From an uncultured Actinomycetes bacterium (GTDB lineage: Bacteria > Actinomycetota > Thermoleophilia > UBA2241): a stretch of 64,000 nucleotides of DNA. The notes beneath the pieces are model-generated. The model was given only the letters and a program-made list of their open reading frames with translations, was not told the DNA's origin and did not search any database. Positions 1 through 64,000 of this stretch are shown piece after piece (positions within the stretch are counted from its first letter, which is position 1; every line of letters starts with the position of its first letter). Location of the stretch: NCBI GenBank assembly GCA_963755025.1, contig CAVWIH010000017.1, positions 54,078 through 118,077 of the forward strand, written 5' to 3'. A program made the translations under genes and the position numbers.

Positions 1-1
1 G

Positions 2-328
2 CACCTCGAGGAGAAGGCCGGCGCCGACGTGGTCGTCACCTGCCCGCCGTCGTTCATCGACGAGTGCATCAACTTCCCGGGCGCCGAGAACATCAAGTTC
101 AAGCCCAACCAGATCGAAGTCGATCCGCCCAAGGACGTCATGGACAAGCTCATGCGGATCCCCTACTTCGTGCGCGCTTACGACGAGAACGGCTACACCC
201 GCGAGGAGTACGCGACGCATCCGGCCCTCGTAAAGACCCACGCCGCCTTCTCGAAGGCTACCCAAGAGATGGTCGACTTTGCGGGCAACTGCCTCGAAGG
301 CAGCTGCGCACCTACGCCCGCTTCCTGA
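2..328 (+). CDS. Transaldolase-family protein, C-terminal part (5' truncated by window edge)
   Basis: Open frame from window start. HLEEKAGADVVVTCPP...IPYFVRAYDENGYTREEY resembles the C-terminus of long atypical transaldolase-family proteins; strongly GC3-biased codons. Confidence 0.5.
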   Translation, partial: HLEEKAGADVVVTCPPSFIDECINFPGAENIKFKPNQIEVDPPKDVMDKLMRIPYFVRAYDENGYTREEYATHPALVKTHAAFSKATQEMVDFAGNCLEGSCAPTPAS

Positions 329-359
329 CGATCCCCGGTTGACGAAAGGACGAATGAGC

Positions 360-1463
360 ATGACGGAGAAAACGGCGAACGTGACTGATCTGTTCGTACC
401 GTGGCTCGAGACTGCGCCCGAGTACAACACCAGCATCCTCGACAAGGCCTGGGCGCAGCCCGACTACGGCCGCATGATGCTGAACGAGAACCCTGTGCCG
501 CCGTCGGACAAGGTGGTCAACGCCGTCACCGAGATCGTCAAGAAGGGTAACCGCTACCCCGACAGCATGCTGCGCCTGCGCACCAAGCTCGGCGCCCTCC
601 ACGGTGTCGGCCCCGAGAACATCGCGCTGGCCAACGGCTCGTCCGAGACCATCGACGCCATGATGCGCATCTTCTTGCAGCCCGGCGACGAGTTCCTGCT
701 GTCGAACCCGACGTTCGAGATGTTCCTCTCGCGCGCCGGCTTGTGCGGCGCCAAGAACGTGCAGATCGACCTGCAGAAGGACGGCCTGCAGTACGACGTC
801 GACGCCATGCTTGCGGCGGTCAACGAAAAGACCAAGCTCATCCTCATCATCAACCCGAACAACCCGACGGGCATCTTCATCGACGACGCCGACCTCATCA
901 AGTTCTGCGAGCTCGGCATTCCGCTCTGCGTCGACGAGGCCTACCTCGACTACCATCCGCAGGTCGCCTCGAAGGTCGACCTCATCAAGACGTATCCGCA
1001 CGTCTTCCTGTCGCACACCTTCTCCAAGGCCTTCGGCCTGGCCGGCATCCGCTTCGGCTACATGGTCGGCGTCCCCGAGGTCGTGCAGGCCTTCACCAAG
1101 ATGTACCTGCCCTGGAACATGAGCCTCATGGCCATGGCCGCCGCCGAGGCCATCCTCGACAACCCCGAGGAGATCGCCGGCAAGGTCAAGTACAACAACG
1201 ACTGGATGGACAAGTTCACCGCCGAGCTCAAGGCTCTCGGCCTGAACCCGTATCCGGCCCACGGCAACTACATGCTGATCGACGCCTCGGTTTCCGGTAA
1301 GACCACCGGCGAGATCGTCAAGGCCGCCTACGACTCCGACAAGCTCTTCCTCAAGACCATCAAGCCGATCCACGGCAAAGACGGCTACTTCCGCGTCACG
1401 CCCGGCACGGTCGAAGAGTGCGAGCGTTTCATGAACTTCATCAGGAGCTACTTCGCCAAGTAG
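360..1463 (+). CDS. PLP-dependent class I/II aminotransferase (HisC/CobD-like)
   Basis: LNENP, NRYPD, NGSSE, NPNNPTG, DEAY, TFSKAFGLAGIRFGY motifs. RBS AAAGGA at 345-350; start 354 or 360. Confidence 0.85.
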   Translation: MTEKTANVTDLFVPWLETAPEYNTSILDKAWAQPDYGRMMLNENPVPPSDKVVNAVTEIVKKGNRYPDSMLRLRTKLGALHGVGPENIALANGSSETIDAMMRIFLQPGDEFLLSNPTFEMFLSRAGLCGAKNVQIDLQKDGLQYDVDAMLAAVNEKTKLILIINPNNPTGIFIDDADLIKFCELGIPLCVDEAYLDYHPQVASKVDLIKTYPHVFLSHTFSKAFGLAGIRFGYMVGVPEVVQAFTKMYLPWNMSLMAMAAAEAILDNPEEIAGKVKYNNDWMDKFTAELKALGLNPYPAHGNYMLIDASVSGKTTGEIVKAAYDSDKLFLKTIKPIHGKDGYFRVTPGTVEECERFMNFIRSYFAK

Positions 1464-1503
1464 TGAGGCACCCGGACGCAACTGTCCCGCCCGTCAGCAT
1501 GGT

Positions 1504-1533
1504 CTGCCCTCCCCCGCACGCGGGGGAGGGCAG
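1504..1533 (+). terminator. Perfect 14-bp GC hairpin after the aminotransferase (terminator or REP-like)
   Basis: ctgccctcccccgc-ac-gcgggggagggcag; no U-tract. Confidence 0.45.
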
Positions 1534-1692
1534 GATTCGGGCGTTCGCAGCACCCACGCCGCCGACCGGTCCGCGCGGTGAGGCGCTTCTCAAAGCTTTT
1601 GTGACCGGACCGCCAGGGACGCACGCCGCCAGTCGACGTTCGCCCCTTCTTTTTGTTGTCGAGCCGACCACTGCAAGAACGAAAGGACGCCG

Positions 1693-3726
1693 ATGAGCCC
1701 TGTGGCGAGCGCATTGACCCTCGAGGAGCGGTGCATCGACACCATCCGCTTTCTCGCCGTCGACGGTGTAGAGAAGGCCAAGTCCGGACACCCGGGCATG
1801 CCGATGGGCGCCGCGCCCATGGCTCACACGCTGTTCACCCGACACCTGCGGTTCGATTCGGCCGACCCGAGCTGGCCCGACCGTGACCGCTTCGTGCTGT
1901 CGGCCGGCCACGCCAGCATGCTGCTCTACTCGCTGCTGCACCTGACCGGCTACGACCTGAGCCTCGACGACCTGCGCGCCTTCCGCCAGTGGGGCAGCAA
2001 GACCCCGGGCCACCCCGAGTACCATCACACCCCGGGCGTCGAGACGACCACCGGTCCCCTCGGGCAGGGCTTCGCCAACGCCGTCGGCATGGCCGTCGCC
2101 GAGCGCTTCCTGGCCGCCACCTTCGACGGCGACGTGGTCGACCACTACACCTACGCGCTCGCCGGCGACGGCTGCATGATGGAGGGCATCACCAGCGAGG
2201 CCGCCTCGCTCGCCGGCCATCAGAAGCTCGGCAAGCTCATCGTGCTCTACGACGACAACCACATCACGATCGACGGCTCCACCGACCTGGCCTTCACCGA
2301 AGACGTCTGCGCCCGTTATGCCGCCTACGGCTGGCAGGTGCAGCGCGTGACCGACGGCAACGACGTCGCAGCCATCGATGCCGCCATCGTCGCCGCCAAG
2401 GCCGACACCGAGCACCCGTCGCTGATCGCCGTGCGCACGCACATCGGCTGCGGCTCGCCCAACAAGCAGGACAAGGCCGCCGCCCACGGCGCCCCGCTGG
2501 GCGCCGACGAAGTCAAGCTCACCAAAGAAGCCTGCATGTGGCCGCTCGACCCGACCTTCTTCGTGGCCGACGACGTCAGGGCGTTCTACGCCGCGGCCGC
2601 CAAGCGCGGCGCCGCCGCGCACGCCGCCTGGAGCGAGCGTCACGCCGCCTGGGCCGCCGCCGACACCGCCCGCGCGACCGCCTGGAACGACGCCTGGGCC
2701 AACAAGCTGCCCGCCGGCTGGGACGCCGATCTGCCGGTGTTCGCGCCCGACGAGCCCGCCGTCGCCACGCGCGTGGCGTCCGGCAAGGTCATCAACGCGG
2801 TGGCCCCCCACGTGCCCAACTTCATCGGCGGTTCGGCCGACCTCGCGCCCTCGAACAACACGCTCATGAAGGGCGAGGCCGACGTGCAGGCGGCGACCCC
2901 CGCGGGGCGTAACTTCCACTTCGGCGTGCGCGAGCTCGCCATGGCCGCCATCGCCAACGGCATGGCCGCCCACGGCGCGGCGCGTCCGTACGTGGCGACC
3001 TTCTTCGTGTTCGTCGACTACATGCGTCCCGCCATGCGCCTGTCGGCCCTCATGGGCCTGCCGGTCACCTACGTCCTCACGCACGACAGCGTGGGCGTCG
3101 GCGAAGACGGCCCGACCCATCAGCCGATCGAGCACCTCGCCATGCTGCGCGCCACGCCGAACTTCATCGACCTGCGCCCGGCCGACGCCAACGAGACCGT
3201 CGAGGCCTGGAAGATCGCTCTTGAGTCGACCGACGCCCCTGTCGGCCTCATGCTCACCCGGCAGAACCTGCCGACCATCGACCGCAGCGTCTACAGTGCG
3301 GCCGACGGCGTCGCCCGCGGCGCCTACGTGCTCGCCGACTCAGCCGGCGACGGCGCGCCCGACGTGATCCTCATGGCGAGCGGCAGCGAAGTGCAGCTCG
3401 TCCTCGCTGCCTACGAGCGCCTCGCCGCCGAAGGCGTGCGCTCGCGCGTCGTCAACATGGCGTCGTTCCGCCTGTTCGAGCGCCAGGACGCGGCTTATCG
3501 CGAGAGCGTGCTGCCGGCCGCCTGTCGCTGCCGCCTGGCCGTCGAAGCGGCCACCAGCTTCGGTTGGGACCGCTGGGTCGGCACCGACGGCGAGATCATC
3601 GCCATCGACCGCTTCGGCACGTCGGCTCCGGCGCCGACCATCTTCGAGCAGTTCGGCTTCACCGTCGACAACGTCTACGACAAGGCCAGCGCCCTCGTCG
3701 CAAGCGCGGCCGCGCCGGTCGCCTGA
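1693..3726 (+). CDS. tkt: Transketolase (copy 1)
   Basis: [50 protein letters not shown] motifs; RBS AAAGGA. Confidence 0.97.
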
Positions 3727-3739
3727 CGCACACACGCGC

Positions 3740-3790
3740 GGCGGTCGCGCCGGCCTCGTCCGAGGCCGGCGCGACCGCCTTCTTCGTTGT
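3740..3790 (+). terminator. Rho-independent terminator
   Basis: 19-bp perfect stem ggcggtcgcgccggcctcg / cgaggccggcgcgaccgcc followed by ttcttcgttgt. Confidence 0.8.
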
Positions 3791-3800
3791 CTGGTCCGGC

Positions 3801-4466
3801 GTGGGGAGGAGGCGGCACATCGCACCGACACTGCAGGCCATCGCCTTCGACCTCGACGGCACCCTGGCCAACACCTTGGCGCTGAACATCGCGGCCTTTC
3901 AGCACGCCCTCCTCGGGGCCACCGGCCGGCGCTTCAGCGCCCAGGAGGTCTGCGACCTGTGCGGGGCCGGCCAGGAGGGCGTCGTCAGGAGCGTCGTGAC
4001 CGACCGCTGGCGCGAGTGCCTGGCCGACTTTCACGAGTACTTCGAAGCCCACTACGACGAGCAGGCGGCGCCCTACGACGGCGTCGCCGAGCTGCTCGCC
4101 TGCGTCGAGCAGCGCGGCCTCGCCGCGGCCATCGTGACCGGCGCCGGACGGCGCTGCGTCGACCTCACCCTCGGCAAGCTCGGCCTGACCGGCCGGTTCC
4201 CGCACGTCGAGACGGGCTCGCCCGACGGTCCGCGCAAGGCGGAGCAGCTCGCCGGCCTCATCGCAGAGTGGGGTGTGGCGGCCTCGCGGGTGGCCTACGT
4301 GGGCGACTTCGCCTCCGACATGACGGCGGCGCGCGCCGCCGGCGCCCTGCCGCTGGGCGCGGCGTGGGACGGCGACGCCGATGCGTCCGCGCTGCGCGCG
4401 GCCGGCGCGCAGGCCGTCTTTGCGACGGTCGCGGAGCTGCGCGACTGGCTGTCGTCGCGCTCGTAG
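3801..4466 (+). CDS. HAD-family hydrolase/phosphatase
   Basis: FDLDGTL motif I and VGD..SD motif IV. Start uncertain (GTG 3801 or ATC 3819). Confidence 0.85.
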   Translation: MGRRRHIAPTLQAIAFDLDGTLANTLALNIAAFQHALLGATGRRFSAQEVCDLCGAGQEGVVRSVVTDRWRECLADFHEYFEAHYDEQAAPYDGVAELLACVEQRGLAAAIVTGAGRRCVDLTLGKLGLTGRFPHVETGSPDGPRKAEQLAGLIAEWGVAASRVAYVGDFASDMTAARAAGALPLGAAWDGDADASALRAAGAQAVFATVAELRDWLSSRS

Positions 4467-4552
4467 GTCCGCCGCGCTTCCAGGGGCGCCACTGCGCCCT
4501 CGCCGCGGCCTTTGGTGGGTGACGCCGGCCGTATGCGGGTACTGTCGTGTCC

Positions 4553-5665
<1,113 letters not shown>

Positions 5666-5667
5666 CC

Positions 5668-6117
5668 ATGGGCCGGCGCAAGGACACCGTCGTCGTGAAC
5701 GAGGAGCTGCTCGAGCAGTTGCGCGACGTCTACCGCGAGCTCGGCCCCGGGTTCCCGACCGCCGCCACGCGCCTGTTCAGCACCGAAGGGTCCGCCGACG
5801 GGGGCGATTGGGCGCTCAGCGTCAACGGCCACCTCTCGCGGCTCCTGAACGCGCATGAGCTGGCGAGCACCGACCTGTTCGTGCTGCCGTCGAGCTGGGA
5901 GGTCATGCGGGCCGAGGTGCGCAGCATCAAGGCGAGGCGCGACGTGGTCACCGTGACCGGGTTCATCTACTGCCGGCCGCGGGGCACCTGGGAGCACCTG
6001 CGGCTGCCCTTGCTGCACGTCTGGACGATCTGCGTCGACAGGGCGCTGCGCTTTGAGAGCCTGCTCGACGGCCTCGAGCTCAGGCGCGCCGACGGGCTCA
6101 CCCGCTGCGCCGCCTGA
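5668..6117 (+). CDS. Hypothetical protein, SnoaL/NTF2-like C-terminal half
   Basis: ATG 2 nt after the sigma stop. DVVTVTG...LHVWT....ALRFE pattern is typical of SnoaL-like folds. Confidence 0.55.
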   Translation: MGRRKDTVVVNEELLEQLRDVYRELGPGFPTAATRLFSTEGSADGGDWALSVNGHLSRLLNAHELASTDLFVLPSSWEVMRAEVRSIKARRDVVTVTGFIYCRPRGTWEHLRLPLLHVWTICVDRALRFESLLDGLELRRADGLTRCAA

Positions 6118-6177
6118 ACGTGGGGAATCCTCGCAGCCTGCTGGGCGCGACCACGGCCGGGCGGCCACCCGGCGCTC

Positions 6178-6867
6178 CTACCAGTCCTTGCGGAGCCCTC
6201 CGTCGCGGGCGAGCTTCTCGCGGCAGATCTGCTCGATGGCGCGGCGCACGGTGCGCGCCATGAGCCAGCCCACGACGGTTGCCGAGCCGGCGTAGCTCTG
6301 GGGCTCGCCGCGGCCCGTGCAGGCGACGACGACGGCGTCGGTCGAGGTGCCGCTCGCCGGCGCGCCCTCCGGGGAGAGCACCTGCCACGCGCCGAGCGCC
6401 AGCGTCTTGGCCTCGGTGGCGGTGATGACCGCGTTGACCAGGGCCGCCGGCGTGAGGTGTGCGTCGACCACCACGATCGTATTGATGGTGCCCGTCGCGT
6501 ACGCCGACGGCGGGCTGACGCCGGCGCAGGCGCGGTTGCTGAGTCCCATCGAGACGACGGCCGCCACCGTCGTGCCGTCGCGCGACTCGGCGGCGAGGCG
6601 GGCGTACTGGGTCTTGGCCGCGGTCATGAGACCGACGAACGGCTCGTCGATCCCCAGGCTCGCGGCGAAGGCGGCGAGGTCGGCCGCGGGCGACGAGTCG
6701 GGGGAGACGTCGTCGACGTGCATGTTGACGATCTCGCGGGCCGAGCCGAAGCCGCCGGCCACGAGCGCCGAGCTGAGCAGCGTCAGCGGCCGGGCGCTCG
6801 TCACCCGCACGACGGTCGCGTCGATGGCGACGGCGACGCCGGCGATCGTGGTATCGAGAGGGGTCAT
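6178..6867 (-). CDS. cbiZ: Adenosylcobinamide amidohydrolase
   Basis: LSSA..GGF, GLMTAA, GTINTIV, NAVITATEAK, ASGTSTDAVVV motifs. Confidence 0.88.
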   Translation of the reverse strand: MTPLDTTIAGVAVAIDATVVRVTSARPLTLLSSALVAGGFGSAREIVNMHVDDVSPDSSPAADLAAFAASLGIDEPFVGLMTAAKTQYARLAAESRDGTTVAAVVSMGLSNRACAGVSPPSAYATGTINTIVVVDAHLTPAALVNAVITATEAKTLALGAWQVLSPEGAPASGTSTDAVVVACTGRGEPQSYAGSATVVGWLMARTVRRAIEQICREKLARDGGLRKDW

Positions 6868-6880
6868 GCGGCGGCCTGGG

Positions 6881-7369
6881 TCAGCTCTCAGCGTGGAGCC
6901 ACTCGGCCACTCCTTCTGAGCGGACGGTCGCGTAGATGGCTTCGGAGTACTTACCACTGCTCAGCGGCAGGCGCCACGGATCTGCCTGGGGGTTGAGCTC
7001 GTTGTCCGCTACGGCGGCGATCTGTCGTTCGGCATCGGGGTGATGCCAGAAGAGGTGCTCGCGGGCGTTGATCTTGACGGCCGCCTGCCGCTCCCAGCCC
7101 TTGCCGTCTTCCTGCGAGAAGACGGTGTAGTAGCACGTGCCACGACCGGCTACGGGGTCGCTGAAGTGCGTGACGTCGCCCTCGACGACCAGCGTCTGAG
7201 ACCCGTCGCGCGTATCGGCGCTGTCGGCGAACCGCTCACCCGACCGCAGGACCCGCCACTGCAGTCTCTCGCAGTTGCGCACCTCCCACCAGCCCTTCAC
7301 CTCATCGCCGCTGTGGGCGCAATGGAAGTGGGCCATGTGTGGGCCCTCGCCGCCGCCGAAAAGCCGCAT
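6881..7369 (-). CDS. Hypothetical protein
   Basis: ORF with GGAGA RBS before ATG 7369. Beta-rich YYTVF segment; no family recognised. Confidence 0.55.
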   Translation of the reverse strand: MRLFGGGEGPHMAHFHCAHSGDEVKGWWEVRNCERLQWRVLRSGERFADSADTRDGSQTLVVEGDVTHFSDPVAGRGTCYYTVFSQEDGKGWERQAAVKINAREHLFWHHPDAERQIAAVADNELNPQADPWRLPLSSGKYSEAIYATVRSEGVAEWLHAES

Positions 7370-7505
7370 GTCATCTCCCAAGGTCGTGTGCTGATGGTGA
7401 GAGCCGCCGGTCGTTCCGATCATAGTCGGTGGGCATGCTGAAGACGAACCGCCGCGCTCCTCTGGGCGACGACGCTCCGCCGCCGGCTCCCGTCCTTTCC
7501 GCAGG

Positions 7506-7534
7506 TTGACGGTCCCGGGGGCCTGCGCTAGCGT
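7506..7534 (+). promoter_or_regulatory. Putative sigma70 promoter for cbiB
   Basis: TTGACG-N17-TAGCGT. Confidence 0.45.
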
Positions 7535-7629
7535 CGCGCCCGTCGTCTGACGCGACGGCCAGACCCCGGCGTCGCACCGGCAACCCCCGACCGAGGCCGC
7601 TCCTTCATGAGATCACCCCTGGCGCTCCA

Positions 7630-8568
7630 GTGACCGTCTCTCCGGGCGCGGTCGCCCTGACCGTGCTGCTGGCCGGCCTGCTCGACGTGAGCTGCGGTGA
7701 GCCCTCCAACGCCGTCCACCCGGTGGCCTGGCTGGGCAGCCTGATCGCGCTGCTCGACCGCCACGCGCCCCGCGAGCGGCCGCGCGCCGAGCTCGCCTAT
7801 GGCGCCGGCATCGTGCTGGTCGCCTGTGCCGCGACTGCCGCCGTCGGGCTCGCGCTGTGCCTGGCGGTGGTGCGCCTGCCCTGGTGGCTCGCCGTGCCCA
7901 TCGCGGCGGTCGCCCTGAAGGTGAGCTTCTCGCTGCGCGGCCTGGTCGGCGCCGGGCGCTACGTGCAGCGCAACCTGGGCGACGACACCGCCGCCGCCCG
8001 CGAGGGGTTGCGGGCGCTGGTCAGCCGCGACCGCGAGCTGAGCCCGCCCGAGGTCGCCTCGGCGGCCATCGAGTCGCTCGCCGAGAACCTGTCCGACAGC
8101 GTCGTCGCGCCGCTGTTCTGGTTCGCCCTGCTGGGGCTGCCCGGAGCGTTCGTCTACCGGGCCATCAACACCATGGACGCGATGATCGGGTACCACGGCC
8201 GCTACGAGTACCTCGGCAAACCGGCGGCGCGGTTCGACGACCTCGTCAACCTCGTGCCGGCGCGCCTCACCGGCCTGCTGCTCGTGGCCCTCGCCGGCCT
8301 GCACGGTCGCGGGGCCGCGGCCTGGAGCGCGCTGCGCCGGCAGCATCGCCTGTCGTCGAGTCCCAACAAGCTCTGGACGATCGCCCCCATGGCCGCCGCC
8401 CTGGGCGTGCGGCTGGCCAAGGCCGGCGAGTATGCCGTCGGCGTCGACGAGACCGCGCCCACCGCCACCAGCATCGGCCGGGCGGCGGCGATCGTCTGGC
8501 AGGCCGGCGCGCTCACCCTGCTGGCCGCCGCGGGCCTGGCCGCCCTGGTCGCGGCCCTCTGGCGCTGA
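7630..8568 (+). CDS. cbiB: Adenosylcobinamide-phosphate synthase CbiB
   Basis: GEP...HPVAWLG, LVSRD, IESLAENLSD, YRAINTMDAMIGY, ARFDD..N.VPARL motifs. Confidence 0.93.
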   Translation: MTVSPGAVALTVLLAGLLDVSCGEPSNAVHPVAWLGSLIALLDRHAPRERPRAELAYGAGIVLVACAATAAVGLALCLAVVRLPWWLAVPIAAVALKVSFSLRGLVGAGRYVQRNLGDDTAAAREGLRALVSRDRELSPPEVASAAIESLAENLSDSVVAPLFWFALLGLPGAFVYRAINTMDAMIGYHGRYEYLGKPAARFDDLVNLVPARLTGLLLVALAGLHGRGAAAWSALRRQHRLSSSPNKLWTIAPMAAALGVRLAKAGEYAVGVDETAPTATSIGRAAAIVWQAGALTLLAAAGLAALVAALWR

Positions 8569-8712
8569 GCTGCCAAAAAGGCCAAACCGGCGGCGCGCGA
8601 ATAGCCTGCGACAGGCGTGGCGGCGGTTGCAGTCTCGCGAGAGACTTGGCACACTCCTTTATGAGGCAGGCGTGCGTCCTGCGACCGCGCAACCCCCCGT
8701 CACGAGGTCAAC

Positions 8713-9590
8713 ATGTTCGAAGTCGTCAGCAACGAGGAGATCGCCCCCAAGCTCCATCGCATGGACATCCTCGCGCCGCGCGTGGCGCGTGCCCGCAAGC
8801 CCGGCCAGTTCGTCATCGTGCGCGTCGGCAAGGGCGCCGAGCGCATCCCGCTGACGATCGCCGACGACGACCCCGCGGCCGGCACCATCACCCTCATCAT
8901 CCAGGCCGTGGGGCGCTCCACGCAGGAGATCGTCGCCACCCCGGTCGGCGGCGCCCTGCGCGACGTGGCCGGCCCCCTTGGGCAGCCCACCCACATCGAC
9001 AACTTCGGCCACGTGGTCTGCGTGGGCGGCGGGGTGGGCACCGCCGTGCTGTTCCCGCTGGCCAAGGCTCTGGCCGCCGCCGGCAACCGGCTGACCACCA
9101 TCATCGGGGGGCGCAGCGAGAAGTTCGTGGTGTTGCGCGACGAGCTCGGCGCCTTCTCCGACGAGCTGCTGTGCACCACCGAAGACGGCTCGCTGGGCGA
9201 GACCGGCTTCGTCACCGCGCCCCTCAAGCGTCTGCTCGAAGCCGGCGACGGCGCCCGCCCGCAGGCGGTCTACGCCATCGGTCCGGTACCCATGATGAAG
9301 GCCGTCTCCGAGCTCACCCGCGCCTACGGCGTCAAGACCATCGTCTCGCTGAACCCGCTCATGGTCGACGGCACCGGCATGTGCGGCGGCTGTCGGGTGA
9401 CGGTGGGCGGCGAGATCAAGTTCGCCTGCGTCGACGGCCCCGAGTTCGACGGCCACCTGGTCGACTTCGCCGAGCTCGCCGGCCGCCAGGCCGCCTACCA
9501 CGAGCTCGACGAGCACGGCTGCCGCATCGTCGACGCCGAGGGCAATGTCGTCACCAGCGCCGCCGCGGCCAAGGCCGCCCGCAGCCGCCG
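8713..9590 (+). CDS. nfnA: NfnA/SudB-like FAD/[2Fe-2S] module (N-terminal part of a probable NfnA-NfnB fusion)
   Basis: PGQFVI, ERIPLTIAD, GGGVG, MVDGTGMCGGCRV, CVDGPEFD. No stop after the domain; the frame runs into a +1-shifted Ala/Pro linker. Confidence 0.88.
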
Positions 9591-11113
9591 CCTCGGCCGC
9601 CGCGCCCGCCGCCTCCGCGTCCGCCGCCGCCGCAGCCGCCGCGCCCGCCGCCCCGGTCCTCACGCCCGCCCCCGCCGCCGCCTTCGCGGTGGCCGCCGCC
9701 GCCGACGCCCCGGCTCCCGCGCTCACCGCCAAGGAGCGCATGGCTATCGGGCGCGTCGCCATGGTCGAGCAGGACGCCGAGCAGCGCAGCCACAACTTCT
9801 CCGAGGTCAACCTCGGCCTGCCGGCCGACCTCGCCGTGCTCGAGGCGCAGCGCTGCATCCAGTGCAAGAACCGCCCCTGCATGAGCGGCTGCCCGGTCGA
9901 GGTGCGCATCCCCGAGTTCCTCGAGCGCCTGGCCGCCGCCGACTTCGCCGGCGCCGCCGAGATCCTGCTCGCCGACAACGCCCTGCCGGCCACCACCGGG
10001 CGCGTCTGCCCCCAGGAGGTGCAGTGCGAGGGCGTCTGCGTGCGCGGCAAGAAGGGCGAGCCGGTCGCCATCGGCTGGCTCGAGCGCTTCGTGGCCGACT
10101 GGGCCGCCGGCAACCTCGAGTTCGCCGCGCCGCAGGTCACGCCGAGCGGCCATAAGGTGGCCGTGGTGGGCGCCGGCCCCGGCGGCCTCACGGTGGCCGG
10201 CGAGCTGGCCCGCATGGGTCACGCCGTGCACATCTTCGAGGCTCTCCACGACACCGGCGGCGTGCTGCGCTACGGCATCCCCGAGTTCCGCCTGCCCAAG
10301 GCCATCGTCGACAAAGAGGTCGACAACCTGCGCCGCCTGGGCGTCGAGGTCGAGTGCGACGTGATCATCGGCCGCACGCTCACCGTGCAGGAGCTCATGG
10401 CCGACTTCGACGCCGTCTTCGTGGCCAACGGCGCCGGCCTGCCCATGTTCCTGAACATCCCCGGCGAGAACCTGAAGGGCGTGTACTCGGCCAACGAGTA
10501 CCTGACGCGCGTCAACCTGATGGGCGCCTACATGAACTACGACGGCGTCACGCCCATCGCGCGCGGCAAGCGCGTGCTGGTCTTCGGCGGCGGCAACGTC
10601 GCCATGGACGCGGTGCGCACCGCCCGGCGCCTGGGCGCCGATCAGGCGATCTGCGCCTACCGCCGCACGCGCGCCGAGATGCCGGCCCGCATCGAGGAGA
10701 TCGTGCACGCCGAGCAGGAGGGCATCGACTTCCAGTTCCTCATGGCGCCGCTCGAGATCCTGTCCGACGCCCAGGGCTGGGTGCGCGCCGTGCGCATGCA
10801 GCGCATGGAGCTCGGCGAGCCCGACGACTCCGGCCGCCGCCGCCCGGTGCCCATCGCCGGCAGCGAGTTCGAGGTCGAGTGCGACGTCGCCGTGGTGGCC
10901 CTGGGCACGCTCTCCAACCCGCTGCTCACCAACGCCACGCCGGCCATCGCGCTCAACAAGTGGGGCAACATCGTCACCGACGACACGCACGCCACGTCCA
11001 TGCCGGGCGTCTTCGCCGGCGGCGATATCGTGCGCGGCGGCGCCACGGTCATCCTGGCGATGGGCGACGGCAAGGCGGCGGCGCGCTCGATCGACACGTT
11101 TCTCAAGGGCTAG
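9591..11113 (+). CDS. nfnB: NfnB/SudA-like module (GltD-like, 2x[4Fe-4S], FAD, NADPH)
   Basis: RCIQCKNRPCMSGCPV, GRVCPQEVQC, GAGPGG, YGIPEFRLPK, GGGNVAMD, AGGDIVRG motifs; preceded by an Ala/Pro linker. Confidence 0.9.
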
Positions 11114-11140
11114 CTCGTCGCAGTCCGCGCACTGAAGCGC

Positions 11141-11184
11141 CGCGACGCGCCGGCCACCGCTTTGGCGGTGGCCGGCGCGTCGCG
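11141..11184 (+). terminator. 20-bp perfect hairpin after nfn
   Basis: cgcgacgcgccggccaccgc-tttg-gcggtggccggcgcgtcgcg. Confidence 0.65.
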
Positions 11185-11354
11185 AGCCTCAAGTGGGGAG
11201 CTTTCAGGCGATTGTGAGCCCGTTTAGAGCGCGCTCACCCCACCCGGTGGTTTGTCAGGGCGTGCGGGCCTGTGATAGGGTGCCGGCTCACCGAACGACG
11301 CGACCGGTCAGGGCCGCGTTCCTACTGTCGGTCCGCGGACCGGGGGGTCATCCG

Positions 11355-12335
11355 GTGGTCGTGAGCACACGTTTCAGGGTCGTCTTCGTCTTTTCGCTCC
11401 TGTCGACCCTTCTCCTTCTCGTCGTGCCGTCGGCCGCTCAGGCAAGCGCCCTGAGCGCCGAACAGGCACAGGCGCGCCAAGCCGCCGCGCAGGTCGCTGC
11501 GCTCGACCGCCGCCTCGACCAGACGGTGGGCGCCTACGCCGCCGCCGCCGCGCACCTGCAGACGCTGCAGGCGCAGGCCCAGGCCAACCGCGCCGCGCTG
11601 CGCCTCGACCAGTATCAGCTGGGCGTCGCCCGGCAGCAGCTCGCCGACCATCTCGTGCTCGCCTACAAAGACGGCGACGCCGGGCTGCTGAACGTCGTGC
11701 TACAAACGGCCACCTTCGACCAGTTGCTCACCAAGCTCGACTACGTGCAGCACCTCACCGGCAGCGACGCCGGGCTGGTGCAGGCCATCGAGCTGCGCCA
11801 CCGCCAGGTGGTGGCCGAGCGCGCCGGGCTGCAAACGGCGCTGGCGTCGGCCCAGCAGACCGCCGCCCAGCTCGCCACGCAGCGCAGCCGACTCTACGCT
11901 CAGCTCGGCCAGCGGCGGGCGTTGCTGCACGGGCTGAACGCCACGGTCGCCGTGCTCGTCACCAAGACCAAGGCCGTCACCCCGGTCGCGAGCGCCGCCA
12001 AGACGGCGGGCACGCCGCCGTCGACCGCCGGCGACGGCGCCGGCCCCTGGTGGACGCTGATCAAGTCGGCGGCCGCCTCCAACGGTATCTGGGCCGAGGG
12101 CCTCTACCGCCTCATGATGGCCGAGTCGGGCGGCGTGACGACGGCCTCCAACGGGGTCGACATGGGCCTCTTCCAGTACTCGTCGGCCACCTGGAGTGGT
12201 TCGTGGAACCCCTGGCATGCCGCCGGCATCTACGACGGCGCCGCCCAGATCAAAGCCACCGCCCTCGCCATCCACCTGGGCGACGGCCCCTCGTGGTGGC
12301 CCACCACCTACGCCTGGGCCTTCTCCCGCCAGTAG
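11355..12335 (+). CDS. Secreted PcsB-like coiled-coil protein with C-terminal lysozyme-like/lytic transglycosylase domain
   Basis: Signal peptide ending AQA, long coiled coil, MMAESGG...GLFQY..TW catalytic motif. Confidence 0.75.
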   Translation: MVVSTRFRVVFVFSLLSTLLLLVVPSAAQASALSAEQAQARQAAAQVAALDRRLDQTVGAYAAAAAHLQTLQAQAQANRAALRLDQYQLGVARQQLADHLVLAYKDGDAGLLNVVLQTATFDQLLTKLDYVQHLTGSDAGLVQAIELRHRQVVAERAGLQTALASAQQTAAQLATQRSRLYAQLGQRRALLHGLNATVAVLVTKTKAVTPVASAAKTAGTPPSTAGDGAGPWWTLIKSAAASNGIWAEGLYRLMMAESGGVTTASNGVDMGLFQYSSATWSGSWNPWHAAGIYDGAAQIKATALAIHLGDGPSWWPTTYAWAFSRQ

Positions 12336-12337
12336 CC

Positions 12338-12422
12338 CGCCGCCTTCGCCGCCCGTCCGCGGCTCGTCGCTCACTCGCCGCCTACGCCGCCCGTCCGCGG
12401 CTCGTCGCTCACTCGCCGCCGC
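12338..12422. repeat. 38-bp tandem direct repeat (about 2.2 copies)
   Basis: cgccgcccgtccgcggctcgtcgctcactcgccgcc at 12347 and 12385. Confidence 0.85.
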
Positions 12423-12641
12423 CTGCTGCGTTCGCGGCCCCTCACACCGCCGTCGTCCCTCGCCGGGAGCCTCCGCTCGCCTGAGCCGGCCCCGCGCCGC
12501 ACCGGCACAGCAGTTTCGACATCGGTCCGCCCGGACACTGAAAGACGAAAACCAGCAGCGGCGATCGCGTGAGCCGGCGGCAGAACAGGCGGGCCTTGGC
12601 GGGCCACGAGACGCGACCACGGCGCGCGACAAGGAGGCACG

Positions 12642-14711
12642 ATGAGCCTTCAGTCCCGAGACAGGACCAAGACCTTCGAGCAGACCTGCATCGACACCAT
12701 CCGTTTTCTGGCGGTCGACGCTGTGCAGAAGGCCAACTCCGGCCACCCCGGCATGCCGATGGGCTTCGCCCCCGTGGCGCACGTGCTGTGGACCCGCCAC
12801 CTCAAGTACGACGCGGCGCACCCCGAGTGGCCCGACCGCGACCGCTTCATCCTGTCGGCCGGCCACGGCAGCATGCTCCTTTACAGCATGCTCTACCTCA
12901 CCGGCTACGGCCTGACGATCGACGACCTCAAGCGCTTCCGCCAGCTCGGCAGCCGCACGCCGGGGCACCCCGAGTACCGCGACGCCCCCGGGATCGAGAC
13001 CACGACCGGGCCGCTCGGGCAGGGCTTCGGCAACGCCGTGGGCATGGCCGTGGCCGAGGCGTTCCTCGGCGGCACCTTCAACGACTCGGCCACGACGGTC
13101 GTCGACCACTACACCTACGCGATCGCCAGCGACGGCGACCTCATGGAGGGCGTCGCCTCGGAGGCGGCGTCGCTGGCCGGTCACCTTGGGCTGGGCAAGC
13201 TCATCGTGCTCTACGACGACAACCTGATCTCGCTCGACGGTCCCACCGAGATGGCCTTCACCGAGGACCGCATGGCGCGCTTCGCCGCCTACGACTGGCA
13301 CACCCAGACCGTGTCCGACGCCAACGACCTCGACGCCCTCGACGCCGCCATCGCGGCCGCCAAGGCCGAGACCGGGCGGCCCTCGATCATCGCCGTGCGC
13401 TCGCACATCGGCTACGGCTCGCCGCACCTGCAGGACACCTCGAAGGCCCACGGCGCGGCGCTCGGCGTCGACGAGGTGAAGGCCACCAAAGCGAACCTCG
13501 ACTGGCCACTCGAACCCGACTTCTACGTGCCCGACGACGTGCTCGCCTTCTATCGCGAGGCCGGCGTGCGCGGCGGCGCCGCGCGGCGCGCCTGGGACGA
13601 GCGCGTCGCGGCGTGGCGCGCGGCCGCGCCCGACGCCGCCGAGCGCTGGGATCGCGCCTGGCGGCGCGAGCCCGCCCCCGGCTGGGAGGCCGCCTTGCCC
13701 GCCTATGGCCTCGGCGACCCCGCCGTGGCCACGAGGGTCGTCTCGGGCGCCGTGATCAACGCCGTGGCGCCGTTCCTGCCCACCCTGATCGGCGGCTCGG
13801 CCGACCTCGCCACGTCGAACAACACGGCCATCAAAGGCGCCGAGGTGTTCGGCAAGGGGTCGCACGCGGGGCGCAACATCTGGTTCGGCGTGCGCGAGCA
13901 CGCCATGGCCGCGGCCTCGAACGGCTTGGCCCTGCACGGCGGCGTCATTCCCTACGCGGCCACCTTCTTTGTGTTCACCGACTACCAGCGTCCCGCGCTG
14001 CGCCTCGGCGCGCTCATGGGAGCGCCGGTGAAGTACGTCTTCACTCACGACAGCATCGGCCTTGGCGAAGACGGCCCCACGCATCAGCCGGTCGAGCACC
14101 TCGCCATCCTGCGGGCGACGCCCAACTTCACGGTGGTGCGGCCCGCCGACGCCACCGAGACCGTCGAAGCCTGGAAGTTCGCCCTGGCGGCGAACGGCGG
14201 GCCGGTCGGGCTTGTGCTCACGCGCCAGAAGCTGCCCGTCATCGACCGTACGCGCTACGCGCCCGCCGCGGGCCTCGCCCGCGGCGCGTACGTGCTGGCC
14301 GACGCGGGCGGCGCGGCGGCGGCGGGCGGCGCGGCGACGGGCGGCGGCGCGGCGACGGAGCCCGAGATCATCCTGATCGCCACCGGCAGCGAGGTGCACC
14401 TCGCCCTCGAGGCCCACGAGCGCCTGGTGGCCGAGGGCGTGCGCTCGCGAGTGGTGAGCATGCCCTGCCGCGACGTGTTCTTCGCCCAGGAGCCGGCGTA
14501 CCGCGACGCCGTGCTGCCGCCTCAGGTCGGGGCGCGCCTGTCGATCGAGGCGGCCGTCACCTTCGGCTGGCGCGACGTGGTCGGCGACCACGGGCAGTCG
14601 ATCGGGCTCGACCGGTTCGGCGCCTCGGCGCCGGCCGAGGACCTCTTCGAGACCTTCGGCTTCACCGCCGACAACGTCTACCTGCGCGCCAAGGCCCTGC
14701 TCGACGGGTGA
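12642..14711 (+). CDS. tkt: Transketolase (copy 2)
   Basis: Same motifs as copy 1; RBS AAGGAGG; first gene of the pentose-phosphate operon. Confidence 0.97.
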
Positions 14712-14808
14712 TGGACGACCGCCGGCGCAGGCTCGGCGCGCCCACCGGCCGTGCGTGTAGCTCGCCCTGAAGGGGGGATAGTAAGGGCAGTACGGCCAGG
14801 GAGTGGAC

Positions 14809-15969
14809 ATGGCACACGACAACAGCAAACTTGCGGCGCTCTTAGACTTAGGACAGAGCGTCTGGCTCGACTTCATCAGCCGCGACCTCCTGCGGTCGGG
14901 CCGTCTCGACGAGCTCGTCTCGCAAGGCGTCGGCGGCATGACCACCAACCCCACCATCTTCGACAAGGCGATCGGCAAGGGCGACAGCTACGACCAGCAG
15001 ATCGAGGACGCGGTGGCGCACGGCCGGCCCACGGCCGAGATCGCCGACGCGCTCATCGTGGCCGACGTGCAGACGGCCTGCGACCTCATGCGTCCCGTCT
15101 ACGAGCACACCGGTCACCTCGACGGCTACGTCTCGATCGAAGTGTCGCCGGCGCTCGCCTACGACACGCGCAAGACGGTGAACGAGGCGCATCGGCTGCA
15201 CGGCGCCGTCGACCGGCCCAATCTCATGGTGAAGATCCCGGGCACACGACAGGGCCTGGCGGCCATCCGCCAGACGATCGCCGACGGCCTCGACGTCAAC
15301 GTCACGCTCCTGTTCGCGCTCGAGGTCTACGAAGGCGTGATCGACGCGTATCTCGGCGGGCTCGAGGACCGCGTCGCGCGCGGCGAGCCGATCGACGAGG
15401 TGCGCTCGGTGGCGAGCTTCTTCGTGTCGCGCGTCGACGTGAAGGCCGACCAGCAGATCGACGAGAAGCTCGCCGACCAGGCCGACCGCATCGTCGGCGC
15501 CCGCCTTGCGGGCCTCAAGGGCACGCTCGCCGTGGCCAACGCCAAGCTCGCCTACCGGCGTTTTCTCGAGATATCCTCGACGGAGCGCTGGCACAGGCTG
15601 GCCGAGCGCGGCGCCCAGGCCCAGCGTCTGCTGTGGGCCAGCACCGGCGCCAAGAACCCGGACTACGACGACCTGCTCTACGTCGACAACCTGATCGGAC
15701 CGCAGACGGTCAACACCATGCCCGAAGACACGTTGCAGGCGTTCCTCGACCACGGCGTCGTGCGCCGCACCGTCGACCAGGGTTTCGAAGAGGCGCGCGA
15801 CCGGCTCGAGCAGGCGGCGGCCTTGGGGATCGACATAGAGGCCATCACCGAGGCGCTGCAGACCGAGGGCGTGGCGCTCTTTCGCGACTCGTTCAAGGCG
15901 CTCCTCACGAGCGTCGACCGTAAGCGTCGTCACCTGCTCACCGGCAAAGAGGGGAGATTGAGTGCCTAA
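14809..15969 (+). CDS. tal: Transaldolase (actinobacterial/plant type)
   Basis: GQSVWLD, TTNPTIF, VSIEVSP, MVKIP, NVTLLF, SFFVSRVD, LLWASTG motifs. Confidence 0.95.
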   Translation: MAHDNSKLAALLDLGQSVWLDFISRDLLRSGRLDELVSQGVGGMTTNPTIFDKAIGKGDSYDQQIEDAVAHGRPTAEIADALIVADVQTACDLMRPVYEHTGHLDGYVSIEVSPALAYDTRKTVNEAHRLHGAVDRPNLMVKIPGTRQGLAAIRQTIADGLDVNVTLLFALEVYEGVIDAYLGGLEDRVARGEPIDEVRSVASFFVSRVDVKADQQIDEKLADQADRIVGARLAGLKGTLAVANAKLAYRRFLEISSTERWHRLAERGAQAQRLLWASTGAKNPDYDDLLYVDNLIGPQTVNTMPEDTLQAFLDHGVVRRTVDQGFEEARDRLEQAAALGIDIEAITEALQTEGVALFRDSFKALLTSVDRKRRHLLTGKEGRLSA

Positions 15970-17644
15970 CGACCCCGTGCTCGAGGCGATCAACCAGCGG
16001 CTCCAGGCGTTCGACGACGAGCGCTTCAGTGCGCGCCTCTTCGCGCACGACGCCACGCTCTGGAAAGACGATCCGCGGCACCGCGAGATCATCGGCAACG
16101 CGCTCGGCTGGCTGAGCGTCGCCGACGACATGCTGAGCAAGGCACCCGACCTGAGCGGCTTCGCCGCTCAGGTCGCATCTGAGGGCTACACCGACGCCGT
16201 GCTGCTGGGCATGGGCGGCTCGAGCCTGGCGCCCGAGGTGCTGAGCCGCACCTTCGCGCCCGCCGAGGGGGCGCTCCACCTGCGCATCTGCGACTCCACC
16301 GACCCCGCCGCGGTGCGCGCCATCGAGGCCGCCCTCGACCTCGAGCGCACCCTGTTCATCGTGTCGAGCAAGTCGGGGGGCACCACCGAGACGGCCTCGT
16401 TCCACGCCTACTTCTACGACCGCGTGCGCGAACGGCTCGGCGACGTCCAGGCGGGACGCCACTTCATCGCCATCACCGACCCCGACACCTCGCTGCACCA
16501 CGAGGCGCTGGCCCAGGACTTTCGCGCCGTCTTTCTGAACCCGCCCGACATCGGGGGGCGCTACTCGGCGCTGTCGTACTTCGGCCTCGTGCCGGCGGCC
16601 CTCACGGGGCTCGACGTGGGCCGCCTGCTCGAACGCGCCTCGCACGTGTCGGCCGTCTGCCGCGACGGCGTGCCGGCCCGCGAGCACCCCGCCTTCAAGG
16701 TGGGCGTCGCCCTCGGCGAGTTCGCCCGCGCCGGCCGTGACAAGGTGACCTTCCTGCTGTCGCCCTCGATCGCCTCGCTGGGCGCCTGGCTCGAGCAGTT
16801 GCTCGCCGAGAGCACCGGCAAAGAGGGCACAGGTCTCGTGCCCATCGACGGCGAACCTCCGGGCCCGCCGAGCGTCTACGGCGACGACCGTGTCTTCGTC
16901 TACCTGAACGTCGAAGGCGAGGCCGACGACCGTGCGGTGGGTGCGCTGCAGACGCTCGCCGAGGCCGGCCAGCCCACCATGACGCTGACGCTGCCCGACG
17001 TGTGGGACGTCGCCGCCGAGTTCGTGCGCTGGGAGATCGCCGTCGCCGCCGCCGGCGCCGTGCTGGGCATCGACCCCTTCGACCAGCCCAACGTGCAGGA
17101 GAGCAAAGACAACACGCGCCGCCTGCTCGGCGAGCTCGCCGCCGCCGGGCGGCTGCCCGACGTGCCGGCCGCGCCCGACGGCCGCCGCACGATGGTGACG
17201 GTCGACGACCCGGGCCTGTCGGGCGCGTTGCGCGAGCTGCTGACCACGGTGCGGCCGGGCGACTACGTCGCGCTGCAGGCCTACCTGCCGCCGGCCGAGC
17301 CTCATCAGCGCATCCTGCAGGGGGTCCGAGTGCTGCTGCGCGATCGGCTGCGCGTGGCCACCACCCTGGGCTACGGGCCGCGCTTCCTGCACTCGACCGG
17401 GCAGCTCCACAAGGGCGGCAAGCCGAGCGGCGTGTTCCTGCAGCTCACCTGCTCGCAACAGCAGGACCTGGCGATCCCCGGACAGCCCTACACGTTCGGG
17501 CAGCTCAAGCAGGCCCAGGCGCGCGGCGACCTCGAAGCCCTCACGTCGCGTGGGCTGCGCGTGCTGTCGGTCGACCTGGGGCGCGACCCGCTGCCCGGCC
17601 TCACCACCTTCGGCGGCGTCGTCGCCGAGTTGCTGCGGAGCTGA
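15962..17644 (+). CDS. pgi: Glucose-6-phosphate isomerase
   Basis: GMGGSSL, SKSGGT.ET, GGRYSAL, QLLAESTGK, PFDQPNVQESK, HSTGQLHKGG motifs. Confidence 0.93.
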   Translation: MPNDPVLEAINQRLQAFDDERFSARLFAHDATLWKDDPRHREIIGNALGWLSVADDMLSKAPDLSGFAAQVASEGYTDAVLLGMGGSSLAPEVLSRTFAPAEGALHLRICDSTDPAAVRAIEAALDLERTLFIVSSKSGGTTETASFHAYFYDRVRERLGDVQAGRHFIAITDPDTSLHHEALAQDFRAVFLNPPDIGGRYSALSYFGLVPAALTGLDVGRLLERASHVSAVCRDGVPAREHPAFKVGVALGEFARAGRDKVTFLLSPSIASLGAWLEQLLAESTGKEGTGLVPIDGEPPGPPSVYGDDRVFVYLNVEGEADDRAVGALQTLAEAGQPTMTLTLPDVWDVAAEFVRWEIAVAAAGAVLGIDPFDQPNVQESKDNTRRLLGELAAAGRLPDVPAAPDGRRTMVTVDDPGLSGALRELLTTVRPGDYVALQAYLPPAEPHQRILQGVRVLLRDRLRVATTLGYGPRFLHSTGQLHKGGKPSGVFLQLTCSQQQDLAIPGQPYTFGQLKQAQARGDLEALTSRGLRVLSVDLGRDPLPGLTTFGGVVAELLRS

Positions 17645-17732
17645 TCACACAAGGAGAACGGCGACGGCGGACCGGAGTGCCCGCAGCCGCTCACGGCCCG
17701 AACGCTTGAACACAAACGAAGGAGACAGGCAC

Positions 17733-18632
17733 ATGGAACTGGCGATGGTCGGTCTGGGACGCATGGGCGGCAACATGGCCCGGCGGCTGCTGCGCGGGGG
17801 CCATCGGGTCGTCGTGTGGAACCGCACGTACGCAAAGGCCCAGGAGCTCGAAAGCGAGGGCGCCGAGGCGGTCGAGCGGCTCGAGGACGTGCCCGGCAAG
17901 CTGAGCGAGCCGCGCGCCATCTGGTTCATGCTGCCCTATGGGGCGCCGACCGACGAGGCCATCGACACGCTCGTCCCCCTGCTCGCCAAGAACGACATCG
18001 TGATCGACGGCGGCAACTCGCCCTTCCAGCACGACGTCGAGCGCGGCGCCCGCCTCGAGAAGCTCGGCCTGCGCTACCTCGACGCCGGCACGAGCGGCGG
18101 CGTCTGGGGTCTCGACGTGGGCTACTGCCTCATGGTGGGCGGCGACCGCAGCGCCTTCGAGCAGATCGAGCCCGCCCTGGCCACGCTGGCGCCCCCCGGC
18201 CACGGCTACGGCTACATGGGCGGCCACGGCGCCGGCCACTTCGTGAAGATGGTCCACAACGGCATCGAATACGGCATGATGCAGGCCTACGGCGAGGGGT
18301 TCGAGCTGCTCAAGGAGAGCGGCTACGACCTCGACCTCGGGGCCATCGCCGACCTCTGGAACCAGGGCAGCGTGGTGCGCTCGTGGCTGCTCGAGCTGGC
18401 CGTCGACGCCTTCGCCAAAGACCCGGGGCTCGAACAGATCACGGGCTACGTCGACGACACCGGCGAGGGCCGCTGGACCGTGCAGCAGGCCATCGAGCGC
18501 GGCGTGCCCATGCCCGTCATCGCCGAGTCGCTGTTCGCGCGCTTCCGCTCGCGGCAGACCGACTCGTTTTCGGGCAAGGTGCTGGCCGCGTTGCGCAACG
18601 AGTTCGGCGGTCACGCGGTGAAGTTCAAGTGA
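17733..18632 (+). CDS. gnd: Decarboxylating 6-phosphogluconate dehydrogenase (short type)
   Basis: GLGRMG, DGGN, SGGVWG, KMVHNGIEYG, RNEFGGH motifs. Confidence 0.95.
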   Translation: MELAMVGLGRMGGNMARRLLRGGHRVVVWNRTYAKAQELESEGAEAVERLEDVPGKLSEPRAIWFMLPYGAPTDEAIDTLVPLLAKNDIVIDGGNSPFQHDVERGARLEKLGLRYLDAGTSGGVWGLDVGYCLMVGGDRSAFEQIEPALATLAPPGHGYGYMGGHGAGHFVKMVHNGIEYGMMQAYGEGFELLKESGYDLDLGAIADLWNQGSVVRSWLLELAVDAFAKDPGLEQITGYVDDTGEGRWTVQQAIERGVPMPVIAESLFARFRSRQTDSFSGKVLAALRNEFGGHAVKFK

Positions 18633-18666
18633 CGGCGCCGCGCCGCATGCGTCCGGACGGCCGACC

Positions 18667-20277
18667 GTGAGCGACCTCAACTACGACGAGAAGGGCACGA
18701 GCCTGCGCGAGGCGCCCAGCTCGTCTCCGGTCGAATCGCCCCTCGACATAGGCCACCGGCCGGAGCCCTGCACCGTGGTGCTCTTCGGGGTGACCGGCGA
18801 TCTCGCCAGCCGCAAGCTGCTCCCGGCGCTCTACGACCTCGCCTGCCACGACGTCCTGCCGCGCGGCTTCTCGATCGTCGGCTACGGCCGCAAGCCCATG
18901 ACCGACGGCGAGATGCGACAGCTGTCGAGCGGGGCCATCGACAGCTTCTTCGGCGAGGGCACTGCCGAGACGCGCACCTGCAACGACGTGCTGCGCGACG
19001 TGCACTACGTGCAGGGCGAGTTCCACGACCCCGAGGGCTACCAGCGCCTGGCCGAGGCGCTCACCAGGCTCGACGAGAAGAACCACACCGGCAACCGCAT
19101 CTTCTACCTGGCCACGCCGCCGAGCCTGTTCCCGGTGATCATCGAGCGCCTCGGCGCGGCCGGGCTCAACAGGGGCGGCGTGCCCGGGGCGCGGGCAAAC
19201 GACGGCGGCGATCCCGGCTGGGTGCGCTGCGTGATCGAAAAGCCGTTCGGCAGCGACCTGCAGAGCGCCCTGTCGTTGAACGCCGTGGTGCGCTCCGTGT
19301 TCGACGAACGGCAGGTCTACCGCATCGACCACTACCTGGCCAAAGAGACCGTGCAGAACATCCTGGTCTTTCGCTTTGCCAACGGCATCTTCGAGCCCAT
19401 CTGGAACCGCCGCTACATCGACCACGTGCAGATCACCGCGGCCGAGACCCTGGGCGTGGAGCACCGCGGCGCCTACTACGAAGAGGCCGGCGCGCTGCGC
19501 GACATGATCCAGAACCACCTGCTGCAGCTCGTCACCATGACGGCCATGGAGCCGCCGGTCGCCTTCGACGCCGACGCCGTGCGCGACGAGAAGGCCAAGG
19601 TGCTGCACGCCGTGCGGCCCATCCCCGTGGAGCGCGTCGACCAGTTCGCGGTGCGCGGCCAGTACGTGCAGGGCAGCGTCGACGGCGCCCGGCGTGCCGG
19701 CTATCGGCAAGAGGAGCGCGTGGCGCCCGACTCCACGACCGAGACCTTCGCCGCGGTCAAGTTCCTGATCGACAACTGGCGCTGGCAGGGCGTGCCCTTC
19801 TACGTGCGCACCGGCAAGCGGCTGCCGCACCACGTCACCGAGATCGCCATCCAGTTCAAGCGCCCGCCGTACCTGCTGTTCCGCGAGGTCGACATTCCCG
19901 GCGGACGTGTGCCGCCCAACGACCTCATCATGCGCATCCAGCCCGAAGAGGGCCTGGCCCTGAACATCGAGGCCAAGGTCCCCGGCCCCGAGATCCGCCT
20001 GCAGCCGGTGGCCATGAACTTCAGCTACGGCTCCGGGCTCGAGGAGCTGCCCTTCAGCGCCTACGAGACGCTGCTGCTCGACTGCATGGTGGGCGACCAG
20101 ACGCTGTTCAACCGCGACGACCAGGTCGAAGAGGCCTGGCGGGTGGTCGACCCCATCCTCGACGCCTGGCACAACGCGCCCGACCAGAGCGTGATGATCT
20201 ACGAGGCGGGCACCTGGGGCCCCGAGGCCGCCGACACCCTGGTGGCCAACGACGGCCACGTCTGGCGGCGCCCGTGA
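18667..20277 (+). CDS. zwf: Glucose-6-phosphate dehydrogenase
   Basis: GVTGDLA, EKPFG, RIDHYLAKE, DMIQNHL motifs. Confidence 0.97.
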   Translation: MSDLNYDEKGTSLREAPSSSPVESPLDIGHRPEPCTVVLFGVTGDLASRKLLPALYDLACHDVLPRGFSIVGYGRKPMTDGEMRQLSSGAIDSFFGEGTAETRTCNDVLRDVHYVQGEFHDPEGYQRLAEALTRLDEKNHTGNRIFYLATPPSLFPVIIERLGAAGLNRGGVPGARANDGGDPGWVRCVIEKPFGSDLQSALSLNAVVRSVFDERQVYRIDHYLAKETVQNILVFRFANGIFEPIWNRRYIDHVQITAAETLGVEHRGAYYEEAGALRDMIQNHLLQLVTMTAMEPPVAFDADAVRDEKAKVLHAVRPIPVERVDQFAVRGQYVQGSVDGARRAGYRQEERVAPDSTTETFAAVKFLIDNWRWQGVPFYVRTGKRLPHHVTEIAIQFKRPPYLLFREVDIPGGRVPPNDLIMRIQPEEGLALNIEAKVPGPEIRLQPVAMNFSYGSGLEELPFSAYETLLLDCMVGDQTLFNRDDQVEEAWRVVDPILDAWHNAPDQSVMIYEAGTWGPEAADTLVANDGHVWRRP

Positions 20278-20308
20278 GCGCCGCCTCGACACTCGAAAGG
20301 CGGTCCTG

Positions 20309-21079
20309 ATGGCCCGAGCTGCGATAGAAGTGCTGCCCGACACAGACGCGGTCGCACGGCGCGGCGCCGACCTGTTCGCCCTGGCCGCCCAGGAGGCGGC
20401 CGCGGCGCGCCCGGCGTTCACCGCGGCGCTCAGCGGCGGCGACGCGCCGCGCCCGATGTTCGCCATGCTCGCCCGCCAGCAGTTCGCGCAAAAGATCCCC
20501 TGGCGGCGCGTGCACCTCTACTGGGGCGACGAGCGCTGCGTGCCGCCCGACGACGAGGCCAGCAACTACGGCATGGCCTACCAGGCCTTCATCCGTCACG
20601 TGCCGATCCCCGACGACAACGTGCACCGCATGCACGGCGAGGACGAGCCCGACGAGGCGGCGAGGGCCTACGAGCGGCTGCTCTCGCAGCCGCCCGCCCT
20701 CGCCGCCTCGTCGAAGGCCGACCTGCCGGTCCTCGACTTCGTGCTGCTTGGCCTGGGCCCCGACGGCCACACCGCCTCGCTGTTCCCGCACTCGCCGGGC
20801 CTCGGCGTCGAAGACCGGCTGGTCGTCGTGAACGAGGGTGAGGGCACGGGGAAGAGGCTGACCGTGACCTACCCGGTGATCAACGCCGCGCGCCGCGTGC
20901 TGTTCGTCGTCACCGGCGCCGCCAAGGCGGGCATGATCGCCGAGGTGCTCGAGGGCCTGCGCGTCCCCGACGCCGTTCCCGCCCAGGCCGTCGCCCCGGT
21001 GCACGGCTCGGTCACGTGGCTGCTCGACAGGGCCGCCGCCGCCGAGCTGAGCGAACAGCAGGTGGCTGAGGGGCGCTGA
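20309..21079 (+). CDS. pgl: 6-phosphogluconolactonase
   Basis: LSGG, WGDERCVP, SNY, LLGLGPDGHTASLFP motifs. Confidence 0.95.
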   Translation: MARAAIEVLPDTDAVARRGADLFALAAQEAAAARPAFTAALSGGDAPRPMFAMLARQQFAQKIPWRRVHLYWGDERCVPPDDEASNYGMAYQAFIRHVPIPDDNVHRMHGEDEPDEAARAYERLLSQPPALAASSKADLPVLDFVLLGLGPDGHTASLFPHSPGLGVEDRLVVVNEGEGTGKRLTVTYPVINAARRVLFVVTGAAKAGMIAEVLEGLRVPDAVPAQAVAPVHGSVTWLLDRAAAAELSEQQVAEGR

Positions 21080-21098
21080 GGCGGGGTATCCTTGCCGT

Positions 21099-21478
21099 GC
21101 AAGCCAGGTGGCCGCGGTCGGTCCGCGTCGCGTCGCTTTTCGTAAGCGCGCGAGGCGATCGGTCGAGGAAAGTCCGGACACCGCAGAGCAGGGCGCTGGA
21201 TAACGTCCAGGCGGCGCAAGCCGACGGACAGCGCAACAGAAAGCAGACCGCCAACGGCCCCTTCGGGGGTGCGGGCAAGGGTGAAACGGTGAGGTAAGAG
21301 CTCACCAGCGGTCCTGGTGACAGGCCGGCTCGGCAAGCCCCGCCCGGTGCAAGACCAAATAGGGAAGCGTTCGAGGGCTGCTCGTCCGAAGCTTCCGGGT
21401 TGGTCGCAACGAGCCTCACGGCGACGTGGGGCCCAGATGGATGGCCACTCAACGACAGAATCCGGCTTATCGGCTTGC
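21099..21478 (+). ncRNA. rnpB: RNase P RNA (bacterial type A)
   Basis: GAGGAAAGTCC at 21165, AGGGTGAAACGG, GGTAAGAGC, ACAGAATCCGGCTTA. P1 pairing gcaagcc / ggcttgc; -10 TATCCT at 21087. Confidence 0.97.
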
Positions 21479-21482
21479 CGAC

Positions 21483-21520
21483 GAAAGCCCCGCCGCTCAG
21501 CTGACGGCGGGGCTTTCTCG
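21483..21520 (+). terminator. rnpB terminator
   Basis: gaaagccccgccg...cggcggggctttctcg. Confidence 0.8.
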
Positions 21521-21600
21521 TTGCCGACTTCGTTCGATTTGTGCCGTCGGCACGCGCGACGTATCCTTGGCGACAGGTAACCGACCCCCAAGGAGGCGAC

Positions 21601-21978
21601 GTGGCCCGCCCACTGACCCCCGACGAACTGACCCGCTACCCGTGGGCCACGCAGATCAGCGACTACGTCCCCGTGGGGCGGCTGCGCGCGATCGGTGTGC
21701 TCGTCGGCATCGCCGGCTTCATCGTGCTGCTCCTCGGTGCGCTCGTGTCGGTGGCCGCGGCGCAGAACGTGCACCATGCGGTGGCCATGAACCACCTGGC
21801 CACCAAGCTCGGTGTCTACCTCGGCCTGGCTCTCACCATCGTGGCCGCGGTGATCGGCGTCGTCACCCTCGTGCAGGGGCTCCTCAAGCGTGGCTCGCTG
21901 ACGCTCGTGGTCTGGTCGGTCATCGCCATCGCGCCGGCCGTCCTCATGTTCCTGGTGATCCGCCCCATGATCCACTAG
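21601..21978 (+). CDS. Small membrane protein (3 TM)
   Basis: AAGGAGG RBS before GTG 21601; three hydrophobic segments. Confidence 0.7.
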   Translation: MARPLTPDELTRYPWATQISDYVPVGRLRAIGVLVGIAGFIVLLLGALVSVAAAQNVHHAVAMNHLATKLGVYLGLALTIVAAVIGVVTLVQGLLKRGSLTLVVWSVIAIAPAVLMFLVIRPMIH

Positions 21979-22140
21979 GCGCGCCACGAAGTCACGCCCG
22001 CCTGAGCGGCGATGACGAAGTCGATCGACGGACTAGGCGCGGCACGAAGTCACGCCCGCCTGAGCGGCGATGACGAAGTCGATCGACGGACTAGGCGCGC
22101 CACGAAGTCACGCCAGCCTGGCGGCGTGACGAGTCGACGA
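21974..22140. repeat. 58-bp tandem repeat (about 2.8 copies)
   Basis: ctaggcgcg(c/g)cacgaagtcacgcccgcctgagcggcgatgacgaagtcgatcgacgga at 21975 and 22033; degenerate third copy at 22091. Confidence 0.9.
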
Positions 22141-22190
22141 CCGCGCGCTCACCCTCCGTCCCCGCCGCCTGCTAGCCTAGGCGCACGCCC

Positions 22191-25100
22191 ATGACGCAGG
22201 CCACCGACACTCGCAACCCGACTCTCTTTCTCGGCGACCGTGCGCGGCTCGAGACGGCGCTGGCCGCCTGGATCGCGGCGGTCAAACGCGACGACCCCCT
22301 CCGCGAGGTCGTCGTGGCGACCGGCTCCAACCTCGCGTGCGGTCACCTCTCGCGCGCCGTCGCGCGCGAGCTCGGCGCCCACGCCGCCGTGCGCTTCGTC
22401 TCCATCCACGCTTTAGCGCCCACGCTTGCCGCCGACTCTCTCGAGCGCGACGGCGCGCGGCTGCTCTCGCCCCTGCTGCGCGAGCGGCTGGTGGCGGCGC
22501 TGGTCGCGCGCCGCGCCGGCGAGACCTGGTATTTCGCCCCGGTCGCGCGCACACCCGGCCTGTCGCGCGCCCTGCTGCGCACCATCGACGACCTGCGTCA
22601 CGCCGGCGTGCCGGCCGACGCGCTGGCGGCGCTCAAGTCGCGCAAGGGCGCCGACCTCAAGGCGTTCTACGGCGACTACGTCGCCGCCCTGCAGCGCCGC
22701 GGGCTGGTCGACGACGCCGGTCTCTACGAGCTCGCCGCCCGGGCCGCGGCGCGCGGCGCGGCGCCGGTCGGCTCCGGCGTGGCCGTCGCCCTGTTCGGCC
22801 TCTACGACCTGCCGGCCATGCAGGCGGGGCTCGTCACTGCCCTCGCCACACACCGTACCTTCGCCGCGTTCCTGCCCTGGGCCGACGGCATCCGCCCCTA
22901 CGCCGCGCCCGCTCGAGCCTTCCTCGAAGGCCTGGGGCTCGAGCCGCACGAGCTCGCTTCAAGCGACGAGGTCGGGGAGCGCGACGAGGCCGGGGCGTGT
23001 GCCGAGGCCGGAGCGCGTGCCGAGCCCGCCCAGTCGGGGGCTCGCGAACCTCGCCGCGAACCCCCCTTGCCGACCGCGCCCGTCGGCGCCCAGCTCTCGC
23101 TCGACGTCGTACCGACCAGCGTGGGCGACGTGTCGCCGGAGCCCGCCGCGGCCGTGCCGGTCGTGAGTGTGGCAGCCGTCGCTACGCCCCTGAGCGGCAC
23201 GGTGGCCGCCGGCTGTCGGCTGCGCATCGTGTCGGTCGCCGACGACGTGGCCCAGCGCCGCGCCGTCGTCGCCACGCTGCTCGACGCCGCCGCGAACGGC
23301 ATCGCCTTCTACGAGATGGCCGTCGTGGCCGCCGACCGGCAGGGTCGCGACCGGCTCGCCGGCGCGGCGCGCGCCCAGGGCATTGCGGTGGCGGCGCGTA
23401 CGGCCGCCGACGACGTCGCGGCACGCACCTGCCGCCTGCTGCTCGACTGCGTCCTGCCGGCCGCCGGGCGACCACTGCGGCGCGACGCCGTGATCGACCT
23501 TGCCGCCACCGCGCCGCGGCTGTCGCTCGCGGTCGACGCCGCCGGCCTTGCTCTCTGGGACGACCTCTCGCGGCGCGCCCGTATCGTCGCCGACGACGAA
23601 TGGTTCGACCGTCTGGGGCGCCTCGAGTACTCGCTCGGCGAGCGCCGCCGACGCGAGGCCGAGGTGGCGCAGGGCGTCGTGGCGCCCGACCAGGCGGCTG
23701 CGCCCTCGGCTGGGCCCGACCAGGCGGCGGCCGCCGCCTCACTGCGCGAGTTCGCCGGCCGCCTGCGCGGCCTGCGGCGCCGCCTGATGGGCGCCAGCAG
23801 CTGGCGCCAGGCGACGCATTTCTTCACCGAGGCCGCTCGCGAGCTCTGCGGTGTGCCGCCCGACGATCCGGTGTTGGCGGCTCTGGCCGAGCTTGCCGAC
23901 GTCGGTCTGGTCGACGACATCGGCCCGCGCGGTGCGTTTGCCGCCGTGGCGCGGCGCGCGCTGTCACTGGTCGAGACGCCCACGACGGCCCGCGTAGGTC
24001 GCGATGGCGTGGCGATCCTCTCGCCGCAGCAGCTGCGCGGCCTGTCGTTTCGCCTGCTCGTGTTCTGCGACTTGGCTGAAGGCGGGTTCCCGCCGCGCCC
24101 GACGCCCGACCCGGTGCTGCTCGACGGCGAGCGCCAGGCCGTTGCCGCTGCCTGCGGCGCCCGGCTGCCCGACAGCGCCGAGCTGCCCGCCGAGCACGAC
24201 GCCCTCTTCGCCCTGGCCCTCGGGGCGGCCACCGAGCGGCTCGAACTGCTCTACCCGCGCCTCGACTCCTCGACCGGGCGCCCGCGCCTGCCGTCGCGGG
24301 CGCTGCTCGGCCTCGCCCGCGAGCTCGCCGGCGGCCCGGTGCGCTTTGAGCAGCTCGACACTCCAGGCGAGCTCGGCGGCGTCGTGCATCGGGTGGGCGC
24401 CGGGCTGGGCGAGCCCATCGACCTGCGCGACTTCGACCTCGAGCGACTCACCACCGCGACCGTGCCGCGGGCAAAGCCGCCGTGGCTTGCCGCCTACGCC
24501 GCCGCAGTGCTGGGAGTGGGGCGGACCGAGCGCGGCGCGGCGGCGGCCGGCGGCCGCCGCCGCGCCGCGCTCGGTCCCTACGACGGCATGCTGTCGGCCG
24601 CCAATGCCGCTCGGGCGGCGGCCGCCGTGTTCGGGGCGCCGCTCTCGCCGAGCGCGCTACAGTCGTACCTGTCCTGTCCCTTCGCCTTCTACCTGCGCTA
24701 CGTGCTCGGCTTGCAGGTGCCCGACGACCCCGACGAGACGCTCTCGATCGAGCCGGTCGACCTGGGCAGCCTGGCGCACGAGATCCTGCAGGGGTCCTAC
24801 GCGGCCGCCGTGCAGGGCGGCGACGTGAGCGCCGAGCGCGTTCTGGCCGAGCTCGATCAGGTCGCTGCCGCCGCCTTCGCGCGCGCCGAGGCGCGCGGCC
24901 TCACCGGCTTTCCCCTCGCCTGGCGCGTGCTGTCCGACGAGCTGCTCGTCGACCTGCGCCACGTCGTGGCCGCCGACCCCTGCTGGGTCGACGGCCCGCC
25001 GCCGGCGCGCTTCGAGTGGTCGTTCGGCGCCGCCACGGGCGCCGCTGCCGTCACGGGCGCCGCTGCCGCTACGGGCGCCGCTGCCGCTACGGGCGCCGCG

Positions 25101-25604
25101 CCCGAGCTGCTGGTCGGCGACCGCCTGGTGCGCTTTCGCGGGCGTATCGACCGCATCGATGCGAGCCCCGACGGGCGCCGCGTGCGCCTTGTCGACTACA
25201 AGACGGGGAGGGGCGCGACCGAGGTCGAGCGGGTGCGCGACGGTCACGACGTGCAACTTCCGGTCTACGTGCTGGCGCTGCTCGCCGCCGGCGAGCAGGT
25301 CCCCGACAGCCTTGTCGCCGAGTATCGCATGGTGCGCCGCAACTCCGGTTTTCGCAGCGTCCCGCTCGATGCCGCCGCCGACGAGGTGCGCGCTACGCTG
25401 GCCGCCACGCTGGCCGTCGCGGTGAGCGGCATCGAGGCCGGCGTGTTCCCGCGCTGGCCGCAACGTGCCTGCGACTACTGCGACGCCTCGGCGAGCTGCG
25501 GCGCCGACCCCATCGCCTTTCGCCGCAAGCGCGTCGACCCCCGCCTGCGCGACCTGCTCGACTTCAAAGAGCCGGTCGCCGCCGACCCCGGTGGCGAGCC
25601 GTGA
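22191..25604 (+). CDS. addB: AddB-like subunit: degenerate helicase fold plus PD-(D/E)XK nuclease with Fe-S cysteines
   Basis: SPSAL..Y.SCPF, GRIDRID, VDYKTG, QLPVY, CDYCD...C motifs; coupled to the addA-like gene. Confidence 0.78.
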   Translation: MTQATDTRNPTLFLGDRARLETALAAWIAAVKRDDPLREVVVATGSNLACGHLSRAVARELGAHAAVRFVSIHALAPTLAADSLERDGARLLSPLLRERLVAALVARRAGETWYFAPVARTPGLSRALLRTIDDLRHAGVPADALAALKSRKGADLKAFYGDYVAALQRRGLVDDAGLYELAARAAARGAAPVGSGVAVALFGLYDLPAMQAGLVTALATHRTFAAFLPWADGIRPYAAPARAFLEGLGLEPHELASSDEVGERDEAGACAEAGARAEPAQSGAREPRREPPLPTAPVGAQLSLDVVPTSVGDVSPEPAAAVPVVSVAAVATPLSGTVAAGCRLRIVSVADDVAQRRAVVATLLDAAANGIAFYEMAVVAADRQGRDRLAGAARAQGIAVAARTAADDVAARTCRLLLDCVLPAAGRPLRRDAVIDLAATAPRLSLAVDAAGLALWDDLSRRARIVADDEWFDRLGRLEYSLGERRRREAEVAQGVVAPDQAAAPSAGPDQAAAAASLREFAGRLRGLRRRLMGASSWRQATHFFTEAARELCGVPPDDPVLAALAELADVGLVDDIGPRGAFAAVARRALSLVETPTTARVGRDGVAILSPQQLRGLSFRLLVFCDLAEGGFPPRPTPDPVLLDGERQAVAAACGARLPDSAELPAEHDALFALALGAATERLELLYPRLDSSTGRPRLPSRALLGLARELAGGPVRFEQLDTPGELGGVVHRVGAGLGEPIDLRDFDLERLTTATVPRAKPPWLAAYAAAVLGVGRTERGAAAAGGRRRAALGPYDGMLSAANAARAAAAVFGAPLSPSALQSYLSCPFAFYLRYVLGLQVPDDPDETLSIEPVDLGSLAHEILQGSYAAAVQGGDVSAERVLAELDQVAAAAFARAEARGLTGFPLAWRVLSDELLVDLRHVVAADPCWVDGPPPARFEWSFGAATGAAAVTGAAAATGAAAATGAAPELLVGDRLVRFRGRIDRIDASPDGRRVRLVDYKTGRGATEVERVRDGHDVQLPVYVLALLAAGEQVPDSLVAEYRMVRRNSGFRSVPLDAAADEVRATLAATLAVAVSGIEAGVFPRWPQRACDYCDASASCGADPIAFRRKRVDPRLRDLLDFKEPVAADPGGEP

Positions 25605-28600
25605 CCCAGACCCGCGACGGCATCGACACGTCGCCGGTCGCCGCCGGCGCCGCCTTCAGGCCGGTCGACCACGACGTACGGCAGCGCGCCACGACCGACC
25701 TCGACACGACCTTCTTAGTCGAAGCCGGCGCCGGCACCGGCAAGACCAGCGTGCTGGTCGACCGCTACCTCGCCTGCCTGTCGGGCCCCGACGCGCCGCC
25801 CATCTCGTCGGTGGTCGCCATCACCTTCACCGAGAAGGCCGCCGGCGAGCTGCGCCAGCGCATCCGCGGCGCCCTCGAGGCGCGGCTCGCGGGGCCCGAC
25901 GCGGTGAGCGCGGCCCGTGCTGCGCCCGAGCGCGAGCGCCTCGCCGCCGCGCTCGACGGTCTCGACGACGCCCCTATCTCCACCATCCACGCCTTTGCCG
26001 CCCGCCTGCTGCGCGAACGACCCGTCGAAGCGGGCGTCGACCCCGCCTTCACGCAACTCGACCCGGTCGGTTCCGAGCTGTTGCGCGAGCGCCTGTGGCG
26101 CGACTGGCTGTCGGCCCTGCTCGACGACGATCGCGCGGGCGCCCGCGCCGCGGGCCACGACGCCGATGGCGCCGGGGGCGACGTCTCTGGCGCCCTCGAC
26201 GGCGAGGCCGCTGCCCGCCACGATGCCGCGGCCCGCCACGAAGCCGCGATCCGCCGCGATGCTGCGGCCCTCTCCGACTCCGGCGGCGCGGCCGACCCCG
26301 ACAGGCCGGGCGCCGGCGTGGCCGCCCTGCTGGCCGAGATCCTGCGCGCCGGCGTTAGCATCGAGCAGGTCGCCGGCCTCGCCCGGTTGCGCTTCGCCGA
26401 GCGCTACGCCGTCGACGACGCGGCCCCGCCCGCGGCGCCCGAGCTCGGCGTGGCCATCGCGACGCTCAAGGTCGCGGCGGCCGCGGTCGCCGACGCTACC
26501 CGCGAATGCGCCGACGACGCCGACCGGCTCAAGAGCGGCAGCCTCGGTCTGGCCGGCGCGGTCGCGGCGCTGCCCGGCAGCGACGACCTGCACCGACTCG
26601 GCCGCGCGCTCACCGCCCTCGCCGCCCGCGCCGGCTCGTTCGCCGCTCGCAACGCCGGCAAGGCGGCCAACTGGCCGGGCGGCAAAGACGCCATGCTGGC
26701 GACCCGCGACGCCCTGCGCGACGACTTGCGGGCCGCGGCCGACGACTACGGCGCGTACGTCGTCGGTCTTGCCCTGGCGGTGGCCGCCGACTTCTCGCGC
26801 TACGCCTCGCAGGCGCAACGCAACGCCGGCGCGCTCGACTTCGACGACCTGCTCGGGCGCGCTCGCGACCTGCTGTCGGGTGTGCGCGAGCCCGACAAGG
26901 CCAGGGTCGTCGCGACCCGCCGTCACTTTCAGCGCCGCTACCGCTACCTGCTGCTCGACGAGTTCCAGGATACCGATCCGCTGCAAGCCGAGATCGCCTT
27001 TCTGCTCGCCGAGCGCGAGGCCACCGCGAAGAGCTGGGGCGAGGTCGAGCTGCAACCCGGCAAGCTGTTCCTGGTGGGCGACCCCAAACAGTCGATCTAC
27101 CGCTTTCGACGGGCCGATATCGCCATGTACCACGAGGTCGGCGAGCTGCTCAGGCGCCAGGGCGGCGAGGTCCTCACCCTGCGCCAGAACTTCCGCACGG
27201 TGGCCTCGGTCGTCGGCTGGGTCAACGGCGCGTTCGACGAGCTCATCGGCCCCGACGAGCTGCCGGGCCTGCAGCCGGCCTACTCGGCGCTCACGCCCGC
27301 GCGGGCCGACGGCGAGCCCGGCCGCAACGTGGTCGTGGTCGCGGCGCCGGAGGGCGCGCCCGGCGCCGGCGCCGAGGCGCGCGCGCCGATCCTGGCCGAC
27401 CTTTGTCGCCGCGAGGCCGACCTCATCGCCGCCCTGCTCACCGACCGCGAGCGCCTGGGCTGGCGCGTGCACGCGGGCAAAGGTCCGCACGACGGCTGGC
27501 GCACCGCGCAGCCGGGCGACGTCGCCATCCTGCTGCCCACCTTCACCTTCGTCGGCTTCTACGAACAGGCGCTGCGCGAGGCCGGTCTGCCGTACCGGGT
27601 CGACGGCGGCCGCACCTTCTTCAACCGGCGCGAGGTGCTCGACACGCTGGCGGTGCTCCAGGCGCTCGACACGGCCGCCGACCCCGTCGCCGTCTACTCG
27701 GCCCTGCACGGGCAGCTCTTCGCGTTCTCCGACGACGACCTCTACGAGTACCACGCCGCCGGCGGCGAGTTCGACTACCTGGGCGCCGCGGCGCCGGCCG
27801 GATTCCCCGACATCGCCGCGGCGCTCGCCGATCTGCGCGCGCTCCACGAGCGGCGCAACCTGCGGCCGCCCGCCGAGACGCTCGACGACCTGGTGCGCCG
27901 CACCGGCCTGCTCGAGAGCCTCGCCCTGTGGGCCGACGATCCCGACCAGGCCATCGGCAACATCGCCGAGCTCGTGTCGCTCGCCGACGAGTTCGCGCAG
28001 AGCGCCGAGGCCACGTTCCACGCCTTCGTGGCCAAGACGGCGCATGACGTGTCGGCCGCCGACACCGCCGAGTCGCCGGTCGGCGAACCCGGCGCCTTCG
28101 TGCGCCTCATGACCGTCCACAAGGCCAAGGGTCTCGAGTTCCCCATCGTCGTGCTGGCCGGCGCCATGCGCGCCGCCCGATCCGCGAGTCGCGACCCGCT
28201 CGTCGATCGCGGCGCCCGGCGGCTCGACTGCGCGCTCACCTGCCCCTCGCCCGATCCCGGCAAGCCGGGCGCCACCGTGCGCCTGCAGACGGCCGGCTAC
28301 GAACCGCGCTTCGCCCTCGAAAAGCAGGCCCTCGAACACGAACGCGTGCGGCTTCTCTACGTGGCGCTCACCAGGGCCGCCGACCTGCTCGTGCTGCCGG
28401 TCGTCACCGCCGATCCGGGCGCCGGCTCCTTGCAGTCGCTCTGGCAGGCGACGTTGCCCGAGGGCGTCTTGGCGGCGGCGGTCGCGAGCCCGAGCGCGCC
28501 CGACGACCTCCCCGGCGATGCGTCCATGGGTCTGTCCGACGAGCCGCCCGGCGACGAGTCCGGCGCCGCGGACGGCCACGCCTTCCTGCGCGTCGAGAGG

Positions 28601-29485
28601 TGGCAGCCGCACGAAGCGGCCGAGCTGCCGGCGCCGCCGCGCCCGCCCGACGCCGACCCGTTGCCCCTGCGCGAGGCGTGGCGCGAGGAGCGCCGTGCGC
28701 TCCTCGCGCGGGCCTCGCGCGCCGCGCCGATCTTCGCGCCGAGCTCCCTCGAACGCCTCGAAGCGCCCGACTGGGGCGACGGCGTCGGCCTCGCACCGAC
28801 GGTCGCCTTGGCGCCGGCGGCCGGCCTCGCGGCGCCGCCCGCCGATCTCGCGGCCCAGGCCACCGGCCCCGCGCCGACGAGCGCTCACCTTGCGGCAGCA
28901 GCCGGCGCCGCGCCGGGCGCGGCGGGTCCCGGCTCAGGCCGCGCCCACGCGCTGGCCCTGGGCACGGCCGTCCACTTCGTGCTCGAACGCGTCGACCTCG
29001 ACGACGACGCCGGGCTCGACGGGCTCGCCGCACAGGCCGCCGCTCAGGCGCACCTGTCCGACGACGCCGGCCGTGTCGCGACCCTGGCGCGCGCCTGTTG
29101 GCGGGCGGCGCCGCTGCGCGGCGCCGCCCGCAGCGCCCACCACCGCGAGCTGGCCGTCTGCGCCCGCCACGGCGACTGGCTGATCGAGGGCGCCATCGAC
29201 CTCATCTACCGCGACGACGAGCTCGGCGGCTGGGTCGTCGTCGACTACAAGACCGACGCCCGCCCGCGCCCCGAAGCGGTGGGCGCCCAGTACGGCGGAC
29301 AGGCGGGCGCCTATGCCCTGGCCTTCGAGGCCGCCGGCGGCGGGCCGGTGGTCGCCGTGCGCGTGCTGCTGGCGGCGCTGCCCGACGCGGCCGGCGCGGC
29401 GACGGTGGTCGACCTGCCCGTCGACCAGGCCCTGCGCGACCTCGTCGAGTCGCGTCTGCGCGAGGGCGCCGCCGTAACGTCGTAG
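25601..29485 (+). CDS. addA: AddA-like UvrD helicase plus RecB-type nuclease
   Basis: AGAGTGKT, TFTEKAA, STIHAF, DEFQD, VGDPKQSIYRFR, TVHKAKGLEF, LLYVALTRA, GAIDL..VVDYKTD motifs; GTGA overlap with addB. Confidence 0.88.
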   Translation: MTQTRDGIDTSPVAAGAAFRPVDHDVRQRATTDLDTTFLVEAGAGTGKTSVLVDRYLACLSGPDAPPISSVVAITFTEKAAGELRQRIRGALEARLAGPDAVSAARAAPERERLAAALDGLDDAPISTIHAFAARLLRERPVEAGVDPAFTQLDPVGSELLRERLWRDWLSALLDDDRAGARAAGHDADGAGGDVSGALDGEAAARHDAAARHEAAIRRDAAALSDSGGAADPDRPGAGVAALLAEILRAGVSIEQVAGLARLRFAERYAVDDAAPPAAPELGVAIATLKVAAAAVADATRECADDADRLKSGSLGLAGAVAALPGSDDLHRLGRALTALAARAGSFAARNAGKAANWPGGKDAMLATRDALRDDLRAAADDYGAYVVGLALAVAADFSRYASQAQRNAGALDFDDLLGRARDLLSGVREPDKARVVATRRHFQRRYRYLLLDEFQDTDPLQAEIAFLLAEREATAKSWGEVELQPGKLFLVGDPKQSIYRFRRADIAMYHEVGELLRRQGGEVLTLRQNFRTVASVVGWVNGAFDELIGPDELPGLQPAYSALTPARADGEPGRNVVVVAAPEGAPGAGAEARAPILADLCRREADLIAALLTDRERLGWRVHAGKGPHDGWRTAQPGDVAILLPTFTFVGFYEQALREAGLPYRVDGGRTFFNRREVLDTLAVLQALDTAADPVAVYSALHGQLFAFSDDDLYEYHAAGGEFDYLGAAAPAGFPDIAAALADLRALHERRNLRPPAETLDDLVRRTGLLESLALWADDPDQAIGNIAELVSLADEFAQSAEATFHAFVAKTAHDVSAADTAESPVGEPGAFVRLMTVHKAKGLEFPIVVLAGAMRAARSASRDPLVDRGARRLDCALTCPSPDPGKPGATVRLQTAGYEPRFALEKQALEHERVRLLYVALTRAADLLVLPVVTADPGAGSLQSLWQATLPEGVLAAAVASPSAPDDLPGDASMGLSDEPPGDESGAADGHAFLRVERWQPHEAAELPAPPRPPDADPLPLREAWREERRALLARASRAAPIFAPSSLERLEAPDWGDGVGLAPTVALAPAAGLAAPPADLAAQATGPAPTSAHLAAAAGAAPGAAGPGSGRAHALALGTAVHFVLERVDLDDDAGLDGLAAQAAAQAHLSDDAGRVATLARACWRAAPLRGAARSAHHRELAVCARHGDWLIEGAIDLIYRDDELGGWVVVDYKTDARPRPEAVGAQYGGQAGAYALAFEAAGGGPVVAVRVLLAALPDAAGAATVVDLPVDQALRDLVESRLREGAAVTS

Positions 29486-29553
29486 TCGTGCGCCGGCGCC
29501 CGGGGCGGTGGGGCAGAGGCCGCCGCGCGATCCGCCAACGCGCCCCCCGCCTC

Positions 29554-29652
29554 AACGTGCGCCCCGCCGACGTGCGCCCCGCCAGCGTGCGCCCCGCCAG
29601 CGTGCGCCCGCCAACGTGAGCCCGCCAACGTGAGCCCGCCAACGTGAGCCCG
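29554..29652. repeat. 14-17 bp degenerate tandem repeat (about 7 copies)
   Basis: Units such as ccgccaacgtgagc and ccccgccagcgtgcg. Confidence 0.85.
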
Positions 29653-29737
29653 GGCAAACGGTGCCCTCCTTGATGCCCGCCCGCCCCCGATGTAGCTTGG
29701 GCGGGGCTGGAATCTGGCCACTACAGGGGGGGTCACC

Positions 29738-31697
29738 ATGCGCAGGTCATTGCGACTGATCGCCATGTCGCTCGTGCTCGGCGCGGCTCTTGCCGTGCTG
29801 CTGGTCACGAGCGCCGCAGCCGCTCCCGAGGGCAGTGCCAAGGTGAGCGGCAGCGTGCCGCCCTGGGCCAAGGCGGCGGCGCTGACGGCGCCCGCCGACG
29901 GGTCTGCCGCGGTGGGCTTTCACGTCTACCTGGGCTGGCGCCACGGCGCCGACGTCACCGCGCTCGCCAAGGCGGTCTCCGACCCCTCGAGCGCGCGCTA
30001 CGGCCGTTACCTGAGCCCGGCGCAGTTCCGCGCGCGCTTCGCGCCCAGTCGGGCCGACGTCGCCGCCGTCGTGCGCTGGCTCAAGAGCCAGGGATTCACG
30101 ATCGCCGGCATCCCGGCGAACCGTCTTTACGTAGCCGCCACGGGCACCGTCGCGCAGGCCGAGATCGCCTTCCGCGTGCAGTTGAACGAGTACAGCGTCC
30201 AGGGCCTCACGCTGCGCGCGCCCGCGTCGGCCGTGAGCATCCCGGCGTCGCTCTCCGGCGTGGTCACCGCCGTGGTCGGTCTCGATCAGGGCGGCGAGCT
30301 CACCCACCCGCTGAGCAGCAGGATCATCGCGCCGCCACCGGCCGGCTTTCGCAACGGCCAGCCGTGGTCGCTGTTCTGGGGCCAGACGATCGCCACGACC
30401 CTGCCCAAGGCCTACGGCAGCGCCCAGCCTTACGCGGTGCGCGGCTACACCCCGGCTCAGCTGCGCGGCGCCTACGGCGTGGCCAGGGCCATCAAGCGCG
30501 GCAACGACGGCAGCGGGGTGACCGTGGCGATCATCGACGCCTATGCCGCGCCGACCATCGTCTACGACGTGAATCGCTACTCCAAAGACAACGGCATCCC
30601 GACCTTCACCAGGGGACAGTTCACGCAGGTCTGGGCGCCCGGCCTGGTCGCCGAGCCCGCCCAGGGCGACGAGCAGGACTGGTACGGCGAGGAGACCCTC
30701 GACGTCGAGGCCGTGCACAGCATGGCGCCCGGCGCCCGCATCGTCTACGTGGGCGCCCTGACGAGCTCCGACACCGACATGGACGCCGCCCTGAACTGGG
30801 TCGTCGACCGTCGCGCCGCGCGCATCGTCAGCAACTCGTACGGCGACGCCGGCGAAGGAGTGCCGGCCGACCTCGTCAAGGCCGAGAGCGCGATCTTCGT
30901 GCAGGCCGCGGTCGAGGGCATCGGCCTCTACTTCTCGTCGGGCGACGACGGCGACGAGGTCGCCAACCTCGGTGAGCGCACGGTCGACTGGCCCACCTCG
31001 AGCCCCTGGATCACCGACGTCGGCGGCACCTCGCTGGGCGTGAACGCCCGGAACGGCTACGCTCTTCGAGACCGGCTGGGGCACCACCAAGAGCGTGCTC
31101 ACCGACAACGTCTGGACGCCCACGCCGCCCGGCGACTATCTCTACGGCAGCGGCGGCGGCACCAGCAAGCTCTTCGTCGAGCCCTGGTATCAGTTCGGCA
31201 TCGTGCCCAAGGCCATCAGCCACTACTTCTCGGTCGTTCCCGGGCGCGCCGTGCCCGACGTCGCCATGGACGGCGACCCCACGACCGGCATGCTCGTCGG
31301 CGAGACGCAGACCTGGTCAGACGGCAGCGTCTCCTACGACACCTATCGCATCGGCGGCACCAGCGTGTCGTGTCCGCTGTTCGCCGGCGTCATGGCGCTC
31401 GCCGACCAGCGGGCGGGCCACGCGCACGGCTTCGCCAACCCGGCGCTCTACGCGGCGCTGCGCCGGGGCGCCTACCGCGACGTCGTCGACCCGCCCGGCA
31501 TCATGGCGGCGGTGCGCAGCGACTTCGCCAACGGCGAAGACGCGACCGACGGCATCATCTACTCGCTGCGCACGTTCAACCAGACCGGCACGCTGCACAC
31601 CCTGCCCGGCTACGACGACGTGACCGGCATGGGCAGCCCCAACGGCGAGGCTTTCCTGAACGCGCTCAGTCGCTTCGGGTCGGGGCACAGGCACTAG
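29738..31697 (+). CDS. Secreted S53 (sedolisin/kumamolisin) peptidase; frameshift near 31062
   Basis: Signal peptide, pro-domain, EETLDVE, SNSYG, SSGDDG, VGGT; then in a second frame FETGW, GGGTS, PDVA, GGTS, GYDDVTGMGSP. Confidence 0.88.
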
Positions 31698-31896
31698 GTC
31701 CACACGGCGCGGTCCAGGCCGCGCCGAGCCAAGCCGCGCGAGCGGCGCCGACGAGCTCCAAGGCGGCAGCCGGCGAGCTCGAGCGGTCGCTACGCGGCTT
31801 GAACGACAGCGACCGGGCAGGGCTGGAGACGAGCGTCCCCAGCCTTGCCCGACGCCGCGCCTGGTTCCGGCGACCGATCGCACAAAGGAGGGCCCG

Positions 31897-33369
31897 ATGA
31901 GCACAGAAGAGCCCATCCTGCTGACCGGCGCCACCGGCTACATCGGTGGCCGCCTGGCGCCGCTGCTGGTGGCGGCCGGCCACCCCGTGCGCTGCCTGGT
32001 GCGCGACGCCGCCCGGCTGCGCGACCGGTCGTGGGCGGCCCAGGTCGAGATCGTCGAGGGCGACCTCTTCGCGCCGGCCACGCTGCCGGCCGCCCTGCAG
32101 GGCGTGGCGACCGCCTACTACCTGGTGCACGCCATGGCCGCCGGGGCCGGCTTTCGTGCGCGCGACCTGCAGGCCGCACGCGCCTTCGGCCGCGCCGCGG
32201 CCGACGCCGGGGTGGCCCGCATCGTCTACCTAGGCGGCCTCGGCGACCCGCGCGGCGGCGGCCTCTCCGAGCACCTGCGATCACGCCACGAGGTGGGCGG
32301 CGAGCTCGCCGCCTCGGGCGTGCCGGTCACCGAGTTCCGCGCGGCCGTCGTGGTCGGCGCGGGCAGCCTGGGGTTCGAGATGATCCGCTACCTCACCGAG
32401 CGGCTGCCGGTCATGGTCTGCCCGCGCTGGGTCTACACGCGGGTGCAGCCCATCGCGGTCGACGACGCGCTCGCCTACCTCGTGGGCGCGCTCGACCTGC
32501 CTCCGGGCGCCGGCGTGATCGAGATCGGCGGCGCCGACGTGCTCACCTACGGCGGCATGATGACGGGCTACGCCGCGGTGCGCGGCCTGCGCCGCCGCCT
32601 CGTGGCGGTGCCGGTGCTCACGCCGGTCCTGAGCTCTTACTGGGTGCACTTCGTCACGCCCATCCCCAGCGACATCGCGCGGCCCCTGATCGAGGGCCTG
32701 CGCAGCGAGGTCGTGGTGCGCGACGACACGGCCGCCAGCCTGTTCCCCGACATCCACCCGGTCGACTACGACACGGCCGTGCGGCGCGCCCTGCGCAACT
32801 TCGACGAAGGCCGCGTCGAGACAATCTGGAGCGACTCGCTGGCCAGCAGCCAGGCCGGCGAGAGGCCGGTCGTGCTGACCACCGCCGCCGGCTTTCTGAT
32901 CGAGCGTCGCGACCTCGATGTGCGGGCGTCCGACGAGCGCGTCTTCGCCGCCGTCTGCGGCATCGGCGGCGGCCGCGGGTATCCGTTCTGGAACTGGTCG
33001 TGGCGGCTGCGCGGCGGGCTCGACCGCCTGGTGGGCGGGGTGGGCCTGCGCCGCGGGCGGCGCGACCCCGACAAGCTGCGCGTCGGCGACGTGCTCGACT
33101 TCTGGCGCGTCGAAGCGCTCGTTCCCAACCGCCTGCTGCGGCTGCGCGCCGAGATGCGCGTGGCGGGCGGCGCCTGGCTGCAGTTCGAGTGCGAGCCGCG
33201 CGAGGGCGGCGTCACCAGACTCGCGCAGACCGCCTACTTCGCGCCGCACGGCCTCGCCGGGCTGCTCTACTGGTACGGGCTGTACCCCATCCACAAGGTG
33301 GTCTTCTCGGGCACCATCCGCGCCCTCGCGCAGGCCGCCGAGGCGGCGCCGCCTGTGGTCGGGCGATGA
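31897..33369 (+). CDS. NAD(P)-binding SDR-like oxidoreductase with C-terminal DUF2867-like domain
   Basis: TGATGYIGG, YYLVH, HLRSRHEV, DFWRVE, AEMR..G.AWL motifs. Confidence 0.85.
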   Translation: MSTEEPILLTGATGYIGGRLAPLLVAAGHPVRCLVRDAARLRDRSWAAQVEIVEGDLFAPATLPAALQGVATAYYLVHAMAAGAGFRARDLQAARAFGRAAADAGVARIVYLGGLGDPRGGGLSEHLRSRHEVGGELAASGVPVTEFRAAVVVGAGSLGFEMIRYLTERLPVMVCPRWVYTRVQPIAVDDALAYLVGALDLPPGAGVIEIGGADVLTYGGMMTGYAAVRGLRRRLVAVPVLTPVLSSYWVHFVTPIPSDIARPLIEGLRSEVVVRDDTAASLFPDIHPVDYDTAVRRALRNFDEGRVETIWSDSLASSQAGERPVVLTTAAGFLIERRDLDVRASDERVFAAVCGIGGGRGYPFWNWSWRLRGGLDRLVGGVGLRRGRRDPDKLRVGDVLDFWRVEALVPNRLLRLRAEMRVAGGAWLQFECEPREGGVTRLAQTAYFAPHGLAGLLYWYGLYPIHKVVFSGTIRALAQAAEAAPPVVGR

Positions 33370-34043
33370 CGGTGCGGGCCGACCTGCCGGCGTGCCGCTT
33401 CTCGGTGTGGCTGGCCGGCATGCGCGCGGCGCTGCTCGAGGGCCGCGGGGTCGACGTGCCCTGTGGCGAGTGCACGGCCTGCTGCACGTCGTCGTACTTC
33501 GTGCACATCGAGTCCGGCGAGACCCAGACGCTCGCTCGTATAGCTCCCGAGCTCGTCTTCGCCGTACCCGGCGCTCCCGGCCGCCGGCTGCTCGGCTACG
33601 ACCGGCGGGGCCGGTGCCCCATGCTGAGCGCGGCCGAGACCTGCTCGATCTACGCCGATCGTCCCCTGACCTGCCGCGTCTACGACTGCCGCGTGTTCGC
33701 CGCGGCCGGCGTCTCGGCCGACCGCGAGGCGATCGCGCGGCGCGCGCAGCGCTGGAGGTTCGCGTGCCCCACCGCCGCCGACCGCGACCAGATGGCGGCG
33801 GTCCGGGCCGCCGCCGGGTTCCTCGCGGAGCACGCCGAGTGCTTTCCCGGCGGCGCCGTGCCCGACGATCCGGCGCAACTGGCCCTTCTCGCGATCAAGA
33901 CTTACCCCGTCTTTCTCGCGGGCGGCGAGGGTTCGACTCTGCCGCTCGACGTCGCGGCCCGGCCTGCCGTCGCGGCGGCCGTGGTCGCCGCCAACGAGGC
34001 CTTCGGGGCACGACGCGGTGGGGGCGCCGCCCGCAGCGGTTGA
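33366..34043 (+). CDS. YkgJ-family (CxxCxxCC) cysteine cluster protein
   Basis: CGECTACC, CPML, CSIY..RP.TCR.YDC; ATGA overlap with the upstream gene. Confidence 0.82.
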   Translation: MTVRADLPACRFSVWLAGMRAALLEGRGVDVPCGECTACCTSSYFVHIESGETQTLARIAPELVFAVPGAPGRRLLGYDRRGRCPMLSAAETCSIYADRPLTCRVYDCRVFAAAGVSADREAIARRAQRWRFACPTAADRDQMAAVRAAAGFLAEHAECFPGGAVPDDPAQLALLAIKTYPVFLAGGEGSTLPLDVAARPAVAAAVVAANEAFGARRGGGAARSG

Positions 34044-34069
34044 CGCGCCGCCCCGCGCCCCCGTAGAGT
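34040..34069 (+). promoter_or_regulatory. Putative distal sigma70 promoter upstream of ord
   Basis: TTGACG-N18-TAGAGT. Confidence 0.45.
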
Positions 34070-34293
34070 CGCCCTCACGACCACTCACCCCCGGAAGACC
34101 TCGGAGGCGGCGACGAAACCAGACTTCACAGAGTTGACGCCCGTCCAGGTCGACCAGCCTCCTCCCGCCTGAGCGCCTTGTGGCGCGGCTACGCCGCGCC
34201 GCCCCCGCAAGGCCGATAGACGCGGACGCCGCCCACTGCGGCACCACCACTGCAGCGCTACCATCAGTCGCGCGACCGTGCCTCGAGGCACTT

Positions 34294-34340
34294 CTGTCAA
34301 CGTGGCGTCCGCGCACGTATACTTGCATCAATTCTATTCA
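34294..34340 (+). promoter_or_regulatory. ord operon promoter plus 17-bp operator-like palindrome
   Basis: CTGTCA-N18-TATACT immediately followed by TGCATCAATTCTATTCA (34324-34340). Confidence 0.65.
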
Positions 34341-34364
34341 GGCACGGCATCCCTGGGAGGGACC

Positions 34365-35375
34365 ATGATCAAGGTAGTCGAATGGGGCACCGGCGAGATG
34401 GGGCAGGGGCTCCTCAAGTTCATCCTCGACCGGCCCAAGGACATCGAGCTCACCGGCTGCATCGTCACGAACCCCGCCAAAGAGGGCAAGACCGTCGGCG
34501 AGCTGCTCGACCGCCCCTGCGACGTCAAGATGACCACCGACTTCGAGAAGGTGCTCGCCACCAAGCCCGACGTCGTCTGCATCAACACCCAGTCCAACTT
34601 GAACGAGGTCGAGCCGCAGATCGTGCCGGCCGCCAAGTCGGGCGCCGACGTCATCTGCATCGCCGAGAAGCTCGCCTACCCGTGGGCCAGCGACCCGGAG
34701 CGCGCCGACCTGTTCGACCGCGTCGCCAAAGAGAACAACGTCTCCATTTTGGGCACCGGCATCAACCCCGGCTTCATGCTCGACGCCCTCATCGTCATGT
34801 GGAGCTCGATCTGCATGCGCGTCGACAGCATCGAGGCCTCGCGCGTGAACGACCTCTCGCCGTTCGGTCCCACCGTCATGACCGGCCAGGGCGTGGGCAC
34901 CACGGTCGAGCAGTTCGAGAAGGGCGTCGCCGACGGCAGCATCGTGGGCCACATCGGGTTCCCTGAGTCGATCGAGCTCATCGCCAAGGCCCTCGGCTGG
35001 AAGATCGACGAGATCGTCGAGACCCGCGAGCCCATCGTCACCAAGGTCGAGCGCTCCACGCCGCACGTCAAGGTGCCGGCGGGCTGGGTCGCCGGCTGCA
35101 AGCAGGTCGGCAAGGGCTACAGCGACGGTGAGCTCAAGATCCACCTGATCCACCCCCAGCAGATCCACCCCGAGCTGGCCGACCAGGGCACCGGCGACTA
35201 CATCAAGATCATCGGCGACCCCATGGTGAACATGGCCAACACCCCCGAGATCCCGGGCGGCAAGGGCACCTACGCGAGCACCGGCAACTACATCCCGCTC
35301 ATGAAGGCCGCCCCGGCCGGCATGCTGACCGTCGTCGACATGCCGCTGCCGCGGTTCCTGGGCCCCACCAAGTAG
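34365..35375 (+). CDS. ord: 2,4-diaminopentanoate dehydrogenase
   Basis: WGTGEMG, LGTGINPGF, RVNDLSPFG, GHIGFPES, HPQQIHP, PEIPGG motifs; operon context. Confidence 0.92.
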   Translation: MIKVVEWGTGEMGQGLLKFILDRPKDIELTGCIVTNPAKEGKTVGELLDRPCDVKMTTDFEKVLATKPDVVCINTQSNLNEVEPQIVPAAKSGADVICIAEKLAYPWASDPERADLFDRVAKENNVSILGTGINPGFMLDALIVMWSSICMRVDSIEASRVNDLSPFGPTVMTGQGVGTTVEQFEKGVADGSIVGHIGFPESIELIAKALGWKIDEIVETREPIVTKVERSTPHVKVPAGWVAGCKQVGKGYSDGELKIHLIHPQQIHPELADQGTGDYIKIIGDPMVNMANTPEIPGGKGTYASTGNYIPLMKAAPAGMLTVVDMPLPRFLGPTK

Positions 35376-35410
35376 ACCGACTCCTACATCAGGAGCGAAA
35401 GAAGGACCGC

Positions 35411-35743
35411 ATGACTGAGACACAGCAGGCCCACGCGGGCGACTGGGTCGAGGTCGAGTGCGTGCTGCTCGAGCCCGCCGACAGGTCGACGAACCTGCCG
35501 CCGGAGACCGCCGAGAAGCCCCTCAAGATGTGGGTCAAAGGGTTCGCCGAGGGCCAAGCGGCCCTCGGCGGACCCGTCACGGTCGAGACCATGACGGGCC
35601 GCAAGGTCGCGGGCACGCTGTCGGCGATCAACCCCGGGTACTTCCACACCTTCGGCGAGCCGATTCCCGAGCTCGCGCACATCGGCAAAGACCTGCGCGC
35701 CCGGCTCGCGGCCTATCGCGCCGCCCAAAGCGGGGGTGCCTGA
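35411..35743 (+). CDS. ortA: 2-amino-4-oxopentanoate thiolase alpha subunit
   Basis: GDWVE, LEP..R...P..T...PL.MWVKGF, TGR, NP.Y.HTFG.PIPEL motifs. Confidence 0.92.
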   Translation: MTETQQAHAGDWVEVECVLLEPADRSTNLPPETAEKPLKMWVKGFAEGQAALGGPVTVETMTGRKVAGTLSAINPGYFHTFGEPIPELAHIGKDLRARLAAYRAAQSGGA

Positions 35744-37166
35744 TGGCCAGCAAGTTCGACGCCATCATGGCCCGTCGCGGCGAGATCATGCGCCGCGCGC
35801 TGGGCATGGACTACAGCGAGTTCGAGCTGTCGCCGATCGCCTTCGACTACGAACGCATGATGGGCGACCACGGCTACAGCCTCGACGACATCGTCGCCAT
35901 CCAGACCAAGGCCGGCGTGGGCCACACGCCGCTGCTCGAGCTGCACAACCTGACCGACCTCGTGCGTTCCGTGAGCCGCGGCCGGGCAAGGGCGCGCGCC
36001 TGTTCGTCAAAGACGAGGCCGCCAACCTGGCCGGCGCCTTCAAGGACCGCCGCGCCTCGGTCTCCATCCACGTCGCTCGAGAGAAGGGCTACGAGGGCGT
36101 CATCGCCGCGACCTCGGGCAACTACGGCGCCGCGGTCGGCCAGCCAGGCGGCCCGCGCCAGCCTGCGCTGCATCATCGTCCAGGAGGCATACGACAGCCG
36201 CAAGATCGGCCAGCCCGAGATCGTCGAGAAGGCCCGCATCTGCGAGGCCTACGGCGCCGAGGTCGTGCAGCTCACGGTCGGTCCCGAGCTCTTCTTCGCA
36301 CTTGGTCGAGCTGCTCGACCAGACCGGCTACTTCGCCGCCTCGCTGTACAGCTCGTTCGGCGTCTCGGGCATCGAGACCCTCGGCCTCGAGGTCGCCGAG
36401 GAGATGCGCGCCCTGACCGGCGCCGCCCCGACCGCCTGCGTCGTCACTCACGCCGGCGGCGGCAACACCACCGGCACCGCCCGCGGCCTGCAGCCGCGCC
36501 GGCGCCGCCGACACGCAGATCGTGGCCGCCTCGGTCGACCTGTCGGGCCTGCACATGGCCTCCGACGTCGACTTCAACCGCAAGAGCTTCACCACCGGCC
36601 ACACCGGCTTCGGCGTGCCCTTCGCCACCTGGCCCGACCGCGCCGACGTGCCGCGCAACGCGGCCCGGCCGCTGCGCTACATCGACCGTTACCTCACGGT
36701 CACCCAGGGCGAGGTCTTCTACATGACCGAGGCTCTGGTCAAGCTCGAGGGCCTCGAGCGCGGCCCGGCCGGCAACACGGCCATGACGGCCGCCGTCTCG
36801 CTGGCCCGCGAACTGCCGCGCGAGGCCACCGTCGTGGTGCAGGAGACCGAGTACACGGGCGCCGGCAAGCACCACTGGGCGCAGCTCAACTTCGCCCGCC
36901 AGATGGGCGTCGAGGTGCGCTCCGGCGACCCGCGCGACAACAAGCCGGGCACGGTGATCGTCGTGCCCGAACGCCTCGAGCAGATCCAGGCCGTCGACTT
37001 CGACGTCGCCCACATGCGCTCAAGCTACGTGCGCAACGCGGTGCAGGCGGCGCCCGAGGGCTACACGCCGACCGCCGCCGACATCGCCTTCCTGGCCGCC
37101 GACTCAGGCTCGAGCGCGGCCGACGTCGAAGCGATGCTCGCCGACCTCGCCGCCAAGGAGGCCTGA
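35743..37166 (+). CDS. ortB: 2-amino-4-oxopentanoate thiolase beta subunit (PLP); about 4 frameshifts
   Basis: Fragments in successive frames: IAFDYE..GVGHTPL, KDEAAN..G.FKDRRA, ATSGNYG, DSR.IGQPEI, HAGGGN, FNRKSFTTGHTGFG, GLERGPAGN, QETEYTGAGKH. Confidence 0.88.
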
Positions 37167-37171
37167 GCGCC

Positions 37172-37534
37172 ATGCGCGAAGACACCTACCTGCAGGACCG
37201 CGGACACCTCGCGGGACTCACCGACGAACAACTCGAAGCGCGCTTCTGGGCGCTCGCCGAGGGCGCCGTGGCGCCGCTCGTCGAGCTCGCCCGCACGCAC
37301 ACCTCGCCCTCTATCGAGCGCAGCGTGCTCATGCGCATGGGCATCGACTCGCGCACCTGCATGGCCGTCGTCGCGGAGTGCGAGAAGCGCGCCCTGCTCG
37401 GTCACGGCGCCGGTCAGATCGTGCTGCACTGCGCCACCGCCCAGAACGTGTCGGTGGTCGAAGCGGCCGGGCTGCTCGCCGCCGGCGAAGCCTGGGACAC
37501 GGTCGAACAGAAGTGGGGGGCGCCCCATGCCTGA
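37172..37534 (+). CDS. oraS: D-ornithine 4,5-aminomutase alpha (S) subunit
   Basis: HL..LTDEQL..RFW.L, THTSPSIERSVLMRMG, LLGHGAG motifs. Confidence 0.92.
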   Translation: MREDTYLQDRGHLAGLTDEQLEARFWALAEGAVAPLVELARTHTSPSIERSVLMRMGIDSRTCMAVVAECEKRALLGHGAGQIVLHCATAQNVSVVEAAGLLAAGEAWDTVEQKWGAPHA

Positions 37535-39731
37535 CGCGCCCCTCAAGCCCAACGAGAAGCTCGACGTGAAGGCGCTGCTCGAGGGCATCGCCGACTACCG
37601 CCCGCGGCGCAAGGGCTGGCACTGGCGCGAGCCGGTGGCCGACCAGAAGCTCGGGCCTTTCATGTACAAGGAGACCTCGAAGGGCCTCGCCCACAGCGTG
37701 CCGCTGCCGGCCGCCCACTACTTCGGCGACATCGACCCGCAGCCCGACTGCGTGGTCACCACCGAGATCGCCAGCGGGCGCTTCGAAGACGACATCCGCC
37801 GCATGCGCATGGCGGCCTGGCACGGCGCCGACCACATGATGGTCATCCGCACCGCCGGGCAGAGCCACATGGACGGTCTGCTCGAGGGCACACCTGAGGG
37901 CATCGGCGGCATCGCCGTGACCCGCAAGCAGGTGCGCGCCACGCGGCGCGCCATCGACCTGATCGAAGACGAGGTCGGCCGGCCCATCAACTTCCACTCC
38001 TACGTGAGCGGCGTGGCCGGCCCCGAGATGGCCGTCATGTTCGCCGAAGAGGGCGTCAACGGCGCTCACCAGGACCCGCAGTACAACGTCCTCTACCGCA
38101 ACATCAACATGTACCGCAGCTTCGTCGACGCCGCCGTGGCCAAGCACGTCATGGCCAGCGTGCGCATGGCCCAGATCGACGGCGCCCACAACGCCAACGC
38201 CACGGCCCGCGAGGCCTGGAAGGTCATGCCGGAGCTGCTCGTGCAGCACGCCATCAACTGCGCCTACTCCGAGGCGGCCGGCATGCCCAAGGCCGACATC
38301 TGCCTGTCGACCGTGCCGCCCGACTCGCCGCCGGCGCCCTGCATGCGCATGGACCTGCCCTACGCCGTCGCCCTGCGCGACCTCTTCGGGCAGTACAAGA
38401 TGCGCGCCCAGCAGAACACGCGCTACATGGAGTCGTGCGGCCGCGAGGCCACCGTCAGCCATGTCATGAACCTCATGATCAGCCGCCTGACGAGCGCCGA
38501 CATCCAGAGCACGATCACCCCCGACGAGGGCCGCAACGTGCCCTGGCACTACAACAACGTGCACGCCGTGAACACCGCCCGCCAGTCGCTCGTGGGCATG
38601 GACGGCCTGCGCGAGTTCGTGAAGCTCGACCTCGACAACCCCGAGTTCCAGAGCGGCGTGCGCGAGTTGAAGGAGCGCGCCGTGCTGTTCCTCGAGGCCA
38701 TGGAGCGCGACGGCGGCTACTTCGCCGCGGTCGAGCAGGGTTACTTCGTCGACTCCGGTGAGTACCCCGAGACCAACGACGACGGCATCGTGCGCTTCGC
38801 CGACGGCGGTGTGGCGGCCGGCACCATCGTCGAGCGGGCCGACGACTACCTGGCGCCGGTCTGCCACCACTTCGGCGACAACCACCTGCCCGACGGGCTC
38901 GCCAAGCCGTGCGACCCGATCGGCGGCTGCACGCTGTGCGACGCCGAGAAGGTGCCCTTCACCGACGAGCTCGACCCCGAAGACAACGTCAACGTGCGCC
39001 TCGAGCGCACCGCCGCGCTGCGCGACAAGGGCCTGATCACGCCCGAGGTCGAGTGGGCCGGCGACGGCATCGTCGTGGTCACGCTCTTCCTGCCGGCCTC
39101 GGAGCGGGTGGCCGAGTTCGCCGCCCTCGAGCTCGCCAAGGCGATGAACCTGCACGACCCCGAGGTCATCCACAAGCAGGTCATGCACCCCGCCGAAGGC
39201 ACGCTGGTCGAGGTCAAAGGGCGCCTCGAGGTGACCATCGACCCGGCCACCCTCGTCATTCCCCCGCCGCCCGACATACTCTCGGCCGACGAGGTGCGCG
39301 CCTTCGTGAAGGAGCGCGGCCTCAAGGTCGTCGGCGCCACGGTCGGCGAAGACGAGCACTCGGTGGGCATGCGCGAGATCATCGACATCAAGCACGGCGG
39401 CCTCGAGGGCTTCGGCGTGGCCTGCGAGTACCTGGGCACCTCGGTGCCGGTCGAGAAGGTGCTCGACGCCGCCATCGAGCACGCCGCCGACGCGGTGCTG
39501 ATCTCGACGATCATCACCCACGGCGACATGCACCGCCAGAACATGGAGAAGCTCGCCGACCTGGCCGTCGAGAAGGGCGTGCGCGACAAGCTGCTGCTCA
39601 TCGCCGGCGGCACCCAGGTGACCGCCGAACAGGCCCGCAGCTGGGGCATGGACACCGGCTTCGGGCGCGGCACGAAGGGCATCGACGTGGCCTCGTTCAT
39701 GGTCAAGGCTCTGCGCGAGCGCAGCAAGTAG
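37527..39731 (+). CDS. oraE: D-ornithine 4,5-aminomutase beta (E) subunit (AdoCbl + PLP)
   Basis: EIASGRFEDDIRRMRMAAWHGADH, HQDPQYN, GEDEHSVG (B12-binding DxHxxG), IDIKHGG (PLP lysine). Confidence 0.96.
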   Translation: MPDAPLKPNEKLDVKALLEGIADYRPRRKGWHWREPVADQKLGPFMYKETSKGLAHSVPLPAAHYFGDIDPQPDCVVTTEIASGRFEDDIRRMRMAAWHGADHMMVIRTAGQSHMDGLLEGTPEGIGGIAVTRKQVRATRRAIDLIEDEVGRPINFHSYVSGVAGPEMAVMFAEEGVNGAHQDPQYNVLYRNINMYRSFVDAAVAKHVMASVRMAQIDGAHNANATAREAWKVMPELLVQHAINCAYSEAAGMPKADICLSTVPPDSPPAPCMRMDLPYAVALRDLFGQYKMRAQQNTRYMESCGREATVSHVMNLMISRLTSADIQSTITPDEGRNVPWHYNNVHAVNTARQSLVGMDGLREFVKLDLDNPEFQSGVRELKERAVLFLEAMERDGGYFAAVEQGYFVDSGEYPETNDDGIVRFADGGVAAGTIVERADDYLAPVCHHFGDNHLPDGLAKPCDPIGGCTLCDAEKVPFTDELDPEDNVNVRLERTAALRDKGLITPEVEWAGDGIVVVTLFLPASERVAEFAALELAKAMNLHDPEVIHKQVMHPAEGTLVEVKGRLEVTIDPATLVIPPPPDILSADEVRAFVKERGLKVVGATVGEDEHSVGMREIIDIKHGGLEGFGVACEYLGTSVPVEKVLDAAIEHAADAVLISTIITHGDMHRQNMEKLADLAVEKGVRDKLLLIAGGTQVTAEQARSWGMDTGFGRGTKGIDVASFMVKALRERSK

Positions 39732-39816
39732 ACTGACGCATCATGAGCCCCTGCACACGCACAGAGACGCACGCACACCCGCGCACCGACACGCGCTCGG
39801 GCGCAGCGGCGGTCGC

Positions 39817-41199
39817 GTGACCGTCGCGGGCAGCGCGGGGCGGGGGCGGGCGGCGCCGCAGGCGCCGCCCGCCCCATCGACGCCCTGGTCGCCGAGATCG
39901 GTTCGACCACCACCGTGGTCTCGGCGTTCGACGGCCTCGGCGGTTACCCCGACACGCGAACCGCGGTTGCTCGGCCAGGGCGTGGCGGCGACCTCGGTGG
40001 CCGACGGCGACGTCACGATCGGCGTCGGCGCGGCCCGGGCGGCCCTCGAAGAGCAGATCGGGCCGCTCACGCCGCGCCTCACGCTGGCCACCAGCTCGGC
40101 CGCCGGCGGCCTGCGCATGACCGTCCACGGCCTCACCCAGCGCATGACCGCCATGGCGGCCCGCGAAGCGGCTCTGGGGGCGGGCGCCGTCGTGACCTAC
40201 CAGACGGCCGGCCTGCTGCGCGACCACGACCTGCGCAAGATCGCCGAAGCGCGCCCCAGCCTCGTGCTGCTGGCCGGCGGGGTAGAGGGCGGCGACTACG
40301 AGACCATCCTCGCCAACGCGCGGCGGCTCTGCGAGCTCGAGCTGCGCCCGATCGTGGTGTACGGCGGCAACTCGGAGGTCGCCGACGACGCCCGCGCGCT
40401 GCTCGAGCACGCCGGCTTTCGCGTGCGCGTCACCGCCAACGTCTATCCGGCCGTCGACGAGCTCGACATCGTGCCGGCGCGAGCCGTCATTCACGACGCC
40501 TTCGAAGAGCACATCACCCACGCGCCCGGCATGGAGCGCATCGGCGAGGTGGTGAACGGCCACATCCTGCCCACGCCGGGCGCCGTGCTGCTGGCCGCCG
40601 AGCGCCTCGCCGACGACCTCGGCGACCTGGTCGTGGTCGACGTCGGCGGGGCTACGACCGACGTGCACTCGATCACCGACGGCAGCCCCGAGCTCAGCGC
40701 CATCCAGACCGAGCCGCAGGCCCACAGCCGGCGCACGGTCGAAGGCGACCTGGGCACCTTCGTGAGCGCGGCCCACGTGGCCGCCATGATGCCGGCCGCC
40801 GAGCGCCCCGCGGCGCTGCCGCCGGCGCTGCCCGCGACGCCGGCCGAGATCGCGGCGGCGAGCGCCCTGGCCGCGTTCTGCGCCGTGACCGCGGTGCAGC
40901 GCCACGCCGGGCGGCTCGCCCACCTCTACACGCCGACCGGGCGCCAGACCGTCGCCCGCGGCCGCGACCTCACCGCCTGCCGCCTGCTGATCGGCACCGG
41001 CGGCGCGCTCACCCGCCTGCCCGGCGGCGAGGCCATGCTGCAGGCCACGCGCGGCGCCGGCGGCGAGCGGCTGCTGCCGCCGGCCGAGGCGCGCTGCCTG
41101 CTCGACAGCGACTACATCGTGGCCGACGCCGGCGCCCTGCTGGCTCACTTCGACGGCGCCGCCGTGGTCGCGCTCATCAGGTCGAGCCTGGCGTTCTAG
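39817..41199 (+). CDS. GlmL/MutL-like B12-mutase reactivating factor; two compensating indels at about 39840 and 39958
   Basis: DALVAEIGSTTT (in an alternate frame), TSSAAGGLRM, LAGGVEGG, PTPGAV, DVGGATTDVHS, RTVEGDLG motifs. Confidence 0.85.
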   Translation: MTVAGSAGRGRAAPQAPPAPSTPWSPRSVRPPPWSRRSTASAVTPTREPRLLGQGVAATSVADGDVTIGVGAARAALEEQIGPLTPRLTLATSSAAGGLRMTVHGLTQRMTAMAAREAALGAGAVVTYQTAGLLRDHDLRKIAEARPSLVLLAGGVEGGDYETILANARRLCELELRPIVVYGGNSEVADDARALLEHAGFRVRVTANVYPAVDELDIVPARAVIHDAFEEHITHAPGMERIGEVVNGHILPTPGAVLLAAERLADDLGDLVVVDVGGATTDVHSITDGSPELSAIQTEPQAHSRRTVEGDLGTFVSAAHVAAMMPAAERPAALPPALPATPAEIAAASALAAFCAVTAVQRHAGRLAHLYTPTGRQTVARGRDLTACRLLIGTGGALTRLPGGEAMLQATRGAGGERLLPPAEARCLLDSDYIVADAGALLAHFDGAAVVALIRSSLAF

Positions 41200-41299
41200 A
41201 GGTCTCAGCGGGGAAGGGCGTGACCGAGGCGAGCGCTCCCGGAGCCCTTCCGGCGAGCGTGATGATAGACTCCGCCGACGGGCGACGACGAGGGGGAAC

Positions 41300-41794
41300 G
41301 TGCCTATCTGCGAGGTCTGTGGCGCCGCGGTCGCGGCCGACGAGCGCTGCCCGTCGTGTGGCGCCGGCGGCGCGCCGGCGGCCCCCGACCGGGCCATGGT
41401 CGCGCCCGGCCAGACCACGGCAGCGCCCGGCCCGACCACGGCAGCGCCCGCCTGGCCGCCCGCGCCGGCTTGGCCGCCGCTCGCGCCGGCCTGGCCGCCG
41501 CCCCCGCTACCATCCTTCGTGGCCCAGGTAACGGCTCCGGTCCCGGCTCCGGGCGCGGCTTGGGGAGCGGCTTGGGGAGCGCCATCCTGCGTCCTTCTGG
41601 CCGTGCGCGCCCTCGTGACGAAGCGCCGCCTGCCCGCCCGCCTCGTGGCCTCATGCGGCCTTGCGGCGATCGTCGTGTTCGTCGTCGAGTTCGTGCGCTG
41701 GGCGGTGCCGGGCAGCCTTGTCCTGGTGCTGTTCGTCAGCATCGCCGGCGCCGGCCTGCTCGTGGCCGGGGCGCTCAGGCTGGCGCGGCGCTGA
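41300..41794 (+). CDS. Hypothetical zinc-ribbon plus Pro-rich plus membrane protein
   Basis: GAGGGG RBS; CEVC...CPSC, then a Pro/Ala stretch and three hydrophobic segments. Confidence 0.55.
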   Translation: MPICEVCGAAVAADERCPSCGAGGAPAAPDRAMVAPGQTTAAPGPTTAAPAWPPAPAWPPLAPAWPPPPLPSFVAQVTAPVPAPGAAWGAAWGAPSCVLLAVRALVTKRRLPARLVASCGLAAIVVFVVEFVRWAVPGSLVLVLFVSIAGAGLLVAGALRLARR

Positions 41795-41960
41795 CGGCGC
41801 TGCGAGCGACAGACGCCATGAGGGCGACCACCGCGGCCTCGTCGACGCGCCGCGGGGTGACGGGCGAGGCGCGCCGCGGGGCGAGGGGCGAGGCGCGCCG
41901 CGGGGCGACAGTCCGGCGCAGGGTGACGGTCGGGGCCCGGCGGGGCATCCACAGTCGTAC

Positions 41961-46747
<4,787 letters not shown>

Positions 46748-46788
46748 GGACAGCGGCATCCGCTGCGCGGCCCTGCGGCTGGATGGCG

Positions 46789-47574
46789 ATGCCTGAGGGC
46801 GACACCATCCACTACGCGGCCCGGCAGGTGGGCGGTGCGCTCACCGGCCACGTGCCCGACCGCATCGTCACGCCGCACCCGCGCTTTGCCCGCGACCGCT
46901 GGCCCGAGCGCCTTGCCGGCCGTCCGGTCGAGGCGGTCGAGGCGCGCGGCAAGCACCTCCTGCTGCATTTCGGCGGCGGCCTCGCCGTTCACTCCCACCT
47001 GCGCATGACCGGCGCCTGGCGGGTGCTACCCCGCGGCGAGCGCTGGCCGCGCTCGGCGCACGCCGCCTGGCTGGTGATCGGTCGCGGCGACGACGACGTC
47101 GTGCAGTTCAACGGACCTGTGCTCGAGCTGCTCACCGAAGCCCGGCTGCGTTCCGACCCGCGCCTGCGCGGCCTGGGCCCCGACCTCGTGGCGGCGGCGC
47201 CCTTCGACGAGGCGCGCTTTCTGCGGCGCCTGCGCGAGGACGACCCCACGCGCCCCCTGGGCGACGCCCTGCTCGACCAGCACACGGTGGCCGGCATCGG
47301 CAACTTCTGGAAGTCCGAGGGCTGCTGGGCGGCCGGCGTCGACCCGTGGCGGCCGCTCGCCGCCGTGAGCGACGCCGAGGCGCTGGCCGTCGTGCGCGCC
47401 CTGCGGCCGCTCATGCAGCGCTCGGCCGCCGACGGCCGGCAGGACCGCTTTCGCACGATCTACGAGCGCGCCGGCCGGCCCTGTCCGCGCTGCGGGGCGG
47501 GCAGCCGCATCCGCCTGCGGGGCCAGGGCGACGACAACCGCACCACGTACTGGTGCCCCTCCTGTCAGGCGTGA
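46789..47574 (+). CDS. nei: Fpg/Nei-family DNA glycosylase (Nei2-like)
   Basis: N-terminal MPEG, GKHL, HLRMTG, LLDQ..AGIGN, C-terminal zinc finger CPRC...CPSCQ. Confidence 0.92.
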   Translation: MPEGDTIHYAARQVGGALTGHVPDRIVTPHPRFARDRWPERLAGRPVEAVEARGKHLLLHFGGGLAVHSHLRMTGAWRVLPRGERWPRSAHAAWLVIGRGDDDVVQFNGPVLELLTEARLRSDPRLRGLGPDLVAAAPFDEARFLRRLREDDPTRPLGDALLDQHTVAGIGNFWKSEGCWAAGVDPWRPLAAVSDAEALAVVRALRPLMQRSAADGRQDRFRTIYERAGRPCPRCGAGSRIRLRGQGDDNRTTYWCPSCQA

Positions 47575-47654
47575 GCCGCGCGGGCGGTGCGGGGGGCGCC
47601 GGCGGCGAGCGGCGCGCGGCGAACGCCGGCGGCTGCAGAGCGACGGCGCCCGGC

Positions 47655-47703
47655 TTGCGCTTTCGGCGTCATCCGTCATAAGCTTGTGTATCAAGAATAT
47701 GCA
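47655..47703 (+). promoter_or_regulatory. orr-arcE promoter plus 17-bp operator-like palindrome
   Basis: TTGCGC-N18-TAAGCT followed by TGTATCAAGAATATGCA (47687-47703). Confidence 0.6.
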
Positions 47704-47711
47704 GGAGGGCC

Positions 47712-48827
47712 ATGACCGCTCGCGCGACGCTCACCATCGACCTCGACAAGATCGCCGACAACGCTCGCCGGGTCGCGGCCGCGCTCGGTGACCTGTACGT
47801 GGTCGGCGTGACCAAGGTCACCTGCGGCGACCCCGAGGTCGGCCGCGCGCTGCTGGCCGGCGGGGCGCGGGCGCTCGGCGAGTCGCGCCTCGAGAACGCG
47901 GCGCGGCTGCGCGACGCCGGCATCGAGGCGCCCATCTGGCTGCTGCGCTCGCCGCCGCCGGCGCTCGCCGCCGACACGGTGCGCCTGACCGACGTCTCGC
48001 TCGAGAGCGAGCTCGAGACCGTGCACGCCCTCGATGCCGCGGCGGCGCGCGCCGGCAGGCGTCACGGCGTGATCGCCATGGTCGACCTGGGCGATCTGCG
48101 CGAGGGCATGCTGCCGGCCGACCTGCCCGCCTTCGTCGACTCAGTCGAGCGCCTCGAGCACGTCGAGCTCGACGGCATCGGTGTGAACCTCACCTGCTAC
48201 GGCGCCGTGTGTCCGACGCCCGTCAACCTGGGCGAGCTGGCGGCGCTCGCCGCTCAGACCGAACGGCGCCTGGGGCGCCGCCTGGCCTTCGTGTCAGGCG
48301 GCAACTCGGGCAGCATCGCCCTGACGGTGGCGGGCGACATGCCCGCGGCCATCAACAGCCTGCGCATAGGCGAGACCATCCTGCTGGGCGTCGACACCCT
48401 CACCCGCGAGCCCACTCTCGGCCTGCACACCGACGCCTTCGTCGTCGCGGCGCCGGTGATCGAGTGCAAGGTCAAGCCCAGCATGCCCGTCGGCGAGACC
48501 GCCCAGGACGCCTTCGGCAACCGCCCCACCTTCGTCGACCGCGGCGAGCGGCGGCGCGCCATCTGCGCCCTGGGCCGCCAGGACGCGCCCGCCGAAGGGC
48601 TCGTGCCGTGCGACCCGCGCGTCGAGGTGCTGGGCGCCTCGAGCGACCACCTCATCCTCGACGTCGAGGCGGTCGAACCGCCGCCGCGCCTGGGAGAGAC
48701 CTTCAGCTTCGTACCCGGCTACGGCGCGACGTTGCAGTTGAGCACGTCGCCGTACGTCGACACCGCGTTTGTCCACTCCGCCGGCCTGACGCCCAAGATC
48801 GTGGCGCGGAGTACCCCCATCACTTAG
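47712..48827 (+). CDS. orr: Ornithine/alanine racemase family PLP enzyme (likely ornithine racemase)
   Basis: GVTKV (PLP lysine), ESRLEN, DLGDLREG, NLTCYG, SGGNS, LRIGE, KPS.P.G, GASSDH motifs. Confidence 0.8.
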   Translation: MTARATLTIDLDKIADNARRVAAALGDLYVVGVTKVTCGDPEVGRALLAGGARALGESRLENAARLRDAGIEAPIWLLRSPPPALAADTVRLTDVSLESELETVHALDAAAARAGRRHGVIAMVDLGDLREGMLPADLPAFVDSVERLEHVELDGIGVNLTCYGAVCPTPVNLGELAALAAQTERRLGRRLAFVSGGNSGSIALTVAGDMPAAINSLRIGETILLGVDTLTREPTLGLHTDAFVVAAPVIECKVKPSMPVGETAQDAFGNRPTFVDRGERRRAICALGRQDAPAEGLVPCDPRVEVLGASSDHLILDVEAVEPPPRLGETFSFVPGYGATLQLSTSPYVDTAFVHSAGLTPKIVARSTPIT

Positions 48828-48839
48828 CGAGGAGTGAGC

Positions 48840-50162
48840 ATGGCAGACAGAACCAGGGTCCTGATCATGGGAGCCGCGGGCCGCGACTTCCACAACTTCA
48901 ACACCTACTTCCGCGACAACGAGCACTACGAAGTGGTGGCCTTCACCGCCACGCAGATCCCCTACATCAACGACCGCAAGTACCCGGCCGAGCTCGCCGG
49001 CAAGCTCTACCCGAACGGCATCCCGATCCACGACGAGTCCGAGCTCGCCGAGCTCGTCAAGAAGCACCGTCCCGAGCAGGTCGTCTTTGCCTACTCCGAC
49101 GTGCCCTACGAGTACCTCATGCACCGTTCGGCGCTGGTCAACGCCCTGGGCTGCGACTTCCGCCTGATGGGTCCCGACCACACGATGGTGAGGTCGACCA
49201 AGCCGGTCATCGCCGTGTGCGCCGTACGCACCGGCGCCGGCAAGAGCCAGACCACCCGCAAGATCCAGACCATGCTGCGCGAGGCCGGCAAGAAGGTCGT
49301 CTCGATCCGCCACCCCATGCCCTACGGCGACCTCGTCAAGCAGCGCGTGCAGCGCTTCGCCACGGTCGAAGACCTCGCCAAGCACGAGTGCACGATCGAA
49401 GAGATGGAAGAGTACGAGCCGCACGTCGTGGCCGGCAACGTCATCTACGCCGGCGTCGACTACGAAGCGATCGTGCGCGAGGCCGAAAAAGAGGCCGACA
49501 TCATCCTCTGGGACGGCGGCAACAACGACTACAGCTTCTACAAGGCCGACCTCTACATCACCGTCGCCGACCCGCATCGCCCGGGCAACGGCCTCGTCTA
49601 CTACCCCGGCGAGGTCAACATGCGCCTGGCCGACGTCGTCGTCATGAACAAGATCGACTCGGCCGACAGGGCCGGCATCGAAGCCGAGCTCGCCGCCGTG
49701 CGTTCGGTCAACCCCAACGTGCAGATCATCATGGGCGCCTCGCCGGTCACTGTCGACAAGCCCGAGCTGATCCGCGGCAAGCGCGTCCTCGTGGTCGAAG
49801 ACGGCCCCACGCTCACCCACGGCGAGATGAAGTACGGCGCCGGCATGGTGGCCGCCCGTCAGCTCGGCGCGGCCGAGTTCATCGACCCGCGGCCGTTCGC
49901 CACGGGCGAGATCAAGGCGACCTTCGAGAAGTACCCCAACATCGGCACGCTGCTGCCCGCCATGGGCTACTCCGCGCAGCAGCTGAACGACCTCGAGACG
50001 ACCATCAACGCTTCGGGCGCCGACGTGGTCGTGATCGGCACGCCGATGGACCTGCGCCGTATCGTCAACATCAAACTGCCAGCCGTGCAGGTGGGCTACG
50101 ACCTGCAGGAGATCGGTCATCCGACCCTCGAAGACGTCCTGCGCGAGCGCAAGTTCATCTGA
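48840..50162 (+). CDS. arcE: Arginine synthetase ArcE-like (COG2403 / cyclic 2,3-diphosphoglycerate synthetase family)
   Basis: IMGAAGRDFHNFN, AFTATQIP, AVRTGAGKS (P-loop), RHPMPYG, EEMEEYE, WDGGNND, EDGPTLTHG, PAMGY; flanked by a racemase and OTCase. Confidence 0.8.
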   Translation: MADRTRVLIMGAAGRDFHNFNTYFRDNEHYEVVAFTATQIPYINDRKYPAELAGKLYPNGIPIHDESELAELVKKHRPEQVVFAYSDVPYEYLMHRSALVNALGCDFRLMGPDHTMVRSTKPVIAVCAVRTGAGKSQTTRKIQTMLREAGKKVVSIRHPMPYGDLVKQRVQRFATVEDLAKHECTIEEMEEYEPHVVAGNVIYAGVDYEAIVREAEKEADIILWDGGNNDYSFYKADLYITVADPHRPGNGLVYYPGEVNMRLADVVVMNKIDSADRAGIEAELAAVRSVNPNVQIIMGASPVTVDKPELIRGKRVLVVEDGPTLTHGEMKYGAGMVAARQLGAAEFIDPRPFATGEIKATFEKYPNIGTLLPAMGYSAQQLNDLETTINASGADVVVIGTPMDLRRIVNIKLPAVQVGYDLQEIGHPTLEDVLRERKFI

Positions 50163-50201
50163 CGCTCACCCGAACCATCTGCTACCATCTCGTGTCAGTC
50201 G

Positions 50202-50238
50202 ACGGGGGGCGGGCCGCCAAAGGCGGCCCGCCCCCCGT
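50202..50238 (+). terminator. Hairpin between arcE and argF
   Basis: acggggggcgggccgcc-aaa-ggcggcccgccccccgt. Confidence 0.55.
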
Positions 50239-50280
50239 TCCACGAACAGCTCTCGGACACCTATAAACGAAGGAGGCCGC

Positions 50281-51240
50281 ATGACCGCGTTGCAGGACCG
50301 CATCACCAGGCTGGGCCTCACCGGCCGTGACTTCCTCACCGTGCACGACTACGCGCCCGACGAGGTCGGCGCGCTGCTCGACCTGGCGGTCGAGCTCAAG
50401 GCCGCCCAGAAGGCGGGCGTGGCGCACGCCGTGCTGGCGGGCAAGGCCGTCGGCATGATCTTCACCAAGACCTCGACGCGCACGCGCATCTCGTTCGAGG
50501 TGGGCATCGCCCAGCTCGGCGCCCAGCCGCTCTACCTGAACGCCAACGACATCCAGCTGCGCATCGGCGAGACCATGAAGGACACCGGCAATGTGCTCTC
50601 GCGCTACCTCGACGGCATCATGATCCGCACCTACGCCCAGGCCGACGTGGTCGACCTGGCGGCCAGCGCCACGGTGCCCATCATCAACGGCCTGACCGAC
50701 GACCATCATCCCTGCCAGGCGATGGCCGACGCGCTCACCGTCAGGGAGCACTGCGGCGGGCTCGAGGGCCGCAAGCTGGTCTACTCGGGCGACGGCAACA
50801 ACGTGGCCCACTCGCTGGCCGAGGTCGGCGCCAAGACCGGCATGCACGTGGTCATCTGCACGCCCGACGACTTTCGCCCCGACGCCGACGTCATCGCCCG
50901 CGCCCGCGCCGACGCCAGCGAGACCGGCGCCACGATCGAGCTCACGAGCGACCTACACGCCGCCGTCAAGGGCGCCGACGTGATCTACACCGACACCTTC
51001 ACCAGCATGGGCCAGGAGTCCGAGCACGACGTGCGCCTCGCCGCCCTGCGCGACTACCAGGTCAACGACGAGCTGCTGGCGCTGGCCGGCCCCCAGGTGC
51101 ACGTCATGCACTGCCTGCCGGCGCACTGGGGCGAGGAGATCACCGAGGCGGCGCTCTACAGCCCGCAGTCGGTCGTCTTCGACCAGGCCGAGAACCGCCT
51201 GCACGCCCAGAAGGCCGTCATGGCGGCGCTGATCGGCTGA
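50281..51240 (+). CDS. argF: Ornithine carbamoyltransferase
   Basis: STRT, HPCQ, GDGNNV, YTD..SMG, HCLP, ENRLH motifs. Confidence 0.96.
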   Translation: MTALQDRITRLGLTGRDFLTVHDYAPDEVGALLDLAVELKAAQKAGVAHAVLAGKAVGMIFTKTSTRTRISFEVGIAQLGAQPLYLNANDIQLRIGETMKDTGNVLSRYLDGIMIRTYAQADVVDLAASATVPIINGLTDDHHPCQAMADALTVREHCGGLEGRKLVYSGDGNNVAHSLAEVGAKTGMHVVICTPDDFRPDADVIARARADASETGATIELTSDLHAAVKGADVIYTDTFTSMGQESEHDVRLAALRDYQVNDELLALAGPQVHVMHCLPAHWGEEITEAALYSPQSVVFDQAENRLHAQKAVMAALIG

Positions 51241-51288
51241 GGGGTCGCCGCCGCGCCGGCGGCGCTGAGCTCCTGGGGCGCTGGGCTC

Positions 51289-52890
51289 CTAGCGCCACGC
51301 CGTGAACCAGGCGAGGCGGGCGTAGTAGGCGAACGACCACGACTGCGACACGACGAAGGGCAGCCAGGCCAGGGCCAGCCCGACGACGGCGCCGACGTAG
51401 GTCCAGGCGACGATCGCACCGGCGCCGCCCCGGGTACCTGAGCCGGCAGTCGAGCCGGCGCTTGCCGCGGGGGTCGTGAGCGCGCCGGGGCGGGCGCCCG
51501 CGAGCCCGCCGCCCGTTCGCGCCGCCCGGTCGCGCGCCCAGACCACGACCGCGAAGGCCGCGAGGGCGGCGAGGGCCGCCAGCCGCACCGCGGGCGTGCC
51601 GCCCGCCGCCGCGCCCACGGTGGCGGCGCCGACGGCCACGCAGAGCGTCGCCCAGCGGCGGCCCAGCGGCCGCGGCCCGGCCAGGCGCGCCAGCGCCACG
51701 GCCACGAGGATGGCCAGGAACGGGATGGCCGGCGTGAGGTAGTAGATGTACGACTGGCGGCTCGTGGCCAGCCAGGGCAGGTAGAGCACGGCGACCAGCG
51801 CGGGCGCCGCCGCCAGGTTCGGGTCGCGGCGCCGCACCGCCACCCAGGCGAGCCAGACGAAGGCGGCGATCGCGCCCCAGAACAGCAGCGGGTTGCCGAT
51901 GGCGATCAGCCCCAGCACGCCGTGCGGCGAAAGCTGCCAGCGGTACCAGATCGGCGTGGCGTCGAAGATCCAGGTGAGCGGTCGCGAAGACATGCTCGAG
52001 GTGCCCGACACGTTCCAGTTGAAGCTCGCCATGTAGCCCTGCAGGTGCAGCCACTGGCGCACCGTGTGGCCGCTGGCGAAGTAGTCGGCGTAGCTCGCCA
52101 CGTAGACCAGCAGGGGCGCCACGACGAGCCAGACGGCGGCGCGGGCAAGCGTGGCGCCACGAACCGCGCCGGCCGCGCGGCCGGCGCCCGCGGCGGCGCG
52201 TGTGGGGCGATCGTCGGCCCCCGCGCCGGCCGCGCGGCCGGCGCGCCGCGCACGCACCCGGTCGAACGCCACGATGGCCACGGCGCCCAGCAGGGCGAGG
52301 GCTCCCGACCACTTGCTGGCGAGCGCCAGGCCCCCGGTGAGTCCGCAGAGCGCGAGCCAGCGCGTCGCCCTGCCGGACTGCACGTAGCGCAGGGCGCAGT
52401 AGATGCAGACGGCCGACCAGAGCGCGACGAAGGGGTCGAGCACGCCGATGCGCGACTCGGTGATGAGCATGGTGTCCGAGGCGGCCAGCACCAGGGCGGC
52501 GAGCGCCCAGGGCGGAGACAGGCGCAGGCGGCGAGCCAGCGGGTAGACGAGCGCGATCAGCAGGGTGCCGGCGAGGGCCGACGGCACGCGCCAGCCCCAG
52601 GGATCGTCGCCCAGCAACGCGATGCCGGCGGCGATCGAGAGGGTGCCCAGCGGCGGGTGGGCCAGCGAGAGGCTGTCGCCGGGCTTCCACGGCGACGGCG
52701 CCCGCGGTCCGATGTCGCCGTGCACGACGGCGCGCGCGTCGTGCACGTAGTAGTGCTCGTCGAAGACGAGCGTGGGGAAGGCGTCGAGCGAGACCACCCG
52801 GGCCGCCGCCGACAGCGCCACGACGAGCAGCACGAGCACGAGGACCACCCTCGGTGCGGTGCTGCGGCGAGCCGGGGCCGCGACGGTCAT
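51289..52890 (-). CDS. PMT-like (GT-C/GT39) lipid-carrier-dependent glycosyltransferase, copy 2
   Basis: VFDEHYY, HPPLG, WGWR, SRIGVLD, SKWSG, IGNP motifs; TGATG coupling to copy 1. Confidence 0.88.
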   Translation of the reverse strand: MTVAAPARRSTAPRVVLVLVLLVVALSAAARVVSLDAFPTLVFDEHYYVHDARAVVHGDIGPRAPSPWKPGDSLSLAHPPLGTLSIAAGIALLGDDPWGWRVPSALAGTLLIALVYPLARRLRLSPPWALAALVLAASDTMLITESRIGVLDPFVALWSAVCIYCALRYVQSGRATRWLALCGLTGGLALASKWSGALALLGAVAIVAFDRVRARRAGRAAGAGADDRPTRAAAGAGRAAGAVRGATLARAAVWLVVAPLLVYVASYADYFASGHTVRQWLHLQGYMASFNWNVSGTSSMSSRPLTWIFDATPIWYRWQLSPHGVLGLIAIGNPLLFWGAIAAFVWLAWVAVRRRDPNLAAAPALVAVLYLPWLATSRQSYIYYLTPAIPFLAILVAVALARLAGPRPLGRRWATLCVAVGAATVGAAAGGTPAVRLAALAALAAFAVVVWARDRAARTGGGLAGARPGALTTPAASAGSTAGSGTRGGAGAIVAWTYVGAVVGLALAWLPFVVSQSWSFAYYARLAWFTAWR

Positions 52891-54471
52891 CAGATCCAGT
52901 TGCGGAACCACATGAGGTGGTAGAAGTGCGTGGTCGAGATGCTCAGGTCGATGAGGATCGGCAGGAAGGCCAGGCAGACGCCGGTGACCGCTCCGGCGTA
53001 GATCCAGGTGAAGTAGGGCCACAGGCCGCGGGCGCGGGGCCACACGATGAGCAGCACCACGGCGAACAGCACGACGGCGAGCGCCACGACGAGCACGGCC
53101 CAGGCGAACGCCGGCGAGACCAGCGACGGGTCGCGCCAGAACAGCCAGGCGGCCGCCTGGCCGATCTGGTACCACAGCAGGGCGGTGACCGCGGCGGCGG
53201 CGGCGTAGCAGCCCGCCGCCCACTGCCAGCCCGGCAGGCGGGCGCGCGAGAGCTCGCGCAGCGCCATGGCGACCGCCAGGGCCATGAACGGCGCCACCGG
53301 CGTCATGTAGTACATGAACGAGGTGCGCGAGGCTGAGAACCACGGCAGGTAGAGCAGGGCGACGATCAGCGGCAGCAGCGCGAGCTCGCGGTCGCGCCGC
53401 ACGATCGCCAGCACCACGAGGGCGACGAGCGCCGGCACCGAGGCCCACCAGAGCAGCGGGTTGCCGATCGAGATGATGCCGTGCACGGCGCCGTGCACCT
53501 GCTCGTAGTAGTACCAGACCGGCCGGTAGTCGAAGATCCAGGTGTAGGACTTTGAGGCGTAGGTGTGGGTGGCGTGCAGGTTCTCGTTGAACCACCACAT
53601 CTCGTGCTGCAGGGCCCACCACTGCGACAGGGTGTGGTGGCCCTTGGTGAAGTAGTCGGCGTAGCTCGCCACGTAGAGCGCGACGGGCAGCACGACGAGC
53701 GCCAGCGCGGGCGCCACGGCGTCGCGCAGGGCGTGCCACGCCAGGGCGCCCGGCGGCTCCTGCCACGAGCGGCCGCCGGTAGAGCAGGATGATGGCCAGG
53801 GCCGCCACGCAGGCGAAGCCGCCCGACCACTTGGTGCCCAGGGCGAGCCCGCCGGCGACCCCGCACAGCAGGAGCCAGCGCAGACGGTGGCCGCTCTGCA
53901 CGTAGCGCAGGGCGAGGTAGATGCAGAGCACCGACCAGACGGCGATGAAGATGTCGAGAGTGGCGATGCGCGACTGCACGATGCCCAGAAAGTCGGAGGC
54001 CGCCAGCACCAGACCGAGCAGCGCCCAGACGGGCGCCAGGCCCAGCCGGCGGCCGATCGGATAGATCAGGGCGAGCAACCCCACGCCGGCGATCGCCGAC
54101 ATGATGCGCCAGCCGAACGAGGTGTCGCCGAAGCCCGCTTCGCCGACGGCGATGGCGTACTTGCCGTACTCGGGGTGGGGCCAGGAGATCTCTTTGCCGG
54201 GCTCCCACGGGTAATACGTCGTGGGGCCGAGATAGCCGTGCAGGATGGTGTGCGCGTCGCGCGCGTAGTAGGTCTCGTCGAAGACGAGGGTGTTGGGCCG
54301 CTGCAGCTCGTAGAGACGCACGGTGGCCGAGGCGATGAGCACGAGGAGCACGAGCGTGATGACGACGCTGGGCGCGCGCTCGAAGCGGCGCGGGGCCGCG
54401 CCGTCGTGCGTGCGGTCGGGGTGGTCGTGGGGCGGGGCAGGCGCCTCGCTGGACTTCGCGGTCTGTGCCAT
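52890..54471 (-). CDS. PMT-like (GT-C/GT39) glycosyltransferase, copy 1; frameshift near 53740
   Basis: VFDETYY, HPEYGK, FGWR, SRIATLD, TKWSG; then H.YAS..W, IGNP, FMYY in a second frame. Confidence 0.88.
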
Positions 54472-54484
54472 CCGAGCCATTATA
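54472..54484 (-). promoter_or_regulatory. Putative -10 for a leaderless PMT transcript
   Basis: TATAAT (54484-54479) exactly 7 nt before ATG 54471; no SD sequence. Confidence 0.55.
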
Positions 54485-54494
54485 GACAGATGGC

Positions 54495-55058
54495 CTACTC
54501 CGTGACGGGCGCCGCGTCGGGGAGCGGCGCGGGATCGCGCATGGTCACGGCGACCAGCCAGGCGAGGCCGATGGCGATGAGCACGTCGCCGAGGCTGAAG
54601 ACGTTGGCCAGGGGCAGCCAGTGCGGCACGCCCACCACGTCGCCCAGGAACCAGAGGTGGGTGTGCGCGCCGTCGAGCACCGAGTTGTTGTGGGGGTGCG
54701 CCGACACCGGCAGGCCGGCCGTGCGCATGGCCGCGGCTCGCGCCGGCATGTAGCCGCGATTGACGACGATGGTGACCGCGTTCAGCAGCACGCCGAGCCC
54801 GAACAGCATGACCGGCGGGCGCGGCAGGTTGACCGCGACGAAGACGAGCAGGAAGCCGTACGAGGCGATGTGCATGACGACCGGCGAGCCGCCCGGCAGC
54901 GGACCGGCGAGCGGTGAGAAGGCGACGATCTGCAGCCCCAGGGCGATCACCACCAGCCAGGGCAGGCGCAGCGCGAGGCGCTCGAGGTTGGCGAGGTTGC
55001 CGCCCAGCAGCAGGCCGCCCACGAGCCCGCCGACGACGGCGGCGACGAGCACTAGCAC
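54495..55058 (-). CDS. DUF5317-like membrane protein (candidate LspA-like peptidase)
   Basis: GG.L..L, LN..I..N.GYMP, L.FLGD, VFSLGD motifs; overlaps the HD-GYP stop codon. Confidence 0.8.
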   Translation of the reverse strand: MLVLVAAVVGGLVGGLLLGGNLANLERLALRLPWLVVIALGLQIVAFSPLAGPLPGGSPVVMHIASYGFLLVFVAVNLPRPPVMLFGLGVLLNAVTIVVNRGYMPARAAAMRTAGLPVSAHPHNNSVLDGAHTHLWFLGDVVGVPHWLPLANVFSLGDVLIAIGLAWLVAVTMRDPAPLPDAAPVTE

Positions 55059-56362
55059 GGCGTCTTGGCGACGACGGTGGGAAGGACGACCAGGTGGCGC
55101 TGCGCGTCGCCGCGATAGACGCCGACGAACGTGTCGACGAGATCGGGGTCGAACTGCCGGCCGGCGCCGCGGCGCAGCTCGGTGAGGGCGATCTCGGGCG
55201 ACAGCGCCGCGCGGTACGGGCGGTCGGAGGTCATGGCGTCGTAGGCGTCGGCCACGGTGATGATGCGCGCGCCGAGCGGGATGTGGGTGCCGGCCAGGCC
55301 GTCGGGGTAGCCGCGGCCGTCCCAGCGTTCGTGGTGGTGGCGTATGTAGTCGCGTCCCTTGCGATACATGCTGAACTGACCGGCGAGCTCGCTGCCGTCG
55401 GCGGGGTGGGCGATGATCGCCTTACGTTCGTCGTCGGTCAGCGACGCCTGCTTGTAGAGGATGCGGTTGTCGGTGGCGATCTTGCCGAGGTCGTGCACGC
55501 GCGCCGCCGAGATCACCAGGTCGATCTCTTTGCGCGGCAGGTCGAGCGCCCGGGCGATCTCGCCAGCGTACTCGGCGACGCGCCGCGAGTGCTGGAAGGT
55601 GTACTCGTCGCGCTTGTCGACGGTGTCGGCCAGCAGCACCAGGGCGTTGTCGGTCTCGGTCTGCAGGTTCGCGTAGAGCTTGAAGCCGTTGTAGATGACG
55701 AGGATGAGGAACGGAAAGTAGAGGATGTTCCAGCGGCTGTCCTGATAGGCGAAGGCCAGCAGCGCGCCGAGCGGCGCCATGGAGACGTAGAGCACGCCCA
55801 TCTCGCGGAACGAGGCCGTCCATTCGTGAAAGAACGAGCGGCCTGAGAGGCTGATGACGACGGTGACCAGGGTGTCGTTGACCAGCAGAAAGACGACCGC
55901 CGCGACCAGGATGGCGAGGGCGTCGCGGCTTAAGTCGACGGGCCCCGGCACGGCGAGCAGCCGGTAGACGAGCGCCGCGAAGCCGGCCGACAGGGTGAGC
56001 TGGCCGGCGTTGAAGACGACGCGCGTCCAGTGGCGGTGCGAGATGATGAGGTCGCTGATGACCACGCCGCCGATGGCGATGATGCCGGCGAAGGCCGGGC
56101 CGTAAAGGATGGCGGCGGCAAAGCCGACCGTGAGCGACAGCGACATGCTGCCTTCGAGGCTCGACGCCACCGCCCAGCGTTCGCTCGTGACCGCCGCGGC
56201 CAGGAAGATGATGAGGTCGATCCAGTGGTCGGGCGGGAAGGTGCCGGCGGTCGCGGCCACGAGCACCGCGGCCGAGACGGCCACGATGCAGATGTATGTT
56301 GCCACCGCTGGCGACACGCGCGGTGCGGCTACAGGAACCCCGGGAGTGGGCTGGTCGGTCAC
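55052..56362 (-). CDS. Membrane-bound HD-GYP cyclic-dinucleotide phosphodiesterase with multi-TM N-terminal sensor
   Basis: About 7-8 hydrophobic helices, then [41 protein letters not shown]. Confidence 0.93.
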
Positions 56363-56421
56363 TGCTCTTCAGTGCTGCTTTGCGCTGCTCGAGGTGCGGT
56401 CGTTGGGCAGTCGCCGGGCGG

Positions 56422-56514
56422 TCAGTCCCACTTCCACCAGGCGCCGCTGGCAACGGCCAGCGCGACGACCAGGGCAAGCGCTATGACGACACGGTTGTAG
56501 AGCAACGATCTCAT
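56422..56514 (-). CDS. 30-aa signal-peptide-like s[33 protein letters not shown]
   Basis: Read manually; not in the ORF track. RBS AGAGAGGG before ATG; paralogous C-terminus with the neighbouring sORF. Confidence 0.85.
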
Positions 56515-56560
56515 GATCCCTCTCTTTTGCGTGAACGGGCGTGCGCGTGCGGCCGAGCTG

Positions 56561-56656
56561 CTAGCTCCACTTCTTGGCGGCTCCGCTGGCCACGGCGATG
56601 CACACGATCAAGGCGATCATGGCGAGCTTTGGGTACTTACCGGTCAAGTGCTGCAT
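56561..56656 (-). CDS. 31-aa signal-peptide-like s[34 protein letters not shown]
   Basis: RBS AGAAAGGA 7 nt before ATG; shares AVASGAxxKWx with the adjacent sORF. Confidence 0.88.
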
Positions 56657-56754
56657 GTCGGTGTCCTTTCTGGGTGATCCCCACCAGATCGACCCCGCTG
56701 TTCGGCTGGCGCGACAGGCGTTCGCCGAATGCGTCTGGTCCCAGTGTAGGTGGG

Positions 56755-56782
56755 TATCGGCAGCGCGGCCACCTGACTTTAG
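56755..56782 (-). promoter_or_regulatory. Sigma28/FliA/WhiG-type promoter
   Basis: Minus strand reads CTAAA-N16-GCCGATA, about 100 nt upstream of the first sORF. Confidence 0.7.
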
Positions 56783-56998
56783 CCGCAAACCGCCGCAAAC
56801 GGGGCGCCGTCGGCGCGGCGCAGAACGGCGCCGGCCGCACCGGCCGCGCCGCGTGTGATATCACTTCCTTGGCTCACAAAGCGGGCCGCCGGGCGCGCCG
56901 CACTCGCGTACGCCCAGGCGATCTGGGTCTGGAAGCGACCTCAGGCGACAAGTCCGCGGGCGCTCGTCGCCGCCGCGGCGAAGAGGGGGGAATACCCG

Positions 56999-57637
56999 AT
57001 GACCGACCCACAGCGCGAAGTGCTCGCCACGGTGAAAGACAAGGTGGCCAATCCGGCGCCGTTGGGGCTCATGGCGTTCGGCATCACCACCGTGCTGCTC
57101 AACCTGAGCAACGCCGGCCTGTTCGGCATGAACACCATGATCCTCGCCATGGCCGTGTTCTACGGCGGCCTCGCCCAGGTCGTCGTGGCCCTGCAGGAGT
57201 ACAAGAAGAACAACGTCTTCGGGGCCACGGCTTTTGCCTCGTACGGCCTGTTCTGGCTGTCGTTCGTGGGCATGCTCGTGTTCCCCAGGTGGATGGGCAT
57301 CGCGCCGCCGACCACGACGGCCGTCGGCTGGTACCTGCTCGCCTGGGGTGTGTTCACCGGCCTCATGTTCGTGGCGACGCTGCGCATCACCGTGTCGCTG
57401 CAGGTGGTCTTCGGCAGTCTCACGGTCCTCTTCGTGCTGCTCGCCCTCTCGGCCTGGACGGGCAACGCCACGCTCGGCAAGGTCGCCGGGTGGGAGGGCG
57501 TGTTCGTGGGCCTGTCGGCCGTCTACGGCGCCGTCGCGCAGATCTGGAACGAGGTCTACGGCCGCGTCGTGCTGCCGCTCGGGCCCGTGTCCGTGTCGCA
57601 CCGCGTCAAAGTCATGCCGTCGACCAGCGGTCGCTAG
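56999..57637 (+). CDS. satP: Acetate transporter, SatP/GPR1/FUN34/YaaH family
   Basis: [29 protein letters not shown] motifs. Confidence 0.9.
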
Positions 57638-57834
57638 CGCTCCCTGGCACAAACCGTTCGAGCCGTCCTTTACGAACGAGTCTCGCCGGAGCGGCTTGCG
57701 CTCGCCCGCGGGCCGGGTGCGCGGGGCGCCCGTTCCCGGTCGCAGGTATATCCTTACGCACAGGATGGAACGAGGGCGCGCGCGGTCGCGCGCGCCCCTG
57801 GTCACGAGCTGTTTCCGAACGACTGGAGGTCGCC

Positions 57835-59508
57835 ATGAGCGCCGTCGGATCTGACCGCGTCGTGCGTGCGCCGCGAGGCACGCAGTTGAGCTGCAAGAGC
57901 TGGCAGCAAGAAGGCGCGATGCGCATGCTGATGAACAACCTCGACCCCGAGGTCGCCGAGCGTCCCCAGGACCTCGTCGTCTACGGCGGGGCCGGCAAGG
58001 CGGCGCGCACGTGGGAGGCCTTCGATGCCATCGTCGCCACCCTCAAACGCCTCGAGAACGACGAGACCCTGCTCGTGCAGTCGGGCAAGCCGGTCGGCGT
58101 GTTCCAGACCCACGAGTGGGCGCCGCGCGTGCTCATCGCCAACGCCAACCTGGTGGGCGACTGGGACAACTGGGACGAGTTCCGCCGCCTGGACGCGCTG
58201 GGCCTCACGATGTACGGCCAGATGACGGCCGGCTCGTGGATCTACATCGGCACGCAGGGCATCCTGCAGGGCACCTATCAGACCTTCGCTTCGGCGGCCG
58301 AGATCCACTACGGCGCGGGGGCCGACCTTTCGGGTCGGCTCGTGCTCACCGCCGGCCTCGGCGGCATGGGCGGCGCGCAACCGCTGGCGGTGACCATGGC
58401 GGGCGGCGTGGCGCTGTGCGTCGAGGTCGACCCCGTGCGCATCAAGCGCCGCCTCGAGACCGGCTACGTCGACTGCTCGACCGAGTCGCTCGACGAGGCC
58501 TTGCGCTGGGCCGCGGCCGCCACCAACGGTCGCAAGCCGCTCTCGATCGGCCTGCTGGGCAACGCCGCCGACGTCTACCCCGAGCTCGTGCGGCGCGGCG
58601 TCGTGCCCGACCTGGTCACCGACCAGACCTCGGCTCACGACACCCTGAACGGCTACGTGCCCAACGGCATGACCCTGGGCGAGGCGCTCGAGCTGCGCCG
58701 CGCCGATCCCGCCGAGTACACGCGGCGCGCGGTCGCCTCGATCGTCGTGCACGTCGAGGCCATGGTCGCCCTGCAGAAGGCGGGCGCCAACGTCTTCGAC
58801 TACGGCAACAACATCCGCGGCGAGGCCAAGGCCGCCGGCTACGCCGACGCCTTCTCCTTCCAGGGCTTCGTGCCGCTCTACATCAGGCCGCTGTTCTGCC
58901 GCGGCAACGGGCCCTTCCGCTGGGCGGCGCTGTCGGGCGACCCCACCGACATCGCGCGCACCGACCGCGCCGTGCTCGAGACCTTCCCCGACAACGAGAT
59001 GGTCACCCGCTGGATCCGCATGGCCGCCGAGAAGGTCCACTTCCAGGGCCTGCCCTGCCGTATCTGCTGGCTCGAGTACGGCGAGCGCGCCAAGATGGGC
59101 GAGGTCTTCAACCGCCTCGTCGCCGACGGCGAGGTCAAAGCGCCCATCGTGATCGGCCGCGACCACCTCGACTCGGGCTCTGTCGCCTCGCCGTACCGCG
59201 AGACCGAGGCCATGCGCGACGGCTCCGACGCGATCGCCGACTGGCCCATCCTGAACGCCCTGCTGAACACCGCGGCCGGCGCCTCGTGGGTGAGCTTCCA
59301 CAACGGCGGCGGCGTGGGCATAGGCAAGTCGATGCACGCCGGCATGGTCGTGGTGGCCGACGGCTCCGACATGATGGCCGAGCGCGTGCACCGCGTGCTC
59401 ACCACCGACCCCGGCACGGGCGTCATGCGCCACGTCGACGCCGGTTACCCCGAAGCCATCGCCGCCGCCGCCGAGCTCGGCGTCGACGTGCCCATGGCGG
59501 GACAGTGA
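57835..59508 (+). CDS. hutU: Urocanate hydratase
   Basis: [44 protein letters not shown] motifs. Confidence 0.97.
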
Positions 59509-60859
59509 GCGAGGGTACGGCCGCCCAGGGCTTCGAGCCGGGGCGCGGCGGGCCGTCGGGCGACTCGCGGGTGCAGGCCGACTTCGTCGTGCGCCGCGTG
59601 GGCGAGCTCGTGACGCTCGCCCCGGCGGCCGTGACGGCCGCCGGGGCCGACCCCGTGGCCGACGACGACGGCCTCGGCGTGCTGTGCGACGGCGCCCTCG
59701 CGGCGCGCGACGGGCGCATCGTCTGGGTGGGCCGCGAGGCGCAGCTCGGCGCGGCCGTCGAGCTGCTCGACGGCGGCGCCGAGCTCGACGCCGCCGGCGC
59801 CTGCGTGCTGCCCGGCTTCGTCGACGCCCATACTCACGCCGTGTTCGCCGGCTCGCGCGCCAACGAGTACGCGGCTCGCCTGGGCGGCGTGAGCTACGCC
59901 ACCATCCTGACCTCGGGCGGCGGCATCAACGCGACCGTCGCGGCGACGCGCGCGGCGAGCCTCGACGAGCTCGCCGCGACCACCCGCGAGCGCCTCGACT
60001 CGTTCCTCGCCCACGGCACCACCAGCCTCGAGGTCAAGAGCGGCTACGGGCTCTCCACCGAGCAAGAGGCGAAGATGCTGGCGGCGGCGGCGGCGGGTCA
60101 TCCGACCCGCCGCCGCCTCACCCTGCTCGGGGCGCACTTCACGCCGGCCGAGCTCGGCGGCCGCGACGACGAGTTCATCGACCTCGTCTGCGACGAGATG
60201 CTGCCGGCGCTGCGCGGCCGCGCCGACTTCGTCGACGTCTTCTGCGACGAGGGCGCCTTCACCGTGCCCCAGTCGCGGCGCGTGCTGAAGGCGGGGAAGA
60301 GCTTGGGATTCGGCCTCAAGATCCACGCCGACGAGCTCGCCCGCTCGGGCGGCGGCCTGCTGGCCGCCGAGCTCGGCTGCGTCTCGGCCGACCACCTCGT
60401 GCACGCCACCTTCGAAGAGATCGCCGCGCTGCGCGCCGCCGGCGTCGTGGCCGTCGTGCTGCCCGGCACCAGCTTCACGCTTCATCAGGCCTACGCGCCC
60501 GCGCGCGAGATGCTCGCCGGCGGGCTCGAGGTGGCCCTGGCCACCGACTTCAACCCCGGCACCTGCTACTGCGAGAACATGCAGCAGATCGATCGCCCTG
60601 GCCTGCCAGGAGATGCGCTTGACGCCGGCCCAGGCGCTGCGCGCCGCCACGCTGGGCGGCGCCGCGGCGCATCGGCCTGCGCGACGAGGTCGGCAGCCTC
60701 GAGGTGGGCAAGTCGTGCGACCTGCTCGTGCTCGACGCCGACAGCCGCCACGAGCTGCCCTATCACTTTGGCGTGAACCTGGCGGCCGTGGTCGTCGCCG
60801 CCGGCTGCGCCGTGGCGCGCCGCGGCGTGCCCTGCTACTCCGACAAGGAGCCGTCGTGA
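59505..60859 (+). CDS. hutI: Imidazolonepropionase; frameshifts near 60590 and 60670
   Basis: [41 protein letters not shown] motifs. Confidence 0.92.
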
Positions 60860-61911
60860 CGCTCGTCGAGTGTGTCCCCAATTTCTCCGAGGGCCGCCGG
60901 CCCGAGGTCGTCGCCGAGATCGCCGGCGTGATCGCCGCCACGCCGGGGGTCACGCTGCTCGACACGCAGAGCGACGCGCACCACAACCGCTGCGTGATCA
61001 CCTTCGTGGGCGAGGCCGCGGCGGCGCAGGAGGGCGCCTTTCGCGCCATCGCCGCCGCCGCCCGCCTCATCGACCTCACCCGCCACGAGGGCGCCCACCC
61101 GCGCTTCGGCGCCACCGACGTGGTGCCGTTCGTGCCGGTGCGCGCCGACGACATGGCGGCCTGCGTCGAAGCGGCCCACAGGCTCGGCGCCCGGGTCGGC
61201 GCCGAGCTCGCCATCCCCGTCTACTTCTACGAAGACGCCGCGCGCCGCCCCGAGCGGCGCAACCTGGCCGACGTGCGTCGCGGCGAGTTCGAGGGCCTGC
61301 GCGAGGCCGATCGCCGCGACCCGTCGCGCGCCCCCGACGAAGGGCCCGCCGCGGTGCATCCGCAAGCCGGCGCCGTGGCCATCGGCGCACGGCCCGCGTT
61401 GATCGCCTACAACGTCAACCTGGACTCGACCGACCTCGAGCTGGCGCGGCGCATCGCCCGCGAGATCCGCGAGCGCGACGGCGGGCTGCCCTGCGTCAAG
61501 GCGATGGGCCTCGCCCTCGACGACGGCGTGCAGGTCTCGATGAACCTCACCGACTACCGCCGCACGTCGGTGCTCACCGCCTTCGAGGCGGTGCGCAGCC
61601 GCGCCGCCGCCGCGGGGGCCACGGTGCGCGAGAGCGAGGTCGTGGGGCTGCTGCCCGAGGACGCTCTGACCGCCCTCGCCCGCGAGGTGCTGGCCGCGCC
61701 GCAGCTCACCCGCGCCCAGGTGCTCGACGCCCGCATCCTCGACAACCTCCTCTCGCAGGAGACTGGCGCGACGAAGTCGCGCACGGCTGAGCGTCGACGG
61801 CGGGCCGCCCGGCGGCCTCAGTCACCGTGCGAACGCCGCCGGGGTCGTCGGTCCGCGCAGCGGCCCGGCGACCCCGTGCGACCGGCGGGCGCGCGCCCAT
61901 CCTGTGCGTGA
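60856..61911 (+). CDS. ftcD: Glutamate formimidoyltransferase (true 3' end probably near 61770)
   Basis: ECVPNFSEGRR, HNR, H.GAHPR.GATDVVPF, GAR..LIAYN, QVSMN motifs. Confidence 0.92.
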   Translation: MTLVECVPNFSEGRRPEVVAEIAGVIAATPGVTLLDTQSDAHHNRCVITFVGEAAAAQEGAFRAIAAAARLIDLTRHEGAHPRFGATDVVPFVPVRADDMAACVEAAHRLGARVGAELAIPVYFYEDAARRPERRNLADVRRGEFEGLREADRRDPSRAPDEGPAAVHPQAGAVAIGARPALIAYNVNLDSTDLELARRIAREIRERDGGLPCVKAMGLALDDGVQVSMNLTDYRRTSVLTAFEAVRSRAAAAGATVRESEVVGLLPEDALTALAREVLAAPQLTRAQVLDARILDNLLSQETGATKSRTAERRRRAARRPQSPCERRRGRRSAQRPGDPVRPAGARPSCA

Positions 61912-61946
61912 CGTTTTTCCGTCCGACCCCCTCTGTAGCATGCCAC

Positions 61947-61995
61947 TTGACACGAACATGTGTTCAGACCTAGAGTCCGTACGAACACACGTTCG
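61947..61995 (+). promoter_or_regulatory. lexA promoter with two SOS boxes
   Basis: TTGACA(61947)-N18-TAGAGT; CGAACATGTGTTCA at 61953-61966 and CGAACACACGTTCG at 61982-61995. Confidence 0.92.
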
Positions 61996-62011
61996 AGACA
62001 AGGGAGAGGGC

Positions 62012-62605
62012 GTGACTGGTCTCACCGCACGACAGGAACAGGTGCTTCGCTTCATCCGCGAGTTCACGCACGCCAACGGCTATCCGCCCACGGTGCGCGA
62101 GATCGGCGGCGAGCTCGAGCTGTCGTCGCCTTCCACGGTCCATGTGCATCTCGGCAACCTCGAACGGCTCGGCTTCATCCGCCGCGACCCCAGCAAGCCG
62201 CGGGCGCTCGAGCTGGTCGACGGGCCGCGGCCCTTGCGGCCCCTGCCGCTGGTCGGCCAGGTCGCCGCCGGCGTGCCCATCCTCGCCGAGCAGAACGTCG
62301 AGGATTACATCGAAGTCCCCGCCCTGCTGCGTCGCAGCGACGACGACTTCCTGCTGCGCGTCGAAGGCGACTCCATGATCGACGCGGGCATCCACAACGA
62401 CGACCTCATCGTGGTCCATCGCCAGGCGACCGCCGACAACGGCGACATCGTGGTGGCGCTGGTCGGCGACGAAGCCACCACCAAGCGCTTCTACCGCGAG
62501 CAGGGCCGCATCCGCCTGCAGCCCGCCAACGACCTCTACGAACCCATCATCCTGACCGACGTCGATCTCGTCGGCCGGGTCGTGGGGGTGCTGCGCAGGC
62601 TATGA
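62012..62605 (+). CDS. lexA: LexA repressor
   Basis: GYPPTVREIG, VAAG cleavage site, GDSM (Ser), TTKR (Lys). Confidence 0.97.
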   Translation: MTGLTARQEQVLRFIREFTHANGYPPTVREIGGELELSSPSTVHVHLGNLERLGFIRRDPSKPRALELVDGPRPLRPLPLVGQVAAGVPILAEQNVEDYIEVPALLRRSDDDFLLRVEGDSMIDAGIHNDDLIVVHRQATADNGDIVVALVGDEATTKRFYREQGRIRLQPANDLYEPIILTDVDLVGRVVGVLRRL

Positions 62606-62840
62606 GCCTCGTCGCCGTAGCCACACCCGTCCGCACGCTCGCCGACACGGTCGACGAACTCGTCGTGCTGGTCCGCAATCAGGCGGGCGGCTCGTGTGTG
62701 TGGTGCGGCTCGCGCGACCTCTGGGTCAACGCCCCCGGCGGCCCTGCCGCCGCCGGCGAGTGCCTCGTCGTCACGTGCCGCGACTGCGGCGCCGAACTCG
62801 CCACCGAACAAGTTTCACACCGGGGGGCCGATGGTCATGA
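62602..62840 (+). CDS. Small zinc-ribbon protein (CVWC...CRDC); probable 1-nt deletion near 62825
   Basis: ATGA overlap with lexA. Adding one base restores a TGA at 62838-62840 that overlaps the next ATG. Confidence 0.6.
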
Positions 62841-63268
62841 CCGACGCACCGAGCCGCATAGGTCGGGCCCTCGGCCCCTCGAACGGCGCCGTCGCTCCCG
62901 CCCGGGAGCCGGCGGCCCAGGCGCGCAGACGGTACCCCCCCGAACGGCGGCGGCACGCGGCCGCGCGTCGCCGCCGTCTGCGCGGCCTCAGCCGGCTGGC
63001 GCTGCTCGTCCTCGTCGTGGTGGCCGTCGTCGTGGCCTCGGTCTGGGTGGGCACGCGCATCGCCAACGCCTCCAGCAACCCGGCCGCCTTCACCGAGCAC
63101 ACCTACGTGGTGCGCGCCGGCGACACGCTCTGGAGCGTCGTCGGCAGGGCGTACCCGGGCAACCACGACCCTCGCGAGCTCGTCTTCCGCGTCGAACGCC
63201 GCAACCACCTGGCCTCCGCCGACATCCGCCCGGGGCAGGTGCTCACGCTGCCCATCGTCGCGGAGTAG
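62837..63268 (+). CDS. Membrane-anchored LysM protein (YneA/ChiZ-like SOS division inhibitor)
   Basis: Basic N-terminus, one TM helix, LysM motif YVVRAGDTLW...N.L...I.PGQ.L.LP. Confidence 0.8.
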   Translation: MTDAPSRIGRALGPSNGAVAPAREPAAQARRRYPPERRRHAAARRRRLRGLSRLALLVLVVVAVVVASVWVGTRIANASSNPAAFTEHTYVVRAGDTLWSVVGRAYPGNHDPRELVFRVERRNHLASADIRPGQVLTLPIVAE

Positions 63269-63378
63269 GCCCGGGGCACGGGGTCCGTGTCGCGCCAGAA
63301 GGGCGCGGCGTCGCAAAGGGTCACCCGGCCGGCTCGCACACCGTTCGCCTCGCCGCTCCGGCCGCGCCGCCCTTCCTG

Positions 63379-64000
63379 TCAGAGCCAGTGGCGGCGCTTG
63401 AACGACGCGTACAGGGCAACGGCGCTGGCCAGCATCAGGCCCAGGGCGTAGGGGTAGCCAAAGTGCCAGTTGCAGCTCCGGCATGCGCACAAAGTTCATG
63501 CCGTAAATGCTGGCGATCACCGTGGGCAGGGCAATGATGGCCGCCCAGGCGCTCACCTTCAGCACTACCTCGTTCATCGAGTTCGAGACCACCGACAGGT
63601 GCGCCTCGAGCGCCGCCGAGATCAGGTCGTGCGCCGTGTCCAGGTCTTCGGCTATGCGCACCACGTGGTCGTAGAGGTCGCGCACGTAGTCGTCGAGCTC
63701 GGCGGCCAGCACGGCTTCGTCGCGGCGCATGAGCACGTTCAGCACCTCGCGCAGCGGAGCCACCGCGCGCCGAAACAAAATGACGTCGCATCGCGCCTCA
63801 AAGGCTTCTTCGAGTCCGGTGCCGGTCGAGGCCTGCGGGCCGTACACCAGTCGCTCTTCGAGCGTCTCTACCCGGTCCTGCAGCTCGTCGACCGCCACAA
63901 AGTAGCCGTCGACCACGTGGTCGAGCAAGGCGTAGCCAAAGAAGCCGCCCGCGTAGTGAATGAGCTCCTGCTGGGCGTGGTCGAGGCGGTTGCGCAGCTC
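63379..64000 (-). CDS. corA: CorA-family Mg2+/Co2+ transporter (5' part outside window; frameshift near 63470)
   Basis: LDHVVDGYF, DLYDH, YGMNF..MPEL, W.FGYP motifs. Confidence 0.92.

Follow-up and report, generated by a model that had tools for sequence, protein, structure and literature searches.

The window analysed here is a stretch of 64,000 nucleotides from an uncultured bacterium of the Thermoleophilia. Its positions 47712 to 51240 hold three open reading frames (ORFs) on one strand, with a third-position GC of 0.93-0.98. They are the racemase, P-loop protein and ornithine carbamoyltransferase (OTCase) genes that the original prediction had placed here, its "48.8-kb P-loop protein" being the protein at position 48.8 kb. 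The genes and the elements ahead of and between them are:

47655..47684, + strand: promoter-like TTGCGC-18-TAAGCT ahead of orr, inferred from sequence
47687..47703, no strand assigned: operator-like palindrome TGTATCAAGAATATGCA, 25 nt upstream of the orr ATG
47712..48827, + strand: orr, ornithine-racemase-like PLP enzyme (NF040742, 357 bits, cut-off 480)
48840..50162, + strand: arcE-like P-loop enzyme, putative arginine synthetase (homologues, Walker A motif, structure model)
50201..50239, + strand: perfect 18-bp GC hairpin in the arcE-otc gap, not followed by a T-run (z -3.87)
50281..51240, + strand: otc, ornithine carbamoyltransferase (argF/arcB; TIGR00658, 417.5 bits, cut-off 280.85)

The orr stop codon (48825-48827) is followed after a gap of 12 nt by arcE. 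The arcE ORF as called spans 48834-50162 (a 442-aa reading), but its true start is probably the ATG at 48840, since an AGGAG lies 6 nt upstream; this gives a protein of 440 aa, matching the length of near homologues. Between arcE and otc the gap is 118 nt, and the GC hairpin it holds is kept in two loci of relatives (L049 and L050). The OTCase has 319 aa, carries both Pfam domains and exceeds the TIGR00658 cut-off. The promoter-like site ahead of orr is kept in 6 of 8 aligned orr upstream regions. Consensus scans of 47300-51600 returned one promoter-like and one terminator-like site only, which is chance level, each lying within arcE on the minus strand; no Rfam family reached its gathering score in 33000-52000.

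The orr product (371 aa) matches Ala_racemase_N (E 8.5e-28), and its top NCBIfam match is the ornithine racemase Orr (NF040742), aligned full-length (3-349 of 351) at 357.1 bits, under the cut-off of 480. The PLP lysine and the catalytic cysteine specific to ornithine racemase (OrnR) are present, and an asparagine replaces the stacking histidine: Lys35, Asn159 and Cys162 (motif NLTCY) were matched to Lys36, Asn161 and the catalytic Cys164 of the studied OrnR (PMC13397332, cited throughout from the available part of its text) by position and motif rather than by alignment with that enzyme. In these residues, and as a fold III PLP enzyme, the protein resembles the catabolic OrnR clade (Phillips et al. 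2025, PMC13397332), which that paper notes in the operon for ornithine fermentation in Firmicutes, actinobacteria and thermotogae; it differs from that clade in falling under the NCBIfam Orr cut-off. The available text of that paper makes no mention of ArcE as a neighbour of OrnR, and the word "racemase" occurs 0 times in the 2024 paper on ArcE (PMC11032458).

From its sequence, the P-loop protein appears to be a member of a large family that carries the signature of ArcE, the arginine synthetase, and its activity is predicted from this membership. The gene is single-copy in the genome. The Walker A motif RTGAGKS occupies residues 132-138 of the 442-aa reading, and the predicted structure has a pLDDT of 93.9. 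We compared 80 diverse ArcE loci among the matches listed by a genome-contig scan, and at all 80 the bacterial or archaeal homologue aligns full-length with 44-66% identity. Among these listed matches, carbamate kinase and/or OTCase genes occur in the fetched flanks of 19/80 loci (carbamate kinase beside ArcE in 18/80), and ornithine oxidation genes in 0/80. According to the available text of PMC11032458, homologues of the Thermococcus kodakarensis protein TK2200 are described with the same neighbours, carbamate kinase and/or OTCase, and the Desulfurococcales are mostly ArcE carriers; a protein of Staphylothermus marinus F1, of that order, is 49% identical to ours (E 1e-154). No Thermococcus protein came from cluster look-ups or from homologue searches seeded with archaeal members. 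One such seed returned DPANN and Bathyarchaeota names, a crenarchaeal profile search gave Staphylothermus and Ignisphaera proteins, cluster members of 20 representatives bore MAG names only, and Thermococcales make up 0/80 of the loci among the matches listed by the genome-contig scan. The second fold match of the model is LpxK 4ehy (E 4.7e-8, target-normalised TM 0.65), the entry that the available text of PMC11032458 names for the T. kodakarensis protein TK2200p, a likeness between the two proteins.

The orr-arcE-otc genes sit 6.5 kb downstream of a second set, from which they are separated by a Lhr helicase and Nei2 (about 41961-47574):

34040..34069, + strand: promoter-like TTGACG-18-TAGAGT preceding the ord leader, inferred from sequence
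34113..34172, + strand: small upstream ORF ending ...VDQPPPA-stop, GGAGG 5 nt upstream
34183..34201, + strand: GC hairpin 3' of the small ORF (GGCGCGGC-TAC-GCCGCGCC), read from sequence
34324..34340, no strand assigned: operator-like palindrome TGCATCAATTCTATTCA, 41 nt before the ord ATG
34365..35375, + strand: ord, 2,4-diaminopentanoate dehydrogenase (NF040740, 435.8 bits, cut-off 400)
35411..35743, + strand: ortA, 2-amino-4-oxopentanoate thiolase alpha subunit (NF040739, 110 bits, cut-off 70)
35740..37166, + strand: ortB, thiolase beta subunit, in three frames as assembled
37172..37531, + strand: oraS, D-ornithine 4,5-aminomutase small subunit (tblastn)
37527..39731, + strand: oraE, D-ornithine 4,5-aminomutase large subunit (B12, PLP; NF040743, 1307 bits, cut-off 800)
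39876..41199, + strand: or4, GlmL-related ornithine degradation protein, putative mutase reactivase (NF040744, 470 bits, cut-off 600)

Profile and tblastn matches thus bear out the ord, ortAB and oraSE genes that had been claimed near the racemase and OTCase, and all genes of the oxidative ornithine cluster (ord, ortAB, oraSE, or4, orr) are present and linked. Those for ord, ortA and oraE score above the NCBIfam cut-offs; ortB, or4 and orr score below. The true ATG of ord (34365) was placed by alignment with relatives, whose 120-aa OraS proteins match oraS with 75-78% identity in tblastn. As assembled, ortB carries extra bases near 36298 and near 36490, and because of these frameshifts its profile score is low (330 against a cut-off of 550, from the C-terminal fragment alone); or4 has a single frameshift near 39950.

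Elsewhere in the genome, which is 84% complete, we searched for the remaining genes of arginine metabolism. Arginine deiminase (arcA), expected to be absent, was not found at this completeness, the best match scoring 36 bits where the cut-off is 489. Carbamate kinase lies outside the window, as claimed: its matches are confined to contigs C31 and C34, and the expected arcC is present on C31 (216 and 162 bits in two frames), with a frameshift and a TAG stop as assembled. Both argG (490 bits) and argH (491 bits) are well over their cut-offs and carB is also present, so ArcE is not needed for making arginine. Contig C34 carries an arg cluster, argC-argJ-argB...argG-argH, that is without argF. The otc gene of the window is the sole OTCase match above cut-off and therefore probably serves arginine synthesis too, although at 84% completeness a second OTCase could be missed; close relatives have 1 to 7 such matches.

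The palindrome TGCAT-N7-ATGCA is common to the two sets of genes. It lies between promoter and ribosome site of both ord and orr, is conserved across genera, and at ord stands immediately 3' of a promoter-like TGTCAA-17-TATACT (34295-34323). Allowing at most one mismatch, 25 matches were found in 297,748 nt from 15 loci, 18 of them no more than 60 nt upstream of ord or orr; the palindrome is present at orr in 11/13 loci and at ord in 7/11. The whole genome has 31 matches at the same tolerance, two being the ord and orr sites; the others are mostly within ORFs. The canonical ARG-box consensus is TGCAT-N4-ATGCA. With this spacing no match was found near the arg cluster, where only two weak N3-spaced sites occur (C34:186716 and C34:190599), and no regulator gene consistently adjoins the cluster in relatives. 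With their common palindrome the two units look co-regulated, and one regulator probably switches them together through TGCAT-N7-ATGCA; such co-regulation favours the catabolic direction. Parts of both units are covered by RNA-library contigs (at least 95% alike, two runs), a weak hint of expression from contigs whose depth cannot rank genes.

Relatives keep much of this layout. The orr-arcE adjacency occurs in 12 of the 16 family-f1 relatives with 20-kb context, and in one (G098, locus L159) all nine genes are contiguous. On metagenome contigs, arcE follows directly 3' of orr at 10 of the 17 loci that extend at least 600 nt past orr, and 6/17 orr loci are without arcE. The inserts between the two units vary, and the linkage survives at least four insert states. 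Every genome that shows this arrangement falls in one Thermoleophilia family or among its environmental kin, so that the conserved synteny is not independent evidence. A metagenome scan with OraE likewise returned high-GC kin only (GC 0.64-0.74, 78-98% identity) and is therefore no test of recurrence in independent lineages. The original prediction had called the coupling unusual for a genome of this type. This was overstated, as genomes throughout a Thermoleophilia family keep the layout, which is hence not peculiar to this genome; in addition, Actinomycetota are already listed as ArcE hosts (PMC11032458) and the ornithine operon is recorded in actinobacteria (PMC13397332), as the available texts have it. 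A literature search returned no paper describing an arrangement of ArcE with orr or ornithine oxidation, and no assayed bacterial ArcE.

From this evidence we consider it probable that orr-arcE-otc is a transcription unit that makes D-ornithine from arginine for the oxidative ornithine pathway encoded next to it. ArcE, judging from its family, would convert L-arginine, ADP and Pi to L-citrulline, NH3 and ATP. OTCase would then split citrulline by phosphorolysis into L-ornithine and carbamoyl phosphate, and the carbamate kinase encoded on C31 would provide a second ATP. Orr would turn L-ornithine into D-ornithine, which OraSE (B12/PLP), Ord and OrtAB would carry through 2,4-diaminopentanoate and 2-amino-4-oxopentanoate to acetyl-CoA and alanine. 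The gene identities and this route are supported as first proposed, and for the coupling of arginine to ornithine the common operator upstream of ord and orr adds to mere proximity.

Several database records point to a different enzyme, since the NCBI label "cyclic 2,3-diphosphoglycerate synthase" stands on several homologues of the P-loop protein with 81-91% identity, and the protein-atlas clusters of the family are named "putative GTPase/cDPGS" only. The cyclic 2,3-diphosphoglycerate synthetase (cDPGS) of Methanothermus fervidus (8oru, 8ork; also 9sxb) does offer the nearest solved structures, by sequence (9sxb) and by fold (8oru), with the same multi-domain P-loop architecture. Yet the sequence match to 9sxb amounts to 30.9 bits (E 1.5e-6) over 110 residues, fold identity to 8oru and 8ork is 14-15% (8oru: 15%, TM 0.46), and the genomic context is unrelated: full-length similarity at the 44-66% level is to proteins that, among the matches listed, neighbour carbamate kinase or OTCase, and the neighbours and common operator of our gene relate to arginine and ornithine, not to cDPG. 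In the available text of the 2024 paper, cDPGS serves merely as a low-similarity outgroup (PMC11032458). The P-loop protein thus groups apart from cDPG synthetases; that it is one of them we regard as extremely improbable, and the database label is misleading for this family. Decay of the module in this genome, with ortB, or4 and arcC as pseudogenes and the route non-functional, would account for the two extra bases in ortB, the frameshift in or4 and the broken arcC. We hold it to be quite unlikely: the Lhr gene, which has nothing to do with the module but lies within the same 17 kb, also carries two frameshifts, which points to assembly errors, and the frameshifted pieces each retain 65-88% identity to relatives in their own frame. 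Moreover, short-read contigs (at least 95% alike, two runs, depth 3-4, which may represent other strains or the source sample) are without one base at three of the inferred frameshift sites, 36295 (X1, X2), 36492 (X1) and 44634 (X2). The frameshifts in ortB, or4, Lhr and arcC accordingly look like assembly errors.

The direction of flux might also be reversed, ArcE and OTCase working mainly in synthesis, with ornithine and carbamoyl phosphate giving citrulline that is aminated with ammonia and ATP to arginine, and the adjacency of orr being historical. ArcE catalyses a reversible reaction that in T. kodakarensis sustained the synthesis of arginine in vivo (PMC11032458, available text), and both the sole OTCase and the lack of argF on C34 would suit such a role. 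With argG and argH at 490 and 491 bits, however, a second arginine route is unnecessary; the operator of orr-arcE-otc is that of the catabolic ord operon, ArcE sits elsewhere with carbamate kinase (18/80 loci among the matches listed), and a second OTCase may have been missed in a genome of this completeness whose relatives have up to 7. We judge a synthetic role unlikely, and somewhat less so than that the neighbourhood of orr-arcE-otc and ord...or4 reflects descent in one family with no functional meaning, for which there is little probability. Descent would explain the confinement to one family or its kin, the variable inserts, and the arrangement's occurrence at 0/80 ArcE loci of other lineages among the matches listed; it fits poorly with a conserved operator at both unit starts, with a linkage maintained through at least four different insert states, and with orr, biochemically part of the ord pathway, being transcribed with arcE.

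Supply of D-ornithine from arginine remains our preferred reading, and some observations are at odds with a catabolic unit. The orr (357/480 bits) and or4 (470/600 bits) products are under their NCBIfam cut-offs; carbamate kinase is unlinked and broken as assembled; ortB (two) and or4 (one) have frameshifts as assembled; and variable inserts split the two units, which in this genome do not form a single operon. The single OTCase found and the arg cluster without argF imply that the OTCase must also act anabolically, which makes co-repression with a catabolic operon awkward, except under an arginine-sensing regulator.

Both modules are known, and the distribution of ArcE in bacteria was already noted in 2024 (PMC11032458, available text), so this is not a new kind of system; the common palindrome at ord and orr is new here. 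The arginine synthetase pathway of T. kodakarensis comprises ArcE (TK2200), ArcB (TK0871) and ArcC (TK2158) (Michimori et al. 2024, PMC11032458; 2026, PMC13260591; available texts). Our genome resembles it in pairing OTCase with a P-loop member of the same large family, and in having carbamate kinase and lacking arginine deiminase; like Pyrococcus furiosus, it also has argG and argH. In contrast, the host is a bacterium (Thermoleophilia), arcE is in a unit with an ornithine racemase and is linked to B12-dependent ornithine oxidation, carbamate kinase is unlinked, and the tie to the family is drawn via homologues other than TK2200; in Thermococcus, according to the sources' available text, the ornithine is used for proline, and the carbamoyl phosphate feeds pyrimidines and hydrogenase maturation. 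Clostridium sticklandii combines the arginine deiminase pathway with the oxidative ornithine pathway (PMC3091704, available text). It shares with our genome the ord, ortAB, oraSE, or4 and orr genes, the path from arginine through citrulline to ornithine, and that from D-ornithine to acetate or acetyl-CoA, alanine and ammonia. Its ord-ortAB-oraSE-orr cluster was reportedly described by Fonknechten and colleagues in 2009. Here a putative, ATP-conserving ArcE stands in place of the hydrolytic ArcA, orr shares a probable transcription unit with arcE and otc and is not at the end of the ord operon, and a high-GC soil or peat actinobacterium is the host. Characterisation of arginine synthetase has so far been confined to Thermococcus; the ArcE-like enzyme here probably replaces arginine deiminase atop a complete route from arginine to acetyl-CoA, and the arrangement gives ArcE a concrete, testable physiological role in soil and peat bacteria.

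More tentatively, and with doubts that outweigh our confidence, the ornithine oxidation operon may share one regulon with the arginine module, in which a candidate regulator, a repressor or an activator, would bind TGCAT-N7-ATGCA and the ord unit would also be gated by a translated leader peptide. By analogy with known amino-acid-sensing arrest peptides, VDQPPP(A/G) and the GC hairpin could form a ribosome-stalling attenuator that senses ornithine or arginine. If so, a new two-layer control would govern, in this Thermoleophilia family, a fermentation of arginine that yields three ATP (from ArcE, carbamate kinase and acetyl-CoA). The promoter-like site ahead of the leader is conserved in position in L049-L051 and L159. 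The small ORF begins with ACG here and with ATG in two other genera; it differs from that of L049 at six positions, all synonymous, and its core VDQPPP(A/G) is retained in L155 and L159.

Genes in the window (GC content 70-77%) were called from third-position GC combined with family scans. These identify the original prediction's racemase, P-loop protein and OTCase at 47712..51240 as three plus-strand genes, and confirm that ord, ortAB and oraSE, the genes of B12-dependent ornithine oxidation, lie near the trio, namely upstream and accompanied by or4. The features are as follows:

34324-34340: operator-like palindrome ahead of ord, TGCATCAATTCTATTCA
34365 (ATG of ord) to 41199 (end of or4): ornithine genes ord, ortA, ortB, oraS, oraE and the GlmL-like or4, upstream of orr-arcE-otc
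41961-47574: Lhr helicase and Nei2, between or4 and orr
47687-47703: operator-like palindrome ahead of orr, TGTATCAAGAATATGCA
47712-48827, plus strand: orr, Fold III PLP racemase (Ala_racemase_N, E 8.5e-28); full-length best NCBIfam match to ornithine racemase NF040742, 357 bits, under the cut-off of 480
48834-50162 as an ORF, plus strand: arcE, P-loop protein; ATG 48840 is the likelier start
50281-51240, plus strand: otc, ornithine carbamoyltransferase (TIGR00658, 417.5 bits vs a cut-off of 280.85)

The start of arcE is most likely ATG 48840, because AGGAG stands 6 nt upstream, the codon lies 12 nt past the racemase stop, and the resulting 440 aa equal the length of near homologues. In the racemase, Lys35, Asn159 and Cys162 (the latter two in the motif NLTCY) correspond by position and motif to the PLP lysine of OrnR, to its Asn in place of a stacking His, and to its catalytic cysteine. 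According to passages of the OrnR paper (PMC13397332) this cysteine sets OrnR apart from alanine racemase, and the catabolic OrnR clade occurs in 'anaerobic Firmicutes, actinobacteria and thermotogae'. The gap between arcE and otc contains a perfect GC hairpin of 18 bp that lacks a T-run (50201-50239; z -3.87) and is kept in two relatives; in the contig of one run, 10 nt immediately ahead of it are deleted, at 50190. The hairpin could serve as a partial terminator or influence mRNA stability.

The P-loop protein (P0001) stays below threshold for every Pfam and NCBIfam family. Judged by homology searches its family is very large and well conserved, with 3675 representatives (50% clustering) at E <=1e-3 and 654 at <=1e-30. 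At least 80 loci in species genomes, spread over many phyla of bacteria and archaea, encode proteins 44-66% identical to it, essentially over the full length in all 80 listed; among these 80 matches, the fetched flanks hold carbamate kinase in 18, OTCase in nine, and either or both in 19. The protein of Staphylothermus marinus F1 is 49% identical (E 1e-154), and the Desulfurococcales, to which this organism belongs, mostly carry ArcE as stated in the text of PMC11032458. Cyclic 2,3-diphosphoglycerate synthetase (cDPGS) is the other identity to be weighed: it supplies both the sole solved-structure relative by sequence (9sxb, 30.9 bits over 110 residues) and the top fold match (8oru, E 5e-17, TM 0.46) of a confident predicted model (pLDDT 93.9, pTM 0.92). 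Such a score, and an identity to 8oru of 15%, do not group P0001 with cDPGS, and we regard this assignment as extremely improbable. The next fold match is LpxK 4ehy, also the entry reported for TK2200p, the characterised ArcE of Thermococcus kodakarensis, in PMC11032458. From transitive homology, context and fold, P0001 is very probably a member of the ArcE family.

With this identity, the most likely role of the cluster, as read from its gene content, would be the conversion of arginine to acetyl-CoA and alanine. ArcE would turn L-arginine into citrulline with a gain of one ATP, OTCase would release L-ornithine and carbamoyl phosphate from citrulline, and carbamate kinase would use the latter for a second ATP; ornithine would be racemised by Orr and carried by OraSE, Ord and OrtAB to acetyl-CoA and alanine. 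The enzyme activities and the direction of flux in this scheme are predicted. Carbamate kinase was expected elsewhere in the genome (3.37 Mb in 39 contigs, 84% complete, 5% contamination) and arginine deiminase was expected to be missing. Both expectations hold: arcC is present at C31:19894-20818, in two frames (216 and 162 bits) with one TAG, and intact copies above cut-off occur in all five well-assembled relatives, while the top match to arcA in the 84%-complete genome reaches 36 bits vs a cut-off of 489. ArcE is single-copy. The genes argG (490 bits) and argH (491 bits) stand on contig C34 behind argC-argJ-argB, with no argF found between the two groups, and carB is on C18; the window's OTCase is the only one above cut-off in the genome (relatives have 1-7), and it probably works in both directions. 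An anabolic or dual use of ArcE and OTCase would make sense of this lone OTCase. We nevertheless consider it unlikely, since argG, argH and carB make ArcE dispensable for producing arginine, a point in favour of catabolism; PMC11032458 argues likewise for Pyrococcus furiosus.

Paralogues of the OTCase family are numerous in some close relatives, with up to seven above cut-off (G010, G011, G024), several of them paired with carbamate kinase (e.g. G010:C5:1114071-1116084). These pairs suggest further carbamoyl-compound catabolic modules that are missing or lost from this genome's assembly.

Among sampled genomes of the window's Thermoleophilia family, 22 of 24 have a match to ArcE (two of these matches being weak or fragmentary), as do 4 of 16 genomes from elsewhere in the class; OraE exceeds its cut-off in 22 of the 151 genomes of the class, and all but one of these belong to that same family. 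We fetched 20 kb about arcE or oraE from 16 family relatives. Adjacent orr and arcE occur in 12 of them, followed by otc in ten (G013 and G018 lack it), and in one genome (G098) all nine genes ord-ortA-ortB-oraS-oraE-or4-orr-arcE-otc are contiguous. In relatives other than G098, the gap from or4 to orr is filled by one of three inserts: Lhr-Nei2 or, on the opposite strand, either an Fe-S protein (Fe-S/DUF4405) or a glycosyltransferase. Set against the loci L051, L053 and L159 (the last being that of G098, where the gap is empty), this stretch, 41961-47574 in the window, is a gene-turnover hotspot within an otherwise conserved cluster. Metagenome contigs with OraE 78-98% identical, all from high-GC kin, include 17 loci that extend at least 600 nt past orr: arcE follows orr directly in ten, lies elsewhere in one and is absent from six. 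No ornithine-oxidation gene appears in the fetched flanks of the 80 diverse ArcE loci among the matches listed, nor near the ArcE (55% identical) of four class-level relatives; the arrangement is therefore a trait of one clade.

The strongest evidence for joint control of the ord unit and orr-arcE-otc is a shared palindrome. Upstream regions of orr and ord, aligned across several genera, have a common layout of a -35/-10-like pair, the 17-bp palindrome TGCAT-N7-ATGCA, a ribosome-binding site and the ATG, which fits a repressor-type operator overlapping the transcript start. Allowing at most one mismatch, the palindrome matches 25 times in 15 loci (297,748 nt), and 18 of these matches fall in the 60 nt preceding ord or orr; 11 of 13 loci having orr-arcE carry it at orr, and 7 of 11 covering the ord start carry it at ord. 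The whole genome contains 31 matches, two of which are the ord and orr sites, and G024 carries an additional exact copy between orr and arcE. We take the half-sites to resemble actinobacterial ARG boxes, with a different spacing. A survey of neighbours in relatives turned up no regulator gene that recurs beside the cluster. The carbamate kinase gene may belong to the same regulon, as hinted by two palindromes built on TGCAT/ATGCA half-sites: an exact 12-mer, TGCATACATGCA, upstream of arcC (C31:19801), the sole exact match with that spacing genome-wide, and an N7 site 149 nt ahead of arcC in G013.

Two readings would deprive the cluster of this meaning. The synteny counts are not independent events because the genomes are kin, and the linkage could be inherited without functional significance; the palindrome common to both units speaks for joint control, and we hold mere inheritance to be very unlikely. 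The module could also be decaying in this particular genome, where, as assembled, ortB is frameshifted by extra bases near 36298 and 36490, or4 has one frameshift (near 39950) and arcC is frameshifted as well. The unrelated gene Lhr, too, has two (about 42770 and about 44634), and the frameshifted pieces are 65-88% identical to relatives, each in its own frame. In two DNA runs (X1 and X2), short-read contigs with a likeness of 95% or more have one base fewer at 36295 (both), 36492 (X1) and 44634 (X2), three previously inferred frameshift sites, at a contig depth of 3-4 and with one run possibly the source sample. Assembly errors are thus far likelier than pseudogenes, indel errors probably run throughout the assembly, and decay of the module has little probability. 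Contigs from RNA libraries of two wetland runs span ord to oraE and also cover orr, arcE and otc in part, which weakly hints that related strains express these genes.

Both modules have been published separately: ArcE, its occurrence in bacteria (among them Actinomycetota such as Intrasporangium) and its pairing with OTCase and carbamate kinase (PMC11032458), and the oxidative ornithine cluster, actinobacteria included (PMC13397332). We found no literature wiring ArcE to the latter, no paper pairing 'arginine synthetase' with 'aminomutase', and, by title and abstract, nothing on such a link among the listed papers on arginine synthetase and ornithine since 2024; 'racemase' occurs in the main text of neither arginine synthetase paper. 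The operator common to ord and orr is new here.

Upstream of ord (34103-34201) a small conserved ORF, TKPDFTELTPVQVDQPPPA-stop, has GGAGG at a distance of 5 nt from its first codon (ACG in the window, ATG in two other genera) and is followed by a GC hairpin. Compared with locus L049 it shows six differences, every one of them synonymous, and different genera share the core VDQPPP(A/G); it may encode a leader peptide or act as an attenuator. Most genomes of the family have an extra two-gene pair matching the aminomutase model (ca. 140 and 110 bits, e.g. G013:C1:657383-659301), probably lysine 5,6-aminomutase, which would add another amino-acid mutase dependent on B12. Within the window, cobalamin salvage/synthesis genes (CbiS-like, CbiB) and the acetate uptake transporter AceTr, at 6178-8568 and 56855-57637, would fit a pathway that depends on B12 and forms acetate. 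Ordinary pentose-phosphate metabolism is represented by two genes for transketolase and a complete tkt-tal-pgi-gnd-zwf-pgl cluster (1693-3726 and 12642-21079).

Follow-up and report, generated by a model that had tools for sequence, protein, structure and literature searches.

Paired micro-protein genes of predicted membrane character upstream of a MASE9-HD-GYP gene, behind a putative WhiG-type promoter, in uncultured Thermoleophilia

Introduction

Two tandem ORFs of about 30 codons each, called A and B here, raise the question of what so small a pair of related peptides might do: whether the ORFs are genes at all, and if so whether their products are exported and trimmed to signals, remain in the membrane, act on membranes by themselves, or matter only as translated leaders. 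They lie in a 64,000 nt stretch (the window) of contig CAVWIH010000017.1 from the uncultured Thermoleophilia assembly GCA_963755025.1. An initial annotation took them for hidden precursors of secreted peptides, with a lipobox-like cleavage site and C-terminal hexapeptides that might be two pherotypes or an agonist/antagonist pair. The locus was compared here with its relatives in the same genome, genus, family and class and in public protein collections, and the upstream region and neighboring genes were examined along with the peptides themselves.

The A-B locus

Both ORFs and their ribosome-binding stretches are present on the minus strand as the initial annotation had them (Table 1), with a purine-rich, SD-like sequence 4–8 nt 5' of each ATG. 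The translations bear out the likeness of the C-termini, which are identical at eight of the last 11 positions. The statement that one ORF had been mis-started in the ORF track and the other missed is right for A, buried in a 75-aa ORF with a TTG start, and wrong for B, which is correctly listed. Nor does "hidden" quite describe the pair: exact copies of A and B are already public as predicted proteins, although at most as "hypothetical protein", and they are thus uncharacterised, not hidden.

Table 1. Features of the A-B locus and related sites elsewhere. Positions without a contig prefix are in the window.
Feature	Position	Strand	Remarks
Micro-protein A	56561..56656	minus	31 aa plus stop, ATG start
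SD-like AAAGGA of A	56669..56664	minus	purine-rich
Micro-protein B	56422..56514	minus	30 aa plus stop, ATG start
SD-like AGAGAGGGA of B	56525..56517	minus	purine-rich
MASE9 (membrane sensor) + HD-GYP c-di-GMP phosphodiesterase	55052..56362	minus	436 aa; Pfam HD_5 1.3e-34, MASE9 1.2e-10
DUF5317 membrane protein	54495..55058	minus	187 aa; PF17248 7.7e-27
Long ORF past DUF5317	51289..54480	minus	1063 aa; both halves match PMT/PMT_2, Arg/Ala/Pro-rich middle
Predicted WhiG/sigma-28-type promoter	56755..56781	minus	exact match to T(A/C)AA-N16-GCCGATAA
-35 element TAAA	56781..56778	minus	followed by N16
-10 element GCCGATA	56761..56755	minus
Leader box CACTGGGACCAG	56735..56746	minus	just 3' of the -10 element, near the expected transcript start
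Leader box GGTCGATCTGGTGGGGATC	56676..56694	minus	just 5' of the A ribosome-binding site
WhiG-family sigma factor	C7:4210-4887		same contig as RsiG-like gene, 36 kb apart
RsiG-like protein	C7:40867-41157		97 aa, single-motif
Exact WhiG-type sites (some)	G000 C39:48960-48986, C30:34018-34044, C3:19768-19992, C12:65088-65114, C5:34216-34242

Downstream, the MASE9-HD-GYP gene starts 60 nt past the B stop codon, and its end is overlapped by 7 nt by the DUF5317 gene. Beyond these are a PMT-type glycosyltransferase ORF and, on the opposite strand, acetate-transporter (SatP) and hut genes. Related loci have genes of 531–644 aa at the position of the PMT-type ORF; its length may come from read-through of two tandem genes, from a frameshift, or from faulty assembly.

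Contigs from RNA libraries (four metatranscriptome runs from two studies, at low depth) cover positions 55949..56864. Two of them, 56212..56547 and 56349..56527, bridge B and the start of the HD-GYP gene; a divergent one covers A, and another (56656..56864) reaches upstream of the predicted promoter. Such contigs indicate presence only, not strand, ends or level, and the libraries can contain DNA, so that they give weak support for transcription of the peptide genes.

Distribution

The search of this and related genomes that the initial annotation had suggested was carried out, and recovered further A-B pairs in the genome itself, in the genus and in the family. The second pair in this genome is on a different contig. 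With B as the query, strong matches were found in 12 of the 12 genomes of the genus, this one included, with weaker A-type matches ~150 nt upstream of the B matches and one to three pairs per genome. A profile search with A and B across the family, a group of uncultured Thermoleophilia, gave matches in 23 of 89 genomes: all 12 in the same genus, and 6/54, 2/13, and 1/1 (three times) in others. When 301 genomes were sampled across the class, matches came from 13 of the 55 in this family, with one weak match from a second family and none from the other ten. A pattern scan of one genome per species (185,579 species), using an alignment of A only, identified 18 loci, all in assemblies labelled as uncultured Thermoleophilia, Actinomycetes, or Actinomycetota except for one labelled Alphaproteobacteria (L055). 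The A-B pair in this last is ~80% identical to that of the window, and its taxonomic assignment probably stems from a mistake in binning or labelling.

Among 1.84 billion representative proteins, a HMMER profile search matched 42 cluster representatives, all of them either such peptides or over-extended calls with one at their end; the tail form widespread among them is A-S-G-A-G-x-K-W. No significant match to a curated family was found in Pfam (best E-values 0.17–0.19), NCBIfam (0.073), PHROGs (0.06) or the PDB, where the sole match was a designed Ala/Leu repeat protein. Clusters from the ESM Atlas were all unnamed, and recognition there did not reach the reliable range. Literature searches on the tail motifs, and on "small membrane protein" together with c-di-GMP, found no paper in the library on the former and, among the papers listed, nothing relevant on the latter.

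A few of the relatives have unusual arrangements. One 36-aa public representative (P0014) starts with a B-type tail (..WWKWD) that continues directly into an A-type peptide, which may reflect a fusion of B with A, recombination, or a miscalled gene. At L037 (G022:C2) there are two inverted A-B pairs encoding identical peptides (6008..6267 and 12541..12801), ~6.5 kb apart, only one of them followed by the HD-GYP cluster. At L038 (G024:C8, ~5983 onward), a B-like ORF runs past K-W (..GFKWAGFVTIAWDY..) with no stop codon there.

Conservation and selection

From the related genomes, 59 unique copies were gathered, all with ATG and stop codons in register. They encode 28–38 residues from the ATG, mostly 30–32, with the stop 0–3 residues past K-W. 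None of the matches from the genome searches has an internal stop. Stops or frameshifts in homologues, and loss of the K-W tail, had been named beforehand as evidence that would count against the peptides; neither stops nor frameshifts were found, and K-W is retained in 53 of 53 aligned copies, being changed only in two remote single-copy relatives, to R-W and K-G-W. An alignment of 30 copies has K-W in every one (30/30) and S-G-A conserved at 90% or more.

The suggested dN/dS comparison (Nei-Gojobori; 22 A and 20 B sequences) gave its lowest values in the annotated frames, 0.33 for A and 0.23 for B, indicating purifying selection. Four of the five other frames gave 1.06–2.37, and the antisense frame with common third positions 0.52–0.58. 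Individual positions show the same constraint: A21, A23, S24, G25, and A26 of A are each a single residue specified by two to four codons (three or four for A21, A23, and G25), as are L15, V16, L19, and A25 of B. The N-terminal residues vary most along both peptides, and the core and tail least. When seven syntenic loci were aligned, the ORFs were conserved, unlike the A-B spacer, which varies in length, or the spacer between B and the HD-GYP gene. Gene calls at the related loci were made with an ORF and GC3 heuristic of our own; correctly called ORFs have GC3 of 0.81–0.94. Overall, A and B are almost certainly real translated genes.

The two are also related to each other. Their profiles align with an hhalign probability of 97.6% (E 3e-12), so the pair appears to go back to an old tandem duplication. 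By their sequences and their joint inheritance across genera, A and B are two ancient paralogous types rather than alleles. The proposal that they are pherotypes or an agonist/antagonist pair fits poorly with this co-inheritance and with the low diversity of the tails, which within the genus are little more varied than AWWKWD or AWLKWD.

Gene neighborhoods

Within the genus, peptide genes lie directly upstream of the HD-GYP orthologue and on the same strand in all 11 genomes that have this orthologue. Outside it, the same arrangement with an HD-GYP homologue, together with DUF5317, is found in G012, G019, G098, G083, G059, G081, and G022. One gene intervenes between the peptides and HD-GYP in G013 and G024; in G024, DUF5317 precedes a 965-aa HD-GYP protein. 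G070 has just a remnant of HD-GYP, and G314, from another family, has a single R-W variant. A full-length HD-GYP homologue from yet another family is preceded by a 27-aa ORF whose product ends in K-G-W. DUF5317 homologues were on the same strand as the HD-GYP gene, beside it or a few kb away, at 11 of 11 further loci.

Across the 89 family genomes, 21 have both the peptides and the HD-GYP orthologue, two the peptides only, five the orthologue only, and 61 neither, a table that overstates independence because the genomes are related. The two with peptides only are 53–56% complete, and one of them is a weak match.

The genus also has one or two further stand-alone pairs per genome, many of them in convergent orientation with the gene that follows. 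Their neighbors (MMPL, L,D-transpeptidase, saccharopine dehydrogenase, glycyl-tRNA synthetase, and unknowns) have no common theme. An HD-GYP gene next to them is therefore not required for the peptides to function, or at any rate to persist. The converse is seen as well: the same genome has a close MASE9-HD-GYP paralogue (76% identity, C13:88688-89914) with no upstream micro-ORF, and no small hydrophobic ORF was found upstream of other MASE9-HD-GYP paralogues lacking the peptides, so the enzyme can generally do without them.

Promoter and leader

A predicted WhiG-type promoter lies 98 nt 5' of the A start codon, within the 200 bp used for assigning genes to the regulon. The match is exact to the WhiG2 consensus T(A/C)AA-N16-GCCGATAA from a phylum-wide regulon prediction (bioRxiv 10.64898/2026.01.14.699351), and its two elements are those of the sigma-28/WhiG consensus (-35 TAAA, -10 GCCGATAA) from a study of Rubrobacter (PMC8325347). 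In the alignment of seven syntenic loci, the first conserved upstream block reads TAAAGTC-N12-TGCCGATA. For 30 unique regions upstream of A-type genes, the promoter was matched at a fixed distance in 24 (11 with no mismatch, six with one, seven with two) and absent from the other six; regions upstream of B-type genes served as a control and had none at up to one mismatch (0/29). Distances from promoter to A are 91–118 nt in the genus, mostly 91–105, and 63–67 nt in other genera.

The genome as a whole has 12 exact T[AC]AA-N16-GCCGATA sites, the one upstream of A among them, vs 0.52 expected from base composition. The products of the genes behind them include a type IV pilin-like protein (N_methyl motif), a GGDEF cyclase, an MFS transporter, a GH123 hydrolase, a thioesterase, and zinc-ribbon proteins. 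On C3 (G000) two such sites are divergent and 170 nt apart. The genome has a WhiG (TIGR02479, 271.5 bits vs a cut-off of 189.6) and an RsiG (PF22802, 60.1 bits vs a cut-off of 27) with an E-x3-S-x2-R-x3-H-x3-D motif. A flagellin was not found in the genome, which is 84% complete; the exact sites look like a small WhiG regulon without flagellin. This resembles the WhiG regulon of early-branching Actinomycetota, as described for Rubrobacter (PMC8325347), in promoter consensus, in target classes (pili and c-di-GMP enzymes there), and in the presence of WhiG along with an RsiG of single-motif size. Given the conserved promoter and the presence of WhiG and RsiG, the A-B pairs are predicted members of an RsiG-(c-di-GMP)-WhiG regulon, and probably do belong to it. 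The passages on the regulon in PMC8325347 and in bioRxiv 10.64898/2026.01.14.699351, which predicts it throughout the phylum, name no micro-protein targets, though the supplementary tables may list some; compared with the targets named there, the locus differs in having 30-aa ORFs as the genes nearest to the promoter.

Between the promoter and A are two leader boxes (Table 1). Both CACTGGGACCAG and GGTCGATCTGGTGGGGATC are conserved across the seven syntenic loci and among 17 leaders, and both also occur at the stand-alone paralogous pairs. They could be protein-binding sites or an unrecognised RNA element. The leader has no Rfam match at E-values up to 1, and RNAalifold found no consensus structure for the 17 leaders (-0.34 kcal/mol, three pairs). 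A candidate stem between the boxes, GACCAG/CTGGTC, is paired in 73.5% of cells but is not supported: shuffles reached the observed values 159 and 187 times out of 500, and there is no covariation for it. A scan of positions 56200..57100 for sigma-70 promoters and intrinsic terminators found none.

Predicted membrane character and a proposed role

The initial description of both peptides as having a basic N-end, a hydrophobic core, and a common C-terminal motif under selection is supported by the aligned sequences and the dN/dS values. Their uncharged cores are 17–19 residues long. The side-chain charges flanking the core are +2.5 (N) and +0.5 (C) in B, for which the positive-inside rule predicts an N-in/C-out topology; in A the two flanks carry almost the same charge (+2.7 and +2.0), which leaves its topology ambiguous. 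Each core has Ala, Ser, or Gly at positions i, i+4, and i+8, a spacing typical of helix-helix packing, which it may serve here.

We tentatively favor a reading in which A and B are membrane-resident, heteromeric, single-pass micro-proteins, acting as accessory or regulatory partners of the MASE9-HD-GYP sensor. They would be the first two cistrons of an operon continuing into the MASE9-HD-GYP and DUF5317 genes and read from the WhiG (sigma-28-type) promoter, which would turn it on when the c-di-GMP-armed anti-sigma factor RsiG frees WhiG, that is, at low c-di-GMP. The peptides would remain membrane-bound, their basic N-end facing inward and their invariant K-W lying at the outer interface, packed against one another through Ala/Ser/Gly-rich faces with small-xxx-small spacing. 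As intramembrane subunits of the MASE9 sensor domain and/or DUF5317, they might tune c-di-GMP hydrolysis and so feed back on the RsiG-WhiG switch; the stand-alone pairs in the genus would be duplicated copies that have kept the same promoter. That the peptides reside in the membrane, and how they are oriented there, is our inference, as are the pairing of A with B, their binding to MASE9 or DUF5317, and the direction in which regulation would run.

Small single-pass membrane proteins that regulate membrane sensors, such as MgrB or SafA with PhoQ, form a functional class rather than a sequence family. A and B are like them in having fewer than 50 aa and one hydrophobic helix, in being co-regulated with their presumed target system, and in the feedback role proposed for them. 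They differ in having no sequence relation to either and in being two tandem paralogues; where MgrB and SafA target a histidine kinase, PhoQ, the presumed target of A and B would be an HD-GYP phosphodiesterase with MASE9.

A narrower version, with the A-B pair as a membrane-embedded ligand or co-sensor of MASE9, is rather doubtful. The text of Galperin and Chou (bioRxiv 10.1101/2021.11.05.467447) proposes that MASE9 binds a ligand within the membrane, which fits a partnership with the peptides and is not evidence of binding. A complex prediction for MASE9 (residues 1–235, 43-row alignment) with A (27 rows), run with no controls, scored 0.10 and 0.09 vs a mark of 0.32, and we give it no weight in either direction. 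The idea that the peptides copy the first MASE9 helix was dropped, with an hhalign probability of 0.5%. For DUF5317, a literature search found no paper.

Alternative roles

The main rival to a partnership with the sensor keeps the peptides in the membrane and in the WhiG regulon but assigns them to some other envelope process, for example pilus biogenesis, surface behavior, or division, their link to HD-GYP being one of shared transcription only. The stand-alone pairs retain the same promoter; WhiG-type sites also precede the pilin-like, GGDEF, MFS transporter, and other genes; and HD-GYP genes without micro-ORFs bear WhiG-like sites too, all as would be expected if the promoter were the only connection. 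It is harder to reconcile with the situation outside the genus, where every copy examined is in an HD-GYP/DUF5317 cluster, and with the way in which presence and absence of the peptides follow the orthologue within two genera (2/2 in g6, and 5/6 peptide-positive genomes in g10). We consider this alternative somewhat unlikely.

As developed here, the model of the initial annotation has the peptides secreted, with signal peptidase I cutting after A-S-G (or S-G-A) to free K-W signals of 4–6 residues, perhaps sensed by the co-encoded MASE9 sensor. Sec/SPase I-type features are indeed present: a basic n-region, a strongly hydrophobic run of 13–14 residues, and nearly invariant small residues (A-S-G, S-G-A) at -3/-1, with the K-W invariant as well; a 17–19-residue core followed by small residues fits a Gram-positive-type signal peptide, and a membrane sensor gene is at hand. 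However, only 4–6 residues follow the putative site, and a passenger that short is atypical for Sec substrates. The lipobox likeness also fails, as the defining Cys is absent: S-G is followed by Ala in every A-type (27 of 27) and every B-type (26 of 26) sequence. The contrast of divergent N-terminal halves with a conserved tail had been taken as the mark of a cleavage site plus mature peptide, but it overlooks the hydrophobic core, which is conserved residue by residue, as would not be expected of a mere export signal. In some B variants, K-W is set off from the S-G position by a further 1–7 hydrophobic residues, or S-G is missing entirely, and the low tail diversity and A/B co-inheritance again suit pherotypes badly.

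The precursors of Gram-positive peptide pheromones (Phr, SHP/ComS) are similar to A and B in length, basic N-end, hydrophobic core, and small residues before a short C-terminal tail. ComS peptides have a double Trp, which the Trp-rich tail of B recalls. The differences lie in lineage (Firmicutes for those systems, Actinomycetota for A and B), in the residue-level conservation of the core, and in the genes alongside, with no cytoplasmic receptor, exporter, or protease gene near A and B. Opp-type genes, and genes for receptors, exporters, processing proteases, or modification enzymes, are not a recurrent feature next to the pairs, and there is no peptidase, ABC exporter, or radical-SAM gene among the 10 flanking proteins scanned at stand-alone pairs; the neighbors are HD-GYP, DUF5317, PMT, SatP, or unrelated genes, unlike those that define RRNPP/Rgg-type quorum sensing. 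Release of short signals from A and B is decidedly unlikely on this evidence.

Less likely again, and very much so, is that the peptides act on membranes themselves, as a type I toxin-like, pore-forming, or leaderless two-peptide bacteriocin-like pair. Their size, hydrophobicity, and cationic Trp-containing ends would suit this, as would the several copies per genome, some standing alone with the conserved ~95 nt leader. Class IIb two-peptide and leaderless bacteriocins are likewise adjacent, related peptides of ~30 aa with small-xxx-small motifs and Lys/Trp ends. In A and B, though, the ORFs are mostly 30–32 aa, with no double-glycine leader and with no immunity or ABC-transporter genes as neighbors, and they are chromosomal, conserved genus-wide, and apparently in an operon with signalling genes. 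Predicted co-transcription with signalling genes of a housekeeping type in the ancestral context and a predicted developmental sigma promoter also argue against such a role, and the continuous apolar core is more like an anchor than an amphipathic lytic helix. The features of the peptides would fit a small hydrophobic toxin of type I, and no antisense promoter-like site was found in a simple scan, a weak point since the scan covered sigma-70-type sites only.

That A and B are regulatory leader peptides, whose translation rather than product controls HD-GYP, or parts of a conserved RNA element, is hardly credible in spite of their location in the leader of the HD-GYP gene and the conserved non-coding boxes upstream, given the frame-specific selection at the amino-acid level, the stand-alone copies with no downstream gene, and the lack of an Rfam match, consensus structure, or covariation in the leader.

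Significance

Small membrane proteins regularly go unnoticed, and a context that makes one testable is rare. Here there are a WhiG promoter, the hydrolysis of c-di-GMP by HD-GYP, and the S-G-A and K-W motifs to mutate. The locus also illustrates how regulon predictions based on the nearest annotated gene can miss first cistrons of 30 aa. If A and B are merely lineage-specific membrane peptides of the WhiG regulon, the gain is a modest one, in annotation. If they modulate MASE9, c-di-GMP signalling in early-branching Actinomycetota would gain a new layer, and two uncharacterised membrane domains, MASE9 and DUF5317, a first partner. Should they prove to be a ligand or co-sensor of MASE9, they would be the first micro-proteins known to gate a c-di-GMP phosphodiesterase of the HD-GYP type. 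A feedback loop on the RsiG-(c-di-GMP)-WhiG switch would then be closed, and there would be a first way to approach the question of what is sensed by MASE9 and possibly by DUF5317.
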